In this document: positions 1-64,000 of the stretch, piece by piece | Numbering within the stretch: the first letter of the stretch is position 1 | Layout: every line of letters begins with the position of its first letter | Origin: Candidatus Poribacteria bacterium | Lineage (GTDB): Bacteria; Poribacteria; WGA-4E; PCPOR2b | Reading direction: 5' to 3' | DNA length: 64,000 nucleotides | NCBI GenBank assembly: GCA_965205075.1 | Contig: OZ242036.1 | Coordinates: forward strand, 4,928,800 to 4,992,799 | The notes under the pieces: generated by a model | What the model was told of the DNA's origin: nothing | Databases searched by the model: none | Seen by the model: only the letters and a program-made list of their open reading frames with translations | Made by a program: the position numbers and the translations under genes

Positions 1-738
1 GATGGGGAACTCGTCCCAACCTCGTGGGCGGATGCGCTGAATCTCATTGTGGAAAAATTCTCTGAAACCGATGCGGAATCAATCGCCGTCATCGGCTCTG
101 CCCAAGGCACCAATGAGGAGAATTACCTACTAGGCAAACTAGCGCGTGAAGTCCTTAAAACGGAGTCGATCGGTCTATTTGGACGCGAGCCGGGTGAGGA
201 ACACAAATTCCCACAATTCACCATTGACGCCGACAAAAACCCGAACACTCGTGGTGCACTGGACATGCTCAGACTGGGAGATGATGCCTCCTTAACGGGG
301 GACGCACTTTGGACTGGAATAGCAAATGCAAAGGTCGTTTATCTAGTGAATGGAGCACCCGAACGCCCCCTTGATGAGACAGCGAAGCAGGCGTTGGAAG
401 CGGTCGATTTTCTGGTTGTGCAGGATATCTTTGAATCTGATGTGGCGCAATTGGCTGATGTGGTTCTCCCAGGGGTCACCTTTGCGGAGAAGGATGGCAG
501 TTTCACCAACGCAAAGGGCTGGGTGCAACGGATACATCGGGCTGTCGATCCTCCCGGCGAGGCGCGTGTTGATTGGGAAATTATTCAACAATTAGCCAAG
601 CGGTTGGGTGGTGAGATGGACTATCATTTTGCCGGTGAAATTGCGTTGGACATTGCGGAAAATGTCCCCGATTATCAAGACGCTACGCACCAGAAGATTG
701 GGGATGGTGGCGTCAATCTCGCTAGCGGAGATAGTTGA
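1..738 (+). CDS. nuoG: NADH-quinone oxidoreductase subunit G, C-terminal fragment (5' end lies outside the window; reading frame is open from nt 1)
   Basis: Frame 1 is open from position 1. Motifs are typical of the NuoG/molybdopterin-oxidoreductase-like C-terminal domain (DVVLPGVTFAEKDGSFTN, GEARVDWEII). It lies directly upstream of nuoH. Confidence 0.7.
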   Translation, partial: DGELVPTSWADALNLIVEKFSETDAESIAVIGSAQGTNEENYLLGKLAREVLKTESIGLFGREPGEEHKFPQFTIDADKNPNTRGALDMLRLGDDASLTGDALWTGIANAKVVYLVNGAPERPLDETAKQALEAVDFLVVQDIFESDVAQLADVVLPGVTFAEKDGSFTNAKGWVQRIHRAVDPPGEARVDWEIIQQLAKRLGGEMDYHFAGEIALDIAENVPDYQDATHQKIGDGGVNLASGDS

Positions 739-825
739 TAATACTCATGATGAAGGATTATTCCGAGAAGACTTGGGATTGGCGCATCTTGGAACAGATT
801 CGGAGAGCATGTTGAGGATATCAAA

Positions 826-1029
826 ATGCAAATAGGAGTTACAGAACAGAAGCTCTACGAGATTGTCAAACAGGTTGTTTCAGAAGTAATAGATGATAGA
901 CTTGAAAAACTGAAGGATGAAATACGTTTGGCTGCACTGTACGCTGAGTTCGCTGATGAAGACCGAAAGCTCGCTGATGAAGGGTTGTCAGATTATAACG
1001 AAGGATTGACAAAAGAGAATACTTTATGA
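826..1029 (+). CDS. small acidic helical hypothetical protein (possible partner of the downstream nucleotidyltransferase)
   Basis: 67-aa ORF with a coiled-coil-like Glu/Lys-rich sequence and no recognisable motif; it abuts the MNT-type nucleotidyltransferase gene. Confidence 0.3.
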   Translation: MQIGVTEQKLYEIVKQVVSEVIDDRLEKLKDEIRLAALYAEFADEDRKLADEGLSDYNEGLTKENTL

Positions 1030-1072
1030 TTGTTAAGCGCAGTGAAATCTGGCTTACAGAGTAGAGAATGAG

Positions 1073-1375
1073 ATGAAATTAGACTCGAGACAAATCTCAG
1101 AAATTGGTGATTATTTCAAAGATAAGCCGGTGCTGAAGGCATACCTCTTTGGATCATGCGCTAGGGATGAGGCTGATGATAAGAGTGATATAGATATCTT
1201 GGTTGAGCTAGATTATGCACAACCGATTGGTTTAGAATTTGTCCAAATGCAGTTAGATTTACAAGATTTGCTAAACAGACAGGTGGATCTACTTTCGCAA
1301 AAAGCTATCTCAAAACACATTCAACCCTACATCGAACAAGACAGAGTGCTAGTCTATGCGAGGAGATCTGGGTGA
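1073..1375 (+). CDS. nucleotidyltransferase-domain protein (Pol-beta superfamily, MNT-type antitoxin-like)
   Basis: Motif GSCARDEADDKSDIDILVE (GS-x10-DxD) is characteristic of the minimal nucleotidyltransferase fold; 100 aa. Confidence 0.7.
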   Translation: MKLDSRQISEIGDYFKDKPVLKAYLFGSCARDEADDKSDIDILVELDYAQPIGLEFVQMQLDLQDLLNRQVDLLSQKAISKHIQPYIEQDRVLVYARRSG

Positions 1376-1423
1376 TCGGGCAAGACTTCAATATACATTA
1401 TAAACATCGAGATAGGGAGAGAT

Positions 1424-2602
1424 ATGGACTTACCACTTCACGTTTTAATCATTAGCTCACTCATCAAAATTGTTGTCGTCGTTCATCTGCTGCTCATCGG
1501 TGTCATGGCGATGATTCTTGCCGAGCGGAAAGTGAGCGGATGGATTCAAGATCGACACGGTCCCAACCGTGTTGGCCCTTGGGGTATTCTGCAGCCGATC
1601 GCCGACGGCGTAAAATTTCTGCTGAAAGAGGACCTCGTTCCAGACCATGTGGATAAACCGATCTATCTACTCGCACCCGCGATTATTTTAGTACCTGCAC
1701 TAGTTACCTGCGGGGTTGTGCCCTTTGGTAGTTCAATAACAATCTCAGGCTATGAGATTCCTCTGCAAATCGCTGATATTAATATCGGGGTTCTGTATAT
1801 TCTGGCAATCACCTCGTTGGGAGTCTATGGCGTCGTGCTTGGCGCATGGGCATCGAACAACAAGTACTCGCTGCTCGGTGGCTTGCGCTCTTCCGCACAG
1901 ATGATTAGCTACGAATTGACACTAGGGCTTTCGCTTATCGGCGTTCTGATGCTTTCAAGTTCGTTAAGCCTCCGAGAAATCGCAATCCAACAAGGAAGTT
2001 ATCCTTGGACTTGGAATTTCCTTATCCATTTCCCCGCTTTTTTAGCCTTTACCACCGCTGCCTTTGCGGAGACCAATCGTCTCCCCTTCGATCTCGCCGA
2101 AGCGGAACAGGAACTTGTCGGCGGATACCATACAGAATATAGCAGCATGAAGTTCGCTATGTATTTCATGGCGGAATATATGCACATGATTGTCGGCTCG
2201 GCGGTAGCTGTCACCCTTTTCTTGGGTGGTTGGCATTTCTTCGGGCTAGAAACGCTTGGTGGTCCTTTTTGGAGTGGTGTGATTTCATTCGGAATCTTCT
2301 TCACCAAAACAGCATTTTTCCTCTTTGTCTTTATCTGGGTGAGATGGACACTACCTCGATTCCGGTATGACCAACTTATGAATCTTGGCTGGAAATTTCT
2401 ACTACCCATTGCGCTCACAACAATCGTTGTAACAGGGACAGTTTGGGCGTTCACACAATCGAAACTCCTTGTGGGCATATTAAATGTCGTCGCCGCTGCC
2501 ATCGTTGTTGCAATCGTAGCAACTACATTGGTGATGAAGCGGGAACTTGAGCCGGTTGATGATAGAGGTGTTCTGAGCTTTACCGAAAAGTCTTCATCTT
2601 AA
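1424..2602 (+). CDS. nuoH: NADH-quinone oxidoreductase subunit H
   Basis: RBS GGGAGAGA is present. Polytopic membrane protein with typical NuoH/ND1 sequence (QDRHGPNRVGPWGILQPIADGVKF, ETNRLPFDLAEAEQELVGGY); it carries an extra C-terminal TM extension. Confidence 0.9.
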   Translation: MDLPLHVLIISSLIKIVVVVHLLLIGVMAMILAERKVSGWIQDRHGPNRVGPWGILQPIADGVKFLLKEDLVPDHVDKPIYLLAPAIILVPALVTCGVVPFGSSITISGYEIPLQIADINIGVLYILAITSLGVYGVVLGAWASNNKYSLLGGLRSSAQMISYELTLGLSLIGVLMLSSSLSLREIAIQQGSYPWTWNFLIHFPAFLAFTTAAFAETNRLPFDLAEAEQELVGGYHTEYSSMKFAMYFMAEYMHMIVGSAVAVTLFLGGWHFFGLETLGGPFWSGVISFGIFFTKTAFFLFVFIWVRWTLPRFRYDQLMNLGWKFLLPIALTTIVVTGTVWAFTQSKLLVGILNVVAAAIVVAIVATTLVMKRELEPVDDRGVLSFTEKSSS

Positions 2603-2647
2603 TAACTACCGCAGGCTATAACAAGCCTCTGATTTACAAGGATACGC

Positions 2648-3349
2648 ATGGCTGAACAGATTCTGTTTATTATCTTTGGGGTACTAGCCGTTGGTTCTGC
2701 GATATGCGTCATCGCATTTAGGAATCCGATTCACAGTGCGCTGGCATTGGTCCTGACCTTCTTCTCATTGGCAGGGTTGTTTATCTCGTTGGGAGCGTAC
2801 TTTGTTGCCGCTGTGCAGGTGATTGTCTATGCCGGCGCAATTATGGTGCTGTTCCTGTTTGTGATTATGTTGCTCAATTTAGGAAGGCTTCAAACAACAC
2901 GCCAAATCAACAAAGCAAAAGTGTTCGCTGTCATTGTGGGGATTCTGCTCGCAGCGGAGGCAATTTACATCGGAATCAAAGCGTATGATGGCACTGCCGT
3001 TGCGCCTTCTCAGGGCGGGAATGAAGTGGTTGGTGCAGCGATTACTTCGGAACAACTGGACAAGATTACGGAAATTGCATCCACCTATCAACTTGACCGT
3101 GCAGAAATCAATAGCACCTACGTGCCAAACATTGCTGAACAAAAGAACACTGTAGAAACACTCACCGTAGGTGAAGCGAATCAACTCATCGCAAAACTTC
3201 AGGGAGAAATGGGCAAACCCGACCGGATTGGCACGATACTATTTACGAAGTTCTTATTACCTTTTGAGGTAACATCGCTTGTACTGCTTGCAGCTTTAAT
3301 CGGCGTCATCGTGCTTGTTAAACGTGAGGATCCAGACACGGCTGCTTAA
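2648..3349 (+). CDS. nuoJ: NADH-quinone oxidoreductase subunit J
   Basis: NuoJ/ND6-like N-terminus (AVGSAICVIAFRNPIHSALALVLTFFSLAGLF), with a long hydrophilic insert and C-terminal TM. Confidence 0.8.
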   Translation: MAEQILFIIFGVLAVGSAICVIAFRNPIHSALALVLTFFSLAGLFISLGAYFVAAVQVIVYAGAIMVLFLFVIMLLNLGRLQTTRQINKAKVFAVIVGILLAAEAIYIGIKAYDGTAVAPSQGGNEVVGAAITSEQLDKITEIASTYQLDRAEINSTYVPNIAEQKNTVETLTVGEANQLIAKLQGEMGKPDRIGTILFTKFLLPFEVTSLVLLAALIGVIVLVKREDPDTAA

Positions 3350-3370
3350 TTGTAAACTAGGGGTTGAAAC

Positions 3371-3670
3371 ATGGCTTTGCAATACTATCTTATTTTAAGT
3401 GCGCTGCTCTTTACTATCGGAGTGATTGGTGTGCTCATCCGAAGAAATGCAATCATCATCTTCATGTGCATCGAACTGATGCTCAACGCAGCAAATCTCG
3501 CTTTCGTCGCAATCGGTCGAGAGTTAGGGGATGCTTCAGGGCAGATTTTTGTGTTCTTCGTCATGACCGTCGCTGCCGCCGAAGTTGCCATCGGACTCGC
3601 GATTATCGTGAGTGTTTTCAGACACCGTGAAACAATTAACATCGATGAGATCAACTCGATGAAGGGATAG
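3371..3670 (+). CDS. nuoK: NADH-quinone oxidoreductase subunit K
   Basis: 99-aa 3-TM protein with the canonical NuoK/ND4L sequence ([31 protein letters not shown]). Confidence 0.9.
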
Positions 3671-3681
3671 GCACATCTGAA

Positions 3682-5565
3682 ATGTCGAAAGACCTAATAA
3701 CTATACTTCTGATTTCCCCACTGATTGGGTTTCTAATCAACGGATTGTTCGGGAAATGGCTAAAAAATGTGAGCGGTTGGATCGCATCACTCGCGGTGCT
3801 CATATCGTTCATTATTAGTGCATTCGTCGTATTTCCTGCGGTCCGTGGCGGTGGAGAATTAAAGGAAACGCTCTACGAATGGATCCCCATCGAATCTCTT
3901 AACATTGGCTTCCATGTCGATGCACTGACCACAGTGATGCTTCTCGTTATCACAGGGGTTGGCTTCCTCATTCACATCTATTCAATCGGCTATATGAGCC
4001 ATGATTCGGGAAGAGCGCGCTACTTTGCCTATCTCAACCTGTTTGTGTTCGCAATGTTAATCCTCGTTTTGGGGAATAATTATCTGATGATGTTCATCGG
4101 TTGGGAAGGCGTTGGACTCTGTTCTTATCTATTGATCGGTTATTGGTTCGAGAGAAAATCTGCCACCGATGCCGGCAAGAAGGCTTTCATCGTCAATCGA
4201 ATCGGCGATTTTGGATTCCTGCTTGGGATGTTCACCCTGTTTGCTGCGTTTGGCACATTGAATTTTGACCAGATGTTTGGGCTCGCCGAAACCAACACTT
4301 ATGAGCAGGTTTTCGGGGCAAGTACACTTATCGTTGCAACGCTGCTCCTCTTCGTCGGTGCCGTAGGGAAGTCCGCGCAAATCCCGCTCTACGTCTGGCT
4401 CCCCGATGCGATGGAGGGTCCGACGCCAGTTAGCGCGTTGATCCATGCTGCCACGATGGTCACGGCTGGCGTTTACATGGTCGCACGCTCATCAATCCTG
4501 TTTAACCTAGCACACACAGGTATTGTCGTCGCTTGGATCGGCGTCCTCACTGCCCTATTCGCTGCGACGATGGCGTTGACCGCAAATGACATCAAGCGGG
4601 TGCTGGCATATTCGACTGTGAGCCAACTCGGTTATATGTTCGTGGGTGTAGGGGTTGGCGCGTATACTTCTGGGATTTTCCACCTAATGACACACGCTTT
4701 CTTCAAAGGGCTGATGTTCCTCACCGCTGGTAGCGTGATGCACGCCATGTCAGATGAACTGGATATGCGGAAAATGGGCGGGTTGAAATCGAAGCTACCG
4801 ATTACCTACTGGACATTCCTCATCGGTGCTCTTGCAATTGCGGGTTTCCCGCTCTTGAGCGGTTTCTGGAGTAAAGACGAAATCTTACACAACGCTTGGG
4901 ATGGTGGACACCAAATAATTTTTGGGATTGGGCTGCTGACAGCGTTTTTAACGGCGTTCTATATGTTCCGTCTAATCTTTGTCGTCTTTCACGGTGAGTC
5001 GCGCGTCGATTCAGAGGTTGAGTCACACCTCCACGAATCGCCGCCAGTGATGTGGATCCCGCTCGTGTTGTTAGCAATTCCTTCTCTAATTATCGGTGCA
5101 ATTGTCGGCTGGGGTGGAGAACATAGCGCGATGCATCATTTCTTGGAAAGCGTGAAAGGATTTAAACACCATGGCATAGCAGATCACAGCAATCCAGTCC
5201 CCTTCATGATCATTTCATCAATTGTCGGTATTGCAGGCATTCTGGTCGCGTGGTTCATATATCGCAGCAAAGCACCCCTCGATGAACCAACAAATCCGCT
5301 GCACAAACTCCTCGCTAACAAATACTACATTGACGAAATCTATAACACTGTTTTCGTGCAGCCGATACGGGGCGTATCTCACTACCTGTTCTGGAAGATC
5401 ATGGATGTCGGCATCATCGACGGGCTTGTGAATCTAACTGCATTTATTATTCGCGGCATCGGCGGCTCGATTCGACGACTCCAGACGGGCGTTGTTCAAG
5501 CCTATGTTGTCTCAATGGTCATCGGCATCATCATTTTCTTGGGATATTATCTGTTTATTCGCTGA
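3682..5565 (+). CDS. nuoL: NADH-quinone oxidoreductase subunit L
   Basis: 627-aa antiporter-like subunit with the WLPDAMEGPTPVSALIHAATMVTAG motif and long C-terminal helix region. Confidence 0.9.
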   Translation: MSKDLITILLISPLIGFLINGLFGKWLKNVSGWIASLAVLISFIISAFVVFPAVRGGGELKETLYEWIPIESLNIGFHVDALTTVMLLVITGVGFLIHIYSIGYMSHDSGRARYFAYLNLFVFAMLILVLGNNYLMMFIGWEGVGLCSYLLIGYWFERKSATDAGKKAFIVNRIGDFGFLLGMFTLFAAFGTLNFDQMFGLAETNTYEQVFGASTLIVATLLLFVGAVGKSAQIPLYVWLPDAMEGPTPVSALIHAATMVTAGVYMVARSSILFNLAHTGIVVAWIGVLTALFAATMALTANDIKRVLAYSTVSQLGYMFVGVGVGAYTSGIFHLMTHAFFKGLMFLTAGSVMHAMSDELDMRKMGGLKSKLPITYWTFLIGALAIAGFPLLSGFWSKDEILHNAWDGGHQIIFGIGLLTAFLTAFYMFRLIFVVFHGESRVDSEVESHLHESPPVMWIPLVLLAIPSLIIGAIVGWGGEHSAMHHFLESVKGFKHHGIADHSNPVPFMIISSIVGIAGILVAWFIYRSKAPLDEPTNPLHKLLANKYYIDEIYNTVFVQPIRGVSHYLFWKIMDVGIIDGLVNLTAFIIRGIGGSIRRLQTGVVQAYVVSMVIGIIIFLGYYLFIR

Positions 5566-5579
5566 AAGGGGCGAGTATC

Positions 5580-5861
5580 ATGGACAAGAATGCTGGAAAA
5601 CTCGAAAAAATTGTGCCAATCAATATGCGGGAATTTGATGAGAAAAGCGATGAGGTCTATGAGAAATTGAAGTCTGAATTGGAAGATAAATATTACGGGC
5701 TTATCGTCGCCATCGAGCCATACAGCGGCGATTATTTTGTCGGTAAAAATGTTATTGAGGCAGGCGACAAGGGGAAACAAAAGTATCCTGATAAGCTCTT
5801 TTATTTTGTTCGCCCGGGTTTTAGAGCAGTACACCGAGATCGGGGAAGGGTGTCGGTTTGA
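5580..5861 (+). CDS. DUF5678-like small protein (usual partner of retropepsin-like protease)
   Basis: 93 aa; pattern KYYGLIVAIEPYSGDYFVGKNVIEAGD...YFVRPGFRAV matches the small protein family that precedes clan-AA protease genes. Its stop overlaps the next start (GTTTGA/ATG region). Confidence 0.45.
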   Translation: MDKNAGKLEKIVPINMREFDEKSDEVYEKLKSELEDKYYGLIVAIEPYSGDYFVGKNVIEAGDKGKQKYPDKLFYFVRPGFRAVHRDRGRVSV

Positions 5862-6241
5862 TACGCGGCTATTTTGATGATGTAGGGCAGCCGCGGATTG
5901 CAGTATCTATATTTGGCAACCGTGGGGAACTAACGATTGATGCAGTGATCGATACGGGATTTGATGGTTCTTTGTGCCTTCCCTTGTCGCTTGCAATTCC
6001 ATTAGGGCTCGAATTACATGGACGTATCAACTACGAACTTGCCGATGGGACTATCAAACGTAAATTGACATTTGAAGCAACTATCCGTTTGGGCGAAGCG
6101 ATGAATCAGGTAGAGATCTCCCTCACAGAATCTGAGGATGCATTACTCGGAAGCGAACTCTTAGATGGCTATGTTTTAGAAATTGACTATAGCAACCGGA
6201 CGGTTGAAATTAGGGAATCACCTACGAATCACGAAGCGTAA
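5858..6241 (+). CDS. retropepsin-like (clan AA) aspartic protease
   Basis: Active-site motif AVIDTGFDGSL (D-T-G) lies in a 127-aa protein; the start overlaps the preceding ORF by 4 nt. Confidence 0.65.
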   Translation: MIRGYFDDVGQPRIAVSIFGNRGELTIDAVIDTGFDGSLCLPLSLAIPLGLELHGRINYELADGTIKRKLTFEATIRLGEAMNQVEISLTESEDALLGSELLDGYVLEIDYSNRTVEIRESPTNHEA

Positions 6242-6280
6242 AAATTTTACGTTTAACGCATTACACTTCGGAGGTTATAC

Positions 6281-7819
6281 TTGCTACTTTCCGCAGTTAT
6301 CTTTTTACCACTACTCGGCGTAATTTTAATTGCTCTTGCCAGGCACATCTTAGGCGCGTCAGGGCTTAAATGGATCGCCCTAATCGTCACACTGCTCACC
6401 TTTGCCGTGTCGATATCGCTCTATACCGGTTTCGACGCAAGTACGCATGAGATGCAGTTTAAGGAGGAGCGAGCTTGGATTGAAGGGCTTGGTATAAGCT
6501 ACCACCTCGGCATTGACGGTATCTCGCTCTGGTTAGTTCTGCTGACCACTTTTATGACGCCGATTTGTGTGCTAGCAGCATGGAATTCGATAGAAAAGGG
6601 TGCCAGCGGATTCATGATTTCCTTGCTCATGCTCGAAACGGCGATGCTCGGCGTGTTTTGTGCGTTAGACCTCTTCCTCTTTTTTGTGTTTTGGGAGGCG
6701 ATGCTCATCCCGATGTATTTACTCATCGGTATCTGGGGTGGACATCGGCGCATCTACGCGACCATTAAGTTTGTCCTGTACACAATGGCGGGCAGCGCGT
6801 TGATGCTCGTTGGGATTTTGTACCTCTATTTCCAAAATGATAATAGTTTCAACCTGATGACCTTGTACGGCAGATCACTATCGCATCAGAACCTACTGTT
6901 CTTGGCGTTTTTCATCGCTTTTGCCATCAAAGTACCACTTTTCCCCTTCCACACTTGGCTGCCTGACGCACACGTTGAAGCACCGACAGTTGGAAGTGTT
7001 ATTCTTGCTGGCGTATTGCTCAAAATGGGAACATACGGCATCGTCCGCTTCTGTATGCCACTTTTCCCGGAGGGTGTCGCAGCGTATACGCCATTGATTG
7101 TAACGCTGTCTGTAATTGGTATAATTTACGGCGCATTGGTCGCAATGGTGCAACCAGACCTAAAAAAATTGGTTGCCTATTCAAGTGTGAGTCATTTGGG
7201 GTTTGTTGTGCTTGGACTTTTCGCTCTCAACCATCACGGCGTGCAGGGCGGTATTCTTCAAATGATTAATCACGGGTTAAGCACCGGCGCACTTTTCTTG
7301 CTCGTTGGGATGATTTATGAACGCCGGCATACCCGTATGATTGCTGACTTCGGTGGATTGTCAAAACAGATGCCGATCTTCGCCGTATTTTTTATGATTG
7401 TGACGCTTTCATCAATTGGGTTACCCGGTTTGAACGGATTTGTCGGGGAGTTTATGATTTTGCTCGGCGGCTTCATGTCCGATTCATTCTCTAAAGTTTA
7501 CGCTATTATCGCTGCAACCGGTGTTATTTTGGCAGCGGTGTATATGCTCTGGATGTTCCAGCGCGTCATGTTTGGCAAACTCGATAACCCAAAAAATCAA
7601 ACCTTGACCGATTTGAGCTTGCGAGAAATCGTTGTACTGGTTCCAATAGTAGTGTTCATCATTTGGATTGGCGTTTACCCCAAACCGTTTCTGAACCGAA
7701 TGGAAAAATCAGTCAGTCAAGTATTACAACAGAGCAGATCTACGGCAGCGGTAGAGGCAGCTGCTCCCGCAATTGCATTAGACACCACAACAAAAGAGGC
7801 AAAAAAGATTGACGAATAA
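6281..7819 (+). CDS. nuoM: NADH-quinone oxidoreductase subunit M
   Basis: TTG start is 6 nt after a GGAGG RBS. Antiporter-like subunit motifs are present ([31 protein letters not shown]). Confidence 0.9.
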
Positions 7820-9557
7820 ACACCTATTTTTCCCCTTGGCACTTCTCGGTGTCATTGGACTTATTCTCTTACCGACAATTGGTTTTGCAGCGGCAGCCGC
7901 AGGTGGAGATGGACACGATGACCACGCCGGCCATCACGGCGTCGACGGAGCGAAGTTACCTCTCTGGAGCATCATTCCGTTTGTTGGAATGCTCCTCTCC
8001 ATTGCAATTGTCCCACTGATTAACTTCCATTTCTGGGAACATCACTACGGGAAGTTCTCGTTAGCGTGGATTGTCATTCTCTCTATCCCCTTCCTTATCG
8101 CCTACAAAGGTGATGGTTGGTACGAAATCGTCCATATTGTCCTGCTCGATTATGTCCCCTTCATTATTCTATTGGCCGCACTATTCACATGTGCGGGTGG
8201 AATCTGTCTGAAAGGTTCGCTGCGCGGTTCGCCTGTCGTAAATACCATACTGATCGCCATAGGAACCGCTTTGGCAAGTTGGATGGGAACGACGGGGGCG
8301 GCAATGCTGCTGATTCGTCCAATACTCCGGGCTAACGAATGGCGTAAGCATCGTGTTCATGTTGTTGTCTTTTTTATATTTCTTGTAGCCAATATCGGTG
8401 GCTCACTGACACCGTTGGGCGATCCGCCGCTGTTTCTCGGATTCCTCAAAGGAATTGATTTCTTCTGGACAATGGCACTGCTCCCTGCGATGATACCGGT
8501 GGTAATTTTACTGCTGATCATATTCTTCATTTTCGACACAGTCATGTTCAAGAAAGAAGGAACGCCGCCGGACGATGGGGAAAAAGAACCACTCCGTCTC
8601 CAAGGTGTTTGGAATTTTGTGCTAATTGCCGGTATCATCGGTGCGATCCTGTGGTCCAAATCACTCGCTGATGGTCCTTTCAAGGATCATTCAGTCGCGC
8701 AAAAAATGGCACCACAAATCAAAGCCGCAGAAGAAAAAATGGACGCAACGAAGGCAAAACTCGAAGCGTATGTCAAGAAACATAAAAACAACGCGACGAT
8801 AAATTTCGACAAATCCAATCACGAATACTATGAATTGCGAAAAAACGACCTCCACGCCGTGGCTAAAGTCAATAGTTTGCGTGCCCAAAAGACACATGAT
8901 GAAAATCGCGGTATTTCAATCTTCGGTGTAACTGTACCATACTTTAATTTGATGCGCGATGGTTTACTGCTCTTGATTGCCTTCATCAGTCTGTTGTACA
9001 CACCAATGTATAAAACCGTGAAAGATGAGCACGGACATAATCAGCCTGAACCGAGTCAGTTGGAGACAAATGTCCGGGCAGCAAACGGTTTTACGTGGGA
9101 GCCAATCCTAGAGGTTGCCAAACTGTTTATCGGTATTTTTATCTGTATGATTCCAGCTTTGAAAATTTTGCAGGCGGGCATTGATGGAAGCCTTAGCAGT
9201 GTTGTGCTTGCCGTTCAGACGCCAACGAACGATCCGGTCAATGCGATGTATTTTTGGCTGACAGGTGTGCTCTCAAGTTTCTTGGATAACGCTCCGACTT
9301 ACGTCGTCTTCTTCAACACAGCGGGTGGAGATCCAACCTCGCTCATGGGTCCGATGGCGCAGACGCTCTTGGCAATCAGTTGTGGCGCAGTGTTTATGGG
9401 GGCTAATACCTATATCGGCAATGCACCAAACTTTATGGTCAAAGCAATTGCTGAGGAAAACGGCGTGAGGATGCCAAGTTTCTTCGGATACATGCTTTGG
9501 TCAGTGGTAATTTTGGTTCCCGTGTTTGTGATTGTAACGTTCGTGTTCTTTGTGTAA
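7809..9557 (+). CDS. ArsB/NhaD-superfamily (ion-transporter superfamily) permease embedded in the nuo operon
   Basis: Polytopic membrane protein of about 12 TM. C-terminal motifs ([23 protein letters not shown]) are typical of NhaD/ArsB/CitMHS-type permeases. N-terminus is His/Asp-rich ([16 protein letters not shown]). Central hydrophilic coiled-coil insert of about 85 aa. Start assignment (TTG overlapping the nuoM stop) is uncertain. Confidence 0.55.
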
Positions 9558-9596
9558 GGATGGGCCTATCTGTTCATCTAAGATTGGAGGATTTGA

Positions 9597-11027
9597 ATGA
9601 CAATTAACTGGCAACTACTGATGCCCGAATTGATCATTATTCTAACTTTTATCCTCGTTGTGATTTTTGATCTGTTCAATTCGCTTCAAAAGACGTTTAC
9701 CGCTTGGATCACAATCGTCGGCTGCGCTATTGCTCTATATGTTTCCATTGATATGCTGCAAATTGGCACGGAAGGCACAGAATTTAGCAATATGATTCAG
9801 GTGGATAAATACTCCCTCTTTTTCAATGTCATATTCTTGGTTTCAACGATTCTGGTCGTTCTTATTTCAATGAACTATTTGGGCGGTCAAGATCGGCGAC
9901 AGGGGGAGTATTATCTGTTAATCCTTTTGGCAACGTTGGGTATGATGTTGATGGCTTCGGGCAATGAGTTAATTGTTGTCTTCCTCGGCTTAGAGCTGAT
10001 GTCGTTATCGCTTTACGTCTTAGCAGGTTATTTCCAAAGGAGTATGGCATCAAGCGAAGCCGGAATGAAGTATCTGCTACTTGGCGCATTTGCAAGTGGA
10101 TTTTTCTTGTACGGTATCGCGTTGATCTACGGAGGTGCGGGGACAACCAGCATTCCCGAAATTGCCTCCGCTTTAACCGTAGATGCAAGGTCCCCGCTAC
10201 TGCTATCTGGCATGTTTCTACTTGTTGTAGGATTCGGATTCAAAGTGGCACTTGTGCCGTTTCATCAGTGGGCACCCGATGTCTACGAAGGCGCACCCAC
10301 TTCGATCGCTGCATTTATCTCAGCCGGTCCGAAAGCAGCGGGGTTTGCTGCGTTCCTGAGAATCTTCATGGACGCGCTACAGAACCTCCAATCCGAATGG
10401 ATTATTCTTATTACAATCCTTGCCGCACTCACGATGACTGTCGGCAATTTAGTTGCCATCGCCCAGCGAAACATTAAGCGTATGCTCGCTTATTCAAGTA
10501 TTGCCCATGCTGGATATGTTTTGGTCGGATTAGCAGCAGCAAACAAAGACGGAATCTCCGGCGCGATGTTTTACCTGTTTGTCTACTGTGTCATGAACAT
10601 CGGGGCATTCGGAGCAGTGATTCTCGCAAGAACCGAAGACGGCGAAAGCCTTATGATTTCCGATTACGCAGGACTGGGATTCAAAAAACCGCTGCTCGCT
10701 CTGTTCATGACAATAATGTTGCTATCCCTCGCTGGGTTTCCACCGACAGCGGGATTCGTCGGTAAGTTCTACATTTTCCGATCGGCGGTCGAATCTGGAC
10801 AGATCTGGCTTGTGATTATCGGTGCGATTAACACTGCGATCTCTGCGTTCTACTATCTCCGTGTTGTTGTAGCGATGTACATGAGAGAGCCGGAAGCGGA
10901 ACTCGACTTTCTCGCCTATCCACGTCTACTCATCGTCGCGTTGACCCTCGCAGCGATCGGTGTCGTCCTAATTGGTATTCTGCCATCATACTTCCTGAGT
11001 CCAGCCCAAATTAGCACGTTCTTATAG
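9597..11027 (+). CDS. nuoN: NADH-quinone oxidoreductase subunit N
   Basis: RBS GGAGGA is present; antiporter-like subunit with the NuoN/ND2 sequence (FHQWAPDVYEGAPTSIAAFISAGPKAAGF). Confidence 0.9.
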   Translation: MTINWQLLMPELIIILTFILVVIFDLFNSLQKTFTAWITIVGCAIALYVSIDMLQIGTEGTEFSNMIQVDKYSLFFNVIFLVSTILVVLISMNYLGGQDRRQGEYYLLILLATLGMMLMASGNELIVVFLGLELMSLSLYVLAGYFQRSMASSEAGMKYLLLGAFASGFFLYGIALIYGGAGTTSIPEIASALTVDARSPLLLSGMFLLVVGFGFKVALVPFHQWAPDVYEGAPTSIAAFISAGPKAAGFAAFLRIFMDALQNLQSEWIILITILAALTMTVGNLVAIAQRNIKRMLAYSSIAHAGYVLVGLAAANKDGISGAMFYLFVYCVMNIGAFGAVILARTEDGESLMISDYAGLGFKKPLLALFMTIMLLSLAGFPPTAGFVGKFYIFRSAVESGQIWLVIIGAINTAISAFYYLRVVVAMYMREPEAELDFLAYPRLLIVALTLAAIGVVLIGILPSYFLSPAQISTFL

Positions 11028-11037
11028 GAACACAACA

Positions 11038-11316
11038 ATGGCTAAGCTGATACGGGGTAGCGATTGGAATAGTATGGATCTGGCTTCAATTGGCATCACC
11101 CTTGTGCTGGCAATTGGCATTGGATCTGGGTTGGGCTGGTGGATCGGTGGTAAATTAGGTAACCAAACGATCGGCTTAATTATTGGCTTTATCGTCGGAA
11201 CTGCGGCAGGATTTATTGAGATGTTTCGCGCCGTTTCTCGGTGGAATAAACGCATGGACAGCCAAGAGCAACAAGCAGATCAGGCAGCTGAGAAACATTC
11301 GGAGGAGGAGTCGTAA
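11038..11316 (+). CDS. atpZ: AtpZ/AtpI-family small membrane protein (ATP synthase operon leader gene)
   Basis: 92 aa with two TM helices, a glycine-zipper sequence (GIGSGLGWWIGGKLG) and an acidic C-tail, placed immediately before atpI/atpB as in many F-ATPase operons. Confidence 0.5.
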   Translation: MAKLIRGSDWNSMDLASIGITLVLAIGIGSGLGWWIGGKLGNQTIGLIIGFIVGTAAGFIEMFRAVSRWNKRMDSQEQQADQAAEKHSEEES

Positions 11317-11317
11317 A

Positions 11318-11719
11318 GTGGTTGACCGCGCCCCCTTTGAACTCGATGACCGATTTCTGCTGCAGGTCTATCGTCTGACGACCGTTCTTGCGCTCATCGC
11401 AATGCCAATCCTTTGGGCGGTGTACGGTCTGCCAGCCAGCTTGAGTTTTGCTATCGGCAGTCTTTTGAGTTTGAGCGCGATCTTGTCATTAGAGTTTATC
11501 ATCCGCCGCATGGTCAAGCCCGGCAGTTCGCCAAGGACAAAACGTTGGCTGGGATTCATCGCGTTAGGAAAGTATACAATCATCTTTGTCGGATTTTATC
11601 TCTTGACGAAAGCAAATTGGCTGAATGTCTACACCCTTGCAGCGGGAATTGGATTGGTGCAAGTTGTGATTATCCTCAAAGCAATCGTGATGATGATCGG
11701 TGTTCTATCAAAAAAATAA
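11318..11719 (+). CDS. atpI: ATP synthase protein I-like membrane protein
   Basis: GTG start is preceded by GGAGGAGGAG; about 133 aa with 4 TM. The 5' part of the long track ORF 11183..11719 overlaps atpZ in another frame and is probably not translated. Confidence 0.45.
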   Translation: MVDRAPFELDDRFLLQVYRLTTVLALIAMPILWAVYGLPASLSFAIGSLLSLSAILSLEFIIRRMVKPGSSPRTKRWLGFIALGKYTIIFVGFYLLTKANWLNVYTLAAGIGLVQVVIILKAIVMMIGVLSKK

Positions 11720-11734
11720 TTCAACAGGAACTAA

Positions 11735-12574
11735 ATGAGAAAAACATTTTACACACTATTTTCTATTTTACTGCTATCGCTGCTCGCCTGTAGTGTCGGT
11801 TTAGCCGCTGAAGAAGCCCATCGTTCGTGGCTAAGCCCAATATCAAAAATTCTTCCGGATGATATAGTGCCAGAACCACAGCGTTGGCATCAGCCGGATC
11901 TCATCCCCAACGCTTACTTTATAGTATTGGTTATTGCACTGCTTTTTATCATTTCGACACGCAAACTTAAGCGACTCCCCGAAGGAAAGGGGCAAACACT
12001 CCTTGAGTTGTTCGTGGGTGGGCTGATCAATTTTTTCGGCGGAATCTTGGGAGAGCACGGAAAGAAGTATGTCCCATTCGTCGGATCTTTCTTCATCTTT
12101 ATCTTATTCCTCAACTATCTTGGCCTTATACCCGGTTTTCAATCACCAACAGCAGATTTGAACACCACCCTCGCGCTCGGAATTAGCGCAGTAATCGGCG
12201 TTCATATCATTGCGATTAAGGAAAATGGATTGGTTGGCTACCTGAAACACTTTATCGGCGATCCACCGTGGCTGGGACCTTTGATGTTTCCGTTACACAT
12301 CATCGGTGAAATCGCACGCGCCGGTTCTCTGGCAATTCGACTTTTCGGAAATATCTTCGGTGAGGAATCCGTTATTATTAACCTAACCTTGTTGGGGCTT
12401 GCAATTCCGGCGATCGCCGGGCTGATCCCATGGATGCCAGTTCAGGTGCCAATGCTATTTTTCGGGCTATTTGGTGGGTTTCTGCAAGCACTCGTTTTCT
12501 CAATTCTCACATCAATCTACATTGTTACGTTCCTAGCACATGATGAGGAACATGGTGCGGAGGCACATCATTGA
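11735..12574 (+). CDS. atpB: F0F1 ATP synthase subunit a
   Basis: Conserved subunit-a region LAIRLFGNIFGEE with the essential Arg; 279 aa. Confidence 0.9.
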   Translation: MRKTFYTLFSILLLSLLACSVGLAAEEAHRSWLSPISKILPDDIVPEPQRWHQPDLIPNAYFIVLVIALLFIISTRKLKRLPEGKGQTLLELFVGGLINFFGGILGEHGKKYVPFVGSFFIFILFLNYLGLIPGFQSPTADLNTTLALGISAVIGVHIIAIKENGLVGYLKHFIGDPPWLGPLMFPLHIIGEIARAGSLAIRLFGNIFGEESVIINLTLLGLAIPAIAGLIPWMPVQVPMLFFGLFGGFLQALVFSILTSIYIVTFLAHDEEHGAEAHH

Positions 12575-12660
12575 TTGATGGGCGATTATTATCGCTCGTT
12601 TAACATTGTTTTTAGTTTTCTAATCCCAGTTTTGGGATCAAAATTAAAGGAGGAAGTTTC

Positions 12661-12960
12661 ATGATTTATCTCGCAGTTTTAGCTTTCGGGACGGCACTCG
12701 GTCTACCGATTGCCGTGATTTTTGCATCCACCGCACAAGCAAGAGCGACGAGCACCGCTCTCGAAGGGATTGCGCGGCAACCTGAAGCAGCACCAAGGAT
12801 TCAGACAGCAATGATCATCGGTTTGGCTCTTATCGAATCGCTCGTGATCTACTCGCTGCTAATCTTCTTCTTGCTTATGGGAAAACTCCCAGAGGGACAA
12901 ATGCTTCAAAGTATGATTGAGGCTGATGCTCAGAAACAGGTGCAGACCAGTCAGCAATAA
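12661..12960 (+). CDS. atpE: F0F1 ATP synthase subunit c
   Basis: Strong RBS AAAGGAGGAA. c-ring hairpin with the GLALIESLVIYSLLIF proton-binding Glu region. Unusual 22-aa hydrophilic C-terminal tail. Confidence 0.9.
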   Translation: MIYLAVLAFGTALGLPIAVIFASTAQARATSTALEGIARQPEAAPRIQTAMIIGLALIESLVIYSLLIFFLLMGKLPEGQMLQSMIEADAQKQVQTSQQ

Positions 12961-13020
12961 GACGTGAAGCGTGAAACGTGAAACGTGAATCTATTAACGT
13001 TTTACGTTTTACGTTACACA
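12961..13020 (+). promoter_or_regulatory. ACGT-heptad imperfect hairpin between atpE and atpF
   Basis: (ACGTGAA)x3 followed after a 7-nt spacer by (ACGTTTT)x2-ACGTTAC, roughly complementary to the first arm. Confidence 0.4.
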
Positions 13021-13071
13021 CGCATTACTTTTCTTAGGCTTATGCAACACCCTAACTTAAAGAAAAATATA

Positions 13072-13674
13072 ATGACAAAATTAACGTGGTTCTGTTTATT
13101 GCTTATTATCAACGTAATATTAATTGCTCCGACAAGTGGGTTCGCTGCAGAGGCAAGTGCCGAGAAACAGGGAATCTTAGCACAAATTGGAATTGATTTC
13201 CAAACTATTATCCTTCAAGCACTAGGCTTTCTTGTTGTGCTACTCGTGCTCTGGAAATTCGTCTTTGGGCGAATTGGTGGACTATTAGAAGAACGGCAAC
13301 AGGAAATAACTTCGAGAATGGAGAAACTGGAGGCGGATCAAAGCGAACTGGATCGATTGAATGCCGAAACCCGTCAACGGCTCAACGAGATTGAAACGGA
13401 AGGACAGGCAAAGATTCAAGCGGCTATTGATGAGGGCAACGCCGAACGGCAGCGGATTCTTGATCAAGCACGTCAGGAAGCCAGCGCAGAACTTGAACGG
13501 GCACGTGCCGAGATCCAACGCGAAAAGGACGAAGCTATCCTCGAACTACGAGGCACTGTCGCAGAGATTGCGATTGATGCTGCTAGCAAAATCATCAATC
13601 AGACGCTCGATGCAGAGAAACATCAGCACATCATTGATGAATCTATCAGCCGCCTTCCCACACAGAACGTCTAA
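13072..13674 (+). CDS. atpF: F0F1 ATP synthase subunit b
   Basis: N-terminal TM followed by a long charged coiled coil (EERQQEITSRMEKLEADQ...). ATG 13072 is chosen because upstream in-frame codons from 12985 overlap the intergenic hairpin. Confidence 0.75.
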   Translation: MTKLTWFCLLLIINVILIAPTSGFAAEASAEKQGILAQIGIDFQTIILQALGFLVVLLVLWKFVFGRIGGLLEERQQEITSRMEKLEADQSELDRLNAETRQRLNEIETEGQAKIQAAIDEGNAERQRILDQARQEASAELERARAEIQREKDEAILELRGTVAEIAIDAASKIINQTLDAEKHQHIIDESISRLPTQNV

Positions 13675-13689
13675 TACAAAGAATACACG

Positions 13690-14229
13690 ATGAGAGAAAC
13701 CCGCATTGCTAAACCCTATGCACAAGCATTGTATAGCGCAGCGACAGAGCAGGATATTTTAGATCAGATCATTACAGATGTGAATCAAATCCTTCAACTG
13801 ACACAGGACTCGGAAGATTTTGATCAGTTTCTGACTAACCCCATCCTATCGCCGCAGTTTAAGAGCGAGATGTTCCAACAACTTCTATCCGAAACTGTTC
13901 ATCCGCTCACGCTCAATTTTCTGCTCTTGCTAGCATTGAAACAACGTGAAAGATCCTTAGTTGCAATCTTACAGATGTTTCTGGAGATCGTTGATGTGCA
14001 AGCGGGTCGTGTTGTCGCACAGGTAACATCGGCGGTCCCGCTCACTGACGCACAAAAAGCCACCCTCTCTCAGCAACTGAGCGATTATTCGGGGGCGGAG
14101 GTGCGGCTTGAATTGAATGAAGATACCGCGATTCAAGGAGGCGTCATCGTGCGATTAGGGGATACTGTGTTTGATGGAAGTATCATATCACAGCTTCAAC
14201 GAATGAGAACACTACTCGCGAGGGGATAA
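13690..14229 (+). CDS. atpH: F0F1 ATP synthase subunit delta (OSCP)
   Basis: 179 aa; typical delta N-terminus (IAKPYAQALYSAA) and C-terminal GGVIVRLGDTVFDGS motif. Confidence 0.8.
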   Translation: MRETRIAKPYAQALYSAATEQDILDQIITDVNQILQLTQDSEDFDQFLTNPILSPQFKSEMFQQLLSETVHPLTLNFLLLLALKQRERSLVAILQMFLEIVDVQAGRVVAQVTSAVPLTDAQKATLSQQLSDYSGAEVRLELNEDTAIQGGVIVRLGDTVFDGSIISQLQRMRTLLARG

Positions 14230-14244
14230 GGGAGAACATAACTC

Positions 14245-15771
14245 ATGGCAAGAGAAGTCAGACCCGACGAAGTATCAAACATTCTAAAACAACAACTACT
14301 ACAATATAGCCAACAGGTCGATGTGTACGATTCAGGAACTGTGCTCGAGGTTGGCGACGGGATTGCCCGTGTGCATGGACTTGCCAACGTCATGGCAAGT
14401 GAAATGATTGAATTTCCCAACGGCGTTGCCGGTATGGCATTTAACCTTGAAGAGGATAACGTTGGCTGCGTCCTTTTCGGCGAGGATAAACTAATCCACG
14501 AGGGGGATCTCGCTAAGCGGACGAACAGATTGCTCGAAGTGCCGGTCGGCGAGGCGTTGCTAGGGCGCGTTGTAAACGCTCTCGGCCAACCTATTGATGG
14601 CAAAGGGGAAATCCAGACCGAACACACCCTCCCTGTTGAACGGAAGGGGTTGGGTATTGTGCAACGTCAGCCGGTAAGCGAACCGCTTTATACCGGCTTG
14701 AAGGCGATTGACAGTATGACGCCAATCGGACGGGGGCAACGGGAGCTAATCATCGGCGACCGTCAAACGGGCAAAACGGCTATTCCGATTGATACCATCA
14801 TTAACCAGAAAAATACCGATGTATTCTGTATCTATGTAGCAGTCGGTCAGAAAGGTTCGACGGTTGCACAGGTTGTGGATACCCTAGAACAGCATGGCGC
14901 AATGGATTACACGGTTGTCGTTTCTGCACCGGCAAGTGAACCCTCCCCGCTCCAATACCTCGCACCCTACACAGGGACCTCGATGGGAGAATACTTCCGC
15001 GATAGGGGACAACACGCGTTAGTTATTTACGATGATCTCACCAAACATGCGTGGGCGTATCGTCAGATGTCGCTGCTTTCACGGCGTCCACCGGGGCGCG
15101 AAGCGTATCCGGGTGATGTCTTTTATCTCCACTCCCGTCTGTTGGAGCGCGCTGCAAAACTCAGTGATGAACTAGGCGGTGGTTCGTTGACCTCTCTGCC
15201 GATTATCGAAATCTTTGAAGGCGACCTCACGACTTACATCCCAACAAATGTGATTTCAATTACCGATGGACAGATCTATCTAACATCGGAACTCTTCAAT
15301 CAAGGCGTTCGCCCGGCAATCGATGTCGGCACCTCGGTGTCCCGCGTTGGTGGTGACGCCCAAACGCGAGCGATGAAGTCGGATGAAGTCGCAGGGACGC
15401 TGAAACTTGACCTAGCTAGCTTCCGAGAGGTTGCCGCTTTCGCACAGTTTGGATCTGATCTGGACGCTTCTACACAATCTCAACTTAGGCGTGGAGAACG
15501 GCTCGTTGAATTGCTGAAACAACCCCAATACGAACCAATGCCCGTTGAAAAACAGGTTGCATCAATTTTCTGTGGCTCAAACGGCTACTTGGATGATATT
15601 GAAACAACTGACGTGGCACAGTTTGAATCTGAATTCTTGGCATATATGGAAAGAAACCACGCAGACATACTCAAGGCGATTGTTGATACCGGAGAACTCA
15701 GTGATGAACTGATTGAACAACTCAGCACCGCTGCACAGAGTTTTAAAGACGGATTCAAGCCTGAAGCATAA
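14245..15771 (+). CDS. atpA: F0F1 ATP synthase subunit alpha
   Basis: Walker [10 protein letters not shown] and highly conserved alpha-subunit sequence throughout. Confidence 0.95.
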
Positions 15772-15984
15772 TACGTGATGCGTAATACGTAATACCAAAA
15801 ACTATGAATTATACTGAAATCATCCGACTATTGCTCGTGATGGTCTCAAGTCAACGAAAGCCAGATTTGAAAGAAGAAGTCGAAGTATATACAGTAGATG
15901 CAGCAGATATAGAATCACATTCACCCGTGTAAAGAAGGCTCATGTACTCCTTACGTATTACGCATTACTCATTAGAGGTTCAGC

Positions 15985-16851
15985 ATGGCAACATTACGTG
16001 AAATTAGACGGCGTATCGCAAGTATTGAGAATATCGCGCAGGTAACAGATGCGATGCGCGTGGTTGCTGCGGCGAGGTTACGCCGGGCACAGGAAAGTAT
16101 CCTAGCCACCCGCCCCTTCGCCGATAAATTCAACACAATTTTAGGGCATCTGATCGCTCAAATCGAAAACCCCTCCCATCCATTGCTAGAATCGCGTGAA
16201 CTTAAGCGCGTTTGCCTAATCTCAGTCTCCGCAGACCGCGGGCTATGTGGTAGTTTTAATAGCAACGTGATCCGAACAACAACGCAGCGGGCAGAACATT
16301 ACCAAGAGCAGGGAGCAGAAGTGACAGTCATCTGTGTTGGCAGACGGACCCGCGACCATTTCGCACGGCGTGATTATAACGTTATCGCTGAGTATGTGAA
16401 TATCTTTCGGCAATTGGCATTTGAAACCGCTGTCGAAATTGTGGAGGAGTTTGAGCATCTGTATCGCGATAAGCAGGTTGATAGGGTGGAAGTGATTTAT
16501 AACGATTTCAAATCCGCGATTCTACAAGAAGTTTTGGTTGAGCAACTGCTGCCACTTACCCCTGAAGTGCCAACCGGCGATGAACTCTTTCTCGATTATC
16601 TTTATGAGCCAGAACAAGAGGTAATTTTTCAGTCTGTATTGGCAAAACACCTCAATATGCAGATGTGGAAAGTTTTGTTGGATTCCAACGCCGCGGAGCA
16701 AGCAGCGCGGATGGCGGCGATGGAAAATGCGACGCGCAACGCCAATGAGCTTATTGATGATTTAATTCTTCAGCGTAACCGCGCTCGCCAGACCCAGATT
16801 ACCACAGAGATTTCTGAGATTGTAAGTGGTGCAGCAGCCCTAGAGGGGTAA
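15985..16851 (+). CDS. atpG: F0F1 ATP synthase subunit gamma
   Basis: 288 aa; gamma signature N-terminus (MATLREIRRRIASIENIAQVTDAMRVVAAARLRRAQ) and C-terminus. Confidence 0.9.
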   Translation: MATLREIRRRIASIENIAQVTDAMRVVAAARLRRAQESILATRPFADKFNTILGHLIAQIENPSHPLLESRELKRVCLISVSADRGLCGSFNSNVIRTTTQRAEHYQEQGAEVTVICVGRRTRDHFARRDYNVIAEYVNIFRQLAFETAVEIVEEFEHLYRDKQVDRVEVIYNDFKSAILQEVLVEQLLPLTPEVPTGDELFLDYLYEPEQEVIFQSVLAKHLNMQMWKVLLDSNAAEQAARMAAMENATRNANELIDDLILQRNRARQTQITTEISEIVSGAAALEG

Positions 16852-16877
16852 AATCGGCAAAGTGGGTAGCGTCCTCA

Positions 16878-17297
16878 ATGTGGGAGGAAAATCGAGTCAT
16901 GAGCCTACAGAAACCCATCATCATCAATCAGGCAGAGCTCGCTTGGGAAAGTTGGGAGGACGCGGACCTTGCTGCCAAGAGTGCGATCCGCTGGAAACTT
17001 CTGGTTACCGGCGAAAGAGGACCGAGCAGCGGACTCGTTACGGGTGTAGCGGAGTTTCCACCTGACACCCAGCTCCCTCTTCACCACCATGAGCCAGAGG
17101 AAACATACTATGTCGTCAGCGGCAATGGTCACATGGTAATTAGTGATCGCGAATCAGAAATTGGGCCGGGGTCAGCGATCTACATCCCGTCCAACGCCAA
17201 ACATGCAGTCCGTTGTATTGGCGATGAACCACTAGTTTTTGTGTTCACCTTCGCATGTGACCGATTTGACCAAATAGTTTATCATTTCGATGAGTAG
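16878..17297 (+). CDS. cupin-domain protein
   Basis: Cupin motifs HHHEPEETYYVVSGNGHM and GPGSAIYIPSNAKHAV. Translation may start at ATG 16899, 11 nt after GGGAGGA. Confidence 0.6.
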   Translation: MWEENRVMSLQKPIIINQAELAWESWEDADLAAKSAIRWKLLVTGERGPSSGLVTGVAEFPPDTQLPLHHHEPEETYYVVSGNGHMVISDRESEIGPGSAIYIPSNAKHAVRCIGDEPLVFVFTFACDRFDQIVYHFDE

Positions 17298-17334
17298 AAA
17301 CCGTTCGCGGTAGATGTGATTATGAGGTGGAAAC

Positions 17335-17808
17335 ATGCCCTACAACGTTACCAAACAGATTCAAGAGGCGATGGAGCGAGGCGATTTCAAGGACCTGCCC
17401 GGCAAGGGCAAACCTCAACAACGCGATGATAATCCTTATGTCCCCCCAGCAGTTCGCACAGTTAATCAGATGCTCAAAGATAACGGCTTCGCACCTCGTT
17501 GGATTGAGGTGGATAAAGAAATTCGCGCCGAAACCGAGAACGCGGAAAAATTAATCGAGAACCTTAAAGGACGACGGAGCCGTTTGGAAGCACAACTCCG
17601 AGCGCAACCGTTAAAACGTGACGCGATTCGATCGCTCTTTGAACTGGAGCGCACACGGGCATTGGAAGCGTATACCGCTCAGTTACAACAACTCAATCAG
17701 AAAATTCAGCAGTGGAACCTCATGATGCCACTGCGCGATAAACAATATCCACTGCATAACCTTGATGCAGCGACTACGCATTTTCACAGTCAGTGCCCTG
17801 GACTTTAA
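17335..17808 (+). CDS. DUF1992 (DnaJ-C28-like) domain protein
   Basis: Signature GDFKDLPGKGKPQQ matches the DUF1992 family motif (F-x-NLPG-x-GKPL). Confidence 0.55.
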   Translation: MPYNVTKQIQEAMERGDFKDLPGKGKPQQRDDNPYVPPAVRTVNQMLKDNGFAPRWIEVDKEIRAETENAEKLIENLKGRRSRLEAQLRAQPLKRDAIRSLFELERTRALEAYTAQLQQLNQKIQQWNLMMPLRDKQYPLHNLDAATTHFHSQCPGL

Positions 17809-17864
17809 TTCTATTCCGATCAGGACCTACGCAAATTTAGCACGCGGCGCGAGATTTTTTTTAA

Positions 17865-17893
17865 CCCCCTAAATCCCCCTTATCAGGGGGACT
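17865..17893. repeat. dispersed 29-bp palindromic repeat, copy A
   Basis: CCCCCTAAATCCCCCTTATCAGGGGGACT is the exact reverse complement of the copy at 48913-48941. Confidence 0.8.
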
Positions 17894-18005
17894 TATGAGC
17901 CAGCTGCGTAAATCCTATATGATGAAATCGTTAAACCCAAAGAATATGTGAGCCAAAGGCTTACGCTTAACCGTTAATCTACTTTACATCAAAGGAAACT
18001 AACTG

Positions 18006-18833
18006 ATGCAATTCAAATTAGGACGTATGTTTCTAGTTGCTCTGATGGCGCTAGTTGTGCTAGTCGGTTGTGACGTTGGCAGAGATATAATGATGGACAT
18101 GATGCCATCTACGAATACCGGGATGACTGATGCAATGGACATGGTGTCATCTACAGATACTGAAGTACCTGATATGATGGATATGATCACCGAGATGGCT
18201 GATACGGAAGCGGTTCCGGCGAAGTTGGTGTGGCTAGTCAACTATCCGGTCGGGGGAAAAGCTGACTATCTTGCATGGATTGCGGCTGTTGCACCGACAC
18301 TACTCGCGCCCGAAGAACTCAATCGGGTAGCATCTTACGATAATGCCCGCGGTGAAAGTCCGCATCGACTCGTGGAGTTTGAGTTTGATAGCTATGTGGA
18401 TGCGGCAACATATCTGAGTCGTCCCGATGTCGCTGCGGTTTTTGAGGCACTTCCAGATCAAAGCAGTGAGGTAAGTACGCATGTATTTGCCCAACGGTCT
18501 GCCGATTATTCAAAAGACGAAAATCCCAGCAGGACAGTTAAACTAGTTTACTTAGTTGATTACCCGCTTGGCGGAAAAGACGCGTATCTACAGTGGATTG
18601 CCTCCGTTGCACCGTCGCTGCAAGCACCCGAAGAGGTCAAACGGATAGCATCTTACGACAACCTTCACGGGGCATCTCCACATAGGTTCGTCGAGTTTGA
18701 GTTCGAGAGCGTCGAAGAGGCCCATACGTACCTAGAACGGGAGGAGGTACGGGCTGTTAATACCGAACTCCCGAACCAATCAAGTCGCGTAAGTCAGCTT
18801 CTGTTTGAGCAGCGTCCGGATTACAATGAATAA
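18006..18833 (+). CDS. lipoprotein with Met/Asp-rich N-terminal region and two tandem ~110-aa repeat domains
   Basis: Signal peptide plus lipobox LVGC. Segment DIMMDMMPSTNTGMTDAMDMVSSTDTEVPDMMDMITEM. Internal duplication (KLVWLVNYPVGGKADYLAWIAAVAPTLLAPEE... and KLVYLVDYPLGGKDAYLQWIASVAPSLQAPEE...). Confidence 0.6.
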   Translation: MQFKLGRMFLVALMALVVLVGCDVGRDIMMDMMPSTNTGMTDAMDMVSSTDTEVPDMMDMITEMADTEAVPAKLVWLVNYPVGGKADYLAWIAAVAPTLLAPEELNRVASYDNARGESPHRLVEFEFDSYVDAATYLSRPDVAAVFEALPDQSSEVSTHVFAQRSADYSKDENPSRTVKLVYLVDYPLGGKDAYLQWIASVAPSLQAPEEVKRIASYDNLHGASPHRFVEFEFESVEEAHTYLEREEVRAVNTELPNQSSRVSQLLFEQRPDYNE

Positions 18834-19071
18834 TCGCTGAGATTGGCGCTGGCTCCTTGAGCGGACCCATGGGACTCAGGGAGCCGTGTCTCCATTCACA
18901 CTAAATGCAAAATTCGTATTCTCAAAAACGGCAGTTTTAAAGAGGCTCATGTAAAAAGAACGTAGGGGCAACCCTTGTGGGGGTTTCCCTTTTGGGCAGG
19001 CACAAGACCTGCCCCTACAGTTTCTGTTGCACGATTTCTTAACATGAGCGAATAAAGTAAGATAATACTTC

Positions 19072-20868
19072 ATGCAAATGCGATCTATCACAGCCAATCC
19101 GTCTCAGATTATGGTCGAGCAGCTTGCAGCATTGGATGTGAAGTATCTGTTTTATAATTCCGGCTCGCGCGAGGCCCGCTTTTTCGATGCACTGCATGCT
19201 CACCCAGATATACACGGCATTCTGGCACTCCATGAGGGCACTGTCGCAGCACAAGCAGGAGGCTACACGCAGGTAAATCTCGACCCGGCGGTCATGGTGG
19301 TCCATTTGGGCGCAGGGCTTGCCCAATGCTTGGGACAGCTAATCAACATCTGGTCGAGTGGCTTGCCCGTCGTCGTCATCACCTTTGCGGGCGACACCGG
19401 CAGCTACGTGGATCGGATTGAACTCGATCTCAATCACAACTTCGGACCGACCTCCATCGCCGCGCCTTTCACGAAGCAAAACTGGACCGTGATCGAACCC
19501 GAAGGGCTGCCGCAAGCCATTCACCGTGCGTTACTGGTCGCCAAAACGCCATCGGTGGGGCCCGTCCATCTCGCTGTGTATGATCGGGCACTTGGGCCCG
19601 AGCAGATAACCACAAACATTATTGAGGGGAGTATCCCAGAGCTCCACGCGGGTTATCCATCAGATAGTGATGTCGAGAAGATTGAATCTGCCTTGCACGA
19701 CGCGAAGTCTCCGGTGTTTTATATTGGAGATGGGGTCTGGAAGAGCGGTGCGGAAGACCAAATTATCGCGGTCGCTGAACACTTTGGCGTTCCCTGTGTC
19801 AGCAGCTACGTCCCCGTCGGAACTTGGGAAAGAAGCATCGCAACGAAACATCAACTCAATTGTGGACGGTTGGATCAGACGGTAGATATCCTTCAACCTG
19901 ACCTGATCGTTTGTATCGGTATACATCATAGGGGCGGCGGAAGGCCGGGCGATTTCGATGTATTTTCTAAAGCGCGGCAGGTTATCGCCATTGGATCTGA
20001 TATTGAGCATATCAAAAATATCCCGTATCTGTCTATAGCGATTCTGGCGGATGAATGTCGGACCTTTGAGCGGCTTCTCGAATTGGCATCGAGTCATTCA
20101 ACCCCGAATCACTTTGACGAGCGACGCTCTTGGGCACTTGAACAGGCTGCCGCGCTTCACGTACAGCGAATAAATGAGGTGTGGAGGACTGAGACTCAAC
20201 CAAATCAGATTCGATCATGGATAGTTGCAGAGACACTAGACACCGCCTTAGAACGTCGTGGCGGTGGGTTGGTGATGCTCGAACAATATGCGGTCCCTTG
20301 GGACACTGTCGGCGGATATACGCTTTCATCAGATGCCGTAGCCGGGACAGACCTTGGCAGGAACAGATACATCCGGGCTGCCGGTGGGTCTGAGGGCTAC
20401 GGAGTTGGTGGAACGGTCGGCTTGAAACTCGCAGCCCCTGAAAAGCCGGTCGTTGGGTTGGTCGGTGATGGTTCGCTGTTGTACGCAGAGTCAGGACTGT
20501 GGACCGCAGCACATCATGGCATACCGGTGCTCTACATTATTCCCAACAACCAATCCTATGGCGCGGTTGCTTCCTCCTTTGGAAACGTGGATGGGGTAAT
20601 GAAGGAGACCGGGGAATATGCCGGTGTCGTTCTGGACGGAATTGACCCTGTGAAACTCGCAGAGGGGATCGGTGTGGAGGGGATGCATGTCCAAGAGGAG
20701 TCTCGCCTTGCTGCGGCAATTGAACATGGGTTGAACGTGGTTGAAAGGGAAAGGCGCCCATTTCTCTTGAATATTCACTTGCCGCTAGGGTTACCAGAAG
20801 GCGGACGTGCTGCGGCGCAATTCCGGCTTGCGGATGCCATGTCGCCAGTTCAAGCCCACGAGGCTTAA
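19072..20868 (+). CDS. thiamine-pyrophosphate-dependent enzyme (acetolactate synthase/benzoylformate decarboxylase family)
   Basis: N-terminal TPP pyrimidine-binding domain and C-terminal TPP-binding motif GDGSLLYAESGLWTAAHHGIPVLYIIPNNQSYG. Confidence 0.75.
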   Translation: MQMRSITANPSQIMVEQLAALDVKYLFYNSGSREARFFDALHAHPDIHGILALHEGTVAAQAGGYTQVNLDPAVMVVHLGAGLAQCLGQLINIWSSGLPVVVITFAGDTGSYVDRIELDLNHNFGPTSIAAPFTKQNWTVIEPEGLPQAIHRALLVAKTPSVGPVHLAVYDRALGPEQITTNIIEGSIPELHAGYPSDSDVEKIESALHDAKSPVFYIGDGVWKSGAEDQIIAVAEHFGVPCVSSYVPVGTWERSIATKHQLNCGRLDQTVDILQPDLIVCIGIHHRGGGRPGDFDVFSKARQVIAIGSDIEHIKNIPYLSIAILADECRTFERLLELASSHSTPNHFDERRSWALEQAAALHVQRINEVWRTETQPNQIRSWIVAETLDTALERRGGGLVMLEQYAVPWDTVGGYTLSSDAVAGTDLGRNRYIRAAGGSEGYGVGGTVGLKLAAPEKPVVGLVGDGSLLYAESGLWTAAHHGIPVLYIIPNNQSYGAVASSFGNVDGVMKETGEYAGVVLDGIDPVKLAEGIGVEGMHVQEESRLAAAIEHGLNVVERERRPFLLNIHLPLGLPEGGRAAAQFRLADAMSPVQAHEA

Positions 20869-20914
20869 CAGCCAACTCACTATATTAGGACTCACACAGT
20901 TAAACGCCTCAAGC

Positions 20915-21050
20915 CTTGTAGTTCAGTGATTCAGTACCGCACAACACAACTGACGACGCCCGATGAATCCCCGATAAATCGGGATTAAGAAACGGGCAAC
21001 TACAATAAATTCGTAGGTTTGTAGTCAGGTGATTTATCGCCCGTCGTGAC
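20915..21050. repeat. REP-like hairpin cluster between TPP-enzyme gene and atpD
   Basis: It shares GTAGTTC..GATTCA..CGCCCGATGAATC..GGGCAACTACAAT blocks with 60848-60935 and carries internal hairpins (CCCGAT-AA-ATCGGG; CAACTACAA...TTGTAGTC). Confidence 0.6.
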
Positions 21051-21100
21051 ACACAATGAACGCGCTACTATAAACTCAAGTGCGTAACCCCTATAATTGA

Positions 21101-22528
<1,428 letters not shown>

Positions 22529-22543
22529 CCCAACCAGATAACT

Positions 22544-22951
22544 ATGCTTGAAAAAAGATTACATCTCGAAATCCGAACACCCGAACAGTTAATTTATGAG
22601 GGCGATGTTATTGGTGTGAGAGCTCCCGGCGAACTGGGATCGTTTGAGATTCTTGCTGGGCATCTCCCTTTTCTAACTGTGCTAGAGATTGGCGAAATAC
22701 GCATCCGCGAATCTGACGCACCTCAATCCATTGCAACCAGTGGGGGTGTCTTTGAGGTATTACGCACCGGCGTCACTGTGTTGGCGGATACCGCCGAGTG
22801 GGCGTATGAAATTGATGTCGAACGCGCAGAAGCCGCTCGCCAACGTGCACAGGAACTCCTCGCTTCACGCGATCCAGATATTAACCGCGGACGAGCAGAG
22901 TCGGCATTGGCTCGCGCTACGAATCGATTAAAGGTTGCGGGACAACAGTAG
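22544..22951 (+). CDS. atpC: F0F1 ATP synthase subunit epsilon
   Basis: 135 aa; beta-sandwich N-terminus plus helical C-terminus typical of epsilon. Confidence 0.85.
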   Translation: MLEKRLHLEIRTPEQLIYEGDVIGVRAPGELGSFEILAGHLPFLTVLEIGEIRIRESDAPQSIATSGGVFEVLRTGVTVLADTAEWAYEIDVERAEAARQRAQELLASRDPDINRGRAESALARATNRLKVAGQQ

Positions 22952-22977
22952 CCTGAATCAGCGGATGTTTGATCTAT

Positions 22978-23026
22978 GAAAGGGGAAACAGCAGACAAAC
23001 CTGTTGTTTCCCCTTTTTTGCTTTGG
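22978..23026 (+). terminator. rho-independent terminator ending the atp operon
   Basis: GGGGAAACAGCAGACAAACCTGTTGTTTCCCC hairpin followed by TTTTTTGCTTT. Confidence 0.65.
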
Positions 23027-23040
23027 GAGAGGAATAGATA

Positions 23041-24642
23041 ATGCAAGTTGGTCAGCTCCAGTATTTTCAATCCAAGGTCGACGGTAAGTTACACCCCTGT
23101 GCGGTATGTGCAACCGACACAAGTGACGAACCGAAGCCCTTAATTGTGGAGGTCAGTCCCGGCGCATTGGGGAATCTGCCCGGCGCGGTTGAGCTGACCG
23201 AACAAATTGCAGGGATTGCTGCCAGACACAATCAATCGTGCATCGTCCTCAGACCAACAGGGCGAGGTTCCGGTTCCGTTTATCAGAACTACGGCGAAAT
23301 CGATGTCCTAGAAGCTATCGAACATGTCGCTGCAAACTACGCCATTGACCGAGACCGCATTACAATCACCGGCAGTTCAATGGGTGGGGCTGCAACGTGG
23401 TATCTGATCTCGCACTATCCTGATCTTTTCGCAGGTGCCGCGCCGTTTTGTGGTTATTGCGACTATCGGCTGTGGGAAAAACCGGGAGGGCTCACATTCC
23501 ACATGCACGAGTGGGAAATCCCCTCTTGGCGTGCTAGGTCCGCTGCATTTCTCATCGAAAATCTCGCCCATACACCCGTTTGGATAATCCACGGCGAATG
23601 GGATCGGGGCGTCGGTGGCGGTGTTCCGGTTAAGCATTCCCGTCAAATGGCACAGCTTATGGAAGAACGGGGATATGCCCATAAATATACAGAGGTCCCT
23701 AGAATAGGTCATGGATGCCGCCTACCCGATATATGGGAAGAAGTAGTCCTTTGGCTGCTGAAGCAGCGGAAGCAGCGATCCCCGGATCACGTTTCGTTGG
23801 CAACCTACAATCTTCGGCATAATCAATCCTACTGGGTTGTGATAGATCAACTGTCACACTACGGCGAGCGAGGAACGGTCAATGCGCGTTTCGTCAAAGA
23901 CAGTTACCTCGTCGTCCACACTGAAAATATCCGCACCTTCTCCCTTGGACCACTTCAGAAGAACGAAGGGGTCAATGTAACAATTGATGCCCAAAAGTTT
24001 GAACGAGTGAACTTAACCCACCAGAATCAGTTTCAACGAACCTCTAAAGGCGTTTGGACGCATGGTAACTTTGATCTCTCCACTGAGAAACACCACCGGG
24101 CATCGGGTCCCATCAGCAATCTCTTTTTCGATGGACTTATCCTTGTGCCCGGCACAGTTGGGACAGAGGAAAAAACATTTTTTAACAAATGGGTTGCCGA
24201 GAACGCGGTCGGATATTATCGCAGCAGAAACGGAGGTGTGCATCGCGGTGGTATCATGGGAGATAACGCTGTCCAACTCCCTGTCATCCCTGACGTTGAA
24301 CTCACCGAAGATCTTCTGCAAACGAACAACCTGCTCCTATATGGCGTTTATGATTCTAACGCCATCCTAGCGCAATTTGAAGGTGAGCTGCCGATTACCT
24401 TTGAGGGTAAGACAATCCATCTGTCCGATAAATCGTACACGGCGGAAGGGACGGCGGTTTTTGCCCTATTTCCTCATCCTTTAAATCCAGAACGGTATGT
24501 CGCGGTGCATGCTGGGGTCACACCGGATGCAATATGCTGGGGAAGCCATCTCGACATGCAACTCTTGCCTGATTATATTGTCTATTCCGGAGGGCAACTC
24601 CTTGACTGGGGCTTTTGGGGGAATGATTGGCAATCCCAATAA
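23041..24642 (+). CDS. alpha/beta-hydrolase fold protein (S9 peptidase/esterase-like) with C-terminal extension
   Basis: Nucleophile elbow GSSMGG, His-containing C-terminal catalytic region and dienelactone hydrolase/prolyl oligopeptidase-like topology. Confidence 0.65.
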   Translation: MQVGQLQYFQSKVDGKLHPCAVCATDTSDEPKPLIVEVSPGALGNLPGAVELTEQIAGIAARHNQSCIVLRPTGRGSGSVYQNYGEIDVLEAIEHVAANYAIDRDRITITGSSMGGAATWYLISHYPDLFAGAAPFCGYCDYRLWEKPGGLTFHMHEWEIPSWRARSAAFLIENLAHTPVWIIHGEWDRGVGGGVPVKHSRQMAQLMEERGYAHKYTEVPRIGHGCRLPDIWEEVVLWLLKQRKQRSPDHVSLATYNLRHNQSYWVVIDQLSHYGERGTVNARFVKDSYLVVHTENIRTFSLGPLQKNEGVNVTIDAQKFERVNLTHQNQFQRTSKGVWTHGNFDLSTEKHHRASGPISNLFFDGLILVPGTVGTEEKTFFNKWVAENAVGYYRSRNGGVHRGGIMGDNAVQLPVIPDVELTEDLLQTNNLLLYGVYDSNAILAQFEGELPITFEGKTIHLSDKSYTAEGTAVFALFPHPLNPERYVAVHAGVTPDAICWGSHLDMQLLPDYIVYSGGQLLDWGFWGNDWQSQ

Positions 24643-24827
24643 TGGTCGATCCCTGAAGGGACACCATCGCTTCTGCCAGAGCGGTATACACGACCGCAAC
24701 AATCAGCCACGATTGGACTTTCCGAAGGTCAACTTAGTGCGCTACCAACAAGGTTAAATGAAATGAATCACAGATCTATAGAAGGTTGTCGCCACACCCC
24801 TACACAAACCAAATAAGTCATTTTTTC

Positions 24828-24856
24828 TTGACACTGGATACATAGGCTAGTATACT
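24828..24856 (+). promoter_or_regulatory. near-consensus sigma70-type promoter upstream of the CBM9-like gene
   Basis: TTGACA (24828-24833), 17-nt spacer, TATACT (24851-24856), about 58 nt before ATG 24915. Confidence 0.5.
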
Positions 24857-24914
24857 AGCAATTGGTTTCACTGAACTTAAACGTTTAATTTTTTCTGTAA
24901 GGCGGGCGATCCAA

Positions 24915-25622
24915 ATGGTGAAAAAGCTACTTTTTTGCACAATAATTATATTGATTGCAGCTAGCTATAGCTCCGCACGCATTATAGACCCGAAGACAGG
25001 CGCGGAGTTCAGATATAAAGCAAGATTGGTAGAGGTTGCTCCTGTGGTCGATGGTTTTCTTGACGACCCTGCATGGGACGATGCTATATCTGCTCCCCTA
25101 GATCATGATGTCAAAGGGGATCGGCGTTGGGGAGACTTTAGTGATTTCAAAGCTACCTTTGCTGCTGTATGGCGCAACGCCTCTCTCTACATAGCCATCG
25201 AACTGACCGATGACCAAATTGAAACCGCTCACGAAAAAATTAACCTGCAAGATCGCGTAGAGATTTACATAGATACAGGACATTCGGGCCAGCAGAGCGA
25301 CCTATATCGTTACACATTGCCCGTTGGAGAGGACATCATGGCCGCTGGCAATCAAGGACTGTTGGTGAATTGGGGAAATGGAGGGCAATCCGTAGAATTG
25401 AGCTTTGACTTGATGCAGACACCGAGGAAAGAGGATACCATCAGTTTTGGGATTTACTATTACGATGTAGATGATGATCGCCTGAATCACAAATTTCGCT
25501 GGGGTCCCACCGGACAGAGCGAACCGGAAGATGCCCTTGCGGATCTGGTATTTACAGCCAATATCAAGCTAAATGCAAACCAAAAAGCAGTACAATGGGG
25601 GCGTATCAAACAACTTTATTAA
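24915..25622 (+). CDS. secreted CBM9-like (DOMON-like) carbohydrate-binding family protein
   Basis: Signal peptide; motif VDGFLDDPAWDDA is typical of family-9 carbohydrate-binding-like modules. Confidence 0.5.
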   Translation: MVKKLLFCTIIILIAASYSSARIIDPKTGAEFRYKARLVEVAPVVDGFLDDPAWDDAISAPLDHDVKGDRRWGDFSDFKATFAAVWRNASLYIAIELTDDQIETAHEKINLQDRVEIYIDTGHSGQQSDLYRYTLPVGEDIMAAGNQGLLVNWGNGGQSVELSFDLMQTPRKEDTISFGIYYYDVDDDRLNHKFRWGPTGQSEPEDALADLVFTANIKLNANQKAVQWGRIKQLY

Positions 25623-25676
25623 TCTCACTACGCAATGGTATTACGAAGTTAGGCAATTGGCACCGATGCCTCAAGA

Positions 25677-25877
25677 TTGAAGCGCGCGGAGCTCACAGTG
25701 TTTATCATCGGCAAATTATTGGAATTGATAGGAATGTCGCTTTTGGGAGTGGGGCTATATGTTGGGTGTGCCAAACCCTACGGGTTGAGTGAAGGTGCCG
25801 CTATGGGCGCAGAGGTAGCCTCTCTCGCAATAGGAATTTTAATCTTCTTCATAGGCAGAACGATAGAGAAACGGTAA
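25677..25877 (+). CDS. small two-TM membrane protein (hypothetical)
   Basis: 66-aa ORF with two hydrophobic helices and no motif. Confidence 0.25.
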   Translation: MKRAELTVFIIGKLLELIGMSLLGVGLYVGCAKPYGLSEGAAMGAEVASLAIGILIFFIGRTIEKR

Positions 25878-25983
25878 TCGTGTCCGCACAGCACACTGTT
25901 TTTTGCAGTTAAAGATCTATTTCAGCACTTACACATACTCAAGCATCGAGCGTATCCTCTCGATGCTTTTTTGATGTTCATAT

Positions 25984-26529
25984 TTGGTGGAGGAAAATAG
26001 GATGGCGTTTAATGTCAAAAAACGTGGGAAATTGACCTATTACTATCAAGGCGATTATCCGGTGTTGTCCCCTTTAGTCACTGAGACGTTGCCAGATGGG
26101 GATCTGAAAATCTATTTTTCGGGTCTAACGGGAGGATATTCGGCAAAGGGGGTTCTGAACCTTGATGAACTAGTTTCGATGGATCCAGAACAGGAGATCC
26201 CACTGGTGTTCAAAAGTTGGGAATCGTGGTTGAAAGAAGCGGGTATCTGTGATTCTCTGAAGGACGTAGATTTCATTGAGGTTCACGCGTTCGGATGTCA
26301 ACCCAAGGCTCCAAATCCGATTGTCGATCCGGCGGGTTACGCAGCAGAGCAGGAACGCCTCCGTAAAGCCTATGCTCAAGCGTATAGTAACTTTTTCCGT
26401 GACTACCTACCGGAAAACGGTGTGCCCGCTCGGTTCACGGTCCATGTAGTTGATGTTCCAGATACGGCAGCTTCCTATGAGTTCTACGGAACCGCACTCT
26501 ACCAGAAAGCACTACAAAAAGATTCCTAG
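25984..26529 (+). CDS. hypothetical protein
   Basis: 181-aa ORF with coding-like composition and no motif; a plausible start is ATG 26002. Confidence 0.4.
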   Translation: MVEENRMAFNVKKRGKLTYYYQGDYPVLSPLVTETLPDGDLKIYFSGLTGGYSAKGVLNLDELVSMDPEQEIPLVFKSWESWLKEAGICDSLKDVDFIEVHAFGCQPKAPNPIVDPAGYAAEQERLRKAYAQAYSNFFRDYLPENGVPARFTVHVVDVPDTAASYEFYGTALYQKALQKDS

Positions 26530-26547
26530 TCGACAGATTCATGAGAT

Positions 26548-29067
26548 TTGAGAGGTGGCACATTTTCCCTGCGAGGTTACAACGGAATGACACGTCTGAA
26601 AAAACCTCTCCTCTCCCTCATCTGCATTGCATTAATTGTATTGGCTGGCTGCGGCGAAAAACATGAGAAACCCGAAGCACTCAACGAACCCAAGGAACTC
26701 AATGAGTGGCGCAAGCTCCCTCAAGCCAACTTCGGGATTCCGCCTTATGCCCGTTACCTTGAGGGAATCAAAATTTGTTTAGATCCAGGACACGGTGGAC
26801 AGGCTCACCTGCTGAATTACAAGCGCGGACCAACCGGACTTCGCGAGGCAGAGGCGAACCTACGCGTGGCACTGTATCTGCGCGAATTTCTGAAGGAGGC
26901 AGGCGCGATCGTTTTTATGACACGCACCGATGATTCCTTCGTTAGCATTCCAGACCGTAGCGAAATCGCCAATAAGAACGCTGTCGATTTTTTTATTTCT
27001 CTCCATCATAATTGGTTCAGCGACCCCGAAACCAATTACACCTCCACATGGTATCATCAAGATGCGGATGATTCCCGCGCAAGTTTAGATCTCGCCCGGT
27101 ACGTGCAGCAGAGCGTCGCTGATGCGCTGCGCCTGCCGCAATTCACGCCAACGGGACTCTATTCGGATCGGTTGGTAATACCGTCGGGATTCGGCGTACT
27201 CCGTCAAACGAAGCGTCCTGCTATTTTGGTTGAAGCATCGTTTTATTCCAGCCCTGCAGAAGAGCAACGTTTGAAAAAGGAGTCATATAACAAGCGTGAG
27301 GCTTACGGCTATTTTATCGGGATTGCGCGTTACGTTGCAGCGGGATTTCCGAGGGGTGTTTTGCTGACCCCATTACCAGAATCGTTCATCGAAACAAAGA
27401 ACCCGCGCATTGAGATTCGTGTAGCGGACGGCTTGCATGAACGCGGTGCGTGGATGCTCAAAAGGCAACAGGTCTTCTCCGATTCCATCAGCGTCAAACT
27501 TGATGGTGTTATTGTTCCTCACCAGTATCTCCGCGCTGAAGATCTTATTGTGATTGTCCCGTCGAAGCCGCTTTCCAACGGCGTACATATTGTCGAAACC
27601 AATCTCGTTAATTACTACGGGAATCACAGCCTGCCGGGTGGGCAGTGGTTCAAAGTAACCCCACCCGCAGCAAAACTGAAACTCCGTGCATGGACGAAAA
27701 TCCTTCCGCCCGATGGTGCGAGCTATGTCTGTATCACCGTGACCGCTCTGGACAAAAATGGTCTACCAATCGCAGATGACGAACCGATTCACGCTCAGAC
27801 ATCAATTGGGCGGCTTGCTGAGACTGAAAACCTCTCACAGAATGGAGAGGCACGATTTTATCTACACACGGACGCAACGCAGCCACAGCCGGGTCGTGCA
27901 CAGGTGAAGGTTGCATACAAAAACAGGTCAGAAACCATCACGATCCGTTTTGAGAAAATTCGTGGCGGGATTGTTCAGGGCAGCATCCACGATGTTTTTG
28001 GAAACACCATCTCAGATGCGACCATACAGTTGGTGAGAAAAAAGAACAGAGCGACAACGACCAACCCAGATGGTCACTTCTTTTTCGATAACGTTTTGCC
28101 GGGGGACGCAACCCTTAACGTTTCAAAAACTGGCTACTACAGCTTTCGACTGGAGACCAACGCGACCTCAAACAGTGCGCAGGTACTCCATCCCGAACTA
28201 CATCCGATTGCAGACGGTACACTTATTGGGAAAGTTTTTGTCCTAGACGCACGCTACGGCGGTTCAGAACGAGGAGCACCTGTCGTCAATTCTGTTGCGC
28301 CCGCAGATCTTAATCTCGCCGTGGTCAAAGCACTCAGAGAAATGCTAACGCTTGCTGGAGCAAACGTTTACCTTGTTCGAGAAAAAGATGAGCAGATCCC
28401 TGGCTCGAAACGGGTCAAGATAATCAATGCCGTTAAACATGACGGATATTACCTTCGGATCGATCACGGCGCCCGGGTCGAGGGCGAACCATCGGTCATC
28501 GCTACAGGTTATCCGGGGAATCAGGTCGCGGAAAACTATCTCAAGGCAATACTTGGGGGATTTAACATAACACTTTTTCAGACACCAATTGAAACGTTTG
28601 GAGATGCGGAATCGCCGGAGATTCGGTCAACTAACAAAATAGCACTTGCACTTGAGATCCGTTCTATCAATCATCCAGATCTTCATGAACCTGTGGACTC
28701 TCCTGCGCTGATCTCACAGGAGGCGTACGCAATTTTTTTGGGAACATGGAAATTCTTGAAAAACGCTCAATCGTCTGACGAAGAACTCAACTCCGGCGCA
28801 ATAGGTGAAGTCTTACCTCAAAAGGGACTTGAAATTCAGGTTGTTGATGGAACTGCACGGCAGCCGGTCGCTGGTACAAGAGTCGCCTTAGATGACACCT
28901 TTCCATTAATAACAAATCAAGCTGGAAAAGCCACTTTCCACGGGGTGCATACGCGCCGGTATCGCATTGCGGTTGAGGCAATGGGGTATGCTCATCAGAC
29001 AATCGAATCGGATTTTCTGAATTCAGGCTCGATATTGGTAGAAATGAGGAAACAGGATAATCGGTGA
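26548..29067 (+). CDS. large lipoprotein with N-acetylmuramoyl-L-alanine amidase (Amidase_3) domains and carboxypeptidase-regulatory-like beta domains
   Basis: Amidase_3 signature (KICLDPGHGG...VFMTRTDD...DFFISLHHN). A second degenerate amidase-like segment (VFVLDARYGGSERG...). CarbopepD_reg-like segments (TNPDGHFFFDNVLPGDATLNVSKTGYY). Lipobox LAGC. A probable start is ATG 26587. Confidence 0.75.
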   Translation: MRGGTFSLRGYNGMTRLKKPLLSLICIALIVLAGCGEKHEKPEALNEPKELNEWRKLPQANFGIPPYARYLEGIKICLDPGHGGQAHLLNYKRGPTGLREAEANLRVALYLREFLKEAGAIVFMTRTDDSFVSIPDRSEIANKNAVDFFISLHHNWFSDPETNYTSTWYHQDADDSRASLDLARYVQQSVADALRLPQFTPTGLYSDRLVIPSGFGVLRQTKRPAILVEASFYSSPAEEQRLKKESYNKREAYGYFIGIARYVAAGFPRGVLLTPLPESFIETKNPRIEIRVADGLHERGAWMLKRQQVFSDSISVKLDGVIVPHQYLRAEDLIVIVPSKPLSNGVHIVETNLVNYYGNHSLPGGQWFKVTPPAAKLKLRAWTKILPPDGASYVCITVTALDKNGLPIADDEPIHAQTSIGRLAETENLSQNGEARFYLHTDATQPQPGRAQVKVAYKNRSETITIRFEKIRGGIVQGSIHDVFGNTISDATIQLVRKKNRATTTNPDGHFFFDNVLPGDATLNVSKTGYYSFRLETNATSNSAQVLHPELHPIADGTLIGKVFVLDARYGGSERGAPVVNSVAPADLNLAVVKALREMLTLAGANVYLVREKDEQIPGSKRVKIINAVKHDGYYLRIDHGARVEGEPSVIATGYPGNQVAENYLKAILGGFNITLFQTPIETFGDAESPEIRSTNKIALALEIRSINHPDLHEPVDSPALISQEAYAIFLGTWKFLKNAQSSDEELNSGAIGEVLPQKGLEIQVVDGTARQPVAGTRVALDDTFPLITNQAGKATFHGVHTRRYRIAVEAMGYAHQTIESDFLNSGSILVEMRKQDNR

Positions 29068-29129
29068 ATTAGGCGAAACGGAATCGCAGTTTGTGCTGTT
29101 CTTTTCTCATTGAAAGCTACGCAAGGGGA

Positions 29130-30040
29130 TGATAGGATGACACTCGCTATGAAAGCCATTTTGCAATCCCAAGCATTTATGCTTGGGTCTAATGATTTGG
29201 CTTGATAAATGACGGTAAAAATGGCATAAAATGTTAAAAACTCACAAAATCGCTTTAGATCCGAACAACGTCCAATCGACCGCATTCGCACAGCATTGTG
29301 GCTATAGCCGTGTGGTTTACAACCACGTCCTCAGAGATTTCAAGAACGGGTTAAACACCGGTGTTTGGCGTAGCCACTTGGAGCTCAATCAACGTTTCAA
29401 TGCTATTAAGCGAGACGCTTACCAATGGTGTGATGAACTCTCGCAGAACGTTGTCAAGAATACAGTCTATCACAATTTCAAGAATGCGATAGCACGATGG
29501 AAATCGGGTCAAAGCAAATTCCCGAAGTTTAAGCGACGTTCCAGAGGTCAGTCCTATAGAGCGGATAGCGGCCGAGGCACAATCCCTGTCGAAGGCAAGC
29601 GGATTAAACTTCCCAAAATTGGTTGGGTCCGTATGTGTCAACCCCTTCGCTTCCTCGGCTCTATCCAGCAGGTAACAATCTCTAAGCATGGTCAAGAATC
29701 ATCGGCTTGCTAAAGCATTGTCAGATGCATCGCTATCTAATTTTCTGACACTGCTCAAGTCTAAAGCAGATGCGCTTGGCATTAAAATCGTAGAAGCGGA
29801 TAGATTCTATCCATCAAGTCAGACGTGCTCGGCTTGTGGCGTCATTGATAGTGACCTGTCCTTATCAGATAGGACTTATCATTGCAGCGATTGTGGACAC
29901 ACCCAAGATAGAGATCTCAACGCTGCAATAAACCTTAGAAACGTCGCCATGGGGCACACGGAGACGTAAAACGCTTGTCCGAAAGGATTCCGATTTATCG
30001 GAGTGGAGCACTGTAAGACGTTGGCTCATTAAGCAACGCG
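29130..30040 (+). mobile_element. degraded IS200/IS605-family (TnpB-only, IS1341-like) element
   Basis: Left subterminal perfect hairpin CCCAAGCAT-TT-ATGCTTGGG (around 29160-29185). Split tnpB reading frames. 3' hairpin TCCGAT-TT-ATCGGA (around 29990). Confidence 0.5.
29231..29969 (+). pseudogene. tnpB: tnpB (RNA-guided nuclease TnpB/OrfB) remnant, frameshifted and internally deleted
   Basis: N-terminal OrfB_IS605 region (29231..29713) and C-terminal Zn-ribbon plus RuvC-III (CSACG...CSDCGHTQDRDLNAAINL; 29688..29969) lie in different frames. Combined length is about 250 aa against about 400 expected; the RuvC-I/II core is missing. Confidence 0.7.
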
Positions 30041-30043
30041 GGT

Positions 30044-31573
30044 GTGTTGAAGCAGGAAGATAGCATGGAGGCTTTAATGTCTACCAATCAGTCTATTAAC
30101 AATCCCAATGTTTCAACATTGGGAGCAGTCAAAAATGTCTTAGTCATTGATGATGATGAAAAAATCTGTTGGGCTTTTGAACAATTCTTGACAGATGAGG
30201 GGCACCGATCCATTATCGCTAACAATGCCGAGGAGGGCTTGCGAAAGATTCAGTCGGAAACTCCCGATATCGTTCTGCTCGATGTACGATTGCCCGGTAT
30301 GAATGGGCTTGAAGCATTGAAGCAGATCAAAGTTCTGCAGCCGGACGCAGTTGTGATTGTAATGACAGCATACGATAATGTGGAGACAACCATTCAAGCT
30401 ATGCAGCTGCATGCGTTTGATTTCATCCCCAAGCCAATAGATCTGGATCAGGTGAAAGCAATTTTCGATCGCGCCACACAGATGCAAGTTGAGCGCAGTA
30501 AAATGCCGCTCACTGAACCTCCCTCGGAGGAAGTCGAATTACCAGCGCAGCCACAGGAACATCGCTTAATCGGTAGAAGTCCACAGATGCAGGAGATTTA
30601 TAAACTAATCGGGATGATAGCGAATAACACCGTCACGGTGCTGATAGAAGGAGAGAGCGGAACAGGCAAAGAGTTAATCGCACACTCTATCCACTCCAAC
30701 AGTTCACGAAAGGATAAACGCTTCGTCCCTGTCAACTGCGGTGCACTTCCCGACGATCTGCTTGAAAGCGAACTCTTCGGCTATGAGGCGGGCGCATTTA
30801 CGGGAGCAAATGCCAAAGGTAAACCCGGCAGGTTTGAACTCGCAGATGGTGGGACCTTGTTTCTTGATGAGGTCAGTAATATGAGCCCAGTGCTACAGGT
30901 AAAACTGCAACGGGCTTTGCAGGAACAAGAAATAGAAAGGTTGGGCGGCACCCGTCCACTGAAAGTGGATGTGCGTATCATCGCTGCGACAAATCAGAAT
31001 CTTGCTGAAGAGGTCCGACTAGGCAAGTTTCGTGAAGATCTCTACTATCGCTTCAACCTGCTTTCAATTAACCTTCCACCCTTGCGCGAACGGGCTGCGG
31101 ATATCCCGCTGCTGGTCGATCACTTTCTACAGGCTGCCAGCGCCGAGGTTGGGCAAAACGTTCGAGGGATTTCACCGGGAGGTATAGAACTTTTACAGCA
31201 GTACGATTGGCCCGGAAATGTGCGGGAGCTAGAGAACACCGTTAAAAGCGCGACAGTCCTTTCACGGGCAGATGTCATTTTGCCAGAACACCTGCCGCCA
31301 GAAATTTTGAATTACAAAGGGAGGCGCGAATCAACCCAATCTCGTCTCGAAATAGTGCTTGAATCCGTATTGAAAGAAACCGTTAGAAACGCTGTGACAC
31401 AAGCGCATGAAACACTCTACGATGAAGTCATTGATGCCGTTGATCGTACGCTAATCAAATGCATCCTTGAGGCGGTCGAAGACAATCAGACGAAATCGGC
31501 AAAACTCCTAGGAATCAGCCGGACAACCTTATTGCAGAAGATAAAAAAATTGGGGATCGAAGTGAAAACATGA
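30044..31573 (+). CDS. sigma-54-dependent Fis-family response regulator (NtrC-like)
   Basis: Receiver domain (VLVIDDDE...DIVLLDVRLPGMNG), AAA+ sigma54-interaction domain (GESGTGKELIAHSIH, GAFTGA) and C-terminal Fis-type HTH. Confidence 0.85.
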   Translation: MLKQEDSMEALMSTNQSINNPNVSTLGAVKNVLVIDDDEKICWAFEQFLTDEGHRSIIANNAEEGLRKIQSETPDIVLLDVRLPGMNGLEALKQIKVLQPDAVVIVMTAYDNVETTIQAMQLHAFDFIPKPIDLDQVKAIFDRATQMQVERSKMPLTEPPSEEVELPAQPQEHRLIGRSPQMQEIYKLIGMIANNTVTVLIEGESGTGKELIAHSIHSNSSRKDKRFVPVNCGALPDDLLESELFGYEAGAFTGANAKGKPGRFELADGGTLFLDEVSNMSPVLQVKLQRALQEQEIERLGGTRPLKVDVRIIAATNQNLAEEVRLGKFREDLYYRFNLLSINLPPLRERAADIPLLVDHFLQAASAEVGQNVRGISPGGIELLQQYDWPGNVRELENTVKSATVLSRADVILPEHLPPEILNYKGRRESTQSRLEIVLESVLKETVRNAVTQAHETLYDEVIDAVDRTLIKCILEAVEDNQTKSAKLLGISRTTLLQKIKKLGIEVKT

Positions 31574-32289
31574 ACAGATGGCTGACACCTTTGATCACGT
31601 TTGTATTTCCTGCAAAATGCCGACGCTGTGAGACACCAATGGGTGTAGGTAAGGTGCATTATCTCTGTGATGACTGTTGGGAACAGATCGAATTACTCAA
31701 GCCGCCTTGGTGTCAGATTTGCGGGCTGCCTTGCTGGAGTACCGTTTGTGCAGATTGCCGCGAGCATCCCCCTCTATTTAGGAAGCTCCGAGCGATTGCC
31801 TTTTATGAACCCACCCTGCGCGAAGCTGTCCATCTGATGAAATATGAGAAGAAACAGGTTATCTCAAAACACCTGAACCAATTGCTGCAAACGTACCTTC
31901 CTGAAGATCTAGCCTCTATAGGCTACGATTTCCTGCTCCCAATCCCGCTCCACACGAATCGCCTTCGACAGCGAGGATTTAACCAAGCTGAACAAATTGC
32001 TCAAGGCGTCGCTCAGGTTTGGGGTGTGCCAGTCCGGACCGATATTCTCTTTCGTATTAGGGACACAGTCCCATTGAGTAGTCTGGGATCTTACGAAGAG
32101 CGGATGAAAAACATCGCCGGGGCTTTTGAAGTTCGGTCGCAGGATTCTATTCAGGGTCGGAAGATTCTACTGATTGATGATATTTTCACAACAGGGACAA
32201 CGATTAATGAAGCCCTCAAGGTTCTACAGGTTGCTAACCCTAACTGCGTCGATGTCCTGACACTAACCCGCACAAGACCATCACTATAA
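31570..32289 (+). CDS. ComF-family phosphoribosyltransferase-domain protein
   Basis: N-terminal Cys-rich zinc finger (CDDCW...CQICG...CADC) and C-terminal PRTase motif LLIDDIFTTGTT; the start overlaps the upstream stop. Confidence 0.75.
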   Translation: MNRWLTPLITFVFPAKCRRCETPMGVGKVHYLCDDCWEQIELLKPPWCQICGLPCWSTVCADCREHPPLFRKLRAIAFYEPTLREAVHLMKYEKKQVISKHLNQLLQTYLPEDLASIGYDFLLPIPLHTNRLRQRGFNQAEQIAQGVAQVWGVPVRTDILFRIRDTVPLSSLGSYEERMKNIAGAFEVRSQDSIQGRKILLIDDIFTTGTTINEALKVLQVANPNCVDVLTLTRTRPSL

Positions 32290-32635
32290 AAAAGTATAGA
32301 TCGGAAAGAAGACACGAGAGCTAAAATGCAAGAAGTTCATTTACCGATAAAAAAATACCAAACTATCACAATTATCGCTGCTGTGGTTGGATTCCTGCTA
32401 GGCGCACTAATTCCTGCCTTTGCCTTTGGTAAGGGGTACTGGTCGTGCCCATTTGGGGAGGGAGTGATACGCATCGGCGGGTTTGTTCTGTTGACAGGTA
32501 TTTTGACTTCGCTTCTTGCCGGCAATGCGGCTGCGCTTCTTGTGATTTTTATTGCGAGATTGTGCAGGTCGTCAGACAAACCGAAGTAGGAGCGAATTCC
32601 ATTCCCGACCTATTGCGATTCGGACGGTACGCCTT

Positions 32636-33415
32636 CTACAGGGAAGCTGATTGACCTCCATCAATGGTAATAACACTTCCGGTCATATATCGAGATGCGT
32701 CAGAAGCCAGCATTAGTAATACCCCGTCAAGGTCTTCAACCTGCCCAACTCGGCGTTGAGGAATGCGTTTAATCAGGCGTTGACCGGCCTGTGTGGTGAA
32801 GAATTGACGGTTCATATCGGTTTCAATATAACCGGGTGCAATGGTGTTAACCCGTATCTCATGTGGTGCCAACTCGATCGCCATCGCTCGCGTCAAGTTG
32901 ATGATACCGCCCTTGGAAGCGCAGTAGCCCGGCAATTGTGCGATCCCACGTTCTCCGAGCACCGATGCGATATTGATGATGCTCCCGCCCTGTCCGCGGT
33001 GAACCATACGCCGTGCGACCTCCTGAGCCATCAACCAAACGCCTTTGAGATTTGTGTCAAGCACCGAATCCCAATCCCCCTCGGTGTGTTCAAGCATCGG
33101 CTTGGTTACGGCTATCCCGGCGTTATTGACGAGGATATCAATTGGTCCGAGTGCATTCTCCGCCGTTTTGACGCACGCCCTAACGTTCTCTCCATCGGTA
33201 ACATCAACTTGGATAGCAACCGCACGACCGCCGAACCCTTCAATCTCCTTAACAGCCGTCTCCAACCGATCAATTCCACGGGCAGCCAGAACTACCTGCG
33301 CGCCTGCTCGCGCCAGTGTAAGTGCAAAATGACGCCCTAGACCCCGCGATGCACCGGTTACGATTGCACGTTGACCGGTGAGGTCAAACACAGAGGAAAC
33401 AGTTCCTTCTTCCAT
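32636..33415 (-). CDS. SDR-family oxidoreductase
   Basis: TGASRGLG Rossmann motif, NNAG and Y-x3-K catalytic motif (YCASKGG). Confidence 0.85.
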   Translation of the reverse strand: MEEGTVSSVFDLTGQRAIVTGASRGLGRHFALTLARAGAQVVLAARGIDRLETAVKEIEGFGGRAVAIQVDVTDGENVRACVKTAENALGPIDILVNNAGIAVTKPMLEHTEGDWDSVLDTNLKGVWLMAQEVARRMVHRGQGGSIINIASVLGERGIAQLPGYCASKGGIINLTRAMAIELAPHEIRVNTIAPGYIETDMNRQFFTTQAGQRLIKRIPQRRVGQVEDLDGVLLMLASDASRYMTGSVITIDGGQSASL

Positions 33416-33481
33416 CCTTCGGTTCCTCTCTTTCTCCGGACAGGCATAACCGTAACTCTTGAAACGGAATGCTCCGCTCCA

Positions 33482-34930
33482 CTATGTGTTATCCTCTATC
33501 CCTGCTGCTTGTTTAGCCAAGGATTTACACCGTTCCAAGTCATACTCTCGATAAATGGTAATCTTCTGCGCCTCAAGGGAACCTTCAGCGTGGATAGCAA
33601 GCAGTTCATTATAACCGCCAAAATCAGAGGCAGTCAGGTCCCGAATCAGGTTCACCAACTTGAGACGTTCTAACGTTGGAACACCTGCTGCCCCGCCCAA
33701 GTATTTTTCGATATAATCTCGGGTCTCAGGGTTTGTGACATCCTCCTCTGAAGGTCCAGTGACCACAAGCCCACCGGCGATATCCTGCACGGAGCTGACC
33801 ATCTGATGGTAGTTGCTAGCAAAGTAAAACTTGGCGACGTTGGTGATAATAGAATTGGGAATCGCTACGCCATCAATCTGGACGCAATCGACAGCGGCGG
33901 CTTTACTTAGGGCGCGAACTGTCTCGGCGTAGTTAATCAGGTGCATCAACTTCTCCCGAACATGGCTTGCGCGACTGATGCCGTTGTGCTCGGCGATTAG
34001 TGCAGCGGCACCGGTCAGGAGGTCACACAACGGTGGCTTGTAGGAAACCGCAGTAAACCTGTGGAATTGGACGAAGGTGGTGGCTAACCCACCCGCAAAA
34101 TCCCATTCTCCATTCATGAAGACCCGTTCTTTTGGAACGAAAACATCGTCGAAGATTGTAAGGCTTTCAATCATTCGGTGATGGGCACTGACAGGGTGAT
34201 GAAAATCGCTGGATGACGAGGCACCAAAGGGGCTGACAATCATTTTCAAGCCGGGGGTATTGGCGGGGACGGCAAAGGCGACAGCGTAATCTTTATCCTG
34301 TTCCGTCAGATTTCGTGTCGGCAGCACAATGATTTCGTCCACATAGGGAGCGCAGGTGGTATGCGCTTTCGCACCTCGGACGACTATCCCATCCTCCCGC
34401 TCTTCAACCACGCGCACGTAGTAATCCGGATGTGTCTGTTCGGAGGGCGCAAGGCTTCGATCTCCCTTCACATCGGTCTGCGCAACTGCCATACTGAGGT
34501 CTTCCCGCTGACAGTGCTGATGATACGCTTCTACCCGCTTAAGGTAATCCGTACCGTAACCCTCATCAATCCGCTTGGCGACCAAAGAAAGGGCAAAGAG
34601 CGCGTCTGTTCCGATCTCTTTGATTAGCAACACCACCCCACCGCCAAGCCGAGTGCTGGTTTCGATCATCTCGCGCCGTTTTAGCAAATCGTTTGTGTTG
34701 GTAGGGCTTACAAAATATCGGCTGATCGCTTCGCCCGTATCAGGAATTTTGACAGTCATCAGATCTTGATGCGCCGCATCCTCGGCAAGTGCAAAATCGA
34801 GCGAGGCGTGTTCCACCCCGACCCCCAAATCTGGATGGCGGGTGACATCCTCCACGCGATCTCCCTTAAAAAACAGGGTGCGCCCATCGTTCAAGCTCGC
34901 CTTGTATTCTTCCGCCGATCGAGTTGCCAT
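33482..34930 (-). CDS. 4-hydroxyphenylacetate 3-monooxygenase/4-hydroxybutyryl-CoA dehydratase (HpaB/AbfD) family protein
   Basis: 482 aa; acyl-CoA-dehydrogenase-like fold with the N-terminal region typical of the HpaB family (SAEEYKASLNDGRTLFFKGDRVEDVTRHP). Confidence 0.65.
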   Translation of the reverse strand: MATRSAEEYKASLNDGRTLFFKGDRVEDVTRHPDLGVGVEHASLDFALAEDAAHQDLMTVKIPDTGEAISRYFVSPTNTNDLLKRREMIETSTRLGGGVVLLIKEIGTDALFALSLVAKRIDEGYGTDYLKRVEAYHQHCQREDLSMAVAQTDVKGDRSLAPSEQTHPDYYVRVVEEREDGIVVRGAKAHTTCAPYVDEIIVLPTRNLTEQDKDYAVAFAVPANTPGLKMIVSPFGASSSSDFHHPVSAHHRMIESLTIFDDVFVPKERVFMNGEWDFAGGLATTFVQFHRFTAVSYKPPLCDLLTGAAALIAEHNGISRASHVREKLMHLINYAETVRALSKAAAVDCVQIDGVAIPNSIITNVAKFYFASNYHQMVSSVQDIAGGLVVTGPSEEDVTNPETRDYIEKYLGGAAGVPTLERLKLVNLIRDLTASDFGGYNELLAIHAEGSLEAQKITIYREYDLERCKSLAKQAAGIEDNT

Positions 34931-34957
34931 ATTCCACCCCTATTCCAATTTCTAATA

Positions 34958-36223
34958 TTATATTCCTAGGCTTTCGTTAATCTCCTGCTGATAGTCATCA
35001 ATTTGCTCGGCAAGCATTTCGTCAATGGTGACGATACGTCCAATTTCACCGGACTCCAGTATCCCGTAAGAGACAGCCACAGATCGCGTCCCCTGTGCGG
35101 CGTCCACTTCGACCGGATGCTCTCCCCCTATCGCTTGCGCAAAATCCCCATATTCGATAGCGATAATTTTTCGATCTATTTCAGGGAAGGGGAATTCGTA
35201 ACGCCACAGCCGATCCTCGCCCCACAAATCTGATGTCACAGCATCAAGCCGAAAATCGGGGACATACTCTAGGATCTTTTCATCATCGATAGGGGACTCG
35301 CCATCAATGTTTAGTACAATATTCCCCCCGCTGCGATCCCCCGGCAAACTCATCGAACCACGCGAACCGTAAACCTGTCGAGACCACACACCCTGACCGC
35401 GACCGGCATGGTCTTCGATGTACTGACCTACCGCCCCGTTTTTGAAAGTCAACGTTGCGTAAGCGGCATCCTCGGCGGTCGCTTCAAATTCAGCGGGCAT
35501 CTTTACTTGCCAGCGACCATAGACACCGCCGGGATTCGATCCAGCCTCGCCACCGCCTGCTGCGGGATTCTTGCGAATGGGTTCATGGAGTCTCGTCTTT
35601 GCGTAAACTGTTTCAATATCGCCGAGCAGGTACTCCATCATATCGGAGTGGTGGACACCGACATCGAGCAGTATACCACTTTGGTCTTTTTGGTGACGCC
35701 ATACAGAGATTAACATCCGGTCACCACCGCCGATAGCGTGATGGATGAGAAAGCGCGGAGTACCAATGATGCCGGCATCTATCAGCGCCTTCGCCAGGCG
35801 GTTGATAGGGTCCCGTCGATAGTTCTCCGCCACGCTTAAAATCGCGTCAGACCCTTCTGCTGCACGCGCTATGAGGTTACACGCACGGACGGTCAACCCC
35901 ATCGGTTTCTCGACCATCGTGTGCCAACCCCGCTCCAACGTCTCAACAGCAACTGTGTGGTGGTATCGCGGCGTTGTCGTCACATCAACCGCTTCAACAT
36001 TAAGTGCCGCCAGTCCCTCCAGATCTTCAACGACGGTTGGTCGCACCCCAAAATGTGTTGCCGCTTGATCGGCGAGGGATTCGGCGTTATCGCGTACCGG
36101 ATCGCACGCCCCGACAAACTCAAACCGTTCCCACCCTACACGATGCAGCTCCGCAAGCCCGTACAGGTGACGATGCCCCATACCTCCACAACCGACAATA
36201 GCTAATCGAATCTTCTCACTCAC
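34958..36223 (-). CDS. Gfo/Idh/MocA-family oxidoreductase
   Basis: N-terminal Rossmann motif IRLAIVGCGGMG and family-typical C-terminal alpha/beta domain. Confidence 0.8.
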   Translation of the reverse strand: MSEKIRLAIVGCGGMGHRHLYGLAELHRVGWERFEFVGACDPVRDNAESLADQAATHFGVRPTVVEDLEGLAALNVEAVDVTTTPRYHHTVAVETLERGWHTMVEKPMGLTVRACNLIARAAEGSDAILSVAENYRRDPINRLAKALIDAGIIGTPRFLIHHAIGGGDRMLISVWRHQKDQSGILLDVGVHHSDMMEYLLGDIETVYAKTRLHEPIRKNPAAGGGEAGSNPGGVYGRWQVKMPAEFEATAEDAAYATLTFKNGAVGQYIEDHAGRGQGVWSRQVYGSRGSMSLPGDRSGGNIVLNIDGESPIDDEKILEYVPDFRLDAVTSDLWGEDRLWRYEFPFPEIDRKIIAIEYGDFAQAIGGEHPVEVDAAQGTRSVAVSYGILESGEIGRIVTIDEMLAEQIDDYQQEINESLGI

Positions 36224-36421
36224 TGTTCTTCTCCCATTAAACCGAAATTAAGAATATCGTCCGCTCATTATAAAGAGGGTATGGACGGATGTCAATATCA
36301 AAAAGATCTGAGGTCGGCTCGGCAATCTATCGGAATTGACAATTGCCTTGCATTGCGACTGAGGTTTCTGATAAAATTTATGAATCAAATTGAACTAGCC
36401 TAATAAAGAAAGTGTGTTGGA

Positions 36422-36970
36422 ATGAAACGGGTGTGTGTATTCTGTGGATCAAGCATGGGCAGTAAACCGGCGTATGCCAAAGCCGCACGGCAGCTAGGTC
36501 GCGCACTAGCAAGTAGAAACCTTGGGCTTGTCTACGGCGGTACAGATGTCGGCACAATGGGTGAGCTTGCTAACGCTGCCCTTGAAACCGGCGGTGAAGT
36601 GATTGGTGTTGTACCTAGGATATTCATCGAAAGGAAAATTTCTCACGACGCGCTTTCCGACCTGCGAGTCGTTGACGCTATGCACGAGCGAAAAGGGCTG
36701 ATGGCTGAACTTTCGGATGCCTTTATCGCGCTACCCGGCGGCCTCGGCACAATTGATGAAATCTTTGAGATGGTGACATGGACGCAACTTGGTATACACC
36801 GAAAACCGTGCGGTTTTCTGAACGTTTGTGGGTATTACAGGAAGTTAGCCGATTTCCTCGATTATGCGGTCTCAGAGGGATTTATCAGAGAACCTCATCG
36901 TTCATTGATACTAGTCAATGAAAGCCCGGATGTGCTGCTCAAGCAGTTTGATGAGTTTCTGGCCCATTGA
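36422..36970 (+). CDS. LOG-family protein (cytokinin riboside 5'-monophosphate phosphoribohydrolase-like)
   Basis: Motifs VCVFCGSS, GLVYGG and the PGGxGTxDE equivalent (ALPGGLGTIDEIFE). Confidence 0.8.
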   Translation: MKRVCVFCGSSMGSKPAYAKAARQLGRALASRNLGLVYGGTDVGTMGELANAALETGGEVIGVVPRIFIERKISHDALSDLRVVDAMHERKGLMAELSDAFIALPGGLGTIDEIFEMVTWTQLGIHRKPCGFLNVCGYYRKLADFLDYAVSEGFIREPHRSLILVNESPDVLLKQFDEFLAH

Positions 36971-37003
36971 ATCGCTCATAGAATCACACCCAAGGAGAAT
37001 ATA

Positions 37004-38023
37004 ATGAAAGCTGCCGTTTTTGAAGAAACTGGAAAATTAAGCGTACAGAATAAACCGGTTCCGACTCTCGATTCAGGCGATGTCCTGATCAAAGTTGAGC
37101 TATGCGGTATCTGTGCATCTGACTTGGCAGCACTTAACGGGGACATCACCGACTACGCGCCACCCGTCGTGATGGGGCATGAACTCGCTGGGGTCGTCGT
37201 TGAAAGCCGACATCCCGATGTGGAAGTCGGTGAGAAGGTGACGGTAAATCCGATGCTCTCCTGCGGAAATTGCGACTATTGCCGGGCAGATCTCGACAAG
37301 TACTGCTCGAACATCGAGGGAATCGGACATGACATTGACGGCGGATATGCCGAATACCTTCGGATGCCGAAGCACGGGGTTGACACAGGCAAGCTCATCT
37401 CCGTACCGGATACGATTTCGCCAGAAGAGCTGATTTTTCTAGAGCCGTTGGGCTGTTGCATTAATGCGATGCGTGAAACAATTTTCGATAGAAGTGTCGC
37501 TATCCTCGGGGCGGGTCCCATTGGTTTGATGTTTGTGCAACTGACGAAAAAGGCGGGATTGCAGACCTTCGTCCTTGAGCCACTCGCACATCGGCGAAGT
37601 ACAGCAGATGAAGTCGGTGCAGACGCCACATTCGATATTACGGCGGAGCAGGTGGAAACACTCATCAAGCAGACCAACGGCGGTGTGGATACCGTCATCT
37701 CTGCAACGGTCAATGATCAGCGTGCGATAGATCTCGCCTTCAAGGTTGTGCGGCGCGGTGGCTGCGTGAATTTCTTCGGGCTGGCACCGGGTGGGCAGGA
37801 GCTGCGAATTAACCTTGAGCATTTTCATTACATGGGGCACAAACTGATGGCATCGTGGGCATTTTCGCGCTGGAGTTTGACTGAATCCCGCCAGCTGCTT
37901 ATTGACGATGAGATTAACCTCACGCCTCTGCTGACGGATCGGTTTCCGATTGAGGGAGTGGTTGAAGGGTTTGAAAATGCTCGGCAGCAACGTGGTGTGA
38001 AAAGCGTCTTGGTTGGCGGGTAA
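37004..38023 (+). CDS. zinc-dependent alcohol dehydrogenase family (threonine/sorbitol dehydrogenase-like)
   Basis: GHELAGVV catalytic-Zn motif, structural-Zn cysteines (CGNCDYC...C) and GAGPIGL NAD motif. Confidence 0.85.
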   Translation: MKAAVFEETGKLSVQNKPVPTLDSGDVLIKVELCGICASDLAALNGDITDYAPPVVMGHELAGVVVESRHPDVEVGEKVTVNPMLSCGNCDYCRADLDKYCSNIEGIGHDIDGGYAEYLRMPKHGVDTGKLISVPDTISPEELIFLEPLGCCINAMRETIFDRSVAILGAGPIGLMFVQLTKKAGLQTFVLEPLAHRRSTADEVGADATFDITAEQVETLIKQTNGGVDTVISATVNDQRAIDLAFKVVRRGGCVNFFGLAPGGQELRINLEHFHYMGHKLMASWAFSRWSLTESRQLLIDDEINLTPLLTDRFPIEGVVEGFENARQQRGVKSVLVGG

Positions 38024-38070
38024 ATGCACGAGCACTACCACGCCCAAGTCTTACTTGAAAATAAATCGCC

Positions 38071-38991
38071 ATGAACACATTAAAAGCCTATCTCGAATTA
38101 ATCCGCTATCCCCTTTTTGCCATCCCGATCGCTGCGACGCTGCCCGGTGCGCTGATTGCTTCGGGAGGTGAGTGGAATTGGCGAGTTGGACTGACATTGC
38201 TCGTCGCACTGCTAGGTTACTTCGCGGGCATGATGAAAAACGACTACTTCCACCGTGAGCAGGATGCCCTTGTGAACCCCGACCGCCCACTTCCGTCGCA
38301 CCGACTCACGCCTCGGCAGGTACTGATCACCGCAAGCAGCACCTACATCATCTGCGTCATCTTGGGATTCACGCTCCACATCAAAGCAGGGCTTCTGGTG
38401 GTTGCCCTTGTGATGATTTCCCATTCTTACAATGCCTTCTTCAAGGAACGCGGGATATTGGGAAGTATTAGCCTGCCCCTTGGCATCGGTCTACTCAACG
38501 TATTTGGTGCTCTCGCTGTAAGCGGAGGTGTGCCCCGTTTGGTCTGGTATGCGTTTGCTGCTACAACGCTCTACGATTGCGGGACACACATCACGACGAC
38601 CTTCAAAGATCTTGAACGGGATGAGAAACTCGGTATCACCACCACTCCCTTACAACTGGGAATCAAGTCAGCCCTTGCCTGCGCTGCTGTATCGACCATA
38701 TTGGCTTTTATCGTCGCCGTGTTGCCACATTGGCTTGAAGGGGTCAGTTGGCACTATACCCTATGGGTGGTCTTTGCGTTGCTCGCAACGAGTATTACCC
38801 GTCTGCCCCTTTACCTAAATCCAACTGAGAAAAACGGTTATCGCGCCCTGAAGGGCTCAATGGTGGGCGCCATCATATTTTTCCCCTGTCTCATCGGCGT
38901 TCAGATCTCCCTATGGAATTCTGCGCTTGTGATTTTGCCGTTGCTGCTTGTGACGATGATCTTACTAGAAGTGACGAAGCGGGAAGTATGA
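38071..38991 (+). CDS. UbiA-family aromatic prenyltransferase
   Basis: Polytopic membrane protein with the NDYFHREQDALVNPDRPLPS first Asp-rich motif. Confidence 0.75.
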   Translation: MNTLKAYLELIRYPLFAIPIAATLPGALIASGGEWNWRVGLTLLVALLGYFAGMMKNDYFHREQDALVNPDRPLPSHRLTPRQVLITASSTYIICVILGFTLHIKAGLLVVALVMISHSYNAFFKERGILGSISLPLGIGLLNVFGALAVSGGVPRLVWYAFAATTLYDCGTHITTTFKDLERDEKLGITTTPLQLGIKSALACAAVSTILAFIVAVLPHWLEGVSWHYTLWVVFALLATSITRLPLYLNPTEKNGYRALKGSMVGAIIFFPCLIGVQISLWNSALVILPLLLVTMILLEVTKREV

Positions 38992-39060
38992 GGCATTATG
39001 CGTCGTATTTAGTGGAATTTACAATAGACACGTAACCCCTTACAATACTGGGAGAAGCCA

Positions 39061-39324
39061 ATGGAAGTTGAAAATCCAAAATTCAAGCGGAAATTATTTC
39101 ACCTTGATGTGCTTATTGAAAAACAAACAGACTGTTATACTGCTCACTGTTTGCAATTGGATTTGGTCACTGATGGTGATACAAAGGCGGACGCGGAAGC
39201 GATGATTGTTGATGCGATTTCCGAGCAAATCACTTTTGCGATTGAAAACAATTTGATGGATCATCTTTTTCAACCGGCTGCCCCGGCAGAGTGGCGGAAA
39301 CTTTTGTATAGCAATCAAACATAA
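39061..39324 (+). CDS. HicB-like (UPF0150) antitoxin-fold protein, no adjacent hicA
   Basis: 87 aa; CYTAHCLQLDLVTDGDTKADAEAMIVDAI resembles the HicB N-terminal RNase-H-like fold motif. Confidence 0.4.
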   Translation: MEVENPKFKRKLFHLDVLIEKQTDCYTAHCLQLDLVTDGDTKADAEAMIVDAISEQITFAIENNLMDHLFQPAAPAEWRKLLYSNQT

Positions 39325-39345
39325 ACAAGTTGAGGACTAAAAGCT

Positions 39346-41982
39346 ATGACCGACATTCCAAAAACATATGCACCGCACGACATCGAAGAAAAATGGTACA
39401 AATACTGGCGGGACAAGGATTATTTCCATGCCACTGATACATCTGACAAACCCCCTTACTCGATTGTGATTCCGCCCCCAAATATCACAGGGAGTCTACA
39501 TATCGGGCACGCACTCAACAATACATTGCAAGACACACTGATCCGTTGGCGACGGATGCAGGGTTACAATACACTCTGGATGCCGGGGACAGACCATGCG
39601 GGCATTGGCACAGAGATCATCATGGAAAGACAGCTCACCGCTTGGGGAACAGACCGTGATGAACTGGGTCGTGAAAAGTTTATTGAGAGGATGTGGGATT
39701 GGAAGGATGAAACGCACGCAACCATCAGCGATCAGTTATACCAACTCGGCTGTTCCTGTGATTGGGAACGTGAACGATTCACGATGGATGAGGGGCTATC
39801 CAGAGCAGTCTGTACCGCGTTTGTCAAACTCTACGACGCAGGCTTAATCTATCGTGACGCAAACTTAGTCAATTGGTGCCCACACTGCCGTACTGTCATC
39901 TCCAACCTTGAGGTTGAGCCGGTTGAGATTGATGGAAACTTTTACCACATCAAGTATCCGATTAAGGATTCAGAGGAATCCGTTGAAATTGCGACGACGC
40001 GTCCGGAGACGATGCTCGGCGACACGGCAGTTGCCGTCCATCCAGACGATACGCGCTATCAACACCTCATCGGCAAAACGGCGATCCTACCGATTCTTGG
40101 ACGTGAACTCCCAATCATCGCGGACGAATATGTTGATCTGGAATTTGGTACAGGCGCACTGAAGGTCACACCCGCTCATGATCCAAACGACTACGAAATC
40201 GGTCAACGACACGAACTTGAGCAGGTCAACATACTGAATCCGGACGGCAGCTTGAATGAGAATGCGGGAACGAAGTATCAGGGCATGGATCGGTTTGAAT
40301 GTCGCGAGGTGTTGGTCAAAGATTTACGTGCACAGGGGTATCTACTTAAAGTTGTGCCACACCCCCATGCGGTCGGACACCATGATCGATGCAATCAGAT
40401 TATTGAACCGTATATCTCACCGCAGTGGTATCTGAATGTCAAACCGCTTGCGGAACGGGCGATTGAAGCAACAAAACGGGGTGAAATTGTATTTCTCCCG
40501 GAACGTGAGGAAAGACGATTTTATCAATGGATGGAAAATATCGAACCGTGGCCCATTTCTCGACAACGCTGGTGGGGTCACAAACTCCCAGTCTGGCATT
40601 GCGACGCTTGTGGAGAACTCACGGTAGCGGTGACTCCCCCTTCTCAATGTGCTCACTGCAATTCCGAGAAGATTTGGCAAGATGAGGAGGTTCTCGATAC
40701 ATGGTTCAGTTCGGGGCTTTGGCCCTTCTCGACAATGGGTTGGCCCGATGATACAGAGTGCCTCAAAACTTTCTATCCGACCTCCGTATTGGTGACCGCG
40801 TGGGATATCCTCTTCTTCTGGGTCGTCCGGATGGCGATGCTCGGTCTTCAGTGTATGGACGAAGTGCCATTTCGCCGTGTTTACCTCCATCCACTGGTCG
40901 CTGATGAACACGGACAGAAACAGAGTAAGTCGAAAGGTAACGCGATCGACCCTGTGCCTACTATCCACGAGTATGGTGCTGACGCGTTCCGATTCGCACT
41001 CGTGTTCTCTGCTGTGCCGAATCCATATATTGCGTTAGCTGAGTCCCAAATCGAGGCGGGGAAACGGTTCGCCAACAAAATCTGGAATGCTTCGCGCTTG
41101 CTGTTGATGAATCTCGATGACTTTCAGCCCGGACAACCGACAGATCCTATCTTGTGCGATCAGTGGATTCGCAGCCGCTATAACACAACCGTGGAAACGG
41201 TGACAACATGCCTTGAGGAGTTCCGATTTAGCGACGCAGCGCACACGCTCTATGAATTCCTCTGGCACGAGTTTTGTGATTGGTACGTTGAACTCATCAA
41301 GCAGCGTCTCTACTACACCGACGATCCAACAGCGAAACACACCGCACAGGCGGTTGCCTCTGAAATTCTCGAAGGCACAATGCGAATGCTGCACCCAATC
41401 ATGCCGTTCATCACAGAGGAGATCTGGCAGCGACTCCCGCACGAAGGTGATAGCATCATGGTTGCCCCTTGGCCCGAAACGCAAGGGACCGAGACAGATA
41501 AGAAGGCGGAAGCGGCGATGCAGACAATTATGGACGTTATCGATGGCATCCGCAGTGTCCGGGGTGAGATGAACGTGCCGCCCTCCAGCGAGGTCGAAAT
41601 TCGGATTCAAACCCCGAATCCGGAAACGGCTGAACTTCTCGGCGAACACTTAGAAGAATATCTGCCGGCATTCACGCGCTTCTCACAGATCTCCATCGCT
41701 GAACATCAGGAAAAACCCGCCGCTGCCGCTGTAGCAGTAATCAGCGATATTGTGATCTATATCCCGCTTGCAGGAATTATCGACATTGAGAAGGAGAAGG
41801 ATCGCTTGCAGAAGCGGTTGGACAAGGTAGTCAAAGAACTCACCGGCACCCAGAAAACGTTAGACAATCCGAATTTTGTCAACCGCGCACCAGAAGCAGT
41901 TGTCGAGCAGAAACGCGCCCGGCTTGCAGTCCTTGAATCAGAACAGGAGAAGTTAGTAACGAATATAGAGATGTTGGGTTGA
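39346..41982 (+). CDS. valS: valine--tRNA ligase
   Basis: HIGH motif (LHIGHA), KMSKS variant (KQSKSKGN), editing domain and C-terminal coiled coil; 878 aa. Confidence 0.95.
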   Translation: MTDIPKTYAPHDIEEKWYKYWRDKDYFHATDTSDKPPYSIVIPPPNITGSLHIGHALNNTLQDTLIRWRRMQGYNTLWMPGTDHAGIGTEIIMERQLTAWGTDRDELGREKFIERMWDWKDETHATISDQLYQLGCSCDWERERFTMDEGLSRAVCTAFVKLYDAGLIYRDANLVNWCPHCRTVISNLEVEPVEIDGNFYHIKYPIKDSEESVEIATTRPETMLGDTAVAVHPDDTRYQHLIGKTAILPILGRELPIIADEYVDLEFGTGALKVTPAHDPNDYEIGQRHELEQVNILNPDGSLNENAGTKYQGMDRFECREVLVKDLRAQGYLLKVVPHPHAVGHHDRCNQIIEPYISPQWYLNVKPLAERAIEATKRGEIVFLPEREERRFYQWMENIEPWPISRQRWWGHKLPVWHCDACGELTVAVTPPSQCAHCNSEKIWQDEEVLDTWFSSGLWPFSTMGWPDDTECLKTFYPTSVLVTAWDILFFWVVRMAMLGLQCMDEVPFRRVYLHPLVADEHGQKQSKSKGNAIDPVPTIHEYGADAFRFALVFSAVPNPYIALAESQIEAGKRFANKIWNASRLLLMNLDDFQPGQPTDPILCDQWIRSRYNTTVETVTTCLEEFRFSDAAHTLYEFLWHEFCDWYVELIKQRLYYTDDPTAKHTAQAVASEILEGTMRMLHPIMPFITEEIWQRLPHEGDSIMVAPWPETQGTETDKKAEAAMQTIMDVIDGIRSVRGEMNVPPSSEVEIRIQTPNPETAELLGEHLEEYLPAFTRFSQISIAEHQEKPAAAAVAVISDIVIYIPLAGIIDIEKEKDRLQKRLDKVVKELTGTQKTLDNPNFVNRAPEAVVEQKRARLAVLESEQEKLVTNIEMLG

Positions 41983-42044
41983 GGGGCAGCAGAGTTGAAT
42001 TGAACAACATCCAGTCAAGAGCATTAGTACTGCAAAAGAGAATT

Positions 42045-43205
42045 AAGATGGCAACAGTCGAGCGAGATTATTCTGACGCGAAAAAGGTAAGGGTTATCGT
42101 GGTAGGCGCGGGGATTGTTGGGGCATCAATAGCCTATCACCTGTCGCGTCGCAAAGATGTTGCTGTGACCGTCCTTGAGCGGGATGAACCGTGCGCGGGA
42201 GCATCGGGGCACTCCTTTGCATGGCTTAACTCGTTCGGCAAAGATCCCGTGAGCTATCACCACTTCAACCGCCGGTCAATGGACATTTGGGATCGATTTG
42301 CTCGCAGTTTGGAGATGGATCTTGATCTCCATTGGGGCGGTGAACTTCGGTGGGAATGGGCACCGGAGCGAGTTGAGGCGTTGCGTCAACGGATTAAGCA
42401 GCTACAGGGGTGGGGGTATCCCATCCGCATCATTTCGAGCGATGAATTCTGCGAGCTTGAGCCCGGTCTTTCCCCCGGTCCTGTGGAGATAGCCTCTTTT
42501 TCGGAGATTGATGGGCGCGTGGATCCACTCAAAGTAATTGAAGCCTGTTTACAACGTGCGTGTGAGGCGGGAGCCGCGGTGCATACCCATACCCCGGTCG
42601 TCGAACTATGCCTCGATGGAGGGGGAAGGATAGAGGGGGTCAATACCCCCAGCGGAGAGATCGGTTGTGATGTGGTGGTACTGGCAAACGGGACTGCCGT
42701 AACGGAACTCGCCGCCACCGCTGGTGTCCACATCCCCCAACAGCATAGCCCCGGCATCGTGGTTCGCACCGATCCACAGCCACCAATATTACAGAACGTT
42801 TCAGTGCTTCATCTACCACCCATCGACCAAGATCGGCATGAAATCCACCTGCGACAATCCGCCGACGGGACGCTTGCCATCGGTCAAGGCTCACAGGAGA
42901 GTGTAGACCAAGACGATTCCCAAGAACATGCGGATGACCTGTTGAGTCGCGCCGTCCATTATCTGCCAGCCCTCGCCGGTGCACGAGCGATTCCAACACC
43001 AGTAGGCTATCGTCCAATGCCGATCGATGAGTTGCCGGTCATAGGATTTTGTGCAGCAGCACCGAATTTGTATATCGCTTTGATGCACAGTGGGGTTACG
43101 TTGGCACCTTTAGTAGGAGAATTGGCGGCGTTAGAAATTGTTGATGGTGCCCACGTTGAAATGCTTGCTCCATATCGTCCGGAGCGGTTCAGGTCCGCTA
43201 ATTGA
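42045..43205 (+). CDS. FAD-dependent oxidoreductase (DAO family, glycine/D-amino-acid oxidase-like)
   Basis: Dinucleotide-binding motif VIVVGAGIVGASIAYHL. The track ORF starts at 41979, overlapping valS; ATG 42045 is more likely. Confidence 0.8.
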   Translation, partial: KMATVERDYSDAKKVRVIVVGAGIVGASIAYHLSRRKDVAVTVLERDEPCAGASGHSFAWLNSFGKDPVSYHHFNRRSMDIWDRFARSLEMDLDLHWGGELRWEWAPERVEALRQRIKQLQGWGYPIRIISSDEFCELEPGLSPGPVEIASFSEIDGRVDPLKVIEACLQRACEAGAAVHTHTPVVELCLDGGGRIEGVNTPSGEIGCDVVVLANGTAVTELAATAGVHIPQQHSPGIVVRTDPQPPILQNVSVLHLPPIDQDRHEIHLRQSADGTLAIGQGSQESVDQDDSQEHADDLLSRAVHYLPALAGARAIPTPVGYRPMPIDELPVIGFCAAAPNLYIALMHSGVTLAPLVGELAALEIVDGAHVEMLAPYRPERFRSAN

Positions 43206-43289
43206 ACGAATCTACACTAAATATAACCCAAGTTGCCAGTCATACACGGTGTGCCCCAATATCCGTAGGTTGGGCATATTGCCTGACCT

Positions 43290-43372
43290 ACAAAGCCCCA
43301 GAGGGGCGATATGTGTATAGTAATGCCGAACCCCCACATGCCCAAAGCCCCAGCGGGGCGACAGGTGTATGG
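43290..43372. repeat. two tandem copies of a ~25-bp GC-hairpin repeat (AAGCCCCAGCGGGGCGACAGGTGTAT family)
   Basis: Copies lie at 43294 and 43346. Related copies occur at 49075-49100 and, degenerate, at 58722-58740. Confidence 0.6.
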
Positions 43373-43767
43373 AATACGTCACTGAAAGAGGCTTAAATAT
43401 GATTCAAGTAAAGGAACAGCTAGAACAGTGCTTGGACAAATTTCGCGCGGGCACGCTGACGGAGCAGGATTTGCAGCAAGCGTTGGAAGATGTAAACAAC
43501 GAGTTGAATGCGGCGGCAAAGCCCCAACGCCTGTTATATCTCCAAGCCACAAATACGTCAGTTACCTCGGCGGTTGAGGGCATGTCAATCGTTGAGAGTG
43601 ACGGTGTGCACAACGGTCCCGACGAGCCTGATGATTGGCCCTACCAGACTGTGCATGAGGCAATGCTGGACGGCTGGCGTATCGTCAAGTTTCCCGAAAT
43701 GACACTGATGTTAGTGGGGGAAAACGAAACCTATGGGCTCGGCTGCGAATTTATCCTCGAAAAGTGA
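43369..43767 (+). CDS. hypothetical protein
   Basis: 132-aa ORF with an acidic helical N-terminus and no motif. Confidence 0.35.
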   Translation: MEYVTERGLNMIQVKEQLEQCLDKFRAGTLTEQDLQQALEDVNNELNAAAKPQRLLYLQATNTSVTSAVEGMSIVESDGVHNGPDEPDDWPYQTVHEAMLDGWRIVKFPEMTLMLVGENETYGLGCEFILEK

Positions 43768-43805
43768 AGCCACAACCGTAGCACTTCCACGAAAGGATTT
43801 TACCG

Positions 43806-44648
43806 ATGATCGATCAAACATACGATTGCGAACCGACGCTAACGGATCAACAGGTAATCGAATTTTGTCAGAAAGGGTTTATCATCCTCGAAGGCGTGGT
43901 ATCAGATGAAATTAATCGCCGCGTCTCGGACTTTATGGATGACCACACTCACTTAGAACCGGTCGAAATCCTCGCTGAAGACTGGTTTGTCGAAGGCGTT
44001 CTTAAAAATCCGCAGGCAGCGGGTGCGGTGCGGTCGTTACTGGGAAAGAACTTCAAGCTGCCGATGATCATGAGCAACCACCGTGTCGAGTGTCCTCGGA
44101 CCCTGAGTTGTGGATGGCATCGGGACGGCGGTGCTATCGACGCAACACGACTCGAATTTTTACAGGTGTTTTACTACCCCCAAGACACACCAAAAGAGAT
44201 GGGACCGACCGAATTGGTGCCGAGTTCACACTTAGTCCGCGCCAAACGCCGTTTCATGAGCCACTACGGCAACATCCGAGTAGGCGTGAAAACGGCGGCC
44301 CCGGCGGGTTCAATTTTTATTACGCACTACAGTATTTGGCACCGCGCCACCTCATCCACCGGCAGCGGTATCCGCAATCTGCTTAAATACAACTATTGGC
44401 GGACGGTTCCACCGGAACGTGACTGGGTGGTTGATCCCTCCACCGACTTTATGCAGATGAAGTTCATGCCAGATGTTTCGGTGCTTGAAAAGTGGTACGA
44501 TTCTATCCACGTCGCCCGGTTGTTCCAATGGTTGTGTGGTCTCGGCGATGATTTCGAGTTCAAGGGGGGTCAATCTTGGCCCATCACTGCCGGCGGCGGT
44601 TATAACACAACTGAAGGCTTACCACCCGGACTGGGTTCTGTTGACTAG
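43806..44648 (+). CDS. phytanoyl-CoA dioxygenase (PhyH) family Fe(II)/2OG oxygenase
   Basis: Family-typical N-terminus (QQVIEFCQKGFIILEGVVSDE), HxD (WHRDGG) and a distal His. Confidence 0.6.
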   Translation: MIDQTYDCEPTLTDQQVIEFCQKGFIILEGVVSDEINRRVSDFMDDHTHLEPVEILAEDWFVEGVLKNPQAAGAVRSLLGKNFKLPMIMSNHRVECPRTLSCGWHRDGGAIDATRLEFLQVFYYPQDTPKEMGPTELVPSSHLVRAKRRFMSHYGNIRVGVKTAAPAGSIFITHYSIWHRATSSTGSGIRNLLKYNYWRTVPPERDWVVDPSTDFMQMKFMPDVSVLEKWYDSIHVARLFQWLCGLGDDFEFKGGQSWPITAGGGYNTTEGLPPGLGSVD

Positions 44649-44802
44649 CACGTAGGTTGGGTTGAACGGTTAAACGTGGATTCCTATCGACTATAATAGA
44701 GACTTAGGCGTTCAAAGACATCTGTTCATAGGCAGATAGAGTGAAACCCAACTCAGTTTTTCATCGGGCAGCCTCCCTTTCAAAAAATTATTTCATAAAA
44801 GC

Positions 44803-44866
44803 CGTCTTTTGTACCACAATCTGTTAGATTGTGATCCGAACCCGCAAACTAACAGTTTGCGCTACA
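44803..44866. promoter_or_regulatory. 64-bp conserved dyad-symmetric element upstream of PhyH gene 44918
   Basis: GTCTTTTGTACCACAATCTGTTAGATTGTGATCCGAACCCGCAAACTAACAGTTTGCGCTACA is nearly identical, in inverted orientation, to 62884-62947 upstream of SDR gene 63001. It contains the CTGTTAG...CTAACAG inverted repeat. Confidence 0.5.
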
Positions 44867-44917
44867 TTTATCTGACAATGTACTAGTTTGATACATCATA
44901 GGAAGGAGCATTGACCG

Positions 44918-45748
44918 ATGCAACCAACACAGCAGACCTCTACAGCAGAGGTGCTCCCAAAGCTAGCCGCCGAATTGATTGCCTACGAAAGCCGAGAAGA
45001 ACGAGCACAGGCGATGGAGCGCGATGGCTTTGTTTTTCTTCCCGCAGTTCTCAGTCCCGCACAGGTTCAAGAATTGCGCGAATGTTCCGATCGCATCAAA
45101 AGCGTGGCAGCGCCGAGATGGGATTTTATTGATCCAGATGGCAGCGGGATTAAAACCATCCAGAATGCGTTTAATCGAGATCCGCTCTATCTCGATTTTC
45201 TAGACAAACCGGGCGTTATCGAACTAGTTGAAGATACGCTGGGCGAAGACTGTCACATCATTCAGATGACGCAGTGGAACACGGGGAGGCGGGAGGAGCA
45301 GAAAATGCACGCGGATTGGAAGCCGATCCTGCTGCCCGATGATGTAGCGATTGATCCGCGGGTCAAGATCCCACCACTGATCATGACTGCCCACTTTTAT
45401 CTGGATGATATGTATGAAGCCCTTGGACCCACGCGTGTCGTCCCCGGCAGCCACCGCGCCGGCGTTCGACCTGAACGGGATCAGGATAGGTGGAACGGCA
45501 CGGAGGAGCAATCAATCCTCTGCCAAGCGGGTGATGTGATTGTTTTCAGGAGCGATGTGTGGCATCGGGGGGGTGCCAATCGCACCGATCAGGTTCGCTA
45601 TCTGCTGCAGGTCCATTACGCCAATCGGTGGATCGCCCAACGATTCCCACCCTTTCTAAGTTTTCAGTTTGACCCAGAAATTCTATCGAAGGCGACACCA
45701 CGCCAGCGTCGGCTGTTAGGTGAACATCGTCCAGGTCCCTTTGCTTAA
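44918..45748 (+). CDS. phytanoyl-CoA dioxygenase (PhyH) family Fe(II)/2OG oxygenase
   Basis: RBS GGAAGGAG is present. HADW, GDVIVFRSDVWHRGGAN and the conserved R (NRTDQVRY). Confidence 0.7.
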   Translation: MQPTQQTSTAEVLPKLAAELIAYESREERAQAMERDGFVFLPAVLSPAQVQELRECSDRIKSVAAPRWDFIDPDGSGIKTIQNAFNRDPLYLDFLDKPGVIELVEDTLGEDCHIIQMTQWNTGRREEQKMHADWKPILLPDDVAIDPRVKIPPLIMTAHFYLDDMYEALGPTRVVPGSHRAGVRPERDQDRWNGTEEQSILCQAGDVIVFRSDVWHRGGANRTDQVRYLLQVHYANRWIAQRFPPFLSFQFDPEILSKATPRQRRLLGEHRPGPFA

Positions 45749-45860
45749 AACGGGGAGTATCTGTGTAATAGCACTACATCCCCGCACAGTTTTTAGTTAG
45801 AAGAATGTTTTCACGGTCAACATTGTATTAACACCGGTCGTCAGTAAATAGAAAGGTGGC

Positions 45861-46736
45861 ATGGCAGAATTCGATATTGTTTCCAAACAACTTGTTAAAA
45901 ATTATCCCGCAGATTTCGTTCGATTCACTTTTGAACAGGAGGGCATCGAAGTTCTAGAAGTCATTGATACCGAGCAACCCACCGTCGAATCCCGATTAAT
46001 GGATAGCCTTATACGGGTACAAATCCATGGTGAGGAAGCATTGGTGCATACCGAATTTCAAACGGGGGACAGCACGAACCCGTCAATGCCACGCCGAATG
46101 GCAGGATATATTGGTCGAGCGATTGAAACCTACGGACTTCCCATCTACTCCAACGTTATCTACCTTCGTCCGGATGCCGGACAAAGAGATGCGGGACAAT
46201 ATGTGCAGGAGAGGGGTGGGTATCGTATCGTTATTCAATACAAGGTCATAAGATTGATCGAAATTGAAGGACAAGCGGTTATTGAGCAAGAGCTCTGGGG
46301 ACTGCTTCCCTTCGCACCACTCATGAAACCACCTCAAGGAATGGTTGGTGCACAGTGGTTGCGGCGATGTATTCAAACCGCAGACACTTTGCCTTTGGAC
46401 AGCACAAACAGATCAAATTTTTTTACAGACATCGCTATCCTCAGTGGGTTAATTCACGATTCTCAAACCATTACCACTATTATTTCGGAGGAAACCATGT
46501 ACGAATCATCTATTGTCCAACTCTTTACCGAAAGAGGACAAAGACAACAAGGTATCGAATATGTCCTTGACGTTTTGGCGATTCGATTTCATCCAAGTGA
46601 AACTGAAGCCCTAAAGCCGGCCATTGAGACGATCGAAGATTTGCAACTCCTCAAGCAGTTGCACCGGTCAGCTATGCAGGCACCAAATCTTGATGAATTC
46701 AAACGGACTCTAACTTCAATGACCAACGGGCAATAA
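45861..46736 (+). CDS. Rpn-family recombination-promoting nuclease/putative transposase (PD-(D/E)xK with DUF4351-like C-terminus)
   Basis: 291 aa; N-terminal AEFDIVSKQL...ADFVRF and a central D/E-x-K-like core resemble YhgA/Rpn-type proteins. Assignment is by pattern memory only. Confidence 0.45.
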   Translation: MAEFDIVSKQLVKNYPADFVRFTFEQEGIEVLEVIDTEQPTVESRLMDSLIRVQIHGEEALVHTEFQTGDSTNPSMPRRMAGYIGRAIETYGLPIYSNVIYLRPDAGQRDAGQYVQERGGYRIVIQYKVIRLIEIEGQAVIEQELWGLLPFAPLMKPPQGMVGAQWLRRCIQTADTLPLDSTNRSNFFTDIAILSGLIHDSQTITTIISEETMYESSIVQLFTERGQRQQGIEYVLDVLAIRFHPSETEALKPAIETIEDLQLLKQLHRSAMQAPNLDEFKRTLTSMTNGQ

Positions 46737-46748
46737 GAGGGAATACAC

Positions 46749-48848
46749 ATGACTTTCAGGTATCGTCTGGGAGTAGACATCGGGGGGACATTCACCGATG
46801 CAACCCTGATCAACGAAGAAACGGGTGAGATCCGCGTCGGCAAAGTGCCTTCGACACCCCAAGACCCATCACAGGGTTTCATGGAGGCAACCCACCGCAT
46901 ATTACGCGAGGCTGGCGTGTCGCCGGATGAGGTCGGCTATGTCGTTCACGGGACAACGGTAGCAACCAACTCGATCATTGAAGGCAAGGTTGCCCGCACA
47001 GGCTTCATTACAACCGACGGCTTTCGCGATCTGTTAGAGATCCAGCGACAGATTCGACCATCGCTCTACGATTTACACTTTGAAAAGCCGCGTCCTTTGA
47101 CGCCTCGTTACCTATGTTTCGGTGTACCTGAGCGATTGGACGCCCAAGGGAATGTGCTCACGCCGCTTGATGAGTCCGCAGTCAGGAATGCAGCAGCGCA
47201 ACTTCGCCGAGAGGACGTGGAATCAATCGCTGTCTGCTTCCTTCACGCCTACATCAATCCGAGCCATGAGAAACGGACGGGCGAGATTCTACGTGAAATT
47301 CTCCCCGACACGATTATCTCCCTTTCATCAGAGGTCGCACCGGAGTTTCGGGAGTATTTCCGGGCGAGTACGACAGTCATCAACGCTTCCATTAGACCCG
47401 TCGTCGGACGTTATCTCCAGAGCATTGAGGTGCGGCTGCGAGCGGAAGGATTAGCGGCGGAACTGCTTGTGATGCAGAGCAGCGGTGGGGTTTTCACATT
47501 TGAAGCAGCGAGCGAAAAACCGGTCTTCATGGTGGAATCGGGGCCCGCAGCGGGTGTCATTGCTGCGACCTATCTCGGCACGACGCTAGGATGTCCGGAC
47601 GTCATCTCCTTCGACATGGGCGGAACCACAGCGAAGGCGGGACTTATTCAGAACGGCACACCAACGATAACCAAAGACTATGAGGTAGGGACGGCGGCGC
47701 AAACCGGCGTGGGTGCCTCCCGCGGCGCAGGCTATCCCATCCGTACTCCCGTCATCGACCTTGTAGAGATTGGTGCCGGCGGCGGCTCGATCGCTTGGGT
47801 GGACTCCGGTGGGGTGCTGCGAGTCGGACCGCAGAGCGCGGGTGCGGATCCAGGTCCGGTGTGTTATGGAACGGGCGGCACTGAACCGACCATCACCGAT
47901 GCCAATTTGGTGTTGGGACGACTCAACCCCAGCTTTTTCTTAGGCGGTGAGATTGAATTAGACGTTGAGGCAGCGCGTCAGGCGATCCAAGAGAAGTGCG
48001 CGGATCCGTTGAATCTTGACCTTGTGGAAGCCGCTCACGGTATCGTGGAGATTGCCAACGCTGCGATGGTCAATGCCTTACGCCTTGTCTCCGTCCAGCG
48101 CGGTTACGACCCCAGAGACTTCGTACTAACAGCGTTTGGCGGTGCGGGTCCGGTACACGCCAACCGTTTGGCAGCAGAGATTGATGTACCCACCACGATT
48201 ATCCCCATGAGCCCCGGCACAACCTCAGCCATGGGTTTGTTGGTAACAGACCTAAAGCACGACTACTCCACAACCCTCATCCAACACATCGACCAACTGG
48301 ACACAGCGGCGGTGGAGGAGACCTACCGAGAGTTGGAGGCGCAGGGAGGTGCAAGTCTGGAGCGGGAGGGTGTGCGTCCAGAGGACATCAGTTTCCTCCG
48401 GCAGGTAGATACGCGCTACGTCGGACAAAGCTACGAGTTGACAGTGCCGTTACCGGCAGAGCAGCTAGACGCTTCAAAGATTGACCGTGTGCTTGAGCAG
48501 TTTCATATCGAGCATGACCGTGCCTACGGCTATAGCGCGCCCACAGAGCCGGTCGAGTTCGTAAACCTACGACTCACCGCAATCGGCAAAATCGCCAAAC
48601 CCCGCCTACGCGAACTGGAAGCGGACAACACAGACATCGCTGCAGCGCAGAAAGCGGTCCGATCCGTCTACTTTGCTGAAAGTGACGGCTACGTTGAATG
48701 TCCCATCTATGACCGTTATCTTCTGGGTCCCGGCTGCGTCTTGACAGGACCGGCAATCGTTGAGGAGATCGATTCCACCACCGTCATCCACCCCGGCTAC
48801 AGTGCACAGGTTGACAGGTTCGGCAACCTGATCTTGACCCGAATTTAA
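46749..48848 (+). CDS. hydantoinase/oxoprolinase A-family protein (HyuA-like)
   Basis: N-terminal LGVDIGGTFTDA, a second ATPase-fold motif (DMGGTTAK) and 699 aa. No hyuB-like gene follows. Confidence 0.85.
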   Translation: MTFRYRLGVDIGGTFTDATLINEETGEIRVGKVPSTPQDPSQGFMEATHRILREAGVSPDEVGYVVHGTTVATNSIIEGKVARTGFITTDGFRDLLEIQRQIRPSLYDLHFEKPRPLTPRYLCFGVPERLDAQGNVLTPLDESAVRNAAAQLRREDVESIAVCFLHAYINPSHEKRTGEILREILPDTIISLSSEVAPEFREYFRASTTVINASIRPVVGRYLQSIEVRLRAEGLAAELLVMQSSGGVFTFEAASEKPVFMVESGPAAGVIAATYLGTTLGCPDVISFDMGGTTAKAGLIQNGTPTITKDYEVGTAAQTGVGASRGAGYPIRTPVIDLVEIGAGGGSIAWVDSGGVLRVGPQSAGADPGPVCYGTGGTEPTITDANLVLGRLNPSFFLGGEIELDVEAARQAIQEKCADPLNLDLVEAAHGIVEIANAAMVNALRLVSVQRGYDPRDFVLTAFGGAGPVHANRLAAEIDVPTTIIPMSPGTTSAMGLLVTDLKHDYSTTLIQHIDQLDTAAVEETYRELEAQGGASLEREGVRPEDISFLRQVDTRYVGQSYELTVPLPAEQLDASKIDRVLEQFHIEHDRAYGYSAPTEPVEFVNLRLTAIGKIAKPRLRELEADNTDIAAAQKAVRSVYFAESDGYVECPIYDRYLLGPGCVLTGPAIVEEIDSTTVIHPGYSAQVDRFGNLILTRI

Positions 48849-48912
48849 TCCTTGGTGAATTAGAGAAATAAGTAGACATTTACCAACAACTCCGACCTTC
48901 ACGAAGTTGCCA

Positions 48913-48941
48913 AAGTCCCCCTGATAAGGGGGATTTAGGGG
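48913..48941. repeat. dispersed 29-bp palindromic repeat, copy B (inverted)
   Basis: AGTCCCCCTGATAAGGGGGATTTAGGGGG. Confidence 0.8.
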
Positions 48942-49698
48942 GTTGGTTGTGTATCGAAAGTGTATAAGTAATTGAGGGGGGTGCATCATTATTGTCTGAA
49001 TCAGGATTTAAGGATTCTCAGGATAGAAACCGGAACGTGAAACGGGACTATTTTAGGACGGGACAGGGTGCATTTAGCCCCAGCGGGGCGACATGTGCCA
49101 TTTGTCTGAATCGCAGATTGCACGGATGATTGCACCGATTTCATCGGGAGGATTAGCATCTAAGATCGCGCATGGAGGCTAGTTCCGATGTCGTTCCGAG
49201 CATCCTGATGAATCGGGAGAAGCCTATCCCACACGAAAGTGGTTTATGCACACCCCTCAAGTAATTATAGAATTCACCATACTAAAAACTTCTTTAGGAC
49301 TAAATCCCGAACTCCAATAGATCGGGGTTAAGCAAAGCATTTTGTGGTATAATTTATTGGTCTTTCGTAGCGGATTTTAACTGCGTCTACCTGCGTAACA
49401 CCAATTTTGAAAACTGCCAAGATTGGGAACAAAAGTATTAGGGACTTTATAAAAAACTTGAAACTTTCCACCAAGTTCTTTGTGTTACCGATTGAAGCCT
49501 GTAATGCCAGCGATCAGAAAGAAAAAATGGGAAGATGAAAGTGTCTGATAAAATTCATTATCGGACATTATCGGGGTGTTTTGCGGGGGATGTGAAAATA
49601 AAGATCCAGTCATAGCAAGGGTTTTGAGAGTCTCAATAAGCCAAAAATATGTCCGATAACTGTAGCGGGCGTGATTTTGAGAGAAAGGAGAAGGGGTT

Positions 49699-50487
49699 AT
49701 GAACGAATCACCTTTGCCGAGATTGACTGTCAGCAGGGAAGAAGCAAAAGAGAAAATACGAGCACGAATAACGGAGGTACACCGATTAAGAGACGCATCG
49801 TATACTCACGAATACCGGTTGAGAGCATGTGAAAGGTGGTCGGAGTATAACGAGACTCTTTTAGTAAACTTGTTTGGCGGTAGTGCTGAATATAGCAATT
49901 ACAGGAGATTCACGGGGTTCAGAAGCGGAGCTCCCATTTCACCTAACGACTACAGGCGTAGAATAACAGACAGCATTGAGAGCTTGCTGGCGATCTGTGA
50001 ACGCCTTGAACTATACGACGAACCTTTACAACCTACAAACACGACGCAGCATCGTTTCGGCAATGATGTTTTTATCGTGCACGGACGGGATGATGGAGCT
50101 AAGGAGACTGTCGCTAGGTTTGTAGAGCATTTGGGCATAAAACCAATTATACTTCACGAACAAACCAGTAGAGGTGAAACGATTATTGAAAAAATTGAAA
50201 GGTGCTCAGATGATGCGGGGTTTGCTATTGTCTTAATTACACCCGATGATGTCGGAGGCTTAGAAGGTGAAGCAGCCGATGAACGGAATCCTAGACCCCG
50301 ACAAAATGTTGTTTTTGAACTCGGCTATTTTATGGGGAAACTGGGTCGTGAAAGAGTTTGTGCGCTTTTCAAAGGTGAAGTAGAAAATCCCTCAGATATC
50401 GATGGTATAGTCTATATCGACATGGACGCTCCTGGTGCATGGCGGGAGACACTACGCCGAGAAATGAAGGAGATAATCCAATGCTAA
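49699..50487 (+). CDS. defence-associated protein: unknown N-terminal helical domain plus C-terminal PF10137 TIR-like (CAP12-type) nucleotide-binding domain
   Basis: RBS AAGGAG is present. C-terminal VFIVHGRDDG...IIEKIE...FAIVLITPDDVGG...RPRQNVVFELGYFMGKLGRERVCALFKGEVENPSDIDGIVYI matches the bacterial TIR-like domain consensus. Confidence 0.6.
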   Translation: MNESPLPRLTVSREEAKEKIRARITEVHRLRDASYTHEYRLRACERWSEYNETLLVNLFGGSAEYSNYRRFTGFRSGAPISPNDYRRRITDSIESLLAICERLELYDEPLQPTNTTQHRFGNDVFIVHGRDDGAKETVARFVEHLGIKPIILHEQTSRGETIIEKIERCSDDAGFAIVLITPDDVGGLEGEAADERNPRPRQNVVFELGYFMGKLGRERVCALFKGEVENPSDIDGIVYIDMDAPGAWRETLRREMKEIIQC

Positions 50488-51878
50488 CCAAGGCGTTTAT
50501 CGAAGAGCGGAAATTAGCGAGGGATTCCCAATTTTTTACGAAGACCCTCGCACCAACAAATAGCGAGGGGGCTCTCCGGTTTGTTCTCGACAATCTTGGG
50601 AGGTTGCCACCAGATTTTGATCAAGAGCCCCTCTTAAAGCTGCTAAAACACGCACACCCGAATATTCGCCTGCTTGCCGTTAAGAATCTCGGTAAATTCA
50701 AGGATGCCGAGTTGCTTGATGCGATCTCCAAATTCGCGAATAGCGAAGCGAATACTGCCACCCGTCGTGAAGCGGTCTCGACGATTGGACGGATGCGAAC
50801 ACCGAAAGCAATCCCGATCCTTATCCAATTTCTAAAGGACATTGACCCAAAAGTTGTCTTACAAGCGATTCGCGGACTCATCAACTTTAAGATGATCCCC
50901 GAGGTTCAATCTGCACTCGTAGCCTTGGAGAGCCATCCGAATGAATTGATTCAAGATGTTGTAGGGCGGGAACTGACCTCGAAAACTGAATCCCAACAAG
51001 AGAAGCCACTCGCACATCCCCAAAGCTTAGATGCCCTCAAAAACGTCATTGTCCATGCTGATGTCCGAGACGTATTGGGTGCCGTACCTGATGAATCCAT
51101 CCACCTGACCTTCACTTCGCCACCATACTACAATGCCCGCGATTACACACTCTACGAAAGCTACGCGGCATATCTACAATTCCTCGCTGATATTTTTAGA
51201 GAGGTGCACCGTATTACAAAGGAGGGGCGATTTTTTGTCCTCAATACCTCCCCGGTTATCGTTCCACGTATGAGCCGCGCTCACTCCAGTAAGCGATACG
51301 CCATTCCCTTCGACATCCATCCGATGTTGACGCAGATTGGATGGGAGTTCATTGAGGATATTGTCTGGGTAAAGCCGGAACGAACTGCCAAAAACCGGAA
51401 CGGTGGGTTTTTCCAACATCGCAAACCGCTCGGATACAAGGCAAACTCCGTCTCAGAATATGTAATGGTCTACCGTAAGAAAACGGATAAGCTAATTGAT
51501 TGGAATATGCGCCAATATGACGAGGAGACGGTTGAGGGGAGCTTGGTCAAGGGAGACTACGAGAAAACAAACGTGTGGCACATCCATCCTGCAAGCGACA
51601 AGGTCCATCCAGCAATCTTCCCAACCGATTTGGCAACACGGGTTATTCAATTTTACTCCTTCAAAAAGGATATAGTGTTTGACCCGTTTGGAGGCATTGG
51701 AACAGTGGGTGTCGCAGCCCTCATGTTAGAGCGTTTTTTTCTTCTCGCTGAACAGGAAGAGAAATATGTCGAGAAGGCGATGCAGGCTGTTGATGGTTCA
51801 CTGTTTAACACCATCAGTCCCAGATGTTTTAACTTGGCTGAATTCAGAGCGACACTCAACAAAGAAGAAGAACGATGA
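50481..51878 (+). CDS. DNA methyltransferase (beta-class N6A/N4C, SPPY motif) with N-terminal PBS-lyase HEAT-like repeats
   Basis: Motif IV LTFTSPPYYNARDY precedes motif I VFDPFGGIGTVG, the beta-group order. HEAT repeats lie at about residues 60-170 (HPNIRLLAVKNLG...RREAVSTIG...PKVVLQAIRGL). ATG 50481 overlaps the upstream stop (ATGCTAA). Confidence 0.8.
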   Translation: MLTKAFIEERKLARDSQFFTKTLAPTNSEGALRFVLDNLGRLPPDFDQEPLLKLLKHAHPNIRLLAVKNLGKFKDAELLDAISKFANSEANTATRREAVSTIGRMRTPKAIPILIQFLKDIDPKVVLQAIRGLINFKMIPEVQSALVALESHPNELIQDVVGRELTSKTESQQEKPLAHPQSLDALKNVIVHADVRDVLGAVPDESIHLTFTSPPYYNARDYTLYESYAAYLQFLADIFREVHRITKEGRFFVLNTSPVIVPRMSRAHSSKRYAIPFDIHPMLTQIGWEFIEDIVWVKPERTAKNRNGGFFQHRKPLGYKANSVSEYVMVYRKKTDKLIDWNMRQYDEETVEGSLVKGDYEKTNVWHIHPASDKVHPAIFPTDLATRVIQFYSFKKDIVFDPFGGIGTVGVAALMLERFFLLAEQEEKYVEKAMQAVDGSLFNTISPRCFNLAEFRATLNKEEER

Positions 51879-52867
51879 CTATCACCGGTGTTGTAATAAA
51901 GAATATCATACGTAAATTGTTGGCAGGCGAGGATTACCGCGCTGAGATCGTCGCGCTCATTGATGCAGAATTTTTGCAATATGTCATCGAATTTTTTGGT
52001 CGCGTTGTTGATGCAAAGTTGAAAGATAGACCTGTAACAATTGATTGGTACAAAGAAGAATTTCTCAATCCAGAGCTTCAATCGTCGGATATCGCTGTAC
52101 ATTCAGGCTTGAACATGAAAACGATCTCGAATATGTATAACTCCTCACGGAAAGAAGTTGTACTTGAAGCATCTAGAGATCATTATGATGTCTTACTTAA
52201 TGCGATTCAGGATTTGACGGAGCAAAGCGATGTCGATGTCGCCTTGACAATAAAATTTCGGACGGTCAGTGTTGATCTCAATATTAACGAAAGTTTGATT
52301 GTTATTAATACGCTTGCTGTCAAACGCGCCGCGTTGCGAGGTGGATTGTGGAGTACAGCAGGAAAGCAGGTTGAGAAACCGTTGATGACAACCCTTTGTG
52401 CCCTATTCCGTGTTCCACTGAGGTATTTTAATCAATCTGTTCTTCCTATTTCAACAAATGAAGTGGAACGTGAAGCGGATTTCTATCTGGTCGATAACGC
52501 TGGATTGAGGCACCGTTGCGAAGTGAAACTGATGGGCAGAGGGAATCCAGAAAGTGCGGATGCCGTACATGCCCGTAGCAGCCAAGTTTTTGTTGCGGAT
52601 AAACTCTCGGACCTGAATAAAGCACAACTCGACGATTCAGACATCTATTGGGTGGAACTACGAGATGAAAACGGCTACAAACGGTTTGAGCAGGTTTTAA
52701 CGGCGTTATCAATTCCTTGTCAGTCCTTTGAAGGTGATATACAGGCAGCGTTAGATGAAATCTTTCCAGTTATACTTTCCGACGATGTTCAATCTTCATC
52801 GACCCCTGGCGTTATTCTTCAAGAGCGAGATGGTAATGATTCACAGCTGCTCGTGGACTTTGAATAA
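51875..52867 (+). CDS. putative restriction endonuclease (PD-(D/E)xK nuclease) cognate to the upstream methyltransferase
   Basis: ATGA start/stop overlap with the methylase gene. Candidate catalytic motif EADFYLVD-x9-EVK (D-x9-E-x-K). Confidence 0.4.
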   Translation: MTITGVVIKNIIRKLLAGEDYRAEIVALIDAEFLQYVIEFFGRVVDAKLKDRPVTIDWYKEEFLNPELQSSDIAVHSGLNMKTISNMYNSSRKEVVLEASRDHYDVLLNAIQDLTEQSDVDVALTIKFRTVSVDLNINESLIVINTLAVKRAALRGGLWSTAGKQVEKPLMTTLCALFRVPLRYFNQSVLPISTNEVEREADFYLVDNAGLRHRCEVKLMGRGNPESADAVHARSSQVFVADKLSDLNKAQLDDSDIYWVELRDENGYKRFEQVLTALSIPCQSFEGDIQAALDEIFPVILSDDVQSSSTPGVILQERDGNDSQLLVDFE

Positions 52868-53003
52868 AATAAAGTGGACGGGGACGGTAGAGAAGTCGCG
52901 GGCGAGGTTGAATTGATAATTAACGAGGATGGGACTTATGCAATGAAATGTTCACGAGGCAAGAAGCAAAACTTTGTGATTAACTTGTGCGGGAGATGTT
53001 AAA

Positions 53004-53858
53004 ATGCCAGAACCAACAACTACTGTAGGGCTAGCGGCTCTAGTTGCCTATCTAAGCAAAGATGGTGTTGCAAAAATACTCGGTCCAACCGCCGAGTACC
53101 TCGGAGACGAACTCAAAGCGTTTACACAAAAGCGAGTTGAAAAAGTGGGTAAGATATTCTCAAACGCGGAGAAGAAGTTGGGTGATAAACTCGATTTTCC
53201 CGGTCAAGTCCCGCCCAAAGTTCTCAAAACAATAATTAATGAGGGGTCGTATTCTGATGATGCCGTTGCTGTAGAATATTTTGGCGGTGTCTTAGCATCA
53301 TCGAGGACCGAGGTGGGTCGAGATGATAGAGGAGCCCGATTGGCAAAGATGATCGACAACATGTCAGCATACCAACTACGATCCCACTATCTTATCTATT
53401 CCACCATATCAGAACTATTTTCTAATAGCGGAAATAGCTTTGACACGTATGGAAACGGGGGAAAAATGCAGCTATTCATGTCTTATCAAGATTATGCTAA
53501 CGCTATGGAATTTACACAACAAGAATGGGCTAATCATCAGATATTAAGCCATATCTTTCATGGACTCAGTACAGATGGACTCATACAAGATAGTTCGACA
53601 TTCGGAAGCCAAGAGGTCCTTGAGACAAATTTTGTCGGGGTTCCTAGCGATGGGATTATATGCGCTCCTACCACACTCGGGGTGGAATTGTTTCTGTGGG
53701 CTTTTGGGCATGGCGATAAAGAACTTAACTTCTTGCTCACAGACGATTTTTCTTCAGAGATTGAAGGAATCCCCAAATCGGTTCCCAACGCTGTACCGAT
53801 TCAAAGGAAAAATTTCCAGGTTATTGGTTTCACGCCGGAAGACGGAAGTAAAGGTTAA
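53004..53858 (+). CDS. Abi-alpha (DUF4393) abortive-infection-like protein
   Basis: N-terminal VAKILGPTAEYLGDELKAFTQKRVEKVGKIF matches the conserved Abi-alpha N-terminal helix motif. Confidence 0.5.
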   Translation: MPEPTTTVGLAALVAYLSKDGVAKILGPTAEYLGDELKAFTQKRVEKVGKIFSNAEKKLGDKLDFPGQVPPKVLKTIINEGSYSDDAVAVEYFGGVLASSRTEVGRDDRGARLAKMIDNMSAYQLRSHYLIYSTISELFSNSGNSFDTYGNGGKMQLFMSYQDYANAMEFTQQEWANHQILSHIFHGLSTDGLIQDSSTFGSQEVLETNFVGVPSDGIICAPTTLGVELFLWAFGHGDKELNFLLTDDFSSEIEGIPKSVPNAVPIQRKNFQVIGFTPEDGSKG

Positions 53859-54201
53859 TTATGCGGTGCGGATTTCAACTTTGAAATAGCTTTTTATGAC
53901 AGGAGAAGCAAGTGTTAGAAACGACGCCATTGATACCGGACTTAATGCCAGAAAGCACAGTGACCGATAAAGGCTTTCAAAGTGTCCTAGAAGTTTCTCG
54001 AACCCCACATCGGATTATTGAGGGGTTGCCGGCGAGGTTGAACCAGTTAAAGAAGGAATCTGATAATATTTGATCGGAATATAAAATTTTCTAAAACATT
54101 ACGGCAGGCTTTTGTTATTGATGAGCGCATAAAGTGGACCCCTTGTCGAGGCCAAAATACTGGAAAAATAAGTAAGATAATTGAGAGTTACCGACACTGA
54201 T

Positions 54202-54411
54202 TTAGCCGAGATAGACCTCAGCCGGTGTAGCACAATTGAGACTCTGATGAGGTCGTTTGTGATTATAGAACCGGATATAATGAGTTAATCCATCGAACAG
54301 CCCTTGTGCGGTTGGGTACAGTTTCTGGTAAACATCTTCATATTTGACCGACCGCCAAAATCGCTCAATGTAAATGTTGTCAATGGCTCGACCCACGCTG
54401 TCCATACTCAT
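54202..54411 (-). pseudogene. IS3-family transposase (integrase-core C-terminus) remnant
   Basis: DNIYIERFWRSVKYE...YNHKRPHQSLNCATPAEVY is the conserved end of the rve domain of IS3 OrfB. Only 69 codons are intact. Confidence 0.7.
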
Positions 54412-54624
54412 AGCAATACCAGCCGCTTCAACCTCTACAAGAGTGTTCGTTCAACATAGAAAAATTGGTTGACAAAGTTAATGAGAGGTTTATCAGAGAG
54501 GCAAACGAGGTGTTACGTTTTAGGGAAGATATTTAGAGAATCAACGATTCCTGTTGTGCGGGTGGCTACATGCGACGCAAAAATCTGATGGCTATACGAT
54601 CTACACATAAGATGGAGGACTAAA

Positions 54625-55275
54625 ATGTTGAGAGTTGTTTTTCTGATAATGATTGCGATAACGTTTCTTTCGTGCGACTATCTAACCGATGACACTGAGA
54701 CTGAAGCTGATACATTCCCCGTTGGTCCGACACTTGATTGCAGCAAGCTGTTACAAGATCGTGGAAATTGGGAGCTACTAGCAACGCTGAAGCGTGATGT
54801 GAGACAAGATTTCTGGCATGAGTTCTATTTGGAGCCGAACACAGAAGCGTTAATCCTACAAACTCTCCTTGATGGCAAAGAGTTTTTGTTTCTGATAGAA
54901 CACCCCGATAAGAGCTTCTCTCGCCCTGTCCAGTTCTACTTCGCCCAACCGGAGGGCTTGGCCACTTATACGGATGCAAAGGGCTTCACACGCGCGGATC
55001 ATGTCGATCTTTATTACCCGTCCCCTCCGACGTGGTACACGCATTGGGGACCTGAAACAAACGCCATTGGTGGACAGATAAGACGTGAGCAGTCTGGCTT
55101 CGTGGCTAATTTTTTTGCTGGCTTTCCCGGTGCGAAGTTTCAACACGAGGACAATAGGGATAAAGCTTTTGTCGGTGGTTCTGTTGAGTTCCGTGCAACT
55201 CGTGAGGCAGGGATTGATACGGCTTACAAACCGCACATTAAACAGGGCTTCGTGCTAAAGATATTTGCGCGTTGA
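54625..55275 (+). CDS. hypothetical lipoprotein
   Basis: Signal peptide with lipobox LSC; 216 aa with no motif. Confidence 0.4.
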   Translation: MLRVVFLIMIAITFLSCDYLTDDTETEADTFPVGPTLDCSKLLQDRGNWELLATLKRDVRQDFWHEFYLEPNTEALILQTLLDGKEFLFLIEHPDKSFSRPVQFYFAQPEGLATYTDAKGFTRADHVDLYYPSPPTWYTHWGPETNAIGGQIRREQSGFVANFFAGFPGAKFQHEDNRDKAFVGGSVEFRATREAGIDTAYKPHIKQGFVLKIFAR

Positions 55276-55447
55276 CCAATGGATAGTCACTTGAGCAGCT
55301 TCTACCGAACAGGACGGTGAACAACCGCAAGGCACAATCTTTCCAGTCGGTTTGTGTGACCAAGAACTCCAGCCCTTGTCGAGGGGCATAACCGAGTTAT
55401 TTTGTTACATTATAAGGAAGTTGCCATTATTCAAAAAAGGACTGAAA

Positions 55448-55696
55448 ATGAAGCCTACGAAACTGATAATCAATCGACAGAAACCGGCAGCGAATTACAA
55501 GTATCGTGGGAAGTTGCCGGAGGAGCCGACGATTTCTATCCATCGGGGGGGGGGTGAGATAGATTGTGCTTACGCGGTCAAGTTGTCGGGCGATTGGATC
55601 TTACAACAGAACTATGATGTGAGTCCGTGCGGAGGGGCACATATCTGGTTAGAAGAATCCCTGTGCCCAAGTCAAACAAATGTACTGGAAGGATAA
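55448..55696 (+). CDS. hypothetical small protein
   Basis: ATG inside track ORF 55352..55696; about 83 aa, basic N-terminus and Cys/His-containing C-terminus. Confidence 0.25.
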   Translation: MKPTKLIINRQKPAANYKYRGKLPEEPTISIHRGGGEIDCAYAVKLSGDWILQQNYDVSPCGGAHIWLEESLCPSQTNVLEG

Positions 55697-55842
55697 ATGG
55701 AAGCCTTGATTTGTTTGTCTGTTTGTCGTGATGTCATCCATTTGGACATACTACACGACCAAGAATCGGGGACGGCGAAACCAGAATGATATAGAAATAC
55801 TAAAAGCCTACATCTACACACTCAAAAAGGACGTGCTTAATC

Positions 55843-57234
55843 ATGCAAGTTTATAGATTCAGAACAATGGATAATCTATTAGGAGAACACCAAGAGCTAA
55901 AAAAGCAGGAAATTTATTTCGCCAGCCCTGAACAACTGAATGACCCTATGGAAGGTCTCCGAGACATTTTCTGGAGAGGGGATAAAATTGTCTGGGAGAA
56001 TTTTTTTAAGCATTACGCTTTTTGTCTGTATACAATCCATTTACACTTTCTCGTAGCTGGTCATTCTATACAATTAAATGCGAATAATATCCCAATTCTG
56101 GGGAGATGGGATGAACTGCCCTCCCCAGCACAAAGGTTGTTTAATGAGGTTTGGCAGAGGTTTCTCGATCTGCCTGAAATGCCAGAGTTTATCGAAGCGC
56201 TAGAGGACACAAATAGGAAAATAAGAGACAGAGAACTCGGGCTATACCTCGGACTTATCCATTCTGCCTTGTTCTGCGAAATAGAGGAAATATGCTTTGC
56301 AAATGGGCTCATGGCCCAACCCACAACACGCCGTCCACCTGAGCCCCCTGTTGGAGAAAGATTAGCATCTACTCTTAAAGCAATGGCACAGATTGAAGAC
56401 GACGAAAAGAAAGTTGACGATCTGTTTCAAACTTTTGATTCTGTGAAGTACGCAGGGAAGCTTGAGTTGCTATCGAACAATGTGATTCTCACAGGAATAT
56501 CAGGGGGAAATTTCCTGCTAGTGCATTTTGATTTTCCCAGTGTATATTTGAAGGAGATTGAGAAGCTGCTTTGGTGGGACTGGCGCGCCGCCTGTTTTAC
56601 GGAGAATTACCATAACTCAGCCGTATGGAGTACCTATGGAGACAATCACAAAGGGGCATGCTTGATTTTTGAATCCACACAAATAGATGGGGCACGTCAA
56701 TACCGCGCAGTAAGTGGGTTACATAAGGTTGACTATGGACCTAAGTTGAACGAAGTTGATTTCTTTAGGTCTATTGGCAGAGCAACAGTGGGGCAGCTGA
56801 AAGAACTGTGGTACACCGATGCAGAGGGCAATTTTTCTGAATACGGAGACCATATACCGCGTGATGGAGAGAGAGAGAATGATGATACAGTTTGTTGGCG
56901 AAAAAGTTATTGGGATAACTTTTACCGTGACATTACATCTAAAACCAAGGATTGGGAATATGAACAGGAATGGCGTCTAATCCTAGAGGAAAGATGGTTG
57001 GATGAGGGAGACCCCCCCAAACTAATCTACGACTTCAATTCGTTGAAGGGAATTATTTTTGGAATTCGGGCATCCGACGAAGAGATATTAAAAGCTGTCA
57101 AAATCATTCAAGAAAAGTGCGAGGAACATGAGCGGACTGATTTTAAATTTTATAAAGCATACTACTCCCCAAAGACCGGGGAGGTTCGCAAGAATGAGAT
57201 ACGGTTGCCGAGAGCATTACAAAACGTCCGATAA
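55843..57234 (+). CDS. DUF2971-family protein (defence-island associated)
   Basis: Family signatures VYRFRT...IYFASPEQLNDPMEG, SAVWSTYGDNHKGACLIFE and EQEWRLILE. Confidence 0.6.
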   Translation: MQVYRFRTMDNLLGEHQELKKQEIYFASPEQLNDPMEGLRDIFWRGDKIVWENFFKHYAFCLYTIHLHFLVAGHSIQLNANNIPILGRWDELPSPAQRLFNEVWQRFLDLPEMPEFIEALEDTNRKIRDRELGLYLGLIHSALFCEIEEICFANGLMAQPTTRRPPEPPVGERLASTLKAMAQIEDDEKKVDDLFQTFDSVKYAGKLELLSNNVILTGISGGNFLLVHFDFPSVYLKEIEKLLWWDWRAACFTENYHNSAVWSTYGDNHKGACLIFESTQIDGARQYRAVSGLHKVDYGPKLNEVDFFRSIGRATVGQLKELWYTDAEGNFSEYGDHIPRDGERENDDTVCWRKSYWDNFYRDITSKTKDWEYEQEWRLILEERWLDEGDPPKLIYDFNSLKGIIFGIRASDEEILKAVKIIQEKCEEHERTDFKFYKAYYSPKTGEVRKNEIRLPRALQNVR

Positions 57235-57405
57235 CCCGAATGATTGGACATTCTAGGCGTTAGGTTCCTTGCTCCGGTAAAAGGTAGGCTAAAAGAACCT
57301 CGCAATCCATTTGCTAATTCTCCCTGTCAGGGAAAGGCGAGGTGGCGGGAGTTGGTTCAGGAGTACACTATTCTGCCGATCAAAACGTAGCCTAGGAGAC
57401 TCCCT

Positions 57406-58689
57406 TTGAGCAAAACAACAGCCAATAGCAGCGAATCCATTGGATACCGCCAACTGATTCGCGGCAACCGCAATTTTCGCCTGCTTTGGCTTGGACAGAT
57501 TATCAGTCTCCTAGGGGATTGGTTCAACTTTGTCGCTTCCGCTTCACTCATCGCAATACTCACCCAGTCCGGGTTCGCTGTCGGCAGCCTCTTCGTCGTC
57601 CGTATGCTCGCCCCATTCTTCATCAGCCCCATCGCTGGCGTGGTCGCTGACCGCTATAACCGCAAATATACCCTCATCATAACTGACTTGGCGCGTGTCA
57701 TCGTTGCATTCGGCTTCCTTTTGGTTCGGACCGCAGACCATGTCTGGCTGCTTTACGTCCTGACCGCCCTCCAACTTGGGATCGGCGGTTTCTTCTTTCC
57801 CACGCGAAATGCGATTTTGCCCGACGTTGTTTCATCACAGGAGCTCGGTGCTGCCAACGCCTTGGGATCCGCGACGTGGTCGGTTATGCTCGCTTTGGGT
57901 GCCGCCATCGGTGGAATTGTGTCCGGCGCATGGGGCATCTACCCCGCCTTTGTCATTGACGGCTTGACCTTTCTCCTCTCAGCCCTGTTCATCGCCCAGA
58001 TTAAACTTGATGTGGAGCCAGGGCTCGCTGGGTCGGATAAAACCATGGGGGGTGCCTTCAAAGAGTACGTTGACGGTTTGCGTTACCTCGGCAGGCACAC
58101 CGATACATTGGTCGTTGCGCTGCATAAGGCTGCGAGTGCGCTGGTGATGGGTGCTGGATCTCAGGTGGCAATGGTCGCCATCGCCGAAGATATCTTTACA
58201 ATCGGAGAGGGTGGGGGTATCAGCCTAGGTCTCATGCTTGGGATGGGCGGCGTTGGGACAGGTGTAGGTCCAATCGTCGCCCGTCGTTTCACCGGAGATC
58301 GGGATCGTCCGTTGCGGAACGCTATCATTTTGGGCTATCTGATGGGGGCAGTGGGGCTCGCCGTCGTCGCGCCGATGGCTCACTTCGGTTGGGTGCTGTT
58401 GGGTGTCACCCTCCGTGGAATTGGAGGGGGAATTATCTGGGTGTTTTCGACACAGCTGCTACTGTATCTCGCTCCCAATACGGTTCGGGGGCGGGTCTTC
58501 GCCACCGATTTTGCCCTTTTCACGCTGATGAGCGCGGTCGGTTCTGCGGTTGCCGGTGGCGCACTCGACGCTTCACTGAGCATCAATGCAATTTTCTGGT
58601 GGATGGCGGGTTTGACGGTGATTCCAGCGGTTTTGTGGGCAATATGGCTAGGCGAAAAAAAAAGTGTTGACAACGCTAGGCTGATGTGA
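57406..58689 (+). CDS. MFS transporter
   Basis: 12-TM topology with MFS motifs (GQIISLLGDWFNF, VADRYNRK). Confidence 0.85.
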   Translation: MSKTTANSSESIGYRQLIRGNRNFRLLWLGQIISLLGDWFNFVASASLIAILTQSGFAVGSLFVVRMLAPFFISPIAGVVADRYNRKYTLIITDLARVIVAFGFLLVRTADHVWLLYVLTALQLGIGGFFFPTRNAILPDVVSSQELGAANALGSATWSVMLALGAAIGGIVSGAWGIYPAFVIDGLTFLLSALFIAQIKLDVEPGLAGSDKTMGGAFKEYVDGLRYLGRHTDTLVVALHKAASALVMGAGSQVAMVAIAEDIFTIGEGGGISLGLMLGMGGVGTGVGPIVARRFTGDRDRPLRNAIILGYLMGAVGLAVVAPMAHFGWVLLGVTLRGIGGGIIWVFSTQLLLYLAPNTVRGRVFATDFALFTLMSAVGSAVAGGALDASLSINAIFWWMAGLTVIPAVLWAIWLGEKKSVDNARLM

Positions 58690-58877
58690 AACAATAGAGA
58701 ATTGGGGCTGCTAGGCAAAGCCTAACAGCCCCAGTGGGGACTCCGAGTTAGCGGCTCGAAGCCCCCTGAAGCAAAACGAGATACGCGCTCGAATCGCTTC
58801 GTGATTGACAGGTGAACCAACACCTGACAATCTTTCTATAGTATAACCCTTTATGCCAATCGTTTCGATCTAAAACA

Positions 58878-58932
58878 GAGGGGGCTGCGCGATTCGGGGA
58901 TTTCCGACGCTGCAGCCCTTTTTTGTTTTAGG
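58878..58932 (+). terminator. probable rho-independent terminator
   Basis: GGGCTGCGCG...CGCTGCAGCCC stem followed by TTTTTTGTTTT. Confidence 0.4.
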
Positions 58933-59327
58933 TCGTTTCGATGGCAACACAAAGGTGTTGGGCATTGTTGATTTGTGCATCACCATCAGATGCTAAAGGG
59001 TGCAAAAGTTCATAGCTGGGGTGGGAGCTAGGGAGAATCCGGCGGGGCAATCAGATATGACAGCTGGCGATTTAGCCGGAGCCGAAACAGTGACCGCGTT
59101 AGCCTTCAGCTAGCCACCCTGATGCTAGCGATCTTGGGATGGAATGGTATAGGCGATCCCTTATAACGTCGGCAGTTCCTCTAAGTTGACAGTGAGGGGG
59201 AATAGGTATTACCTTGAAAGCATTTCGTCCATACCCAAAGAAGTATAAAATTGGCATGACTCGTGTGCAGCGGGTTTTCTCCGAATCGTATTCTTAGTCA
59301 TGTTTCTCGCAAGCTACGGAGGATTGG

Positions 59328-59612
59328 ATGAGCGACGAAAAAAATGACAACCCCTTGGGTTGCAGGCAAACGTGGGGGTTGATTAGTGCGGAGATGCTGA
59401 AAGCTCTCTTGGACAATCGTTTCCTGAGTGTGCCATCAGCGGTCTTTTTGTATCTCAGATTGAACGACGATGAGCATCTGAATTATAGAGAGGTTGCGGG
59501 TTGCCTCGGATTTCATGAAGCGAGTGTGTATCGAGCTGTCAAAGAACTTGCGGATGCGGGTCTCATCAAACGGAACAGACGCGGGGACTTGAGTGCTCAC
59601 ATCGTTGAATAA
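59328..59612 (+). CDS. small winged-helix DNA-binding protein
   Basis: 94 aa; C-terminal wHTH-like segment (NYREVAGCLGFHEASVYRAVKELADAGLIKRN). Confidence 0.4.
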   Translation: MSDEKNDNPLGCRQTWGLISAEMLKALLDNRFLSVPSAVFLYLRLNDDEHLNYREVAGCLGFHEASVYRAVKELADAGLIKRNRRGDLSAHIVE

Positions 59613-59654
59613 CACTTTGAATAGTGGACCTTAGAATTAATGAGACACGCCAAA

Positions 59655-59830
59655 CCGGTGCGGTTGGAAACCGCACCTACTGTTCTCCCATTTGGTAGGC
59701 GCTGTTTCTAACTGCGCCCGTTCAACCCACGCGCCTATGTGGTCCGGTTGGAAACCGCACCTACTGTTCTCCCATTTGGTAGGCGCTGTTTCTAACTGCG
59801 CCCGTTCAACCCACGCGCCTAATGCCGTAA
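59655..59830. repeat. two tandem copies of an 84-bp hairpin-rich unit
   Basis: GGTTGGAAACCGCACCTACTGTTCTCCCATTTGGTAGGCGCTGTTTCTAACTGCGCCCGTTCAACCCACGCGCCT occurs at 59662 and 59746, preceded by the 35-nt motif at 59623-59657. It generates the artefactual minus-strand ORF 59637..59849. Confidence 0.8.
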
Positions 59831-60010
59831 CCTGTGTAACTTTTCCCATTTTCGTGTTACCTTTGTTACCTTTTTTGCTAAAAAAGCCCAGAGCAGCCTA
59901 TTTTTCCTGTTTTTATCCAAGTTGCTAGATAGCCGTTGTCAAGCGAGTCGCAATTCGGAGGGGGCACCCCTACTTGGTTTATCAACTAGCAACTTGCGTT
60001 AAGATAGGTT

Positions 60011-60721
60011 TCACTCACCGAATCCTAGACTGCGGAGATGTGCCACCGCTTGCGTCATATCCCCGGGTGCCTGCATAATCCACGGTCCCTGAAAACCCAC
60101 GCCTTCAAGCACCCCCTTGACACCAGCAAAATCCACCGACCCCGCGCCGAGTGTAGGGAAATCCCATTCGTCAAAATTGCCGCTATGGTCCTTCAAATGG
60201 GTGCTCACGACATACTGTGCAATCTTTTTTAACTCCGTGACCGCATCCGCCCCATCCGTATAGAAACTGATGTTCCCCGTATCATAATTGATTCTGATGT
60301 TCGGATGGTTGGTCGCCTCCATCGTCTTCAATGCAACCTCGGCGTTATGAACGAGCGACGGGTGTGTTTCAAGCGCGACGGTGATGCCGCGTTGTGCGGC
60401 TTCATCGCCCATTGTCTTCAACCAGTCGCAGACCTTCGGTCTCATCTCCTCATCGGCTTTGATACTACTGAGTGCGAGATCTACCCCCATTGTGACCGCC
60501 GCATCAAAGGCGTTTATCCACGCTTCGCTCGCCGCCTCAGTGGCAACGGTATCCTCTTCAAGATACAACGCGGTCAACCCAATGGCTTGCAGCCCCTGCG
60601 CTTTGAGTTCTGCCTGAAGTTCCTCAACTTTGTCAGGTTCCGGGGCACCCACCTGAACATATCGGATGCCATGGTCTAAAAGCTCTGCACCGCCCCCTAT
60701 ATTCGCCAATACGTTTGCCAT
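60011..60721 (-). CDS. sugar phosphate isomerase/epimerase (xylose-isomerase-like TIM barrel)
   Basis: 236 aa; the layout of conserved acidic and His residues (ITVALETHP, HLKDH) is typical of the AP-endonuclease-2/xylose isomerase-like family. Confidence 0.75.
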   Translation of the reverse strand: MANVLANIGGGAELLDHGIRYVQVGAPEPDKVEELQAELKAQGLQAIGLTALYLEEDTVATEAASEAWINAFDAAVTMGVDLALSSIKADEEMRPKVCDWLKTMGDEAAQRGITVALETHPSLVHNAEVALKTMEATNHPNIRINYDTGNISFYTDGADAVTELKKIAQYVVSTHLKDHSGNFDEWDFPTLGAGSVDFAGVKGVLEGVGFQGPWIMQAPGDMTQAVAHLRSLGFGE

Positions 60722-60847
60722 ACCGACTCCTTTCTACGCTGATGAGCAGCGTTCCGCCATTTCCAATCCATACATTTTGTGCGTGATCATCTACTATTAG
60801 GACCTACGCTGTTGAACGGTCAAAATCTCCGTTCCGAGAGTCTATGA

Positions 60848-60935
60848 CCTGTAGTTCGGCGATTCATCGCCGTCGGATACCGTTTCCAACGCCCGATGAA
60901 TCGGGCAACTACAATATGAGATGCGTAGTCCTGTA
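60848..60935. repeat. REP-like hairpin cluster, second copy
   Basis: GTAGTTCGGCGATTCATCGCCGTCGG...CGCCCGATGAATCGGGCAACTACAAT. Confidence 0.6.
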
Positions 60936-61080
60936 CTATGTTACACGTTTGCGGGATAGATCGCAAGCCGTTTGTTGATTTGATCTGATTTTTTTACCCT
61001 TTTTTGTTCAACCGTGCTATAATGTTTGCCTGATCAACGGAGTTTGCCCTTTGTAAAATGAGTGAGGAACCCTTTGCGAC

Positions 61081-61953
61081 ATGCTTAACGATTCACAGAT
61101 TGCGACATTCAAAGAAGAAGGCTACCTGATCATCGAGGACCTTTTCACCGACGATGACCTACGCCCGGTGAAGGACGAGTTCAATGCTGTTGTCGAAGCG
61201 CAGGCGCAGCAACTCTATCAAGCCGGGCGGGTGAGCAGTTTGTACGAAAACGAGTCTTTTGAGCGGCGGTTGGCAAAGATTGCCGCCGAAGCACCTGAAG
61301 CAACTTCAGCACTACAAACCCGCGCCCATAAAGATGAGGAATTCTTTCAGTTCCTGAAACATCCCAAAATTCTTGATCGGGTTGAGTCGCTGGTGGGTCC
61401 CGATATCCTGTGCCATCCTTCCTACAATATCCATCCACGCCTACCGGGAGGGTATACCACTCCGCATCAGGATGCAGGATTTTATCTGCCCGATGGCGAT
61501 GAGACGCTGATTCTGGCGTGCTTGATACCGCTCGTCGATACCACGCTTGAGAACGGGTGCCTATGGGTCGCCCCACGTCGGCATAAAGAGGGGGTTTTAC
61601 GTCACCGCTGGGAAAAGGATGGGCTAAATATCCCTCTTGAAGAGGTCTCAGAGGCAGAGCGGCAGCCACTCCCCACAAAGATAGGCAGCATGGTGATGTT
61701 CAGCAGTATGACTCCACACGGGTCGCGGGTTAATAACACAGATACCCTCCGTTGGAGTATGGACTTGCGCTACCAAGCATTGGGGAAACCCACAGGACGT
61801 TGGTATGTCCCCGGTTTTGTCGCACGGAGTCGTTCAAACCCTGAATTGGAAACGCCCAACTGCAAGGCATGGATTGCTGAAGTTGAACGCGTCGAAGAGA
61901 AGGCAAACAAATACCCCGAATGGCCACGTTACCGTTGGCCCCAGACATCATAG
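61081..61953 (+). CDS. phytanoyl-CoA dioxygenase (PhyH) family Fe(II)/2OG oxygenase
   Basis: N-terminal QIATFKEEGYLIIEDLF, HQD iron motif (TPHQDAGFY), distal His and Arg. Confidence 0.7.
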   Translation: MLNDSQIATFKEEGYLIIEDLFTDDDLRPVKDEFNAVVEAQAQQLYQAGRVSSLYENESFERRLAKIAAEAPEATSALQTRAHKDEEFFQFLKHPKILDRVESLVGPDILCHPSYNIHPRLPGGYTTPHQDAGFYLPDGDETLILACLIPLVDTTLENGCLWVAPRRHKEGVLRHRWEKDGLNIPLEEVSEAERQPLPTKIGSMVMFSSMTPHGSRVNNTDTLRWSMDLRYQALGKPTGRWYVPGFVARSRSNPELETPNCKAWIAEVERVEEKANKYPEWPRYRWPQTS

Positions 61954-62042
61954 ATACCCCAAGCTCATTGGGTTATGTAAAAAGAAAGCGCGAAGAGAAA
62001 CCGAGTTTTTTCTTCAAAACTCGGTTTCTAAGGAATTTCTCT

Positions 62043-62855
62043 ATGGTCCGAATCCCAATTACTATGTGTCATGGCATTAGGCATGATGGCGACTATCCAT
62101 TGACCGCGGGCCATCTCGAAAGACTGGTGAAAATTGCCGCTGAACTGAATTTTGAATCCATTGATTACAATCAGCTTTTTCAATGGTTTCGAGAAGGAGA
62201 GAAGTTACCGCCTCGACCAATCATGTTCGACTTTGATCACCCCGTGAAGTCGATGCGCTATGAGATCCACGATGTCCTGAGCAAATACGGCTATGCCGGA
62301 AATCTGTTTATCAATACCGGACCGGTGGACGAACTTTACGCCAAGCCTATGCCGTCGTCCTCCCTTCGCGAGATTATGACTTGGGACGAGATAGGGCAGC
62401 TCATGGAAAGCGACTGGCATATCGGGGCACATACGGTGACACATCCGAACCTGTCTGAACTCTCCCTAGCGGATGCGTCCGGCGAAAAGTTACGTGCGGA
62501 GTTGGAGCAGTGTGACGAAACATTGAAAAAGCATCTCGGAATTACGCCACAAGATTTCGCTTTTACAGGCACAAGTTGGAGCAGCATCGCAGAGCGCGAA
62601 GTCTCAAAAAGATACCGGTTTGGCAGACTCTGGATTGTGGGGACAGAATATCAGGTTGACGGCGAGACAATGAGATACGCCGATCTCGTTGGCGTTGATG
62701 GTCCCGACGAAGCAGATGGGGGACCGCCAATGGCAGCGCGTTATATTACAAAGGCATCGCCCTCTTATCGTCTGCCGTCAATGGAAATTCAGAGACCGCT
62801 GATTTATGCCCCCGATGCGTTTCGCCGCTATCTTGAGGGCGCACTAAGGACTTAA
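62043..62855 (+). CDS. polysaccharide deacetylase (NodB-homology) family protein
   Basis: FDFDHP Asp-Asp motif region and HTVTHPNL His motif. ATG 62043 is chosen over the upstream extension of the track ORF. Confidence 0.65.
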   Translation: MVRIPITMCHGIRHDGDYPLTAGHLERLVKIAAELNFESIDYNQLFQWFREGEKLPPRPIMFDFDHPVKSMRYEIHDVLSKYGYAGNLFINTGPVDELYAKPMPSSSLREIMTWDEIGQLMESDWHIGAHTVTHPNLSELSLADASGEKLRAELEQCDETLKKHLGITPQDFAFTGTSWSSIAEREVSKRYRFGRLWIVGTEYQVDGETMRYADLVGVDGPDEADGGPPMAARYITKASPSYRLPSMEIQRPLIYAPDAFRRYLEGALRT

Positions 62856-62883
62856 CGGAATTCTTGTCCAAATTAACTATACA

Positions 62884-62947
62884 CTGTAGCGCAAACTGTT
62901 AGTTTGCGTACTCGGATCACAATCTAACAGATCGTGTTACAAAAGAC
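62884..62947. promoter_or_regulatory. second copy of the dyad-symmetric upstream element
   Basis: The reverse complement matches 44803-44866 at about 58 of 63 positions. Confidence 0.5.
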
Positions 62948-63000
62948 TATCTTTTAATGTCTGTTTGTTTTTAGAATTCACCATAGAAGGAAGTGAATAG

Positions 63001-63768
63001 ATGGCATCAATCGATTTTTCATTGACCGACAAGGTCGTTCTTGTGACCGGTGCGGGGAAAGGCATCGGTAAAGAGATTGCGCTGGCTTGTGCGAGTGCTG
63101 GAGCGAACATCGTTGCAGGGAGCCGCACCCTCAGTGAGGTTGAACAGGTAGCAGAGGACGTTCGCAAATCGGGTCAACGCGCAGAAGCGTGGCAACTAGA
63201 CGTTGCAGAGGTCGCAAGCATTGAGGAATTTGTAGGGAAAACGCTCGATGCCTTTGGTAGAATTGATGTGCTAGTTAATAACGCCGGGGTCAACAAAGTC
63301 CAGCCCGCGCTTGATGTCACCGAAGAAGATTTCGACTACATCGTGGATGTAAACTTTAAGGGCACGTTCTTCATGAGCCAGATGGTGGCGAGATCGATGA
63401 TTGAGGACGGTATTCAGGGACGCATCATCAACATCAGTTCGCAGGTTGGCGTTGTAGGCGGACCGCTTCGAGCACCCTACAGCGGTGCGAAAGGTGCCGT
63501 CTGTCTACTCACCAAATCGTTAGCCGCAGAGTGGGCACCGCACGGCATTACGGTCAACTCGGTTGCACCAACCGTCACCCGCACACCCCTTTCAGAAGGG
63601 GCACTGAAAAATCCTGAATTTCAGAAGATGGTAACCGAAAATGTTCTGATGGGGCGGATTGCGGAACCGGAAGAAGTCGCAGCGGCGGTGATCTACCTCG
63701 CAAGCGACATCGCGGGTATGGTCACCGGGCACACGCATCTTGTCGATGGCGGTTGGACTGCGGTTTGA
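63001..63768 (+). CDS. SDR-family oxidoreductase
   Basis: TGAGKGIG, NNAG and Y-x3-K (YSGAKGA). Confidence 0.85.
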   Translation: MASIDFSLTDKVVLVTGAGKGIGKEIALACASAGANIVAGSRTLSEVEQVAEDVRKSGQRAEAWQLDVAEVASIEEFVGKTLDAFGRIDVLVNNAGVNKVQPALDVTEEDFDYIVDVNFKGTFFMSQMVARSMIEDGIQGRIINISSQVGVVGGPLRAPYSGAKGAVCLLTKSLAAEWAPHGITVNSVAPTVTRTPLSEGALKNPEFQKMVTENVLMGRIAEPEEVAAAVIYLASDIAGMVTGHTHLVDGGWTAV

Positions 63769-63835
63769 CAGCATGAATCATAGTGGATCTTAGAATTAAT
63801 GAGATACGCCAAACCGAACCGCATTGCCCCCAGAC

Positions 63836-64000
63836 CCGGTAGGTGCGGTTTTCAACCGCACCGCATCGGCGCAGTTGGAAACAGTGCCTACCAGTGAGGG
63901 GAAAATCCGCGCTATGACACCGGTAGGTGCGGTTTCTAACCGCACCGCATCGGCGCGTCCCGAAAATCGGGATCCCGCCCTGTCGGGAGAAACAGCACCT
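63836..64000. repeat. CRISPR-like interspaced repeats (two copies of a 37-bp hairpin-containing repeat, 84-bp period), truncated by the window end
   Basis: CCGGTAGGTGCGGTTT(TC/CT)AACCGCACCGCATCGGCGC at 63836 and 63920 with a 47-bp intervening sequence, preceded by the 35-nt conserved motif at 63782-63816. Confidence 0.5.

Follow-up and report, generated by a model that had tools for sequence, protein, structure and literature searches.

Why should a gene for a putative ion permease stand between nuoM and nuoN, amid the genes for the membrane arm of complex I? The question arose from a 64,000-nucleotide stretch of a Candidatus Poribacteria genome (the window; all coordinates below are window positions). 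The original prediction, made from the sequence alone, regarded the product of this gene, here called X, as an NhaD/ArsB-type transporter that might be functionally coupled to complex I, for example through ion recycling or as a supernumerary subunit of it. We examined the locus, the family and fold of the protein, its accessory segments, and the genomic surroundings of its homologs.

Gene X and its junctions in the complex I operon

X is a forward-strand open reading frame of 582 codons at 7809-9557, with a TTG start (7809-7811) and a TAA stop (9555-9557). It is flanked on the same strand by nuoM (6281-7819, 512 aa; TIGR01972, 656 bits) and nuoN (9597-11027, 476 aa; TIGR01770, 462 bits), with further membrane-arm genes upstream, namely nuoH (1424-2602), nuoJ (2648-3349), nuoK (3371-3670) and nuoL (3682-5565). 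The predicted location of X inside the complex I operon, overlapping the nuoM stop, was thus borne out, and a strong Pfam match together with thousands of homologs leaves the gene itself real. Directly 3' of nuoN, the ATP synthase operon (11038-16851, forward strand) begins with a PF09527 gene and continues with atpI, atpB, atpE, atpF, atpH, atpA, and atpG.

At the nuoM/X junction (7794-7819, forward strand), the window sequence has an AAGAGG ribosome-binding site (7794-7799) 9 nt upstream of the TTG, and the start of X overlaps the end of nuoM (TAA at 7817-7819) by 11 nt, which suggests translational coupling. Downstream, a gap of only 39 nt separates X from the nuoN ATG at 9597 and holds a GGAGG sequence (9586-9590). 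The same 11-nt overlap occurs at homolog locus L081, and in L013 and L025 nuoM and X abut or overlap by 4 nt. We found no terminator-like or promoter-like sites in the junctions of X, no internal promoter or terminator signal exceeded shuffle expectation, and the GC content of X matches that of the neighboring genes. Because of the overlap, the short gap, the uninterrupted junctions, the uniform GC, and the similar junctions at these other loci, X is very probably co-expressed with the nuo genes, in agreement with the original prediction. We also rejected a recent horizontal insertion, given the uniform GC and the conserved position.

Position alone, however, is weak evidence of function, because this genome tolerates unrelated insertions in both its nuo and atp operons. 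A nucleotidyltransferase pair separates nuoG from nuoH. Between nuoL and nuoM stand a 93-aa ORF and a retropepsin-like ORF, in a gap that is occupied by a transposase in L081 and by a DUF5069 protein in L013; atpD and atpC (21119-22951) follow only after a 4.2-kb interruption of the atp operon. Such cassettes would make X a hitchhiker, a housekeeping antiporter lodged in a permissive operon with no specific relation to complex I. Unlike the cassettes, however, X holds its position across Poribacteria lineages down to 58% identity as well as in other phyla, and its family is linked to respiratory ion pumps far above chance, as detailed below. We therefore regard the hitchhiker explanation as decidedly unlikely.

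Family, fold and conserved core of the permease

The search against Pfam profiles that the original prediction had proposed assigned X to CitMHS_2 (PF16980) with 592.3 bits (cut-off 25.7), in two stretches that cover the profile and are split by an insert. PF16980 was present in all listed homologs of X. Most relatives measure 410-500 aa and align with X in two stretches. Matches to related profiles were far weaker: PF03600 (CitMHS) gave a secondary match of 51.5 bits, more than 500 bits below PF16980, and TIGR00785 (DASS/SLC13), whose cut-off is 198.6, reached 22.7 bits in one short stretch. No NhaD model (TIGR00775) of NCBIfam matched X at E <= 0.01, nor did any ArsB family in Pfam or NCBIfam at the same threshold. 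We thus rejected X as a DASS/SLC13 anion symporter, from the score under the TIGR00785 cut-off; as NhaD (TC 2.A.62), from the PF03600 and PF16980 scores and the missing NhaD model; and as ArsB proper, for which there is no matching sequence model and only structural likeness at 13% identity. The NhaD/ArsB label therefore holds at the level of the superfamily but not as specific membership. Close homologs are labeled 'sodium:proton antiporter' by NCBI and 'NhaD/arsenite permease-like' by JGI.

A sequence search of solved structures with X returned only noise (E >= 0.28). For the AlphaFold2 model of the protein (pLDDT 77.7, pTM 0.75), Foldseek gave a probability of 1.00 to ArsB, Pho90, INDY, VcINDY, and NaDC1, with a target-normalized TM-score of 0.63 to ArsB; NaDC/NaS1 also matched, and the TRAP transporter SiaQM ranked lower. 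The nearest solved folds are hence ArsB (PDB 10tp), VcINDY (4f35/6okz), Pho90 (8r35), NaDC1, and NaS1. Like the ArsB and DASS proteins, the model has two inverted repeats with two re-entrant hairpins (residues 142-175 and 478-504) and two broken helices (183-213 and 517-550), arranged in scaffold and transport domains, and this separation of domains implies an elevator mechanism. By its model, then, X is a permease of the IT superfamily with an elevator fold nearest to ArsB and VcINDY. The ArsB and DASS proteins differ from X in sharing only 11-13% identity with it, in carrying anions or metalloids, and in having neither a periplasmic hairpin nor a His-rich tail.

Conserved residues of the family lie in the transport-domain cores of both repeats. 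In the repeat-1 core (8286-8435, forward strand), hairpin 1 has the tip GTTGAA (residues 160-165), and the near-invariant D205 is part of the broken helix (195-209); in the repeat-2 core (9273-9434, forward strand), the tip of hairpin 2 (489-498) contains the invariant D493 and is followed by the broken helix TYIGNAPNF (534-542). The membrane-embedded residues that are invariant or nearly so comprise D205, D493, N195, N494, N538, N541, T161, and T497 as well as Ser, and these conserved Asp, Asn, Thr, and Ser residues sit at the two hairpin tips and the two broken helices. This is what would be expected of a cation site. Among the most conserved motifs of the family are NAPTYVVFF and a further 13-residue C-terminal motif, on which the original prediction had based its assignment to the ion-transporter superfamily; with the fold matches to ArsB, VcINDY, Pho90, and NaDC/NaS1, that assignment stands.

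A different cargo has to be weighed against this core: it might be an anion, an organic acid, a divalent metal bound by the His-rich segments, or a flavin exported to the periplasm for ApbE, and the synteny would then stem from supplying the pumps with cofactors or maturation functions. The IT superfamily consists mostly of anion carriers, and the Pfam name itself reads 'putative citrate transport'. The His-rich segments of X described below could also indicate a different or additional substrate, since tails and loops of this His/Asp-rich kind are reminiscent of metal transporters and metal-binding proteins, and ApbE is the commonest immediate neighbor at loci outside nuo (7 loci), often with NqrM adjacent. 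The core, however, has buried Asp, Asn, and Thr, and its hairpin tips lack conserved basic residues. A role in supplying ApbE fails for the nuo contexts because NDH-1 has no periplasmic flavinylation, and FAD would be large for such a binding site; we ranked flavin export low accordingly. All in all, we consider another substrate unlikely.

The N-terminal tail and the two inserts

X carries three segments that set it apart from most of its family. Residues 1-30 (7809-7898, forward strand) form a hydrophobic helix that resembles a signal peptide, or an additional helix TM0, and ends in an Ala run with an A-x-A type site; this layout is conserved in Poribacteria and Balneolaceae homologs. It is followed by a His/Asp-rich segment, residues 32-47 (7902-7949, forward strand), probably periplasmic, which ends just before TM1 in a conserved HG[VI][DE]G motif. 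The signal-like start and the His-rich segment, a candidate for metal binding, were thus both present as predicted. Among proteins 95-98% identical, the tail differs in length, with one to three copies of a GHDDHSN unit, and the nqr-linked orthologs have a longer one; in the window copy, the segment is not underlain by a tandem repeat at the DNA level. Found in Poribacteria alone and of unequal length even in nearly identical proteins, the His-rich segments do not define the family.

Insert A, at about residues 285-368 (8661-8912, forward strand), is a charged two-helix hairpin (H294-325 and H338-364) of about 82 residues between TM7 and TM8, predicted at a pLDDT of about 87-94. The region 262-432 measures 171 residues in X versus 73 in Balneolaceae. 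The insert is missing in most of the family, is kept down to about 71% overall identity, and gave no Pfam match when searched alone. A charged coiled coil splitting the two transporter halves had been predicted here. The charged insertion relative to the family is real, but its hydrophobic moment at 3.5-3.6 residues was not above that of shuffled sequences (a fraction of 0.09-0.54 of the shuffles attained it), so the heptad periodicity of a coiled coil is not significant. Nor does the insert split the halves: the boundary of the two repeats falls at about residues 250-262, whereas insert A lies within the second repeat, between its first and second helices. It is also not the only one, as a second, His-rich loop, insert B, occupies residues 400-421 (9006-9071, forward strand) and in sister lineages has grown into extended runs of His, Asp, and Glu.

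The topology that we propose draws on the positive-inside rule, on the VcINDY-like fold, and on homolog P0133, in which an OmpA domain fused to the C-terminus supports a periplasmic location of that end. Insert A would then be periplasmic, on the scaffold side, and insert B probably cytoplasmic. TPR, OmpA, and ParB_C domains are fused to various homologs, and these fusions were uninformative on substrate. The tail, the hairpin, and the His-rich loop probably modulate or regulate X, for example by sensing pH or metal, or provide a contact surface.

Respiratory pumps, the NhaE precedent and the proposed function

To place the locus in a wider context, we compiled 80 homolog loci from named genomes, scanned with the patterns [LF]S[SA][FV]LDN[AT]PT and [TS]YIGN[AG]PN[FL], and scored nuo linkage as nuo genes within 6 kb. 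About 21 of the 80 adjoin operons for NDH-1, NQR, or RNF, with gene orders that differ from locus to locus, and the remaining 59 are without pump linkage, many of them being short contigs. Eleven loci, in several phyla, have nuo genes within 6 kb in at least five arrangements. The order nuoM-X-nuoN recurs in Poribacteria (L013, L014), in Neomarinimicrobiota (L025), and in L028, while KSB1 and Cytophagia have X-nuoJKLMN and other genomes place the gene divergently or downstream. Seven to nine loci come after nqrCDEF-apbE(-nqrM). Two are inside or next to rnf operons, which was confirmed for L026. Pump-linked members fall into at least six clades of a rough tree, and at a background of 0.5% the chance of seven independent hits among 40 lineages is about 1e-9. 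These comparisons support a functional linkage of the family to respiratory ion pumping, so that the coupling proposed for X finds comparative-genomic support.

The same data bear on the idea that X is a supernumerary subunit attached to complex I, docked near NuoM and NuoN and possibly held there by its periplasmic hairpin. Several observations would suit such a subunit: X lies between nuoM and nuoN, its start overlapping the nuoM stop; the M-X-N order recurs in several phyla; and the scaffold side bears a hairpin, conserved and predicted with confidence, that could serve as a contact surface. The hairpin, however, is not tied to embedding in nuo. It is lacking from L013, L025, and L028 despite their M-X-N order, and it is present in L001 and L082, 78% identical orthologs in the order nqr-apbE-nqrM-PhyH-X-atp, where X stands directly upstream of the atp operon, and in L083 and L002, which have neither a nuo nor an nqr gene in the sequence seen. 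Moreover, gene order around nuo varies, and at 69 of the 80 loci nuo genes are absent from the vicinity. With the closest insert-bearing orthologs located after nqr or away from pumps altogether, the claim of a supernumerary subunit did not hold up, and we judge it very improbable.

The arrangement itself is not new. In Rhodothermus marinus, the antiporter gene is reported to stand between nqo13 (nuoM) and nqo14 (nuoN) and to be transcribed together with them, and proteomics of complex I from this bacterium is said to have found a pterin carbinolamine dehydratase (PCD) but not the antiporter. The core idea of the original prediction thus has a published precedent, because the title of a 2005 paper already announced a Na+/H+ antiporter gene, an 'NhaD', amid the complex I genes of R. 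marinus (Melo 2005, BBA 1709:95; see also Melo et al. 2006, BBRC 348:1011). Cells gain resistance to Na+ from this antiporter, on which the NhaE family (TC 2.A.111) of the IT superfamily was founded (PMC9408914). Chlamydia trachomatis CT_805 has been placed in this family (PMC6490308), as has NhaE of Neisseria meningitidis (Sousa et al. 2013), whose phenotypes are those of Na+(Li+)/H+ antiport (PMC9408914); Na+/H+ antiport activity is on record in the literature for the R. marinus and N. meningitidis proteins. For CT_805 and N. meningitidis NhaE, no embedding in nuo, nqr, or rnf operons has been reported and no inserts are known.

X and the R. marinus protein have in common an IT-superfamily antiporter-type gene amid membrane-arm genes of complex I, the trait reported for the founding NhaE, and JGI gives homologs of X the same 'NhaD-like' label. 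A class relative of R. marinus, Balneola (L048), has a PF16980 gene adjoining nuoLMN. When the Balneola protein served as the query for a further homolog search, the matches returned were all from Balneolaceae. There are also differences. R. marinus has a pcd gene beside the antiporter, whereas none lies beside X in the window, L013, L025, or L028 (the corresponding slot holds the 93-aa ORF without a family in the window and a Usp gene in L025, and leaves no room in L013 and L028). X is larger by about 100 residues, which make up hairpin A and loop B, its His-rich tail is longer, and, unlike in R. marinus, the atp operon directly follows nuoN. From names, superfamily, and synteny, X appears to belong to TC 2.A.111. 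The NhaD proteins of Vibrio and Halomonas (TC 2.A.62, PF03600) share the superfamily and a similar proposed activity with X, but they are encoded by stand-alone genes for salt and alkali tolerance rather than embedded in nuo. The Mrp antiporter and the antiporter-like subunits NuoL/M/N, like X in its proposed role, involve modules for cation/proton exchange with a genetic tie to complex I; the NuoL/M/N fold (Proton_antipo_M), however, is unrelated to the IT elevator fold, and NuoL/M/N are integral subunits, whereas X is probably independent.

Taken together, our data make it probable that X is an independent, co-expressed Na+/H+ antiporter of the NhaE type and not a structural subunit of complex I. 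The position of the closest insert-bearing orthologs after nqr genes, outside nuo, speaks for its independence as a Na+/H+ converter. X would be transcribed, and probably translationally coupled, with the genes for the complex I membrane arm and the ATP synthase operon, and because of this co-transcription its amount would track that of NDH-1. As a separate protein, probably a homodimer by analogy with others of this fold, the antiporter would exchange protons pumped by NDH-1 for sodium, interconverting the proton- and sodium-motive forces and serving Na+ and pH homeostasis in a marine bacterium. Our results establish the gene, its family and fold, the operon junctions, the synteny statistics, and where the inserts occur; for the substrate, the direction of exchange, the topology, the dimeric state, and the roles of the inserts, this is the scheme that we infer.

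A more far-reaching notion is that PF16980 transporters act as ion-currency adaptors, inherited with the redox pump of the cell and matched to the ion of its ATP synthase, with X bridging a mismatch between pump and synthase. In Poribacteria, the c-subunit linked to NDH-1 has a Na+-leaning motif (Q...ES...Y), and that linked to NQR is of the H+ type (Q...EA...Y). The hairpin and the His-rich tail may in that case be a regulatory or docking module for the adaptor role, but we rate the whole notion as a long shot.

In conclusion, our study extends the M-X-N arrangement to two marine lineages without cultured members, Poribacteria and Marinimicrobia, and places the family of X beside all three major redox-driven ion pumps, NDH-1, NQR, and RNF, in about a quarter of the sampled genomes, a linkage of which we found no description in the searchable literature. 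A clade of Poribacteria has gained a conserved, probably periplasmic hairpin and two His-rich segments, and elevator transporters with such scaffold-side additions could reveal how transporters are regulated or tethered. If the antiporter works as proposed, this bears on the interpretation of the sodium effects reported for complex I preparations, to which a co-expressed antiporter could contribute. Furthermore, the linkage of the family to respiratory pumps offers a testable genomic marker of the interconversion of proton and sodium gradients.

Integration of X into the nuo operon

The transporter gene X is an open reading frame of 582 aa on the + strand (window 7809-9557), with a TTG start preceded at 9 nt by an AAGAGG ribosome-binding site. 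X and the nuoM stop codon overlap by 11 nt, and nuoN, with GGAGG ahead of it, starts 39 nt past the X stop. The reading frame noted originally is real, and the flanking products match the models for NuoM (TIGR01972, 656 bits) and NuoN (TIGR01770, 462 bits). The genes nuoH, nuoJ, nuoK and nuoL lie upstream, and the ATP synthase operon begins 10 nt downstream of nuoN. Promoter-like and terminator-like sites showed no excess, with none in the nuoM/X or X/nuoN junctions, and GC content is 0.45-0.48 across the whole region. Thus, the tight junctions without such sites and the even GC content mark X as a well-integrated operon member, and its predicted co-expression with nuo is probable. The observation on X is confirmed, and the interpretation originally attached to it is supported in part.

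The same operons carry several other features. In the window, a gap of 45 nt (2602-2648) is all that separates nuoH from nuoJ, and the homolog loci L013, L025 and L081 from other genomes likewise have no nuoI between the two; nuoI must therefore be encoded elsewhere. Between the nuoG tail and nuoH lie a 67-aa reading frame without an assigned family (826-1029) and a nucleotidyltransferase of the MNT type with 100 aa (1073-1375; Pfam Polbeta/NTP_transf_2, PADLOC candidate defence family PDC-S09), which together look like a toxin-antitoxin or defence-type insertion. The nuoL-nuoM gap (5580-6241) encodes a 93-aa protein without family and a retropepsin-like aspartic protease of clan AA with 127 aa (TIGR03698, 52.5 bits, slightly below cut-off). 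As this gap holds a DDE transposase in L081 (4589-5368) and a DUF5069 protein in L013 (3804-4235), its cargo differs from one Poribacteria genome to the next, and it is apparently a hot spot for insertions. Finally, about 4.2 kb of unrelated genes (16851-21119) splits atpG from atpD: a cupin/DMSP-lyase-like protein (16878-17297), a DJC28_CD-domain protein (17335-17808), a reading frame without Pfam match (18006-18833) and a TPP enzyme (19072-20868). In L082, atpG is followed directly by atpD.

Fold and lineage-specific parts of X

X belongs to Pfam CitMHS_2 (PF16980; 592 bits), with CitMHS as a weak second match (51 bits). An AlphaFold2 model computed from 77 homologs (mean pLDDT 77.7, pTM 0.75) is built of two repeats, and a helical hairpin and a broken helix occur in both. 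Foldseek matches to this model include ArsB (target-normalised TM-score 0.63), Pho90, INDY/VcINDY and NaDC1/NaS1, and TRAP SiaQM lower in the list. X as modelled thus has the elevator fold of the ion-transporter superfamily. The predicted NhaD/ArsB-superfamily permease holds at the level of the superfamily but not for NhaD or ArsB proper, since none of the NhaD, ArsB and DASS models matched X significantly or above its own cut-off. A sequence search of solved structures detected no relative of X. Conserved Asp, Asn and Thr residues buried at the hairpin tips and helix breaks would suit a cation site.

At 50% identity, the family falls into 4262 clusters that reach E <= 1e-3, 926 of them with E <= 1e-30, and the nearest homologs (88-98% identity) are named Candidatus Poribacteria. 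Some members (among them P0127, P0133 and P0223) carry either a peptidoglycan-binding OmpA domain at the C-terminus or TPR repeats at the N-terminus, additions that suggest periplasmic tethering or interaction modules on a transporter core.

The signal-like N-terminus, His/Asp-rich segment, charged central segment and C-terminal motifs ascribed to X were all found. Most relatives are 410-500 aa long and match X in two blocks. Region 262-432 spans 171 residues in X versus 73 in Balneolaceae, the excess being two inserts. Insert A (about residues 287-368) stays conserved in proteins with as little as about 71% overall identity. It has motifs including KMAPQI and SN.EY..LR..HLHAV..VN.LRA.K.HDE, matches no Pfam family, and is predicted to form a two-helix hairpin (helices 294-325 and 338-364, pLDDT about 87-94). 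It had been described as a coiled-coil loop splitting the transporter halves. The insert is indeed charged and is predicted to be helical, but its heptad periodicity is not significant, which makes "helical hairpin" the safer name, and it leaves the scaffold side between TM7 and TM8, within the second repeat and off the repeat boundary. Insert B (residues 400-421, DEHGH) forms a second loop with His residues, which in sister lineages is lengthened to stretches like HDSDHDHSEHEHHDHEHH.

In every Poribacteria and Balneolaceae protein compared, a signal-like helix ends in an A-x-A type site, and a conserved HG[VI][DE]G motif stands just ahead of TM1. The stretch between them is enlarged in Poribacteria to the His/Asp-rich segment, whose length varies even at 95-98% protein identity, with the GHDDHSN unit occurring 1-3 times; no DNA tandem repeat underlies it in the window copy. 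Strongly positive loops at 131-141 and 170-184, loops free of Lys and Arg at 460-477 and 505-516, the VcINDY-like fold and the family member bearing a C-terminal OmpA domain together argue for a topology with the His-rich tail and insert A in the periplasm and insert B in the cytoplasm. We can only guess that the hairpin and His-rich segments serve pH or metal regulation or add contact surface.

Linkage of the family to redox-driven ion pumps

A scan of one genome per species yielded 80 homolog loci, 11 of which have nuo genes within 6 kb, so that linkage to nuo does recur elsewhere. The order nuoM-X-nuoN occurs in L013 and L014 (Poribacteria; the L014 contig ends after nuoM-X), L025 (Neomarinimicrobiota; a Usp gene separates X and nuoN) and L028. 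X precedes nuoJKLMN in L004 (KSB1), L038 (Cytophagia) and L047, is divergent from nuoLMN in L048 (Balneola) and L052 (Chitinophagales), and lies downstream of nuoN in L031 and L054. The genes nqrC-D-E-F(-apbE-nqrM) stand immediately upstream of X in L001, L029, L057, L058, L066, L070 and L072, and apbE(-nqrM) alone in L075 and the nuo-linked L054. An rnf operon accompanies X in L026 (rnfCDGEAB-usp-rseC-X-usp-apbE) and, by tblastn, similarly in L015.

In total, a homolog lies beside a primary redox-driven ion pump in about 21 of the 80 loci, or one quarter. This is a minimum, as short contigs are frequent among them. Pump-linked members spread over at least six separate clades of a rough neighbour-joining tree, and the chance of 7 independent occurrences among 40 lineages is about 1e-9 at a generous background of 0.5%. 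Although the many unrelated cassettes in the nuo and atp operons of the window genome would suit X as a neutral hitchhiker, its conserved position and the enriched pump linkage contradict this, and we regard it as unlikely. ApbE is the most frequent immediate neighbour among non-nuo loci (7 loci). Transport of another substrate, for instance a metal or a flavin exported for ApbE, is also unlikely, if slightly less so than hitchhiking; it leaves the nuo contexts unexplained, and the His-rich parts are not found family-wide.

Usp genes adjoin the transporter in the nuo operon of L025 (7415-7888; Marinimicrobia) and the rnf operon of L026 (4930-5415 and 7411-8283; Thermodesulfobacteriota), and recur as neighbours at 3 loci in the wider survey. 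Usp may be a regulatory partner of the transporter.

Within the insert-bearing clade, L081 (83% identity) reads nuoHJK-L-[transposase]-M-X-N-atp, L001 and L082 (78%) read nqrCDEF-apbE-nqrM-PhyH-X-atp, and L083 and L002 (74% and 70%) show neither nuo nor nqr genes in the stretch seen, the L083 contig edge lying 98 bp upstream of X. Both pump-linked arrangements form one same-strand string from NADH dehydrogenase through X to ATP synthase. The hairpin thus does not follow nuo embedding, being present in these nqr-linked loci and in L083 and L002, and nuoM-X-nuoN occurs without it in L013, L025 and L028. This mismatch argues against a role for the insert in docking to complex I and against X as a dedicated complex I subunit. 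Functional coupling, as proposed, is supported by the pump linkage, but its version as a supernumerary subunit now seems highly improbable, the insert-bearing orthologs L001 and L082 being nqr-linked.

In L001 (243-9172) and L082 (285-9185), from a sister lineage within Poribacteria, the nqrCDEF-apbE-nqrM-PhyH genes take the nuo place upstream of X-atp, without nuoN between X and atp, which looks like an in-place swap of NADH dehydrogenase type. The L002 homolog (5764-7644; 626 aa), from a MAG labelled Planctomycetota and without pump genes nearby, could reflect mis-binning or horizontal transfer.

Proposed role in ion coupling

We favour, with some confidence, X as an independent elevator-fold Na+/H+ antiporter, co-expressed with the pump and ATP synthase and interconverting proton and sodium gradients. 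Alongside NDH-1 it would spend the proton gradient to export Na+; alongside NQR it would run the opposite way. The nuo, nqr, rnf and atp contexts are all explained by this one activity.

Two Rhodothermus marinus genes, an antiporter gene among them, reportedly lie between nqo13 and nqo14 and are co-transcribed. An R. marinus "NhaD" gene among the complex I genes was reported in 2005 (Melo, BBA 1709:95, PMID 16023073), and the core finding of an antiporter gene inside a complex I operon is therefore not new. The R. marinus protein, which provides resistance to Na+, though not to Li+, at pH 6.5-7.5, is the founder of the NhaE family (TC 2.A.111) of the IT superfamily, with a characterised homolog in N. 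meningitidis (review, PMC9408914); C. trachomatis CT_805 has also been placed there (PMC6490308). From the superfamily, the names "NhaD-like" and "sodium:proton antiporter" and the shared synteny, we infer that PF16980 is NhaE. The searchable literature yielded no description of NQR/ApbE or RNF linkage or of the Poribacteria gene. New here are the parts that Poribacteria have added to the structure, and the linkage to NDH-1, NQR and RNF across the family.

The ATP synthase c-subunit motif varies with the pump encoded next to it, which offers a lead from one contrast between two sister lineages. The nuo-linked loci (window 12661-12960; L081 12019-12318) have Q...ESLVIY, apparently a partial Na+-type motif, with four of the five Na+-binding side chains of the Ilyobacter tartaricus ring. 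The nqr-linked loci (L001 9268-9570; L082 9282-9584) have Q...EAMVIY, which resembles H+-type rings. If this contrast holds, pump and synthase would use different ions, with the antiporter as the bridge between them.

Follow-up and report, generated by a model that had tools for sequence, protein, structure and literature searches.

Defence genes embedded in restriction-modification (R-M) loci are a published phenomenon, and guilt-by-embedding, applied to genes located inside BREX, DISARM and Type I R-M loci, gave the PDC set (Payne et al., bioRxiv 10.1101/2024.01.29.577857). The embedded defence genes tested to date are active when cloned alone, the PDCs themselves being listed as candidates (10.1101/2024.01.29.577857). 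SpbK, from the ICEBs1 element of Bacillus subtilis, is a single-gene abortive-infection effector in which an 18-residue linker connects a 4-helix bundle to a TIR NADase; it is triggered when its N-domain binds the phage portal, and this binding clusters the TIR domains (PMC12847820). Two other TIR proteins are of interest here, Cap12 (TIR-STING of CBASS) and PycTIR (Pycsar). PrrC is an ABC-ATPase/anticodon nuclease found inside the Type Ic R-M system EcoprrI; it is almost exclusive to Type I loci and is kept inactive by its R-M. Finally, CfrBI of Citrobacter freundii is a two-gene Type II system, whose genes are transcribed divergently from a shared promoter (10.64898/2025.12.04.692298).

The window, i.e., the whole stretch of 64,000 nucleotides of Candidatus Poribacteria bacterium DNA that was analysed, contains three genes on the + strand to be compared with these systems: gene 1 (49699..50487, 262 aa), gene 2 (50481..51878, 465 aa from the ATG at 50481) and gene 3 (51875..52867, 330 aa). 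They are localized in a low-GC variable defence island (48853..57220, unstranded; GC 0.42-0.47 vs. mostly 0.50-0.59 in the flanks), bounded by a hydantoinase gene on the left (end 48848) and by an MFS transporter gene on the right (ORF from 57406). The synteny of these flanks is shared with loci L256/257, L258, L172-174 and L086 of related genomes, and the cargo between the flanks is different in each genome. The first-pass annotation had proposed an R-M pair hard-wired to a TIR-like protein. The comparison leads instead to the reading that: (i) genes 2 and 3 form a Type II R-M module; (ii) gene 1 is an autonomous effector of the PDC-S35 family; (iii) the two modules are placed head to tail in a recombination-prone island. 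A probability of about 0.58 is given to this reading.

The TIR-like C-terminal domain announced for gene 1 is confirmed, both by Pfam (PF10137, 5.5e-42, residues 124-243, 143 bits vs. a cut-off of 24.7) and by the TIR fold found when the AlphaFold model (pLDDT 77.5) is compared by Foldseek. The protein is composed of an N-domain helical bundle (helices within residues 13-105), a disordered linker (~106-120) and the TIR domain (~121-262), i.e., the same layout as SpbK. However, the PDB profile search gives no SpbK match, SpbK is not among the top Foldseek matches, and the TIR of gene 1 falls in the Cap12/Pycsar subfamily (PF10137), that of Cap12 and PycTIR. Foldseek places TIR-STING on top (9lmq and 7un8, E down to 2.4e-07) and many other TIR domains after; the best structural and profile matches are 9lmq, 7un8 and 8jsj, and the NVVFE(L/F)G motif is conserved. 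In the profile alignment, RQNVVFELGYFMG of gene 1 is opposite RDNVVFEFGLFLG of Cap12. E207 is invariant (n = 29 sequences), and facing it in the alignment is the Cap12 Glu in NVVFEFG, taken to be the catalytic residue. From alignment and model, the TIR of gene 1 is of the Cap12/Pycsar class, with E207 as the predicted catalytic residue. Gene 1 differs from Cap12 and PycTIR in having no STING, SAVED or cyclic-nucleotide-binding domain, and its score with the NCBIfam Cap12 model (39.8 bits) is far under the cut-off of 450. Membership of a CBASS or Pycsar system was considered and rejected: there is no cyclase in the seven island ORFs scanned and no nucleotide-sensing domain.

In the PADLOC collection, gene 1 is matched over its full length by PDC-S35, a single-gene candidate. 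The best model is PDLC05005 (7.8e-70, residues 20-259 of 262), and four other PDC-S35 models match at 1.6e-68 to 5.1e-42, i.e., five models in all. The R-M-linked relatives of gene 1 likewise match PDC-S35. No feature sets gene 1 apart from this family; by sequence, it is an already catalogued candidate. No mention of PDC-S35, nor any experiment on one of its members, was found in the literature search. The N-domain was described at first as helical and without known family, and this holds: there is no Pfam match, and the matches obtained are to generic helical bundles alone. In other proteins this N-domain is fused to TIR_2, to a HEPN-like Hypoth_Ymh domain, to a DpnII-MboI-type nuclease domain and to GGDEF, with a weak PLD-like match in addition; judged from these fusions, it behaves like a swappable module. 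The dN/dS values of gene 1 (0.10-0.38, with 0.10 vs. L081) mean purifying selection.

Gene 2 encodes a Type II beta-class DNA methyltransferase with N-terminal HEAT repeats, as annotated. PF01555 covers residues 207-434 (1.2e-37), HEAT_2 and HEAT_PBS repeats are found upstream (HEAT_2 1.6e-18; domain at ~residues 36-170, best HEAT_2 stretch 49-133), and the PADLOC MTase_II match is at 8e-81. Among solved structures, its relatives are alphaRep HEAT repeats and beta-class N4C/N6A methyltransferases. Motif IV, SPPY (213-216), is invariant in 20 homologs, and so are residues of the HEAT domain; DPFGGIGT (401-408; motif I being FGGIGT, 403-408) keeps six of its eight residues unchanged in these 20 homologs. 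Since motif IV is SPPY, the sequence suggests N4-methylcytosine as the product. The architecture had been considered abnormal. It is indeed unusual in general, but it is the norm within this large family, since all of the best 120 homologs except one (344 aa) have both the HEAT and the methyltransferase domain. The HEAT domain, about 180 aa, falls outside the match to the best PADLOC methyltransferase model. The dN/dS of gene 2 is 0.10-0.14.

Gene 3 was expected to be a nuclease of unrecognised family with a D-x9-E-x-K motif. It is a PD-(D/E)xK nuclease, but the motif is D202-x13-E216-V-K218 (at least 97% conserved, n = 65 sequences) and the family is recognised: gene 3 belongs to the CfrBI family of Type II restriction endonucleases, with matches to PF09516 (RE_CfrBI, 8e-25, 88 bits vs. 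a cut-off of 25) and, over its full length, to the PADLOC Type II endonuclease model (REase_II, 2e-96). Its dN/dS is 0.09-0.30. The likeness with CfrBI concerns the endonuclease family and the two-gene Type II organisation. The differences are that the methyltransferase gene here precedes the endonuclease gene in the same direction, with an ATGA overlap at 51875-51878, and that gene 2 carries the HEAT domain. Concerning the recognition site, CCWWGG, the sequence looked for as that of the CfrBI family, is not avoided in the window, where it occurs 44 times for 50 expected, and no consistently avoided palindrome is found across the host loci; the site of genes 2 and 3 may differ from CCWWGG.

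Genes 2 and 3 are found together in most cases. Of 80 metagenomic loci with a gene 2 homolog, 75 have gene 3 directly 3' of it, and none has gene 1. The closest relatives of the pair (about 90-92% DNA identity; L256/257 and L258) are localized at the orthologous locus between the hydantoinase and MFS genes, where gene 1 is missing. Genes 2 and 3 are a conserved and widespread Type II R-M module, whose autonomy is deduced from these gene neighbourhoods.

The three ORFs overlap start to stop, as had been observed: ATGCTAA at 50481-50487 (ATG of gene 2 at 50481-50483, TAA of gene 1 at 50485-50487) and ATGA between genes 2 and 3. Operons often contain four-base start/stop overlaps, which are not unusual per se. 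The overlap between genes 1 and 2 had been taken as the sign of a single unit, and this argument fails because the overlap is not conserved. The triad-bearing relatives have a 64-nt spacer between the two genes, and ATGCTAA results from an 83-bp deletion specific to the window (vs. L081/L083), which takes ~11 codons and the stop codon from the end of gene 1, together with most of the spacer, up to the ribosome-binding site of gene 2. This site, GGAG before the ATG at 50481, is kept in L081. The deletion coincides with a step in identity at 50465..50467 (unstranded): identity to L081 is 93% on the left and 79% on the right, and dS vs. L081 is 0.16 for gene 1, 0.84 for gene 2 and 0.67 for gene 3. 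Similarity to the loci with another cargo (L172-176, L084-L090) stops between 50442 and 50467, mostly at 50465-50467. By these alignments, recombination has joined genes 1 and 2 at this breakpoint, and the two modules have separate histories; the similarity of gene 1 sequences is also incongruent with the R-M type.

These data bear on the strongest form of the original proposal, i.e., an obligate machine in which no protein works without the other two. The three genes are co-oriented and overlap in the window, and the triad recurs in L081-083 and in L171. The expectation of a fixed triad does not hold: besides the 80 gene 2 loci without gene 1 and the orthologous loci from which it is missing, relatives of gene 1 are paired with other R-M types or with none, the overlap comes from a local deletion, and the two blocks are at different evolutionary distances. 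The obligate reading is largely refuted by the comparative data and is very improbable.

The same deletion raises the question of whether gene 1 of the window is a decaying copy, inactivated at its C-terminus, with the R-M pair alone functional here. The native last ~11 residues are indeed replaced by MKEIIQC, and other elements of the island are decayed, e.g., an IS remnant. Nevertheless, the ORF is intact and all the residues invariant in the family are kept, the last helix is still predicted in the AlphaFold model, dN/dS vs. L081 is as low as 0.10, and the length of the C-terminal tail varies across the family. Decay of gene 1 is considered improbable.

Although the triad is not fixed, the association between the gene 1 family and R-M systems in general is recurrent, which upholds this part of the first-pass annotation. 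Close relatives of gene 1 are almost always directly 5' of an R-M cassette, and these cassettes fall into four or more unrelated types. Among 11 close arrangements, seven have an intact methyltransferase-containing cassette that starts at most 65 nt downstream, and three more show remnants of one. Moreover, the remains of a methyltransferase 5' end (MNKIYFGDNLEIL...), mutated or shortened in some cases, follow the stop of gene 1 in all ten close relatives compared, which implies a long-standing coupling; where intact, this 5' end overlaps gene 1 by 8 nt. Among distant relatives, at least 11 of 80 are localized inside or beside Type III mod-res operons, in the same orientation and usually abutting mod. 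PD-T4-4 and PDC-S09, two unrelated defence genes, adjoin a gene 1 homolog in the same Type III mod-res gap. The linkage fits the origin of the PDC set, which was drawn from embedded genes; the literature searched contained no mention of links between PDC-S35 and Type II cassettes or Type III mod-res gaps.

On these neighbourhoods, the linkage of the gene 1 clade with R-M is tighter than simple defence-island co-occurrence would predict, and it could reflect a functional or regulatory dependence of gene 1 on R-M. The precedent is PrrC inside EcoprrI, also an abortive-infection effector gene in or next to an R-M operon and in the same orientation. In a guard of this kind, gene 1 would depend on the adjoining R-M, remain silent while restriction works, and fire by NAD+ depletion when the R-M is inhibited or evaded, or when restriction products or unmodified DNA build up. 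The persistent and directional linkage, the 10/10 methyltransferase remains with their 8-nt overlap and the position in the Type III mod-res gap, in the same orientation, agree with such a guard. On the other side, the partners belong to at least five unrelated sets: (i) HEAT-methyltransferase and CfrBI-like endonuclease; (ii) BanI-like R-M; (iii) EcoRI-like methyltransferase and GmrSD_N-HNH nuclease; (iv) methyltransferase-Mrr fusion; (v) Type III. Gene 1 is unlikely to make specific protein contacts with every one of these sets, and the near-exclusive tie of PrrC to one R-M type is absent. Many members have no adjoining PF01555-type methyltransferase: none was found next to the relatives on viral contigs (0/79), nor in 69 of 80 GTDB species loci, and the family has highly varied surroundings, its 148 neighbours covering 108 Pfam families. 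The same R-M exists at the same locus without gene 1, and the N-domain matches generic helical bundles alone. A PrrC-like guard is considered unlikely, while deserving more weight than the two preceding alternatives. The related proposal that PDC-S35 TIR proteins are dedicated R-M companions, i.e., an NAD+-depleting back-up whose N-domain senses a generic consequence of restriction that has failed or been overcome, or else a cue linked to the methyltransferase, is held just as tentatively. If true, it would explain (i) the lasting translational coupling of the clade to a methyltransferase gene despite at least four cargo replacements and (ii) the location of distant members within the mod-res gap of Type III systems.

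A last alternative is that gene 1 is no immune effector but a leader gene, regulating or timing R-M expression by setting the methyltransferase/endonuclease ratio. Its consistent position ahead of methyltransferase genes, at a short distance or overlapping them, and the lack of a terminator-like site between the genes are compatible with this role. However, no DNA-binding domain is detected in gene 1, purifying selection maintains its TIR fold and catalytic Glu, the N-domain is fused elsewhere to other toxic effector domains, and the R-M pair persists stably in loci that lack gene 1. A purely regulatory role is thus highly unlikely.

The reading of two adjoining modules remains preferred. Genes 2 and 3 would mark the host DNA and cut unmodified incoming DNA, the translation of gene 3 being coupled to that of gene 2. 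By analogy with SpbK and TIR-STING, the N-domain of gene 1 may serve in sensing or in clustering: once a phage-derived trigger is bound, the TIR domains would gather, and the E207 active site would form, hydrolyse NAD+ and abort the infection. Co-transcription of gene 1 with the R-M pair is probable, and gene 1 would travel with this pair. Restriction would come first and NAD+ depletion as a fall-back; an NAD-depleting abortive-infection layer adjoining restriction is a reasonable reading of the locus. The two layers are probably co-transferred and functionally autonomous, this autonomy being deduced from the comparison of loci. Their adjacency would reflect a general tendency of PDC-S35 genes to be found at or within R-M operons, the R-M cassettes being swapped by recombination just 3' of gene 1.

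The DNA 5' of gene 1 may take part in these exchanges. A non-coding segment (49280..49664, +) is conserved, with 85-87% identity to the segments of L172-174, and partial copies flank the R-M cassette on both sides in L256/257 (L256 5798-5920 and 8498-8789). It contains no ORF of at least 60 aa and no Rfam match, and no sigma-70 consensus is found on the + strand 5' of gene 1. It probably carries a promoter or leader, and it is probably a recurrent recombination joint.

Downstream of gene 3, the island contains an ORF of 284 aa without assigned function (53004..53858, +), which has no Pfam, PADLOC or NCBIfam match and no tblastn match across L001-L170; it is outside the conserved module. The IS remnant is that of an IS3-family transposase (54130..54433, −; rve_3 3.4e-14), with ~89-90% DNA identity to the IS copies of L089 and L258. 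At the right end of the island, a DUF2971 protein gene (55843..57234, +; PF11185 5.9e-07), which PADLOC lists as the candidate PDC-S31 (2e-23), is a further candidate defence gene.

The three ORFs lie on the + strand where the first-pass annotation placed them: gene 1 (TIR-type gene, 49699-50487, 262 aa), gene 2 (HEAT-repeat methyltransferase, 50481-51878, 465 aa) and gene 3 (restriction endonuclease, 51875-52867, 330 aa). Both start/stop overlaps, i.e., ATGCTAA between genes 1 and 2 and ATGA between genes 2 and 3, are also there. A longer gene 2 ORF starting at 50439 is unsupported, since the start used by the relatives is the methionine of MLTKAF, after a GGAG ribosome-binding site. Purifying selection acts on each of the three (dN/dS 0.09-0.38). 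In a promoter/terminator scan no terminator-like site was seen between genes 1-3; counts did not exceed the shuffled expectation and no promoter was assignable, the consensus being that of sigma-70, from which Poribacteria promoters may differ. The GC content is 42-47% across ~48.9-57.3 kb, genes 1-3 included, versus mostly 50-59% in the flanks. This low-GC island contains no tRNA integration site and no known RNA element, since Rfam and tRNA scans of it are empty, and the repeats within it are short matches at chance level.

Judged by its sequence, gene 1 is a catalogued TIR candidate. Residues 124-243 match PF10137 (CAP12/Pycsar TIR domain; 5.5e-42, Pfam) and the match to PDC-S35, a candidate phage defence family of PADLOC, covers nearly all of the protein (7.8e-70). 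The family has at least 7,898 matches. The AlphaFold model (pLDDT 77.5) comprises a helical N-domain (helices 13-32, 37-58 and 82-105), a disordered linker and the TIR domain. In Foldseek, where the whole model was used and the TIR domain alone gave information, the TIR domains of TIR-STING/Cap12 come out as the top structural matches. By profile search, RQNVVFELGYFMG of gene 1 is aligned to RDNVVFEFGLFLG of Cap12, and E207 is invariant in 29 homologs. Membership of CBASS/Pycsar was rejected: no cyclase and no nucleotide sensor domain were found among the island ORFs scanned. Thoeris was also rejected, a ThsA-like partner being absent; it must be noted that the systematic TIR preprint leaves out stand-alone TIRs.

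The profile search with the N-domain of gene 1 gave 1,838 representatives. Among the best 148 of them, about half carry a PF10137-type TIR domain, many others are short sequences and ~20 further proteins have a different C-terminal region. The partners found among the scanned proteins are TIR_2, HEPN-like Hypoth_Ymh, a DpnII-MboI-type nuclease domain and GGDEF, a PLD-like match being weak; the nuclease and HEPN-like fusions also match PADLOC effector models. This domain swapping marks the N-domain as a sensor/adaptor module ahead of toxic effectors that can be exchanged. Among characterised proteins, SpbK is the nearest analogue of gene 1: its residues 1-94 form a 4-helix bundle and 113-266 the TIR domain, with a linker of 18 residues in between. 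When the N-domain of SpbK binds a phage portal, the TIR domains cluster and NAD+ hydrolysis is switched on (PMC12847820). By SpbK logic, the N-domain of gene 1 would bind a trigger, the TIR domains would cluster and NAD+ would be hydrolysed, the restriction-modification (R-M) pair of genes 2 and 3 acting presumably as the first defence line. With this analogy PDC-S35 would gain a concrete mechanistic model, i.e., an SpbK-like sensor bundle plus a TIR NADase, the N-domain being swappable.

Gene 2 consists of a HEAT-repeat domain and a PF01555 methyltransferase (Pfam). The PDB structures similar to the HEAT part are alphaRep/PBS-type HEAT repeats, and those similar to the catalytic part are beta-class N4C/N6A methyltransferases. 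From the SPPY motif, m4C would be the predicted modified base. The 120 best homologs (63-100% identity, mostly ~465 aa, some annotated as Candidatus Poribacteria) have the same layout, except one sequence of 344 aa; SPPY, six of the eight DPFGGIGT residues and many HEAT residues are invariant in the homolog alignment. The literature search gave no description of this fusion, thus a large, conserved and apparently undescribed architecture, which merits attention. The family of gene 3, at first taken as unrecognised, is identifiable: PF09516 RE_CfrBI (8e-25) and the PADLOC Type II REase model (2e-96) both match, and the conservation of D202, E216 and K218 across 65 sequences is 97% or more. A gene 3 homolog stands directly 3' of the gene 2 relative (53-65% identity) in 75 out of 80 metagenomic loci, and none of the 80 encodes a gene 1 homolog. 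The closest relatives of gene 2 (91-92% protein identity) occupy the chromosomal locus of the window with the R-M pair and without gene 1: L258 (L-numbers being DNA loci of relatives compared with the window) has PhyH-PhyH-hydantoinase on its left, as in the window, and in L256/257 the flanks are hydantoinase (left) and MFS transporter with AP endonuclease (right). Genes 2 and 3 therefore form a self-contained and widespread Type II R-M module.

Palindrome avoidance gave no clear indication of the specificity: CCWWGG shows no avoidance, and across the hosts of the R-M pair no palindrome stands out as depleted. TTCGAA is absent from the 64-kb window (16 expected from a Markov model) and likewise from the related loci L081-083 and L086, which suggests a TTCGAA-specific R-M somewhere in the lineage. 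No match of gene 3 was found in plasmids (tblastn). In L086, an intact CfrBI-like endonuclease gene (2521-3513, 90% identical) lies upstream of gene 1 and the HEAT-methyltransferase is reduced to a 33-codon remnant; this endonuclease is either an orphan or due to mis-assembly (contig coverage 3x). The products of genes 2 and 3 fall in a common 90%-identity protein cluster (121 members; 2 for gene 1). This may come from assemblies in which genes 2 and 3 are fused into one ORF, or be an artefact of the clustering.

The same triad is found in L081-083 (gene 1 95% identical) and L171 (69%), with a spacer of 64 nt between genes 1 and 2. The window has lost 83 bp here, namely the final ~11 codons of gene 1 with their stop and the greater part of the spacer, and the ATGCTAA overlap is due to this deletion. 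Compared with L081, the gene 1 block is 93% identical in DNA and genes 2-3 are 79% identical, the switch being exactly at 50465/50467; dS values are 0.16, 0.84 and 0.67 for genes 1, 2 and 3, respectively. On these comparisons the best reading of the window is a recombinant whose gene 1 block resembles those of L081 and L172, while its R-M block resembles that of L256. Moreover, among the 80 best loci of gene 1 relatives from different GTDB species, none has an adjoining gene 2 or gene 3 homolog. A conserved three-gene system was rejected on these neighbourhood surveys and on the same-locus relatives lacking gene 1. The observation of the first-pass annotation is thus real and its interpretation as a single three-protein system overstated: the locus, a defence hotspot, holds a PDC-S35 TIR candidate and an R-M pair that is of CfrBI type and widespread. 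With a probability of about 0.6, the TIR effector and the R-M pair are autonomous, co-transferred and probably co-transcribed.

A looser linkage of gene 1 to R-M does exist. In close relatives (60-95% identity) a methyltransferase-containing cassette lies at most 65 nt downstream of gene 1 or overlaps it, and its kind varies: (i) HEAT-methyltransferase and CfrBI-like endonuclease (window, L081-083, L171); (ii) BanI/DpnII-like endonuclease, N6_N4 methyltransferase and GmrSD (L085, L087); (iii) EcoRI-family methyltransferase and GmrSD_N-HNH nuclease (L172-174); (iv) N6_N4 methyltransferase fused to an Mrr-like nuclease domain (L175/176). The cassette is decayed in L084, L086 and L089, and L090 alone has none. 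Gene 1 similarity and R-M type are incongruent: L084 and L175 share 89% identity but differ in cargo, and L085 and L087 have the same cargo at 65% identity. After the gene 1 stop, all ten relatives compared retain what is left of a methyltransferase 5' end (MNKIYFGDNLEILRE...; 10-15 codons in the better-preserved copies); only L175/176 have this end intact, with an 8-nt overlap with the gene 1 stop (ATGAATAA). These remains indicate that the gene 1 clade was ancestrally coupled to a methyltransferase and that the cargo has been repeatedly replaced. Because the methyltransferase linkage persists, gene 1 might depend on R-M in the manner of PrrC, an R-M-embedded back-up effector; we consider this unlikely, and autonomy of the two parts remains the preferred reading.

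In the above 80 GTDB loci, which hold distant relatives of gene 1, the family most often found as immediate neighbour is PF01555; in at least 11 of them the homolog abuts a Type III-like (PF01555) methyltransferase gene, and a ResIII-type res gene lies downstream in all eight Type III-like loci looked at further. An adjacent PF01555-type methyltransferase is found in none of 79 gene 1 relatives on viral contigs. Six R-M-linked homologs, three of them embedded in Type III loci and three linked to Type II, were tested and score as PDC-S35. PDC-S35 thus leads or sits within R-M operons of several types, with an ancestral methyltransferase start remaining behind it. Together with the SpbK-like model, this habit makes the guard-versus-hitchhiker question readily testable. 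The mod-res gaps with a PDC-S35 homolog (L013, L018, L027, L041, L065) also hold PD-T4-4/PDC-M47-like ATPase pairs and PDC-S09 nucleotidyltransferases. The gap between mod and res in Type III systems therefore acts as a landing pad, in the way already described for loci of Type I, BREX and DISARM.

The PDCs are 145 candidates, for which guilt-by-embedding was applied to the BREX, DISARM and Type I R-M loci; in the same paper six new embedded systems are reported as active when cloned from Hma loci, and hitch-hiking, co-regulation and PrrC-type back-up are discussed as reasons for embedding (10.1101/2024.01.29.577857). Such embedding being already published, the window is a further case of a known phenomenon, with members of known families. 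No mention of PDC-S35 was found in the literature, i.e., in main texts or in the supplements of the source paper (10.1101/2024.01.29.577857). Its Type II and Type III linkage and the methyltransferase 5' remains, like the HEAT-methyltransferase architecture, were not found in the literature and are apparently undescribed.

The content of the hydantoinase-MFS interval differs among the window, L256/257, L258, L086 and L172-174, and by this comparison the interval is a variable defence hotspot. In L256, partial direct copies (5798-5920 and 8430-8789) of the window segment 49235-49570 flank the R-M cassette, and on its downstream side 64 nt of the hydantoinase 3' end are duplicated, suggesting that the cassette was inserted by recombination at that segment. 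The island of the window also contains an extra candidate defence gene, encoding a DUF2971 protein (55843-57234; PDC-S31, another PADLOC candidate, 2e-23), and an IS3-family transposase remnant (rve_3, 54130-54433, - strand) with copies ~89-90% identical in L089 and L258, the latter having a complete IS directly 3' of a truncated CfrBI-like endonuclease gene. A 291-aa ORF without Pfam match (45861-46736), between the second PhyH gene and the hydantoinase gene, is probably another insertion since it is absent from the otherwise syntenic L258. At the right end of the orthologous island of L086, a TIR_2-TPR protein (6883-8184, 433 aa) follows the HEAT-methyltransferase start remnant. A 68-nt element, 98.5% identical, is shared by the window (55652-55719), L172 (5322-5389) and L173 (3686-3753) in differing island cargo; it stands at the 3' end of a 114-aa ORF in the window and right after the HNH gene in L172. 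Exact repeats of 26-29 nt that intergenic sites of the window (48853-48881, 59693-59718 and 59777-59802) have in common with L084 (3119-3188) may be REP-like elements.

What the first reader, a model, noticed from the sequence alone, without database searches (positions are those of the whole stretch)
49699..57234. Defence island bounded by a repeat-rich non-coding stretch and IS debris
Within 7.5 kb there are the TIR-like/MTase/REase operon, an Abi-alpha (DUF4393) gene, an IS3 transposase remnant (54202-54411, minus strand), two orphan hypothetical genes and a DUF2971 gene. The island sits between a hydantoinase gene and an MFS transporter. This is the typical mosaic of a defence island, and the unannotated ORFs 54625-55275 and 55448-55696 could be additional defence components.
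Basis: partly seen in the sequence, partly recalled or inferred. Interest (0 to 1): 0.6.

Follow-up and report, generated by a model that had tools for sequence, protein, structure and literature searches.

The report
Site-bounded defence island in Poribacteria
This 8.5-kb stretch is a real, swappable anti-phage gene island in a sponge-symbiont (Poribacteria) genome, and its cargo sits between two copies of a 32-base palindrome that marks where gene cassettes are exchanged between genomes.

Summary
Between a hydantoinase gene (hyuA-like) and an MFS transporter gene lie a CAP12/Pycsar-type TIR gene, a HEAT-N6/N4 methyltransferase, a CfrBI-like restriction enzyme, a distant Abi-alpha-like gene, an IS3 remnant, two small conserved genes and a DUF2971 gene.

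The true island is 48853-57383. In 16 related Candidatus Poribacteria genomes the flanks are conserved to the base. Two genomes have an empty site of about 20 bp. The others carry 1.4-9.6 kb of different cargo, mostly restriction-modification and other defence genes. GC content and codon usage are atypical.

New here: the cargo is bracketed by the only two copies in the 64-kb window of a 13-6-13 palindrome, AAA-YRTCCGATAA-N6-TTATCGGAYA-TTT. Related variable DNA holds 35 more copies, and they sit at homology breakpoints. In one case, segments 99.98% identical adjoin unrelated DNA 2-5 nt from the site. The architecture matches dif/Xer sites, and circular-named 20-25-kb contigs carry these sites together with Xer-like integrases. 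I infer a cassette-exchange system like the Acinetobacter dif modules. An operator function is the main rival.

The TIR gene is repeatedly followed by different restriction-modification systems. That is suggestive but not statistically compelling.

The parts
46749..48848 (+). hyuA-like hydantoinase/oxoprolinase A. This is the conserved left flank of the hotspot.
   Evidence: Pfam Hydantoinase_A 8e-103. 93-96% amino-acid identity across full-length matches in the close Poribacteria loci. DNA homology ends at 48850-48852 in most of these loci; a few also share the repeat DNA beyond it.
48853..49279 (.). Patch of dispersed short repeats (MITE/REP-like). The 121-bp unit 48853-48973 has a G/C hairpin core. 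Terminal 18-nt inverted repeats lie at 48853-48870 and 49262-49279.
   Evidence: Copies in both orientations occur in L001, L004, L006, L033, L050, L058 and L064, and at window 17863-17894. Inverted repeat I10. Fold z-score -2.5. The patch is absent in L007 and L074, where 49280 follows hyuA directly.
49280..49538 (.). Non-coding 'left arm' shared by several other alleles of the hotspot.
   Evidence: Aligns at 80-88% to L005, L007, L050, L064 and L074.
49539..49570 (.). Left 13-6-13 palindromic site: AAGTGTCTGATAA-aattca-TTATCGGACATTA.
   Evidence: PWM (position weight matrix) score 37.7. The best non-site score in the window is 3.9, and the maximum in shuffled sequence is 18.7. The left edge of the TIR cassette in L168, L169, L170, L172 and L084 falls at 49532-49547.
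49571..49698 (+). Portable leader. It contains the invariant blocks GTCTCAATAAG and ATGTCCGATAACTGTAG (a half-site, 49649-49665) and a Shine-Dalgarno sequence.
   Evidence: Nine-sequence alignment A5. The blocks are invariant upstream of TIR genes whose proteins share as little as 54% identity with the window's, and upstream of an unrelated HSDR_N-like gene in L005 and L050. Parts of the leader also precede a NucC-like gene in L003 and a 96-aa ORF in L009.
49699..50487 (+). 262-aa protein with an N-terminal helical domain and a CAP12/Pycsar-type TIR domain (PADLOC candidate PDC-S35).
   Evidence: PF10137 5.5e-42. PDC-S35 7.8e-70 over residues 20-259. A PDB profile search hits Cap12 at 1.4e-10 and PycTIR at 7e-4. 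More than 7,800 homologues.
50481..51878 (+). Type II DNA methyltransferase with an N-terminal HEAT-repeat domain. The ORF opens at 50439, but the likely start is ATG 50481.
   Evidence: N6_N4_Mtase 1.3e-37 and HEAT_2 1.8e-18. MTase_II 8.6e-81. Shine-Dalgarno AAGGAG at 50467-72, and the ATG overlaps the TIR stop codon. The 465-aa orthologue in L003 begins at the equivalent ATG.
51875..52867 (+). CfrBI-like type II restriction endonuclease. Its start overlaps the MTase stop by 4 nt.
   Evidence: RE_CfrBI 8e-25. REase_II 2e-96 over 1-287. Present in 9 of 16 hotspot alleles.
53004..53858 (+). 284-aa protein from a large unnamed family, distantly Abi-alpha-like.
   Evidence: No Pfam, PADLOC or NCBIfam hit of its own. 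29 of 107 family representatives hit PF14337, best 1.1e-6. 1,884 hits in one search and 1,440 cluster representatives in the other. AF2 pLDDT 91.5, with no PDB or viral fold match.
54130..54411 (-). IS3-family remnant: the last 69 codons of the transposase plus the IS end.
   Evidence: NF033516 4.3e-18, model positions 304-368 of 369. rve_3 2.2e-14. The IS end matches L006 13650-13770. L079 keeps a different piece, 54303-54601.
54625..55275 (+). 216-aa lipoprotein with an invariant lipobox cysteine (C17). Function unknown.
   Evidence: 11 homologues, none annotated. Alignment A2 has 80 invariant columns including C17. It lies next to Xer-like integrases in L081, L084 and L086, and next to a primase in L082/L083. 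The AF2 model is poor, pLDDT 61.
55448..55696 (+). 82-codon ORF containing a G10 tract at 55545-55554.
   Evidence: 91.7% nucleotide identity to L079 and L080, where the tract is G6 and the frame is broken. Both halves stay conserved at the amino-acid level. No family hit.
55843..57234 (+). 463-aa DUF2971 protein (PADLOC candidate PDC-S31). Its last three codons and its stop codon lie inside the right site.
   Evidence: PF11185 5.9e-7, 31.2 bits against a cut-off of 22. PDC-S31 2e-23. Sequence read.
57222..57253 (.). Right 13-6-13 palindromic site: AAACGTCCGATAA-cccgaa-TGATTGGACATTC.
   Evidence: PWM score 32.4. Six alleles with unrelated cargo become homologous exactly at this site (alignment A6).
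57254..57383 (.). Non-coding 'right arm'. It is present with the site in L002, L004, L033, L058 and L079 and absent from the empty alleles.
   Evidence: Alignment A6.
57406..58689 (+). MFS transporter. This is the conserved right flank of the hotspot.
   Evidence: MFS_1 4.4e-37. 86-94% amino-acid identity in relatives. Homology resumes at 57384.

Best explanation
The region is a horizontally exchanged defence-gene island. It occupies a conserved chromosomal hotspot between hyuA and an MFS gene in a group of Candidatus Poribacteria (sponge-symbiont) genomes.

Its cargo (49571-57221) is one module with these parts:
- A portable leader.
- A TIR / HEAT-MTase / CfrBI-REase operon with overlapping stop and start codons. 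The R-M pair restricts unmethylated DNA. The TIR protein is a predicted NAD+-degrading abortive-infection effector.
- A distant Abi-alpha-like gene.
- A decayed IS3 copy.
- A lipoprotein gene and an 82-codon ORF, the first of which travels with integrase-bearing elements in other contigs.
- A DUF2971 gene.

The module is bracketed by two copies of a 32-nt 13-6-13 palindrome. I infer that these are core sites of a Xer-like tyrosine recombinase supplied in trans. On this view, cassettes move between chromosomal hotspots and 20-25-kb integrase-bearing circular elements by recombination at the sites, as in Acinetobacter dif modules.

Shown: the gene identities, the hotspot polymorphism, the atypical composition, the restriction of the sites to variable DNA, and their coincidence with homology breakpoints.

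Inferred: the recombinase, the direction and mechanism of exchange, and any anti-phage activity.
For: Hotspot:
- Flanks are conserved in 16 genomes. Two sites are empty (L008, L010). Cargo of 1.4-9.6 kb differs between genomes.
- Cargo elsewhere includes MvaI/BcnI and C5 R-M systems, an HNH-fused MTase, a ThsB-like TIR-TPR protein, a PD-T4-4/AriA/GajA-like ATPase, a NucC-like nuclease, DUF559, PLD and T5orf172 proteins, and IS elements.
- Composition is atypical.

Sites:
- There are exactly two in the 64-kb window, scoring 37.7 and 32.4, with the next best at 3.9.
- By mismatch count, 43 hits fall in about 0.55 Mb of Poribacteria-type loci against 1 in 1.56 Mb of other loci. None lies in the roughly 180 kb of core flank.
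- L168 and L170 are 99.98% identical over 5.4 kb, and L168 and L169 are 99.25% identical over 7 kb. In both cases identity starts 2-5 nt before the site, and the upstream DNA is unrelated.
- Six hotspot alleles converge exactly at the right site.
- The single site in L033 is a hybrid of the window's left and right sites.
- The 5-kb TIR-REase-MTase-GmrSD island in L172 and a single-gene cassette in L227 are each flanked by two sites.
- 20 of 358 homology breakpoints in variable DNA lie within 12 nt of a site. The null expectation is 2.9 +/- 1.7, with a maximum of 11 in 2,000 trials.
- Spacer classes recur in unrelated contexts; CCCGAA occurs 5 times.
- The architecture matches dif/pdif sites: 11-6-11, with a conserved inner palindrome and a variable centre (PMC6449649).
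- The integrases in L081, L084 and L086 are most similar to XerA, XerD and XerC (1e-17 to 1e-12).
Against: - There is no recombinase gene in the island.
- No binding or recombination has been tested.
- The arms are symmetrical, unlike the XerC/XerD half-sites.
- The left and right sites have different spacers (aattca and cccgaa), which would hinder direct excision.
- Not every module junction has a site. Examples are the right end of the TIR-RM module shared by L172 and L084, and alleles L001, L003, L013 and L064.
- A conserved element at the 5' edge of a conserved leader will coincide with homology edges whatever its function.
- In L005 and L050 the R-M module is flanked by a 129-138-bp duplication of the hyuA 3' end. 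That points to a second, homology-based route of insertion.
- The circularity of the L084 and L086 contigs is read only from their names (the '_c' suffix).
- The breakpoint counts are not fully independent, because homologous junctions are counted once in each locus.
Confidence: 0.6

Rival explanations
1. The palindromes are operators for a dimeric transcription factor that controls island genes. Cassette exchange happens by ordinary homologous recombination, using the conserved core flanks and the conserved leaders as portable homology. The sites mark junctions only because they are the first conserved element of each leader.
For: - The site lies 64-148 nt upstream of the next gene in most cases.
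- A third, invariant half-site and a conserved block sit about 45 nt upstream of the TIR and HSDR_N-like start codons, as expected of a promoter with an operator.
- Perfectly symmetrical arms with a fixed 6-nt gap suit a homodimeric HTH protein.
- L005 and L050 show homology-driven insertion with a duplicated hyuA 3' end.
Against: - No regulator gene travels with the sites.
- The right site sits at the 3' end of the cargo and supplies the DUF2971 stop codon.
- In L172 a site follows GmrSD at the junction with housekeeping genes.
- Identical spacers (CCCGAA) recur with different flanks, which an operator does not require.
- 99.98%-identical modules abut unrelated DNA within 2-5 nt of the site, where the only homology available is the roughly 30-nt site itself.
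Confidence: 0.25
2. The palindromes are REP/MITE-like selfish hairpin elements that accumulate in non-essential variable DNA. They play no part in moving or regulating the cargo.
For: - The adjacent stretch 48853-49279 is built from dispersed hairpin-containing repeats of exactly this kind.
- The 10-bp stem with a 6-nt loop would fold as single-stranded DNA or RNA.
Against: - None was found in core intergenic DNA: about 55 kb of the window outside the island and about 180 kb of locus flanks.
- They are strongly enriched at homology breakpoints.
- Only the arms are conserved, while the spacer varies in recurring classes.
- No Y1/HUH (RAYT, IS200/IS605) transposase was seen among the Pfam hits.
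Confidence: 0.1
3. This adds to the main explanation and could hold together with it. The TIR protein and the R-M system form one composite system. The TIR effector is co-transcribed with the R-M genes and acts as a second line of defence, for example triggered when restriction fails or is inhibited, as PrrC is with EcoprrI.
For: - Close TIR relatives (54-95% identity) are followed on the same strand, at -7 to +64 nt, by different R-M types:
  - HEAT-MTase + CfrBI (window; L168-170).
  - BanI/DpnII-like REase + MTase (L172, L084).
  - Type III Mod + Res after two tandem TIR genes (L228).
  - An EcoRI-like methylase 1.5 kb downstream (L171).
  - An MTase remnant (L007).

- No site or leader separates the TIR gene from the R-M genes.
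- The TIR part (93%) and the R-M part (79%) have diverged differently from L168, yet the linkage persists.
Against: - Among 53 loci with more distant TIR relatives (36-60% identity), 123 neighbouring proteins show no MTase or REase enrichment.
- R-M genes make up roughly 30% of the cargo in these islands. Three immediate adjacencies in about six independent lineages is therefore not significant (my estimate, P about 0.26).
- L227 has no annotated R-M gene next to its TIR gene.
- L001-L005 carry the same R-M system without a TIR gene.
- PADLOC treats PDC-S35 as a single-gene candidate.
Confidence: 0.3

Closest known systems
Core defence hotspots: P. aeruginosa cDHS (PMC10250203) and the Listeria 'immigration control region' for R-M systems (PMC10059834)
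   Same: A fixed position between conserved core genes. It is occupied by different defence systems in different genomes, includes empty alleles, and is rich in R-M systems.
   Different: Here the host is an uncultivated sponge-symbiont phylum. The cargo is delimited by a specific palindromic site and a portable leader rather than by core-gene homology alone. No tRNA, tmRNA or integrase gene lies at the hotspot.
Acinetobacter dif (pdif) modules and Xer-dependent elements (PMC6449649, PMC13141974, PMC12907356)
   Same: Discrete gene modules are flanked by short sites with two inverted arms, a highly conserved inner palindrome (ATAA...TTAT) and a variable 6-nt centre. Modules are shuffled between replicons, and no recombinase gene lies inside the module.
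   Different: The arms are 13 nt and essentially symmetrical, with no distinct XerC and XerD halves. The sequence is unrelated to the Acinetobacter sites. The cargo is defence genes and repeat-protein genes rather than resistance genes. The location is chromosomal hotspots plus integrase-bearing circles. Dependence on a Xer-type enzyme is untested.
Integron gene cassettes
   Same: L169 shows an array-like arrangement, with five sites each preceding a small cassette. The cassettes are single genes or small operons, and the cargo is highly variable.
   Different: There is no IntI, attI or Pc. The site is 32 nt, not an attC with R''/R' boxes. The site lies 5' of the gene and comes with its own leader.
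CBASS Cap12 and Pycsar PycTIR effectors
   Same: The TIR domain belongs to the same Pfam family (PF10137). The closest solved structures are Cap12 (1.4e-10) and PycTIR.
   Different: No cyclase gene is nearby. The NCBIfam Cap12 models score 39.8 bits against a cut-off of 450. The N-terminal domain is different. The full-length match is to PADLOC candidate PDC-S35.
CfrBI-type type II R-M systems
   Same: The REase matches PF09516 and a PADLOC REase_II model over its full length. It is paired with, and overlaps, an N6/N4-family MTase.
   Different: The MTase carries an N-terminal HEAT-repeat domain of about 190 aa. Four relatives keep the REase next to only a 3' stub of this MTase.

Membership tests
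Defence island at a chromosomal hotspot | Conserved core genes on both sides in related genomes | tested here: met
   hyuA and the MFS gene are found in 16 Poribacteria loci, and the flank homology ends and resumes at the same bases.
Defence island at a chromosomal hotspot | Presence/absence and content polymorphism, including empty sites | tested here: met
   L008 and L010 have a gap of about 20 bp. The others carry 1.4-9.6 kb of different cargo.
Defence island at a chromosomal hotspot | Cargo enriched in recognised defence genes | tested here: met
   Window: type II R-M, PDC-S35 and PDC-S31. Other alleles: several R-M types, ThsB-like TIR-TPR, PD-T4-4/AriA-like ATPase, NucC-like nuclease and DUF559. 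Non-defence cargo also occurs (BCCT transporter, LRR protein).
Defence island at a chromosomal hotspot | Composition differs from the core genome | tested here: met
   GC 0.4465 against 0.494 +/- 0.017. Codon-usage distance lies beyond all 500 null subsets.
Defence island at a chromosomal hotspot | Protection against phage or foreign DNA | not testable with these tools
   Needs expression and challenge experiments.
Type II restriction-modification system | Full-length MTase and REase, adjacent and on the same strand | tested here: met
   N6_N4_Mtase aligned over model positions 1-220 of 221. REase_II aligned over 1-295 of 311. 4-nt overlap between the two genes.
Type II restriction-modification system | Matching recognition specificity and enzymatic activity | not testable with these tools
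   Would need methylome data or biochemistry.
Abi-alpha (Pfam PF14337) | The protein itself matches the family model | tested here: not met
   No hit at E<=0.5.
Abi-alpha (Pfam PF14337) | Family-level (transitive) homology | tested here: inconclusive
   29 of 107 representatives match, best 1.1e-6. There is no solved or viral structure to compare with.
CBASS / Pycsar effector (Cap12, PycTIR) | TIR domain of family PF10137 | tested here: met
   5.5e-42. The PDB profile search hits Cap12 and PycTIR.
CBASS / Pycsar effector (Cap12, PycTIR) | Adjacent nucleotide cyclase, and a score above the equivalog cut-off | tested here: not met
   No cyclase in the island or next to close relatives. NCBIfam Cap12 scores 39.8 bits against a cut-off of 450.
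PADLOC candidate PDC-S35 / PDC-S31 | Full-length match to the candidate's model | tested here: met
   PDC-S35 7.8e-70 over residues 20-259. PDC-S31 2e-23 in three stretches. No paper naming PDC-S35 was found in the library.
dif/Xer-type module (pdif-like) | Site made of two inverted arms, with a conserved inner palindrome and a variable 6-nt centre | tested here: met
   The 32 distinct sites give AAA-YRTCCGATAA-N6-TTATCGGAYA-TTT. The description of pdif sites is in PMC6449649.
dif/Xer-type module (pdif-like) | Modules bounded by sites, with exchange breakpoints at the sites | tested here: met
   Window, L172 and L227 are bounded on both sides. Breakpoint evidence.
dif/Xer-type module (pdif-like) | Distinct XerC and XerD half-sites, and resemblance to the host's chromosomal dif | tested here: inconclusive
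   The arms are symmetrical. The host dif site is unknown and the whole genome could not be searched.
dif/Xer-type module (pdif-like) | Recombination by Xer or a Xer-like recombinase | not testable with these tools
   The only support is the co-occurrence of sites with Xer-like integrases on L081, L084 and L086.
Integron | IntI integrase, attI and attC sites with R''/R' boxes | tested here: not met
   No integrase in the island. On reading the site consensus, it lacks RYYYAAC/GTTRRRY.
IS3 family insertion sequence | Complete transposase with both ends | tested here: not met
   Only model positions 304-368 of 369 and one end remain.

The most novel reading that the evidence does not exclude
Sponge-symbiont Poribacteria have a dedicated cassette-exchange system, comparable to integrons or dif modules. 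A 32-nt symmetrical 13-6-13 site, often joined to a portable promoter-bearing leader, delimits cassettes that encode defence genes and eukaryote-like repeat proteins. Xer-like recombinases carried on 20-25-kb circular elements move these cassettes between episomes and several chromosomal hotspots. Within this system the CAP12-type TIR gene is a standing partner of interchangeable R-M systems.
Probability: 0.35. Interest if true: 0.8.

Novelty: new variant of a known kind. Interest (0 to 1): 0.6.

Why it matters
Sponge symbionts are known to be unusually rich in restriction-modification and other defence genes (PMC5649159, PMC5099237). How these uncultivated bacteria acquire and reshuffle those genes is not known.

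A short, recognisable site that marks cassette boundaries would give three things:
- A way to find variable cargo in Poribacteria metagenomes, including unannotated defence candidates. Examples are the 284-aa Abi-alpha-like family (more than 1,400 cluster representatives, confident fold, no solved relative), the 275-aa partner of the CfrBI-like enzyme, and the C3/C4 gene pair.
- A second natural example, outside Acinetobacter, of module exchange at dif-like sites, here with defence cargo.
- A testable substrate-enzyme pair: the site plus the L084-type integrase.

The recurrent TIR + R-M arrangement is a concrete candidate for layered defence.

Tried and rejected
- **Rfam and tRNA scans of the whole window.** Nothing found. 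The hotspot is therefore not a tRNA or tmRNA integration site.
- **Promoter and terminator consensus scans.** Results at or below the shuffle expectation.
- **Tandem-repeat and simple repeat searches inside the island.** Only chance-level short matches. The meaningful repeats emerged only by comparison with other genomes.
- **Exact scan of IMG/VR for TCCGATAA-N6-TTATCGGA.** 53 single hits, about what chance gives. No multi-site contigs.
- **Structure of the lipoprotein.** pLDDT 61, too poor to search with.
- **General TIR / R-M association.** Not supported in distant TIR relatives.
- **The 82-codon ORF as a conserved partner of the lipoprotein gene.** Rejected. The 82-aa and 86-aa neighbours in L082 and L081 are unrelated.
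- **The 275-aa protein after the REase in L004, L079 and L168 as a paralogue of the 284-aa protein.** Rejected, hhalign probability 0.4%.
- **The hyuA 3' end (ACCCGAATT, shared with the cccgaa site) as the attB crossover point.** Considered and set aside. The actual junction lies about 10 nt further right.
- **RNA folding of the leader and the right arm.** Not informative, z-scores -2.5 and 0.1.

Full report
**What is in the sequence.**
Profile searches identify them as follows.
- 49699-50487 encodes a 262-aa protein with a CAP12/Pycsar-type TIR domain (PF10137, 5.5e-42). It matches PADLOC candidate PDC-S35 over its full length (7.8e-70).
- 50439-51878 encodes an N6/N4 DNA methyltransferase (MTase) with an N-terminal HEAT-repeat domain.
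- 51875-52867 encodes a CfrBI-like restriction endonuclease (REase) (PF09516, 8e-25; PADLOC REase_II, 2e-96).
- 54202-54411 on the minus strand is the last 65 residues of an IS3 transposase.
- 55843-57234 encodes a DUF2971 protein (PADLOC PDC-S31, 2e-23).
- The flanking genes are a hydantoinase A and an MFS transporter.

The MTase most likely starts at ATG 50481. An AAGGAG lies at 50467-72, and the orthologues are 462-465 aa. This start overlaps the TIR stop codon (ATGCTAA). The REase start overlaps the MTase stop by 4 nt. The three genes therefore read as one translationally coupled operon.

**The 'Abi-alpha' gene.**
ORF 53004-53858 has no hit of its own in Pfam, even at E<=0.5, nor in PADLOC or NCBIfam. 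It belongs to a large unnamed family, with 1,884 hits in one search and 1,440 cluster representatives in the other. When 107 representatives were scanned one by one, 29 hit PF14337 Abi_alpha, best 1.1e-6. The label is therefore a distant family-level link, not membership. The AlphaFold model is confident (pLDDT 91.5). It has no significant match among solved structures or viral predicted structures.

**The two 'orphan' ORFs.**
ORF 54625-55275 belongs to a family of 11 proteins with an invariant lipobox cysteine and 80 invariant columns. It is a real gene encoding a lipoprotein. Elsewhere it lies next to Xer-like tyrosine recombinase genes on contigs of 16-25 kb. Those contigs also carry primase or HNH genes and defence cargo: Thoeris ThsA/ThsB, GmrSD, a DUF559 nuclease, and a TIR + R-M triad.

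The second ORF is best read from ATG 55448 (82 codons). It is 91.7% identical in L079 and L080, but there a G6 tract replaces the window's G10 tract (55545-55554) and breaks the frame. Both halves stay conserved at the protein level. Neither ORF matches any defence model.

**Synteny.**
A search of one genome per species with the hydantoinase placed the window in Candidatus Poribacteria. In 16 close loci, DNA homology to the window ends at 48850-48852 in most, 2-4 nt after the hyuA stop. It resumes at 57384-57389 in most, about 20 nt before the MFS start. L008 and L010 have about 20 bp between these two points, so they are empty sites. The other alleles hold 1.4-9.6 kb.

Cargo is shared only in pieces. 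The CfrBI-like REase is present in 9 alleles, the HEAT-MTase in 5, the TIR gene in 2 and the 284-aa gene in 2.

Other alleles carry the following:
- MvaI/BcnI and C5-MTase/HNH R-M systems.
- An MTase-HNH fusion.
- A ThsB-like TIR-TPR protein.
- A PD-T4-4/AriA/GajA-like ATPase.
- A NucC-like nuclease.
- DUF559, PLD and T5orf172 proteins.
- A DDE transposase and a complete IS3.
- A BCCT transporter and an LRR protein, which are not defence genes.

Contig L079 is a further allele of the same hotspot. It has an FRG-TPR gene in place of DUF2971, and it retains a different fragment of the IS.

**Composition.**
Island GC is 0.4465. No 8.5-kb window elsewhere in the 64 kb falls below 0.463 (mean 0.494, sd 0.017). 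The codon-usage distance to 35 core genes (0.657) exceeds all 500 size-matched null subsets.

**The non-coding left end.**
Stretch 48853-49279 is a patchwork of short dispersed repeats. A 121-bp unit has a strong G/C hairpin. The repeats recur in both orientations inside and outside the hotspot in related genomes, and once elsewhere in the window. The stretch is absent in L007 and L074, where 49280 directly follows hyuA.

**The bounding sites (the main new result).**
Upstream of the TIR gene, three copies of TGTCYGATAA lie within 118 nt, against 0.27 expected in the whole window. Two of them form a palindrome.

A scan for the 10-6-10 palindrome found 43 hits in about 0.55 Mb of Poribacteria-type loci, including a few false positives. 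It found 1 hit in 1.56 Mb of other loci. The 32 distinct sites give the consensus AAA-YRTCCGATAA-N6-TTATCGGAYA-TTT (13-6-13). The arms are nearly invariant and the spacer is variable.

With a weight matrix (PWM) built from these sites, the window has exactly two: 49539-49570 (score 37.7) and 57222-57253 (score 32.4). The next best score is 3.9, and the maximum in shuffled sequence is 18.7. Together the two sites bracket the whole cargo. The right site supplies the last three codons and the stop codon of the DUF2971 gene. No site lies in the core flanks of any related locus.

**The sites coincide with exchange junctions.**
- The TIR-MTase-REase-275aa segment is 99.98% identical between L168 and L170 over 5.4 kb, and 99.25% identical between L168 and L169 over 7 kb. 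Identity starts 2-5 nt before the site, and the DNA upstream is unrelated.
- Six hotspot alleles with unrelated cargo become alignable exactly at the right site. They then share a right arm of about 130 nt that the empty alleles lack.
- The single site in L033 combines the left flank, left half and spacer (AATTCA) of the window's left site with the right half and flank of the window's right site.
- In L172 a 5-kb TIR-REase-MTase-GmrSD island between housekeeping genes is flanked by two sites. In L227 a single 168-aa gene is flanked by two sites. In L169 five sites each precede a small cassette.
- Over 260 kb of variable DNA, 20 of 358 homology breakpoints lie within 12 nt of a site. The expectation is 2.9 +/- 1.7, with a maximum of 11 in 2,000 randomisations. 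These counts are not fully independent.
- Spacer classes recur with different flanks (CCCGAA five times, AATTCA three times).

**Interpretation of the sites.**
The layout is two inverted arms with a highly conserved inner ATAA/TTAT palindrome and a variable 6-nt centre. That is the layout of dif and plasmid pdif sites, which bound the mobile 'dif modules' of Acinetobacter (PMC6449649).

The 307-328-aa integrases on L081, L084 and L086 score best against the XerA, XerD and XerC models (1e-17 to 1e-12). These scores are far below the models' cut-offs. The same contigs carry sites. Two of them have names ending in '_c' and higher coverage tags, which I read as circular. That reading rests on the names only.

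My inference is a cassette-exchange system driven by a Xer-like recombinase supplied in trans.

The main rival is an operator function. Its support is as follows:
- Most sites lie 64-148 nt upstream of a gene.
- An invariant half-site (ATGTCCGATAACTGTAG) and the block GTCTCAATAAG lie about 45 nt upstream of both the TIR genes and an unrelated HSDR_N-like gene.
- In L005 and L050 the R-M module is flanked by a 129-138-bp duplication of the hyuA 3' end. This shows that homology-driven insertion also occurs.

The two functions are not mutually exclusive.

**TIR and R-M.**
Relatives of the TIR protein at 54-95% identity are followed closely on the same strand by R-M genes of different kinds:
- HEAT-MTase + CfrBI (window; L168-170).
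- BanI/DpnII-like REase + MTase (L172, L084).
- Type III Mod + Res after two tandem TIR genes (L228).
- A split EcoRI-like methylase 1.5 kb downstream (L171).
- An MTase stub (L007).

L227 has none annotated.

In 53 loci with more distant relatives, 123 neighbouring proteins showed no MTase or REase enrichment. R-M genes are about 30% of the cargo in these islands, so the adjacency alone is not statistically compelling. I keep a 'TIR as second layer or guard of R-M' model as a hypothesis at about 0.3.

The protein is not a CBASS or Pycsar effector. No cyclase gene is nearby, and the Cap12 equivalog models score 39.8 bits against a cut-off of 450.

**Verdict.**
The island and its hotspot are real, and of a well-known kind. 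The gene calls are mostly right. The interest lies in the palindromic sites and the portable leader that delimit cassettes across Poribacteria-type DNA. I found no description of these in the searched literature.

Noticed in passing
window 45755-46484 (gene 45861-46736): There is a second presence/absence polymorphism just upstream of hyuA. The 291-aa ORF has no Pfam hit. It is complete in L004, L033 and L074, but reduced to remnants of 59-204 aa, or absent, in most other relatives.
   Followed up: partly
window 58658-59993: The stretch between the MFS gene and the next conserved gene (60011-60721, - strand) is also variable. Most relatives replace these 1.3 kb with a few hundred bases, and only L003 shares parts of it.
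   Followed up: no
window 60851-60916: This is another short dispersed repeat (about 66 bp). Copies lie inside the hotspot cargo of L001 (12427-12492), L003 (13471-13566) and L033 (15536-15604; 20467-20530).
   Followed up: no
window 48913-48944 and 17863-17894: The hairpin core of the 121-bp dispersed repeat (CCCCCTGATAAGGGGG...) has an exact 32-nt inverted copy in the core part of the window.
   Followed up: partly
window 55545-55554: A G10 homopolymer lies inside the 82-codon ORF. L079 and L080 have G6 and a broken frame. This could be phase variation, a pseudogene or an assembly error.
   Followed up: partly
window 50481-51060 (MTase residues about 1-190): A HEAT/PBS-lyase-type repeat domain is fused to the N terminus of a type II MTase. 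It is conserved in the orthologues of L001-L005 and L168-170. Its role is unknown.
   Followed up: no
L004 13467-14530, L033 12911-13951, L050 13678-14744, L058 15709-16822: Four relatives keep a full-length CfrBI-like REase preceded only by the last 50-70 nt of the HEAT-MTase gene. The cognate MTase must be elsewhere, or else the enzyme is inactive.
   Followed up: partly
L005 15252-15380 and L050 14743-14880: A 129-138-bp duplicate of the hyuA 3' end lies inside the hotspot, just after the R-M module. This is the signature of insertion by a single crossover in hyuA.
   Followed up: partly
L004 14782-15609, L079 1413-2246, L168 9476-10303: A conserved 275-277-aa protein (87-94% identity) with no family hit follows the CfrBI-like REase in five contigs. 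It is missing from the window. It may be a third component of that R-M module.
   Followed up: partly
L003 12142-13390, L013, L050, L064 (and L033 in part): A recurrent gene pair (about 117 aa plus 223-300 aa, with overlapping ORFs) occurs in the hotspot of four to five genomes. It has no Pfam, NCBIfam or PADLOC hit. It is a candidate two-gene system.
   Followed up: partly
L169 340-1350, L171 3559-5418, L079 4735-6198, L001 16637-17353: Cassettes next to the palindromic sites, or in the hotspot, also encode LRR and FRG-TPR repeat proteins. These are the 'eukaryote-like' protein classes typical of sponge symbionts, so the cargo is not only defence genes.
   Followed up: partly
window 24422-24431: A single exact half-site TGTCCGATAA lies in the core region, with no partner arm. 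It is probably chance.
   Followed up: no

Follow-up and report, generated by a model that had tools for sequence, protein, structure and literature searches.

RESULTS

Repeat copies in the window

Toward the end of the window, by which we mean the whole 64,000-nt stretch of Candidatus Poribacteria DNA that was analyzed, a gene for a 94-aa wHTH protein is directly followed by a conserved 35-nt motif (AGTGGACCTTAGAATTAATGAGACACGCCAAACCG, 59623-59657) and an array of hairpins with a period of 84 bp. The wHTH protein reaches no Pfam threshold, its score for TrmB being 24.9 bits against a cut-off of 25.6. A second copy of the motif, differing by two mismatches (both C-to-T), occupies 63782-63816 downstream of an SDR gene, and these two are the only matches with up to three mismatches in the 64-kb window, where 0 are expected (none in 100 shuffles). 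Tandem Repeats Finder resolves 59657-59821 into 2.0 copies of a period of 84, with 98% matches. An earlier note on this DNA, made from the sequence alone, had described a motif followed by an 84-bp-period hairpin array at both loci and a second motif, 33/35 identical, at about 63782; the mismatch scan, Tandem Repeats Finder, and the spacing of the repeats bear out both observations.

The first copy of the repeat (copy 1) spans 59620-59821 on the plus strand. Its left end, a left terminal inverted repeat at 59620-59656, is assigned by similarity to other copies and to the left-end consensus. The conserved block extends 1 to 2 nt to the left of the motif as first reported: it reads TAGTGGA from 59622, where TAGTGGACCTTAGAATTAATGAGACACGCCAAACC begins, and has a sharp left boundary, with similarity to all other copies setting in abruptly at 59621. 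Positions 59620-59621 are AA in copy 1, at the place where complete copies carry a flanking TA.

The remainder of copy 1 consists of REP-like palindromes of two sub-families, alpha and beta. Palindrome alpha-1 (59657-59680, minus strand) comprises the hairpin GGTGCGGTTGGAAACCGCACC at 59657-59677 and a GTAG tag that appears on the plus strand as CTAC (59677-59680), and beta-1 (59695-59718, plus strand) comprises a GTAG tag at 59695-59698 and the hairpin GGCGCTGTTTCTAACTGCGCC, with the T.T mismatch typical of its family. Together they form an inverted dimer with tags pointing inward across a 14-nt spacer. This dimer and the trailing spacer CGTTCAACCCACGCGCCTA make up the 84-bp unit, and the whole is duplicated once (59657-59821, delimited by Tandem Repeats Finder and by comparison of copies), yielding alpha-2 (59741-59764, minus strand), which has one stem mismatch (GGTCCGG), and beta-2 (59779-59802, plus strand), recognized as a hairpin-module match. 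The three hairpins per unit proposed earlier therefore need amendment: the hairpins are real, but CCTAC...GTAGG represents the GTAG tags of two flanking palindromes of opposite orientation. Nor does the first hairpin have a GNRA-like loop, as had been suggested; it is GGTGCGGTT-GGA-AACCGCACC, a 9-bp stem with a 3-nt loop that varies among copies (GGA, AGA, GAA, AAA, ACA, and others).

No right end of copy 1 was found after 59821, and 59822-59916 matches no other copy, whereas its nearest relatives (L021, L038, L033, L065, L012, L064, and others) run on into a normal right end. Copy 1 is therefore truncated on the right and, having lost that end, is unable to move: it is an immobile fossil with a recent internal duplication. 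It also has no coding capacity. Its single open reading frame, a minus-strand ORF at 59637-59849, is duplicated internally by the repeat and lies wholly within the element, and is thus an artefact of the repeat, as the earlier note had held.

Copy 2 opens with a left end (CA plus TAGTGGATCTTAGAATTAATGAGATACGCCAAACC; 63779-63815, plus strand) 11 nt past the SDR stop codon, and its interior (63839-64000, plus strand) holds alpha at 63839-63862 (+), beta at 63868-63891 (-), and alpha at 63923-63946 (+), followed from 63952 by a further beta (-) with CCCGAnnnnTCGGG hairpins nested in its loop. Here, too, the dimer is duplicated at an 84-bp period (63836-63872 versus 63920-63956, 95% identity), and 63839-63946 contains outward-tagged dimers. 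The window end (64000) cuts this copy; relatives in the same subfamily are complete at 167 to 217 bp and have a normal right end.

In addition, a solo sequence resembling the right end (ATGTCTGTTTGTTTTTAGAATTCACCATA, 62957-62985, plus strand; 62955-62985 with the TA that precedes it) stops 15 nt short of the start codon of the SDR gene (63001). This sequence, which is recognized by its similarity to the right end, is joined to a GTAGCGCAAAC repeat and carries a TAGAAT box.

A dispersed element family

The motif is not confined to the window. When one genome per species was scanned for a 22-mer taken from the motif, exact matches turned up in at least 116 DNA stretches from 14 Candidatus Poribacteria MAGs, with no other taxon among the matches listed, and these stretches are scattered around the chromosomes beside varied, unrelated genes and in either orientation. 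No copy was present in the viral contigs searched, and a BLAST search of the element against plasmids returned no match.

The copies share one layout, with TATAGTGGAYCTTAGAATTAATGAGACACGCCAAACC (TATAGTGGAYCTTAGAATTAATGAGACACGCC) at the left end, GGCGAAAGTGTCTATTTATTTTTAGAATTCACCATA at the right end, and a middle part that varies. The copy statistics come from fetched loci that were selected for carrying the motif and are, accordingly, biased towards the element: in these loci, a right end lies 76 to 316 nt downstream of 108 of the 158 left ends, and there are 107 distinct complete copies of 76 to 316 bp (median, 169). When reverse-complemented, the right consensus agrees with the left one at 22 of 29 positions; conservation averages 94% over the left end and 90% over the right. 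Between the ends lie from 0 to 4 or more GTAG-tagged, REP-type palindromes, and one form of the element is a 76-bp shell that contains no hairpin at all. As single-stranded DNA, this shell folds no better than its shuffles (z = +0.46), in keeping with ends that proteins bind as duplex DNA and that do not act as a stem.

Copies are mostly intergenic, only 8 element ends in the fetched loci falling inside long ORFs. Their orientation relative to the neighboring genes is near random (60:84 for the left gene and 64:48 for the right gene), which speaks for insertion and subsequent survival in intergenic DNA and not for a role tied to genes; distances from copies to start codons show no peak. Taken together, these features identify the motif as the left terminal inverted repeat of a small, noncoding, dispersed element, probably of the MITE type and specific to Candidatus Poribacteria. 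The fallback suggestion of a “novel repeat-associated element” was thus right in spirit, in that the array is part of a dispersed mobile repeat.

Insertion at TA dinucleotides

To find filled and empty versions of the same site, the flanks of each complete copy were joined and matched against the fetched DNA, such that empty sites appear as junction-spanning matches. This yielded three filled/empty pairs (L055/L086, L105/window, and L098/L043), in which TA is present once when the site is empty and on both sides when it is filled. Locus L055 reads AAACA-TA-[TAGTGG...CACCA]-TA-TATCTC, and its empty counterpart L086, from another species and with flanks that are 89% identical, reads AAACA-TA-TATCTC. 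Similarly, L105 reads CTTT-TA-[...]-TA-ATGTCT and the window, at 62871-62985, reads CTTT-TA-ATGTCT; the TA at 62955-62956, directly before the solo right end, is the empty counterpart of the site filled by a 101-bp nested element in L105. The third pair, L098 versus L043, is consistent with the same pattern of single and double TA.

More broadly, TA occurs at both outer ends in 93 of the 107 complete copies, and the flanks form a palindromic, A/T-rich context (A-W-T | element | A-W-T). The element is or was mobile, and its insertion is accompanied by duplication of TA, although, formally, the same 2-bp pattern would arise if the element carried one TA of its own and always inserted beside another.

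Internal GTAG palindromes

GTAG REPs are defined by an unpaired GTAG at one end of a G+C-rich palindrome of 6 to 13 bp (PMC3733652), and the alpha and beta hairpins have both the one-sided tag and the paired stem, along with inverted dimers that are reiterated in tandem. The tag sequence GGTA is found on exactly one side of 172 of 177 module hairpins (85 in one orientation and 87 in the other), and no hairpin has it on both sides. When oriented by tag, members of the alpha sub-family read GTAG-GTGCGGTT-TCY-AACCGCAC-C and those of the beta sub-family read GTAG-GCGCTGTT-TCY-AACTGCGC-C, with the T.T mismatch retained in the latter.

The stems show compensatory changes. Stem position 3 switches between T-A (99 cases) and C-G (77 cases), and position 4 switches between G-C (166 cases) and A-T (21 cases). 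Over the 9-bp stem, 90% of cells are paired, and there are 43 double-sided changes compared to 15.7 +/- 4.2 in shuffles, with none of 500 shuffles reaching the observed value; sliding the partner column reduces pairing to 29 to 52%. When folded as DNA, the alpha and beta palindromes form separate hairpins, and in the minimum-energy RNA fold, alpha pairs with beta to form one long hairpin; both behaviors have been described for REP dimers.

In the unbiased 64-kb window, all seven alpha/beta hairpins (matches to GGYRCNGTTNNNAACNGYRCC) sit within the two element copies, against 0.01 expected, which indicates that they belong to the element family and are not dispersed independently of it. Other palindromes also reside in the element: CCCGATAAATCGGGATC-type hairpins (84 copies in the fetched loci) are nested in beta loops, resulting in “long-loop” variants (window 63952-64000 and many loci, such as L026, L030, and L065), and G/C-rich palindromes, such as CCCCCCTTTATCCCCCCGCTAGCGGGGGGATAAAGGGGGG, occupy other element copies.

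Searches for a partner enzyme

PYSPDLNPIE-type motifs are a signature of IS630/Tc1 transposases, and none was detected in six frames of the approximately 1 Mb of fetched poribacterial DNA, which is a sample of the genomes only. Within the same DNA, pairs of left and right ends 400 to 4,000 bp apart included no autonomous copy with a transposase, inverted pairs of left ends 600 to 3,500 bp apart had no transposase between them, and no multicopy ORFs were present among the fetched loci. A transposase-like ORF in L071 was considered as a partner and rejected, as it belongs to a decayed insertion sequence with unrelated ends of its own. That insertion sequence (L071, 5660-7010), in which the transposase is split into ORFs of 285 and 132 aa between the inverted ends TTACGAAAGTTTGGACAAATTT and TTACTAAAGTTAGTACAATTTG, is inserted immediately next to a complete element copy of 171 bp.

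RAYT-like genes are abundant. A 240-aa ORF in L101 (4192-4911), found by its HUH (ANHVHVV) and YVLNNPVKAGL motifs, matches the NCBIfam model REP_Tyr_transpos with an E value of 3.9e-17 (62.5 bits, under the 80-bit cut-off), and its match to Pfam Y1_Tnp is likewise below threshold. It has 1,682 homologues at an E value of <=1e-10, of which those with a named source are poribacterial and mostly labeled “hypothetical,” with one named RayT by JGI; a tblastn search of the fetched DNA for further RAYT remnants found none. At the seven RAYT-like loci inspected (L101 and L119-L128), a small sample of the 1,682 homologues, the stems of the flanking palindromes change with the protein lineage, and alpha or beta was not among the palindromes flanking the RAYT gene at any of them.

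A GTAG palindrome of a separate kind, GTAGCGCAAACTGTTAGTTTGCG, often followed by CGGATCACAATCTAACAGATCGTGGTACAAAAGAC, occurs in the window at 62886-62908 (+) and 44843-44865 (-). It is also present on both sides of the RAYT-like gene of L101 (3946-5320), with lineage-specific stem variants in six other contexts (L119-L128), an arrangement that is REPtron-like.

DISCUSSION

A probable MITE-type element with nested REPs

We consider it probable, at roughly 0.7, that the window array is the left part of a nonautonomous MITE-type mobile element specific to Candidatus Poribacteria. In structure, two imperfect terminal inverted repeats with duplicated TA flanks form a shell around a variable number of alternating GTAG palindromes of the REP type. 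A transposase encoded elsewhere would bind both duplex ends and excise the element, which would then insert at a TA in A/T-rich intergenic DNA and duplicate it, in the manner of IS630/Tc1-mariner-type DDE transposition. The internal hairpin pairs may grow and shrink by slippage or unequal recombination, and the 84-bp x 2 array would have arisen when an inverted alpha/beta dimer was duplicated in this way. Enzymes of the IS630/Tc1-mariner type are DDE transposases whose TA target is duplicated, and the TA duplication, the inverted ends of about 30 bp, and the A/T-rich targets all point to a TA-specific DDE transposase of this class.

Two observations run counter to the MITE-type reading: the internal hairpins bear the GTAG tag characteristic of REPs, for which a different, RAYT-mediated single-strand route of movement is assumed, and neither an autonomous copy nor a matching transposase appeared in the approximately 1 Mb of poribacterial DNA or in plasmids. 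The whole composite could instead be a REPIN/BIME-type element moved via single-stranded DNA by a RAYT or “TIRYT,” with the flanking TA reflecting a target or cleavage preference and not a duplication, but we think this unlikely. The one-sided, orientation-balanced tags and the covarying stems speak for it, the inward- and outward-tagged dimers and their tandem reiteration are as reported for GTAG REPs (PMC3733652), many RAYT-like proteins are encoded in these genomes, and there is a precedent in Pseudomonas, in which long inverted repeats joined to degenerate GTAG units surround RAYT genes (PMC3733652). All seven RAYT-like loci inspected, however, are flanked by other classes of GTAG palindromes (GTAGCGCAAAC..., GTAGCATAGGC...) and never by alpha/beta or by element ends, and the shell exists in a 76-bp form without hairpins, to which single-strand folding gives no stability. 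Furthermore, the replication-strand bias expected of single-strand elements is not significant (p = 0.12 and 0.49, based on GC skew and gene-strand proxies, which are weak). To our knowledge, IS200/IS605-type transposition leaves no target duplication, and the elements concerned lack long terminal inverted repeats. It is also conceivable, if quite unlikely, that two transposition systems are partnered, with a DDE-type MITE shell hosting RAYT-type GTAG palindromes, which would insert and multiply almost exclusively within it and use it as a carrier or landing pad. The near confinement of alpha and beta to shells, the hairpin-free shell, and the abundance of RAYT genes with other REP classes are compatible with such a partnership, under which the spread of REPs in Poribacteria would depend on hitchhiking inside a cut-and-paste element.

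The remaining alternatives assign the array a function at its present location. As an RNA element, it could supply 3' untranslated region stem-loops that stabilize or process the upstream mRNA, or its ends could provide neighboring genes with promoter-like TAGAAT boxes, in the manner of Correia elements and REPs. Both window copies begin 9 to 11 nt past a codirectional stop codon, the region has a favorable RNA fold (z = -4.2), G-U pairs are present in the stems, the solo right end lies just upstream of the SDR start codon, and effects of this sort have been reported for REPs and MITEs (PMC3733652, PMC3184786). We nonetheless find such a role improbable, given the near-random orientation of copies to genes and the lack of a peak in start-codon distances, the occurrence of promoter- and terminator-like sites in 59200-64000 at the level expected from shuffles, and hairpins that have no T tails. 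Nor is there an Rfam family match: Rfam 15 gave 0 matches at gathering score in the window, and E-value mode over 59300-60100 gave a best subthreshold E value of 0.49. The idea of tandem structured sRNAs, raised in the earlier note, gains no support from the Rfam search, the promoter and terminator counts, or gene orientation. A candidate sigma-70 promoter, with TAGAAT in the motif and ATAACA 17 nt before it, was rejected because the latter hexamer lies beyond the element boundary and copy 2 does not preserve it.

The same note had also offered an iteron-like reading, in which the adjacent 94-aa wHTH protein binds direct repeats at a replication or partition origin. That a small HTH gene lies immediately upstream and that the repeats are in tandem are in its favor, but we reject it as very improbable. 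Fourteen genomes together carry the motif and hairpins at well over 100 unrelated sites, and in the window itself copy 2 lies 4 kb away, behind an unrelated SDR gene. The neighbors are chromosomal metabolic genes, and the unit that is repeated consists of two inverted palindromes and not of a direct repeat of 17 to 22 bp. Moreover, two metagenomic contigs that encode an identical wHTH protein and have 95 to 97% DNA identity depart from the window sequence at 59616-59618, 3 to 5 nt before the element, and continue without the array, one into another repeat family and the other into unrelated sequence. Because these relatives diverge at the element boundary, the adjacency of gene and repeat is coincidental, and the wHTH gene is a bystander beside which the element happened to insert, in an intergenic hot spot.

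Relationship to known repeats

Interpreted as a MITE-type element, the motif and array together are an ordinary kind of genomic repeat that joins the known MITEs with nested REPs and involves no new mechanism or class of element. The closest precedent is GTAG-15 of Anabaena variabilis. In both cases, GTAG palindromes, mostly as dimers, are located centrally in an inverted-repeat shell with termini of the form TATAG(G/T)GA...TC(C/A)CTATA, and the hairpins are seldom found outside the shell. The two differ in that the shell sequences are unrelated past the first ~9 nt, the hosts belong to different phyla, and the poribacterial element has a hairpin-free shell, up to 4 or more hairpins, and nested CCCGAnnnnTCGGG and G/C-rich palindromes. 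ISNpu3 is reportedly the proposed partner of a MITE named Nezha. The A. variabilis palindromes may correspond to Nezha (Zhou et al. 2008). In A. variabilis, GTAG-15 REP dimers lie inside long palindromes with the termini TATAGGA...TCCTATA, and no such palindromes were found without REPs (Di Nocera et al. 2013, PMC3733652).

Other families share part of the design. Like the Correia/NEMIS elements of Neisseria and ERIC (about 100 to 160 bp), the poribacterial element is short, noncoding, and intergenic, has TA-flanked terminal inverted repeats, and exists in many copies; no partner transposase is known for those families, and none was found for this one in the approximately 1 Mb of poribacterial DNA or in plasmids. 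Inverted ends and TA flanks are documented for both Correia and ERIC (PMC3184786). The sequences are unrelated, however, and Correia elements come as fixed-length variants and not as a variable array of GTAG palindromes. In addition, the promoter, IHF-site, and RNase III functions of Correia were shown by experiment. As in BOX of Streptococcus pneumoniae, a conserved 5' module and a conserved 3' module bracket variable tandem internal modules, but the BOX-B modules are direct repeats without GTAG tags, and both hosts and sequences are unrelated. With the REP/BIME/REPIN sequences of E. coli and Pseudomonas, the internal palindromes share the GTAG tag, a 9-bp G+C-rich stem, compensatory sub-families, a conserved stem mismatch, alternating orientation, and tandemly reiterated dimers; classical REPs, in contrast, have neither terminal inverted repeats of ~30 bp nor TA duplication, and none of the seven RAYT-like genes inspected was flanked by alpha/beta.

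No paper in the literature searched links Poribacteria with MITEs or REPs. For these uncultivated sponge symbionts, recognition of the family removes spurious ORFs, such as that at 59637-59849, from Candidatus Poribacteria annotation. The family may help to explain intergenic variation from strain to strain, and perhaps assembly breaks, and its filled and empty sites could serve as strain-typing markers. It also adds another case of GTAG palindromes within a terminal-inverted-repeat shell, noted once before in a cyanobacterium, and so bears on the origin and spread of REPs.

Other repeats in the window

Several further repeats were encountered in the course of the analysis. A second repeat family is represented at 60798-60933, where the inverted ends TAGGACCTACGC...GCGTAGTCCT surround CGGCGATTCATCGCCG and CCCGATGAATCGGG hairpins; about 28 copies of its ends are present in the fetched loci, and in contig L117 it follows the wHTH gene in place of the motif element. 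At 59917-60002, there is an inverted pair, CCAAGTTGCTAG ... ACTAGCAACTTGCGTTAA, whose 18-mer occurs 31 times in the fetched loci, often as the right edge of a conserved block of ~70 bp (GGAAAATCGACCTACAAAAATGATACAATTTGCACAGGGATTAGGGG...) and often followed by a TATAAT-like sequence; this pair may represent a promoter motif or the end of a further repeat. More distantly, a 158-nt direct repeat with 72% identity and a spacing of 318 nt (family D1; 18235-18392 and 18553-18710) probably lies within a coding region, and a 28-nt repeat containing the palindrome GCCCCAGAGGGGC occurs three times (family D3; 43291-43318, 43343-43370, and 49073-49100).
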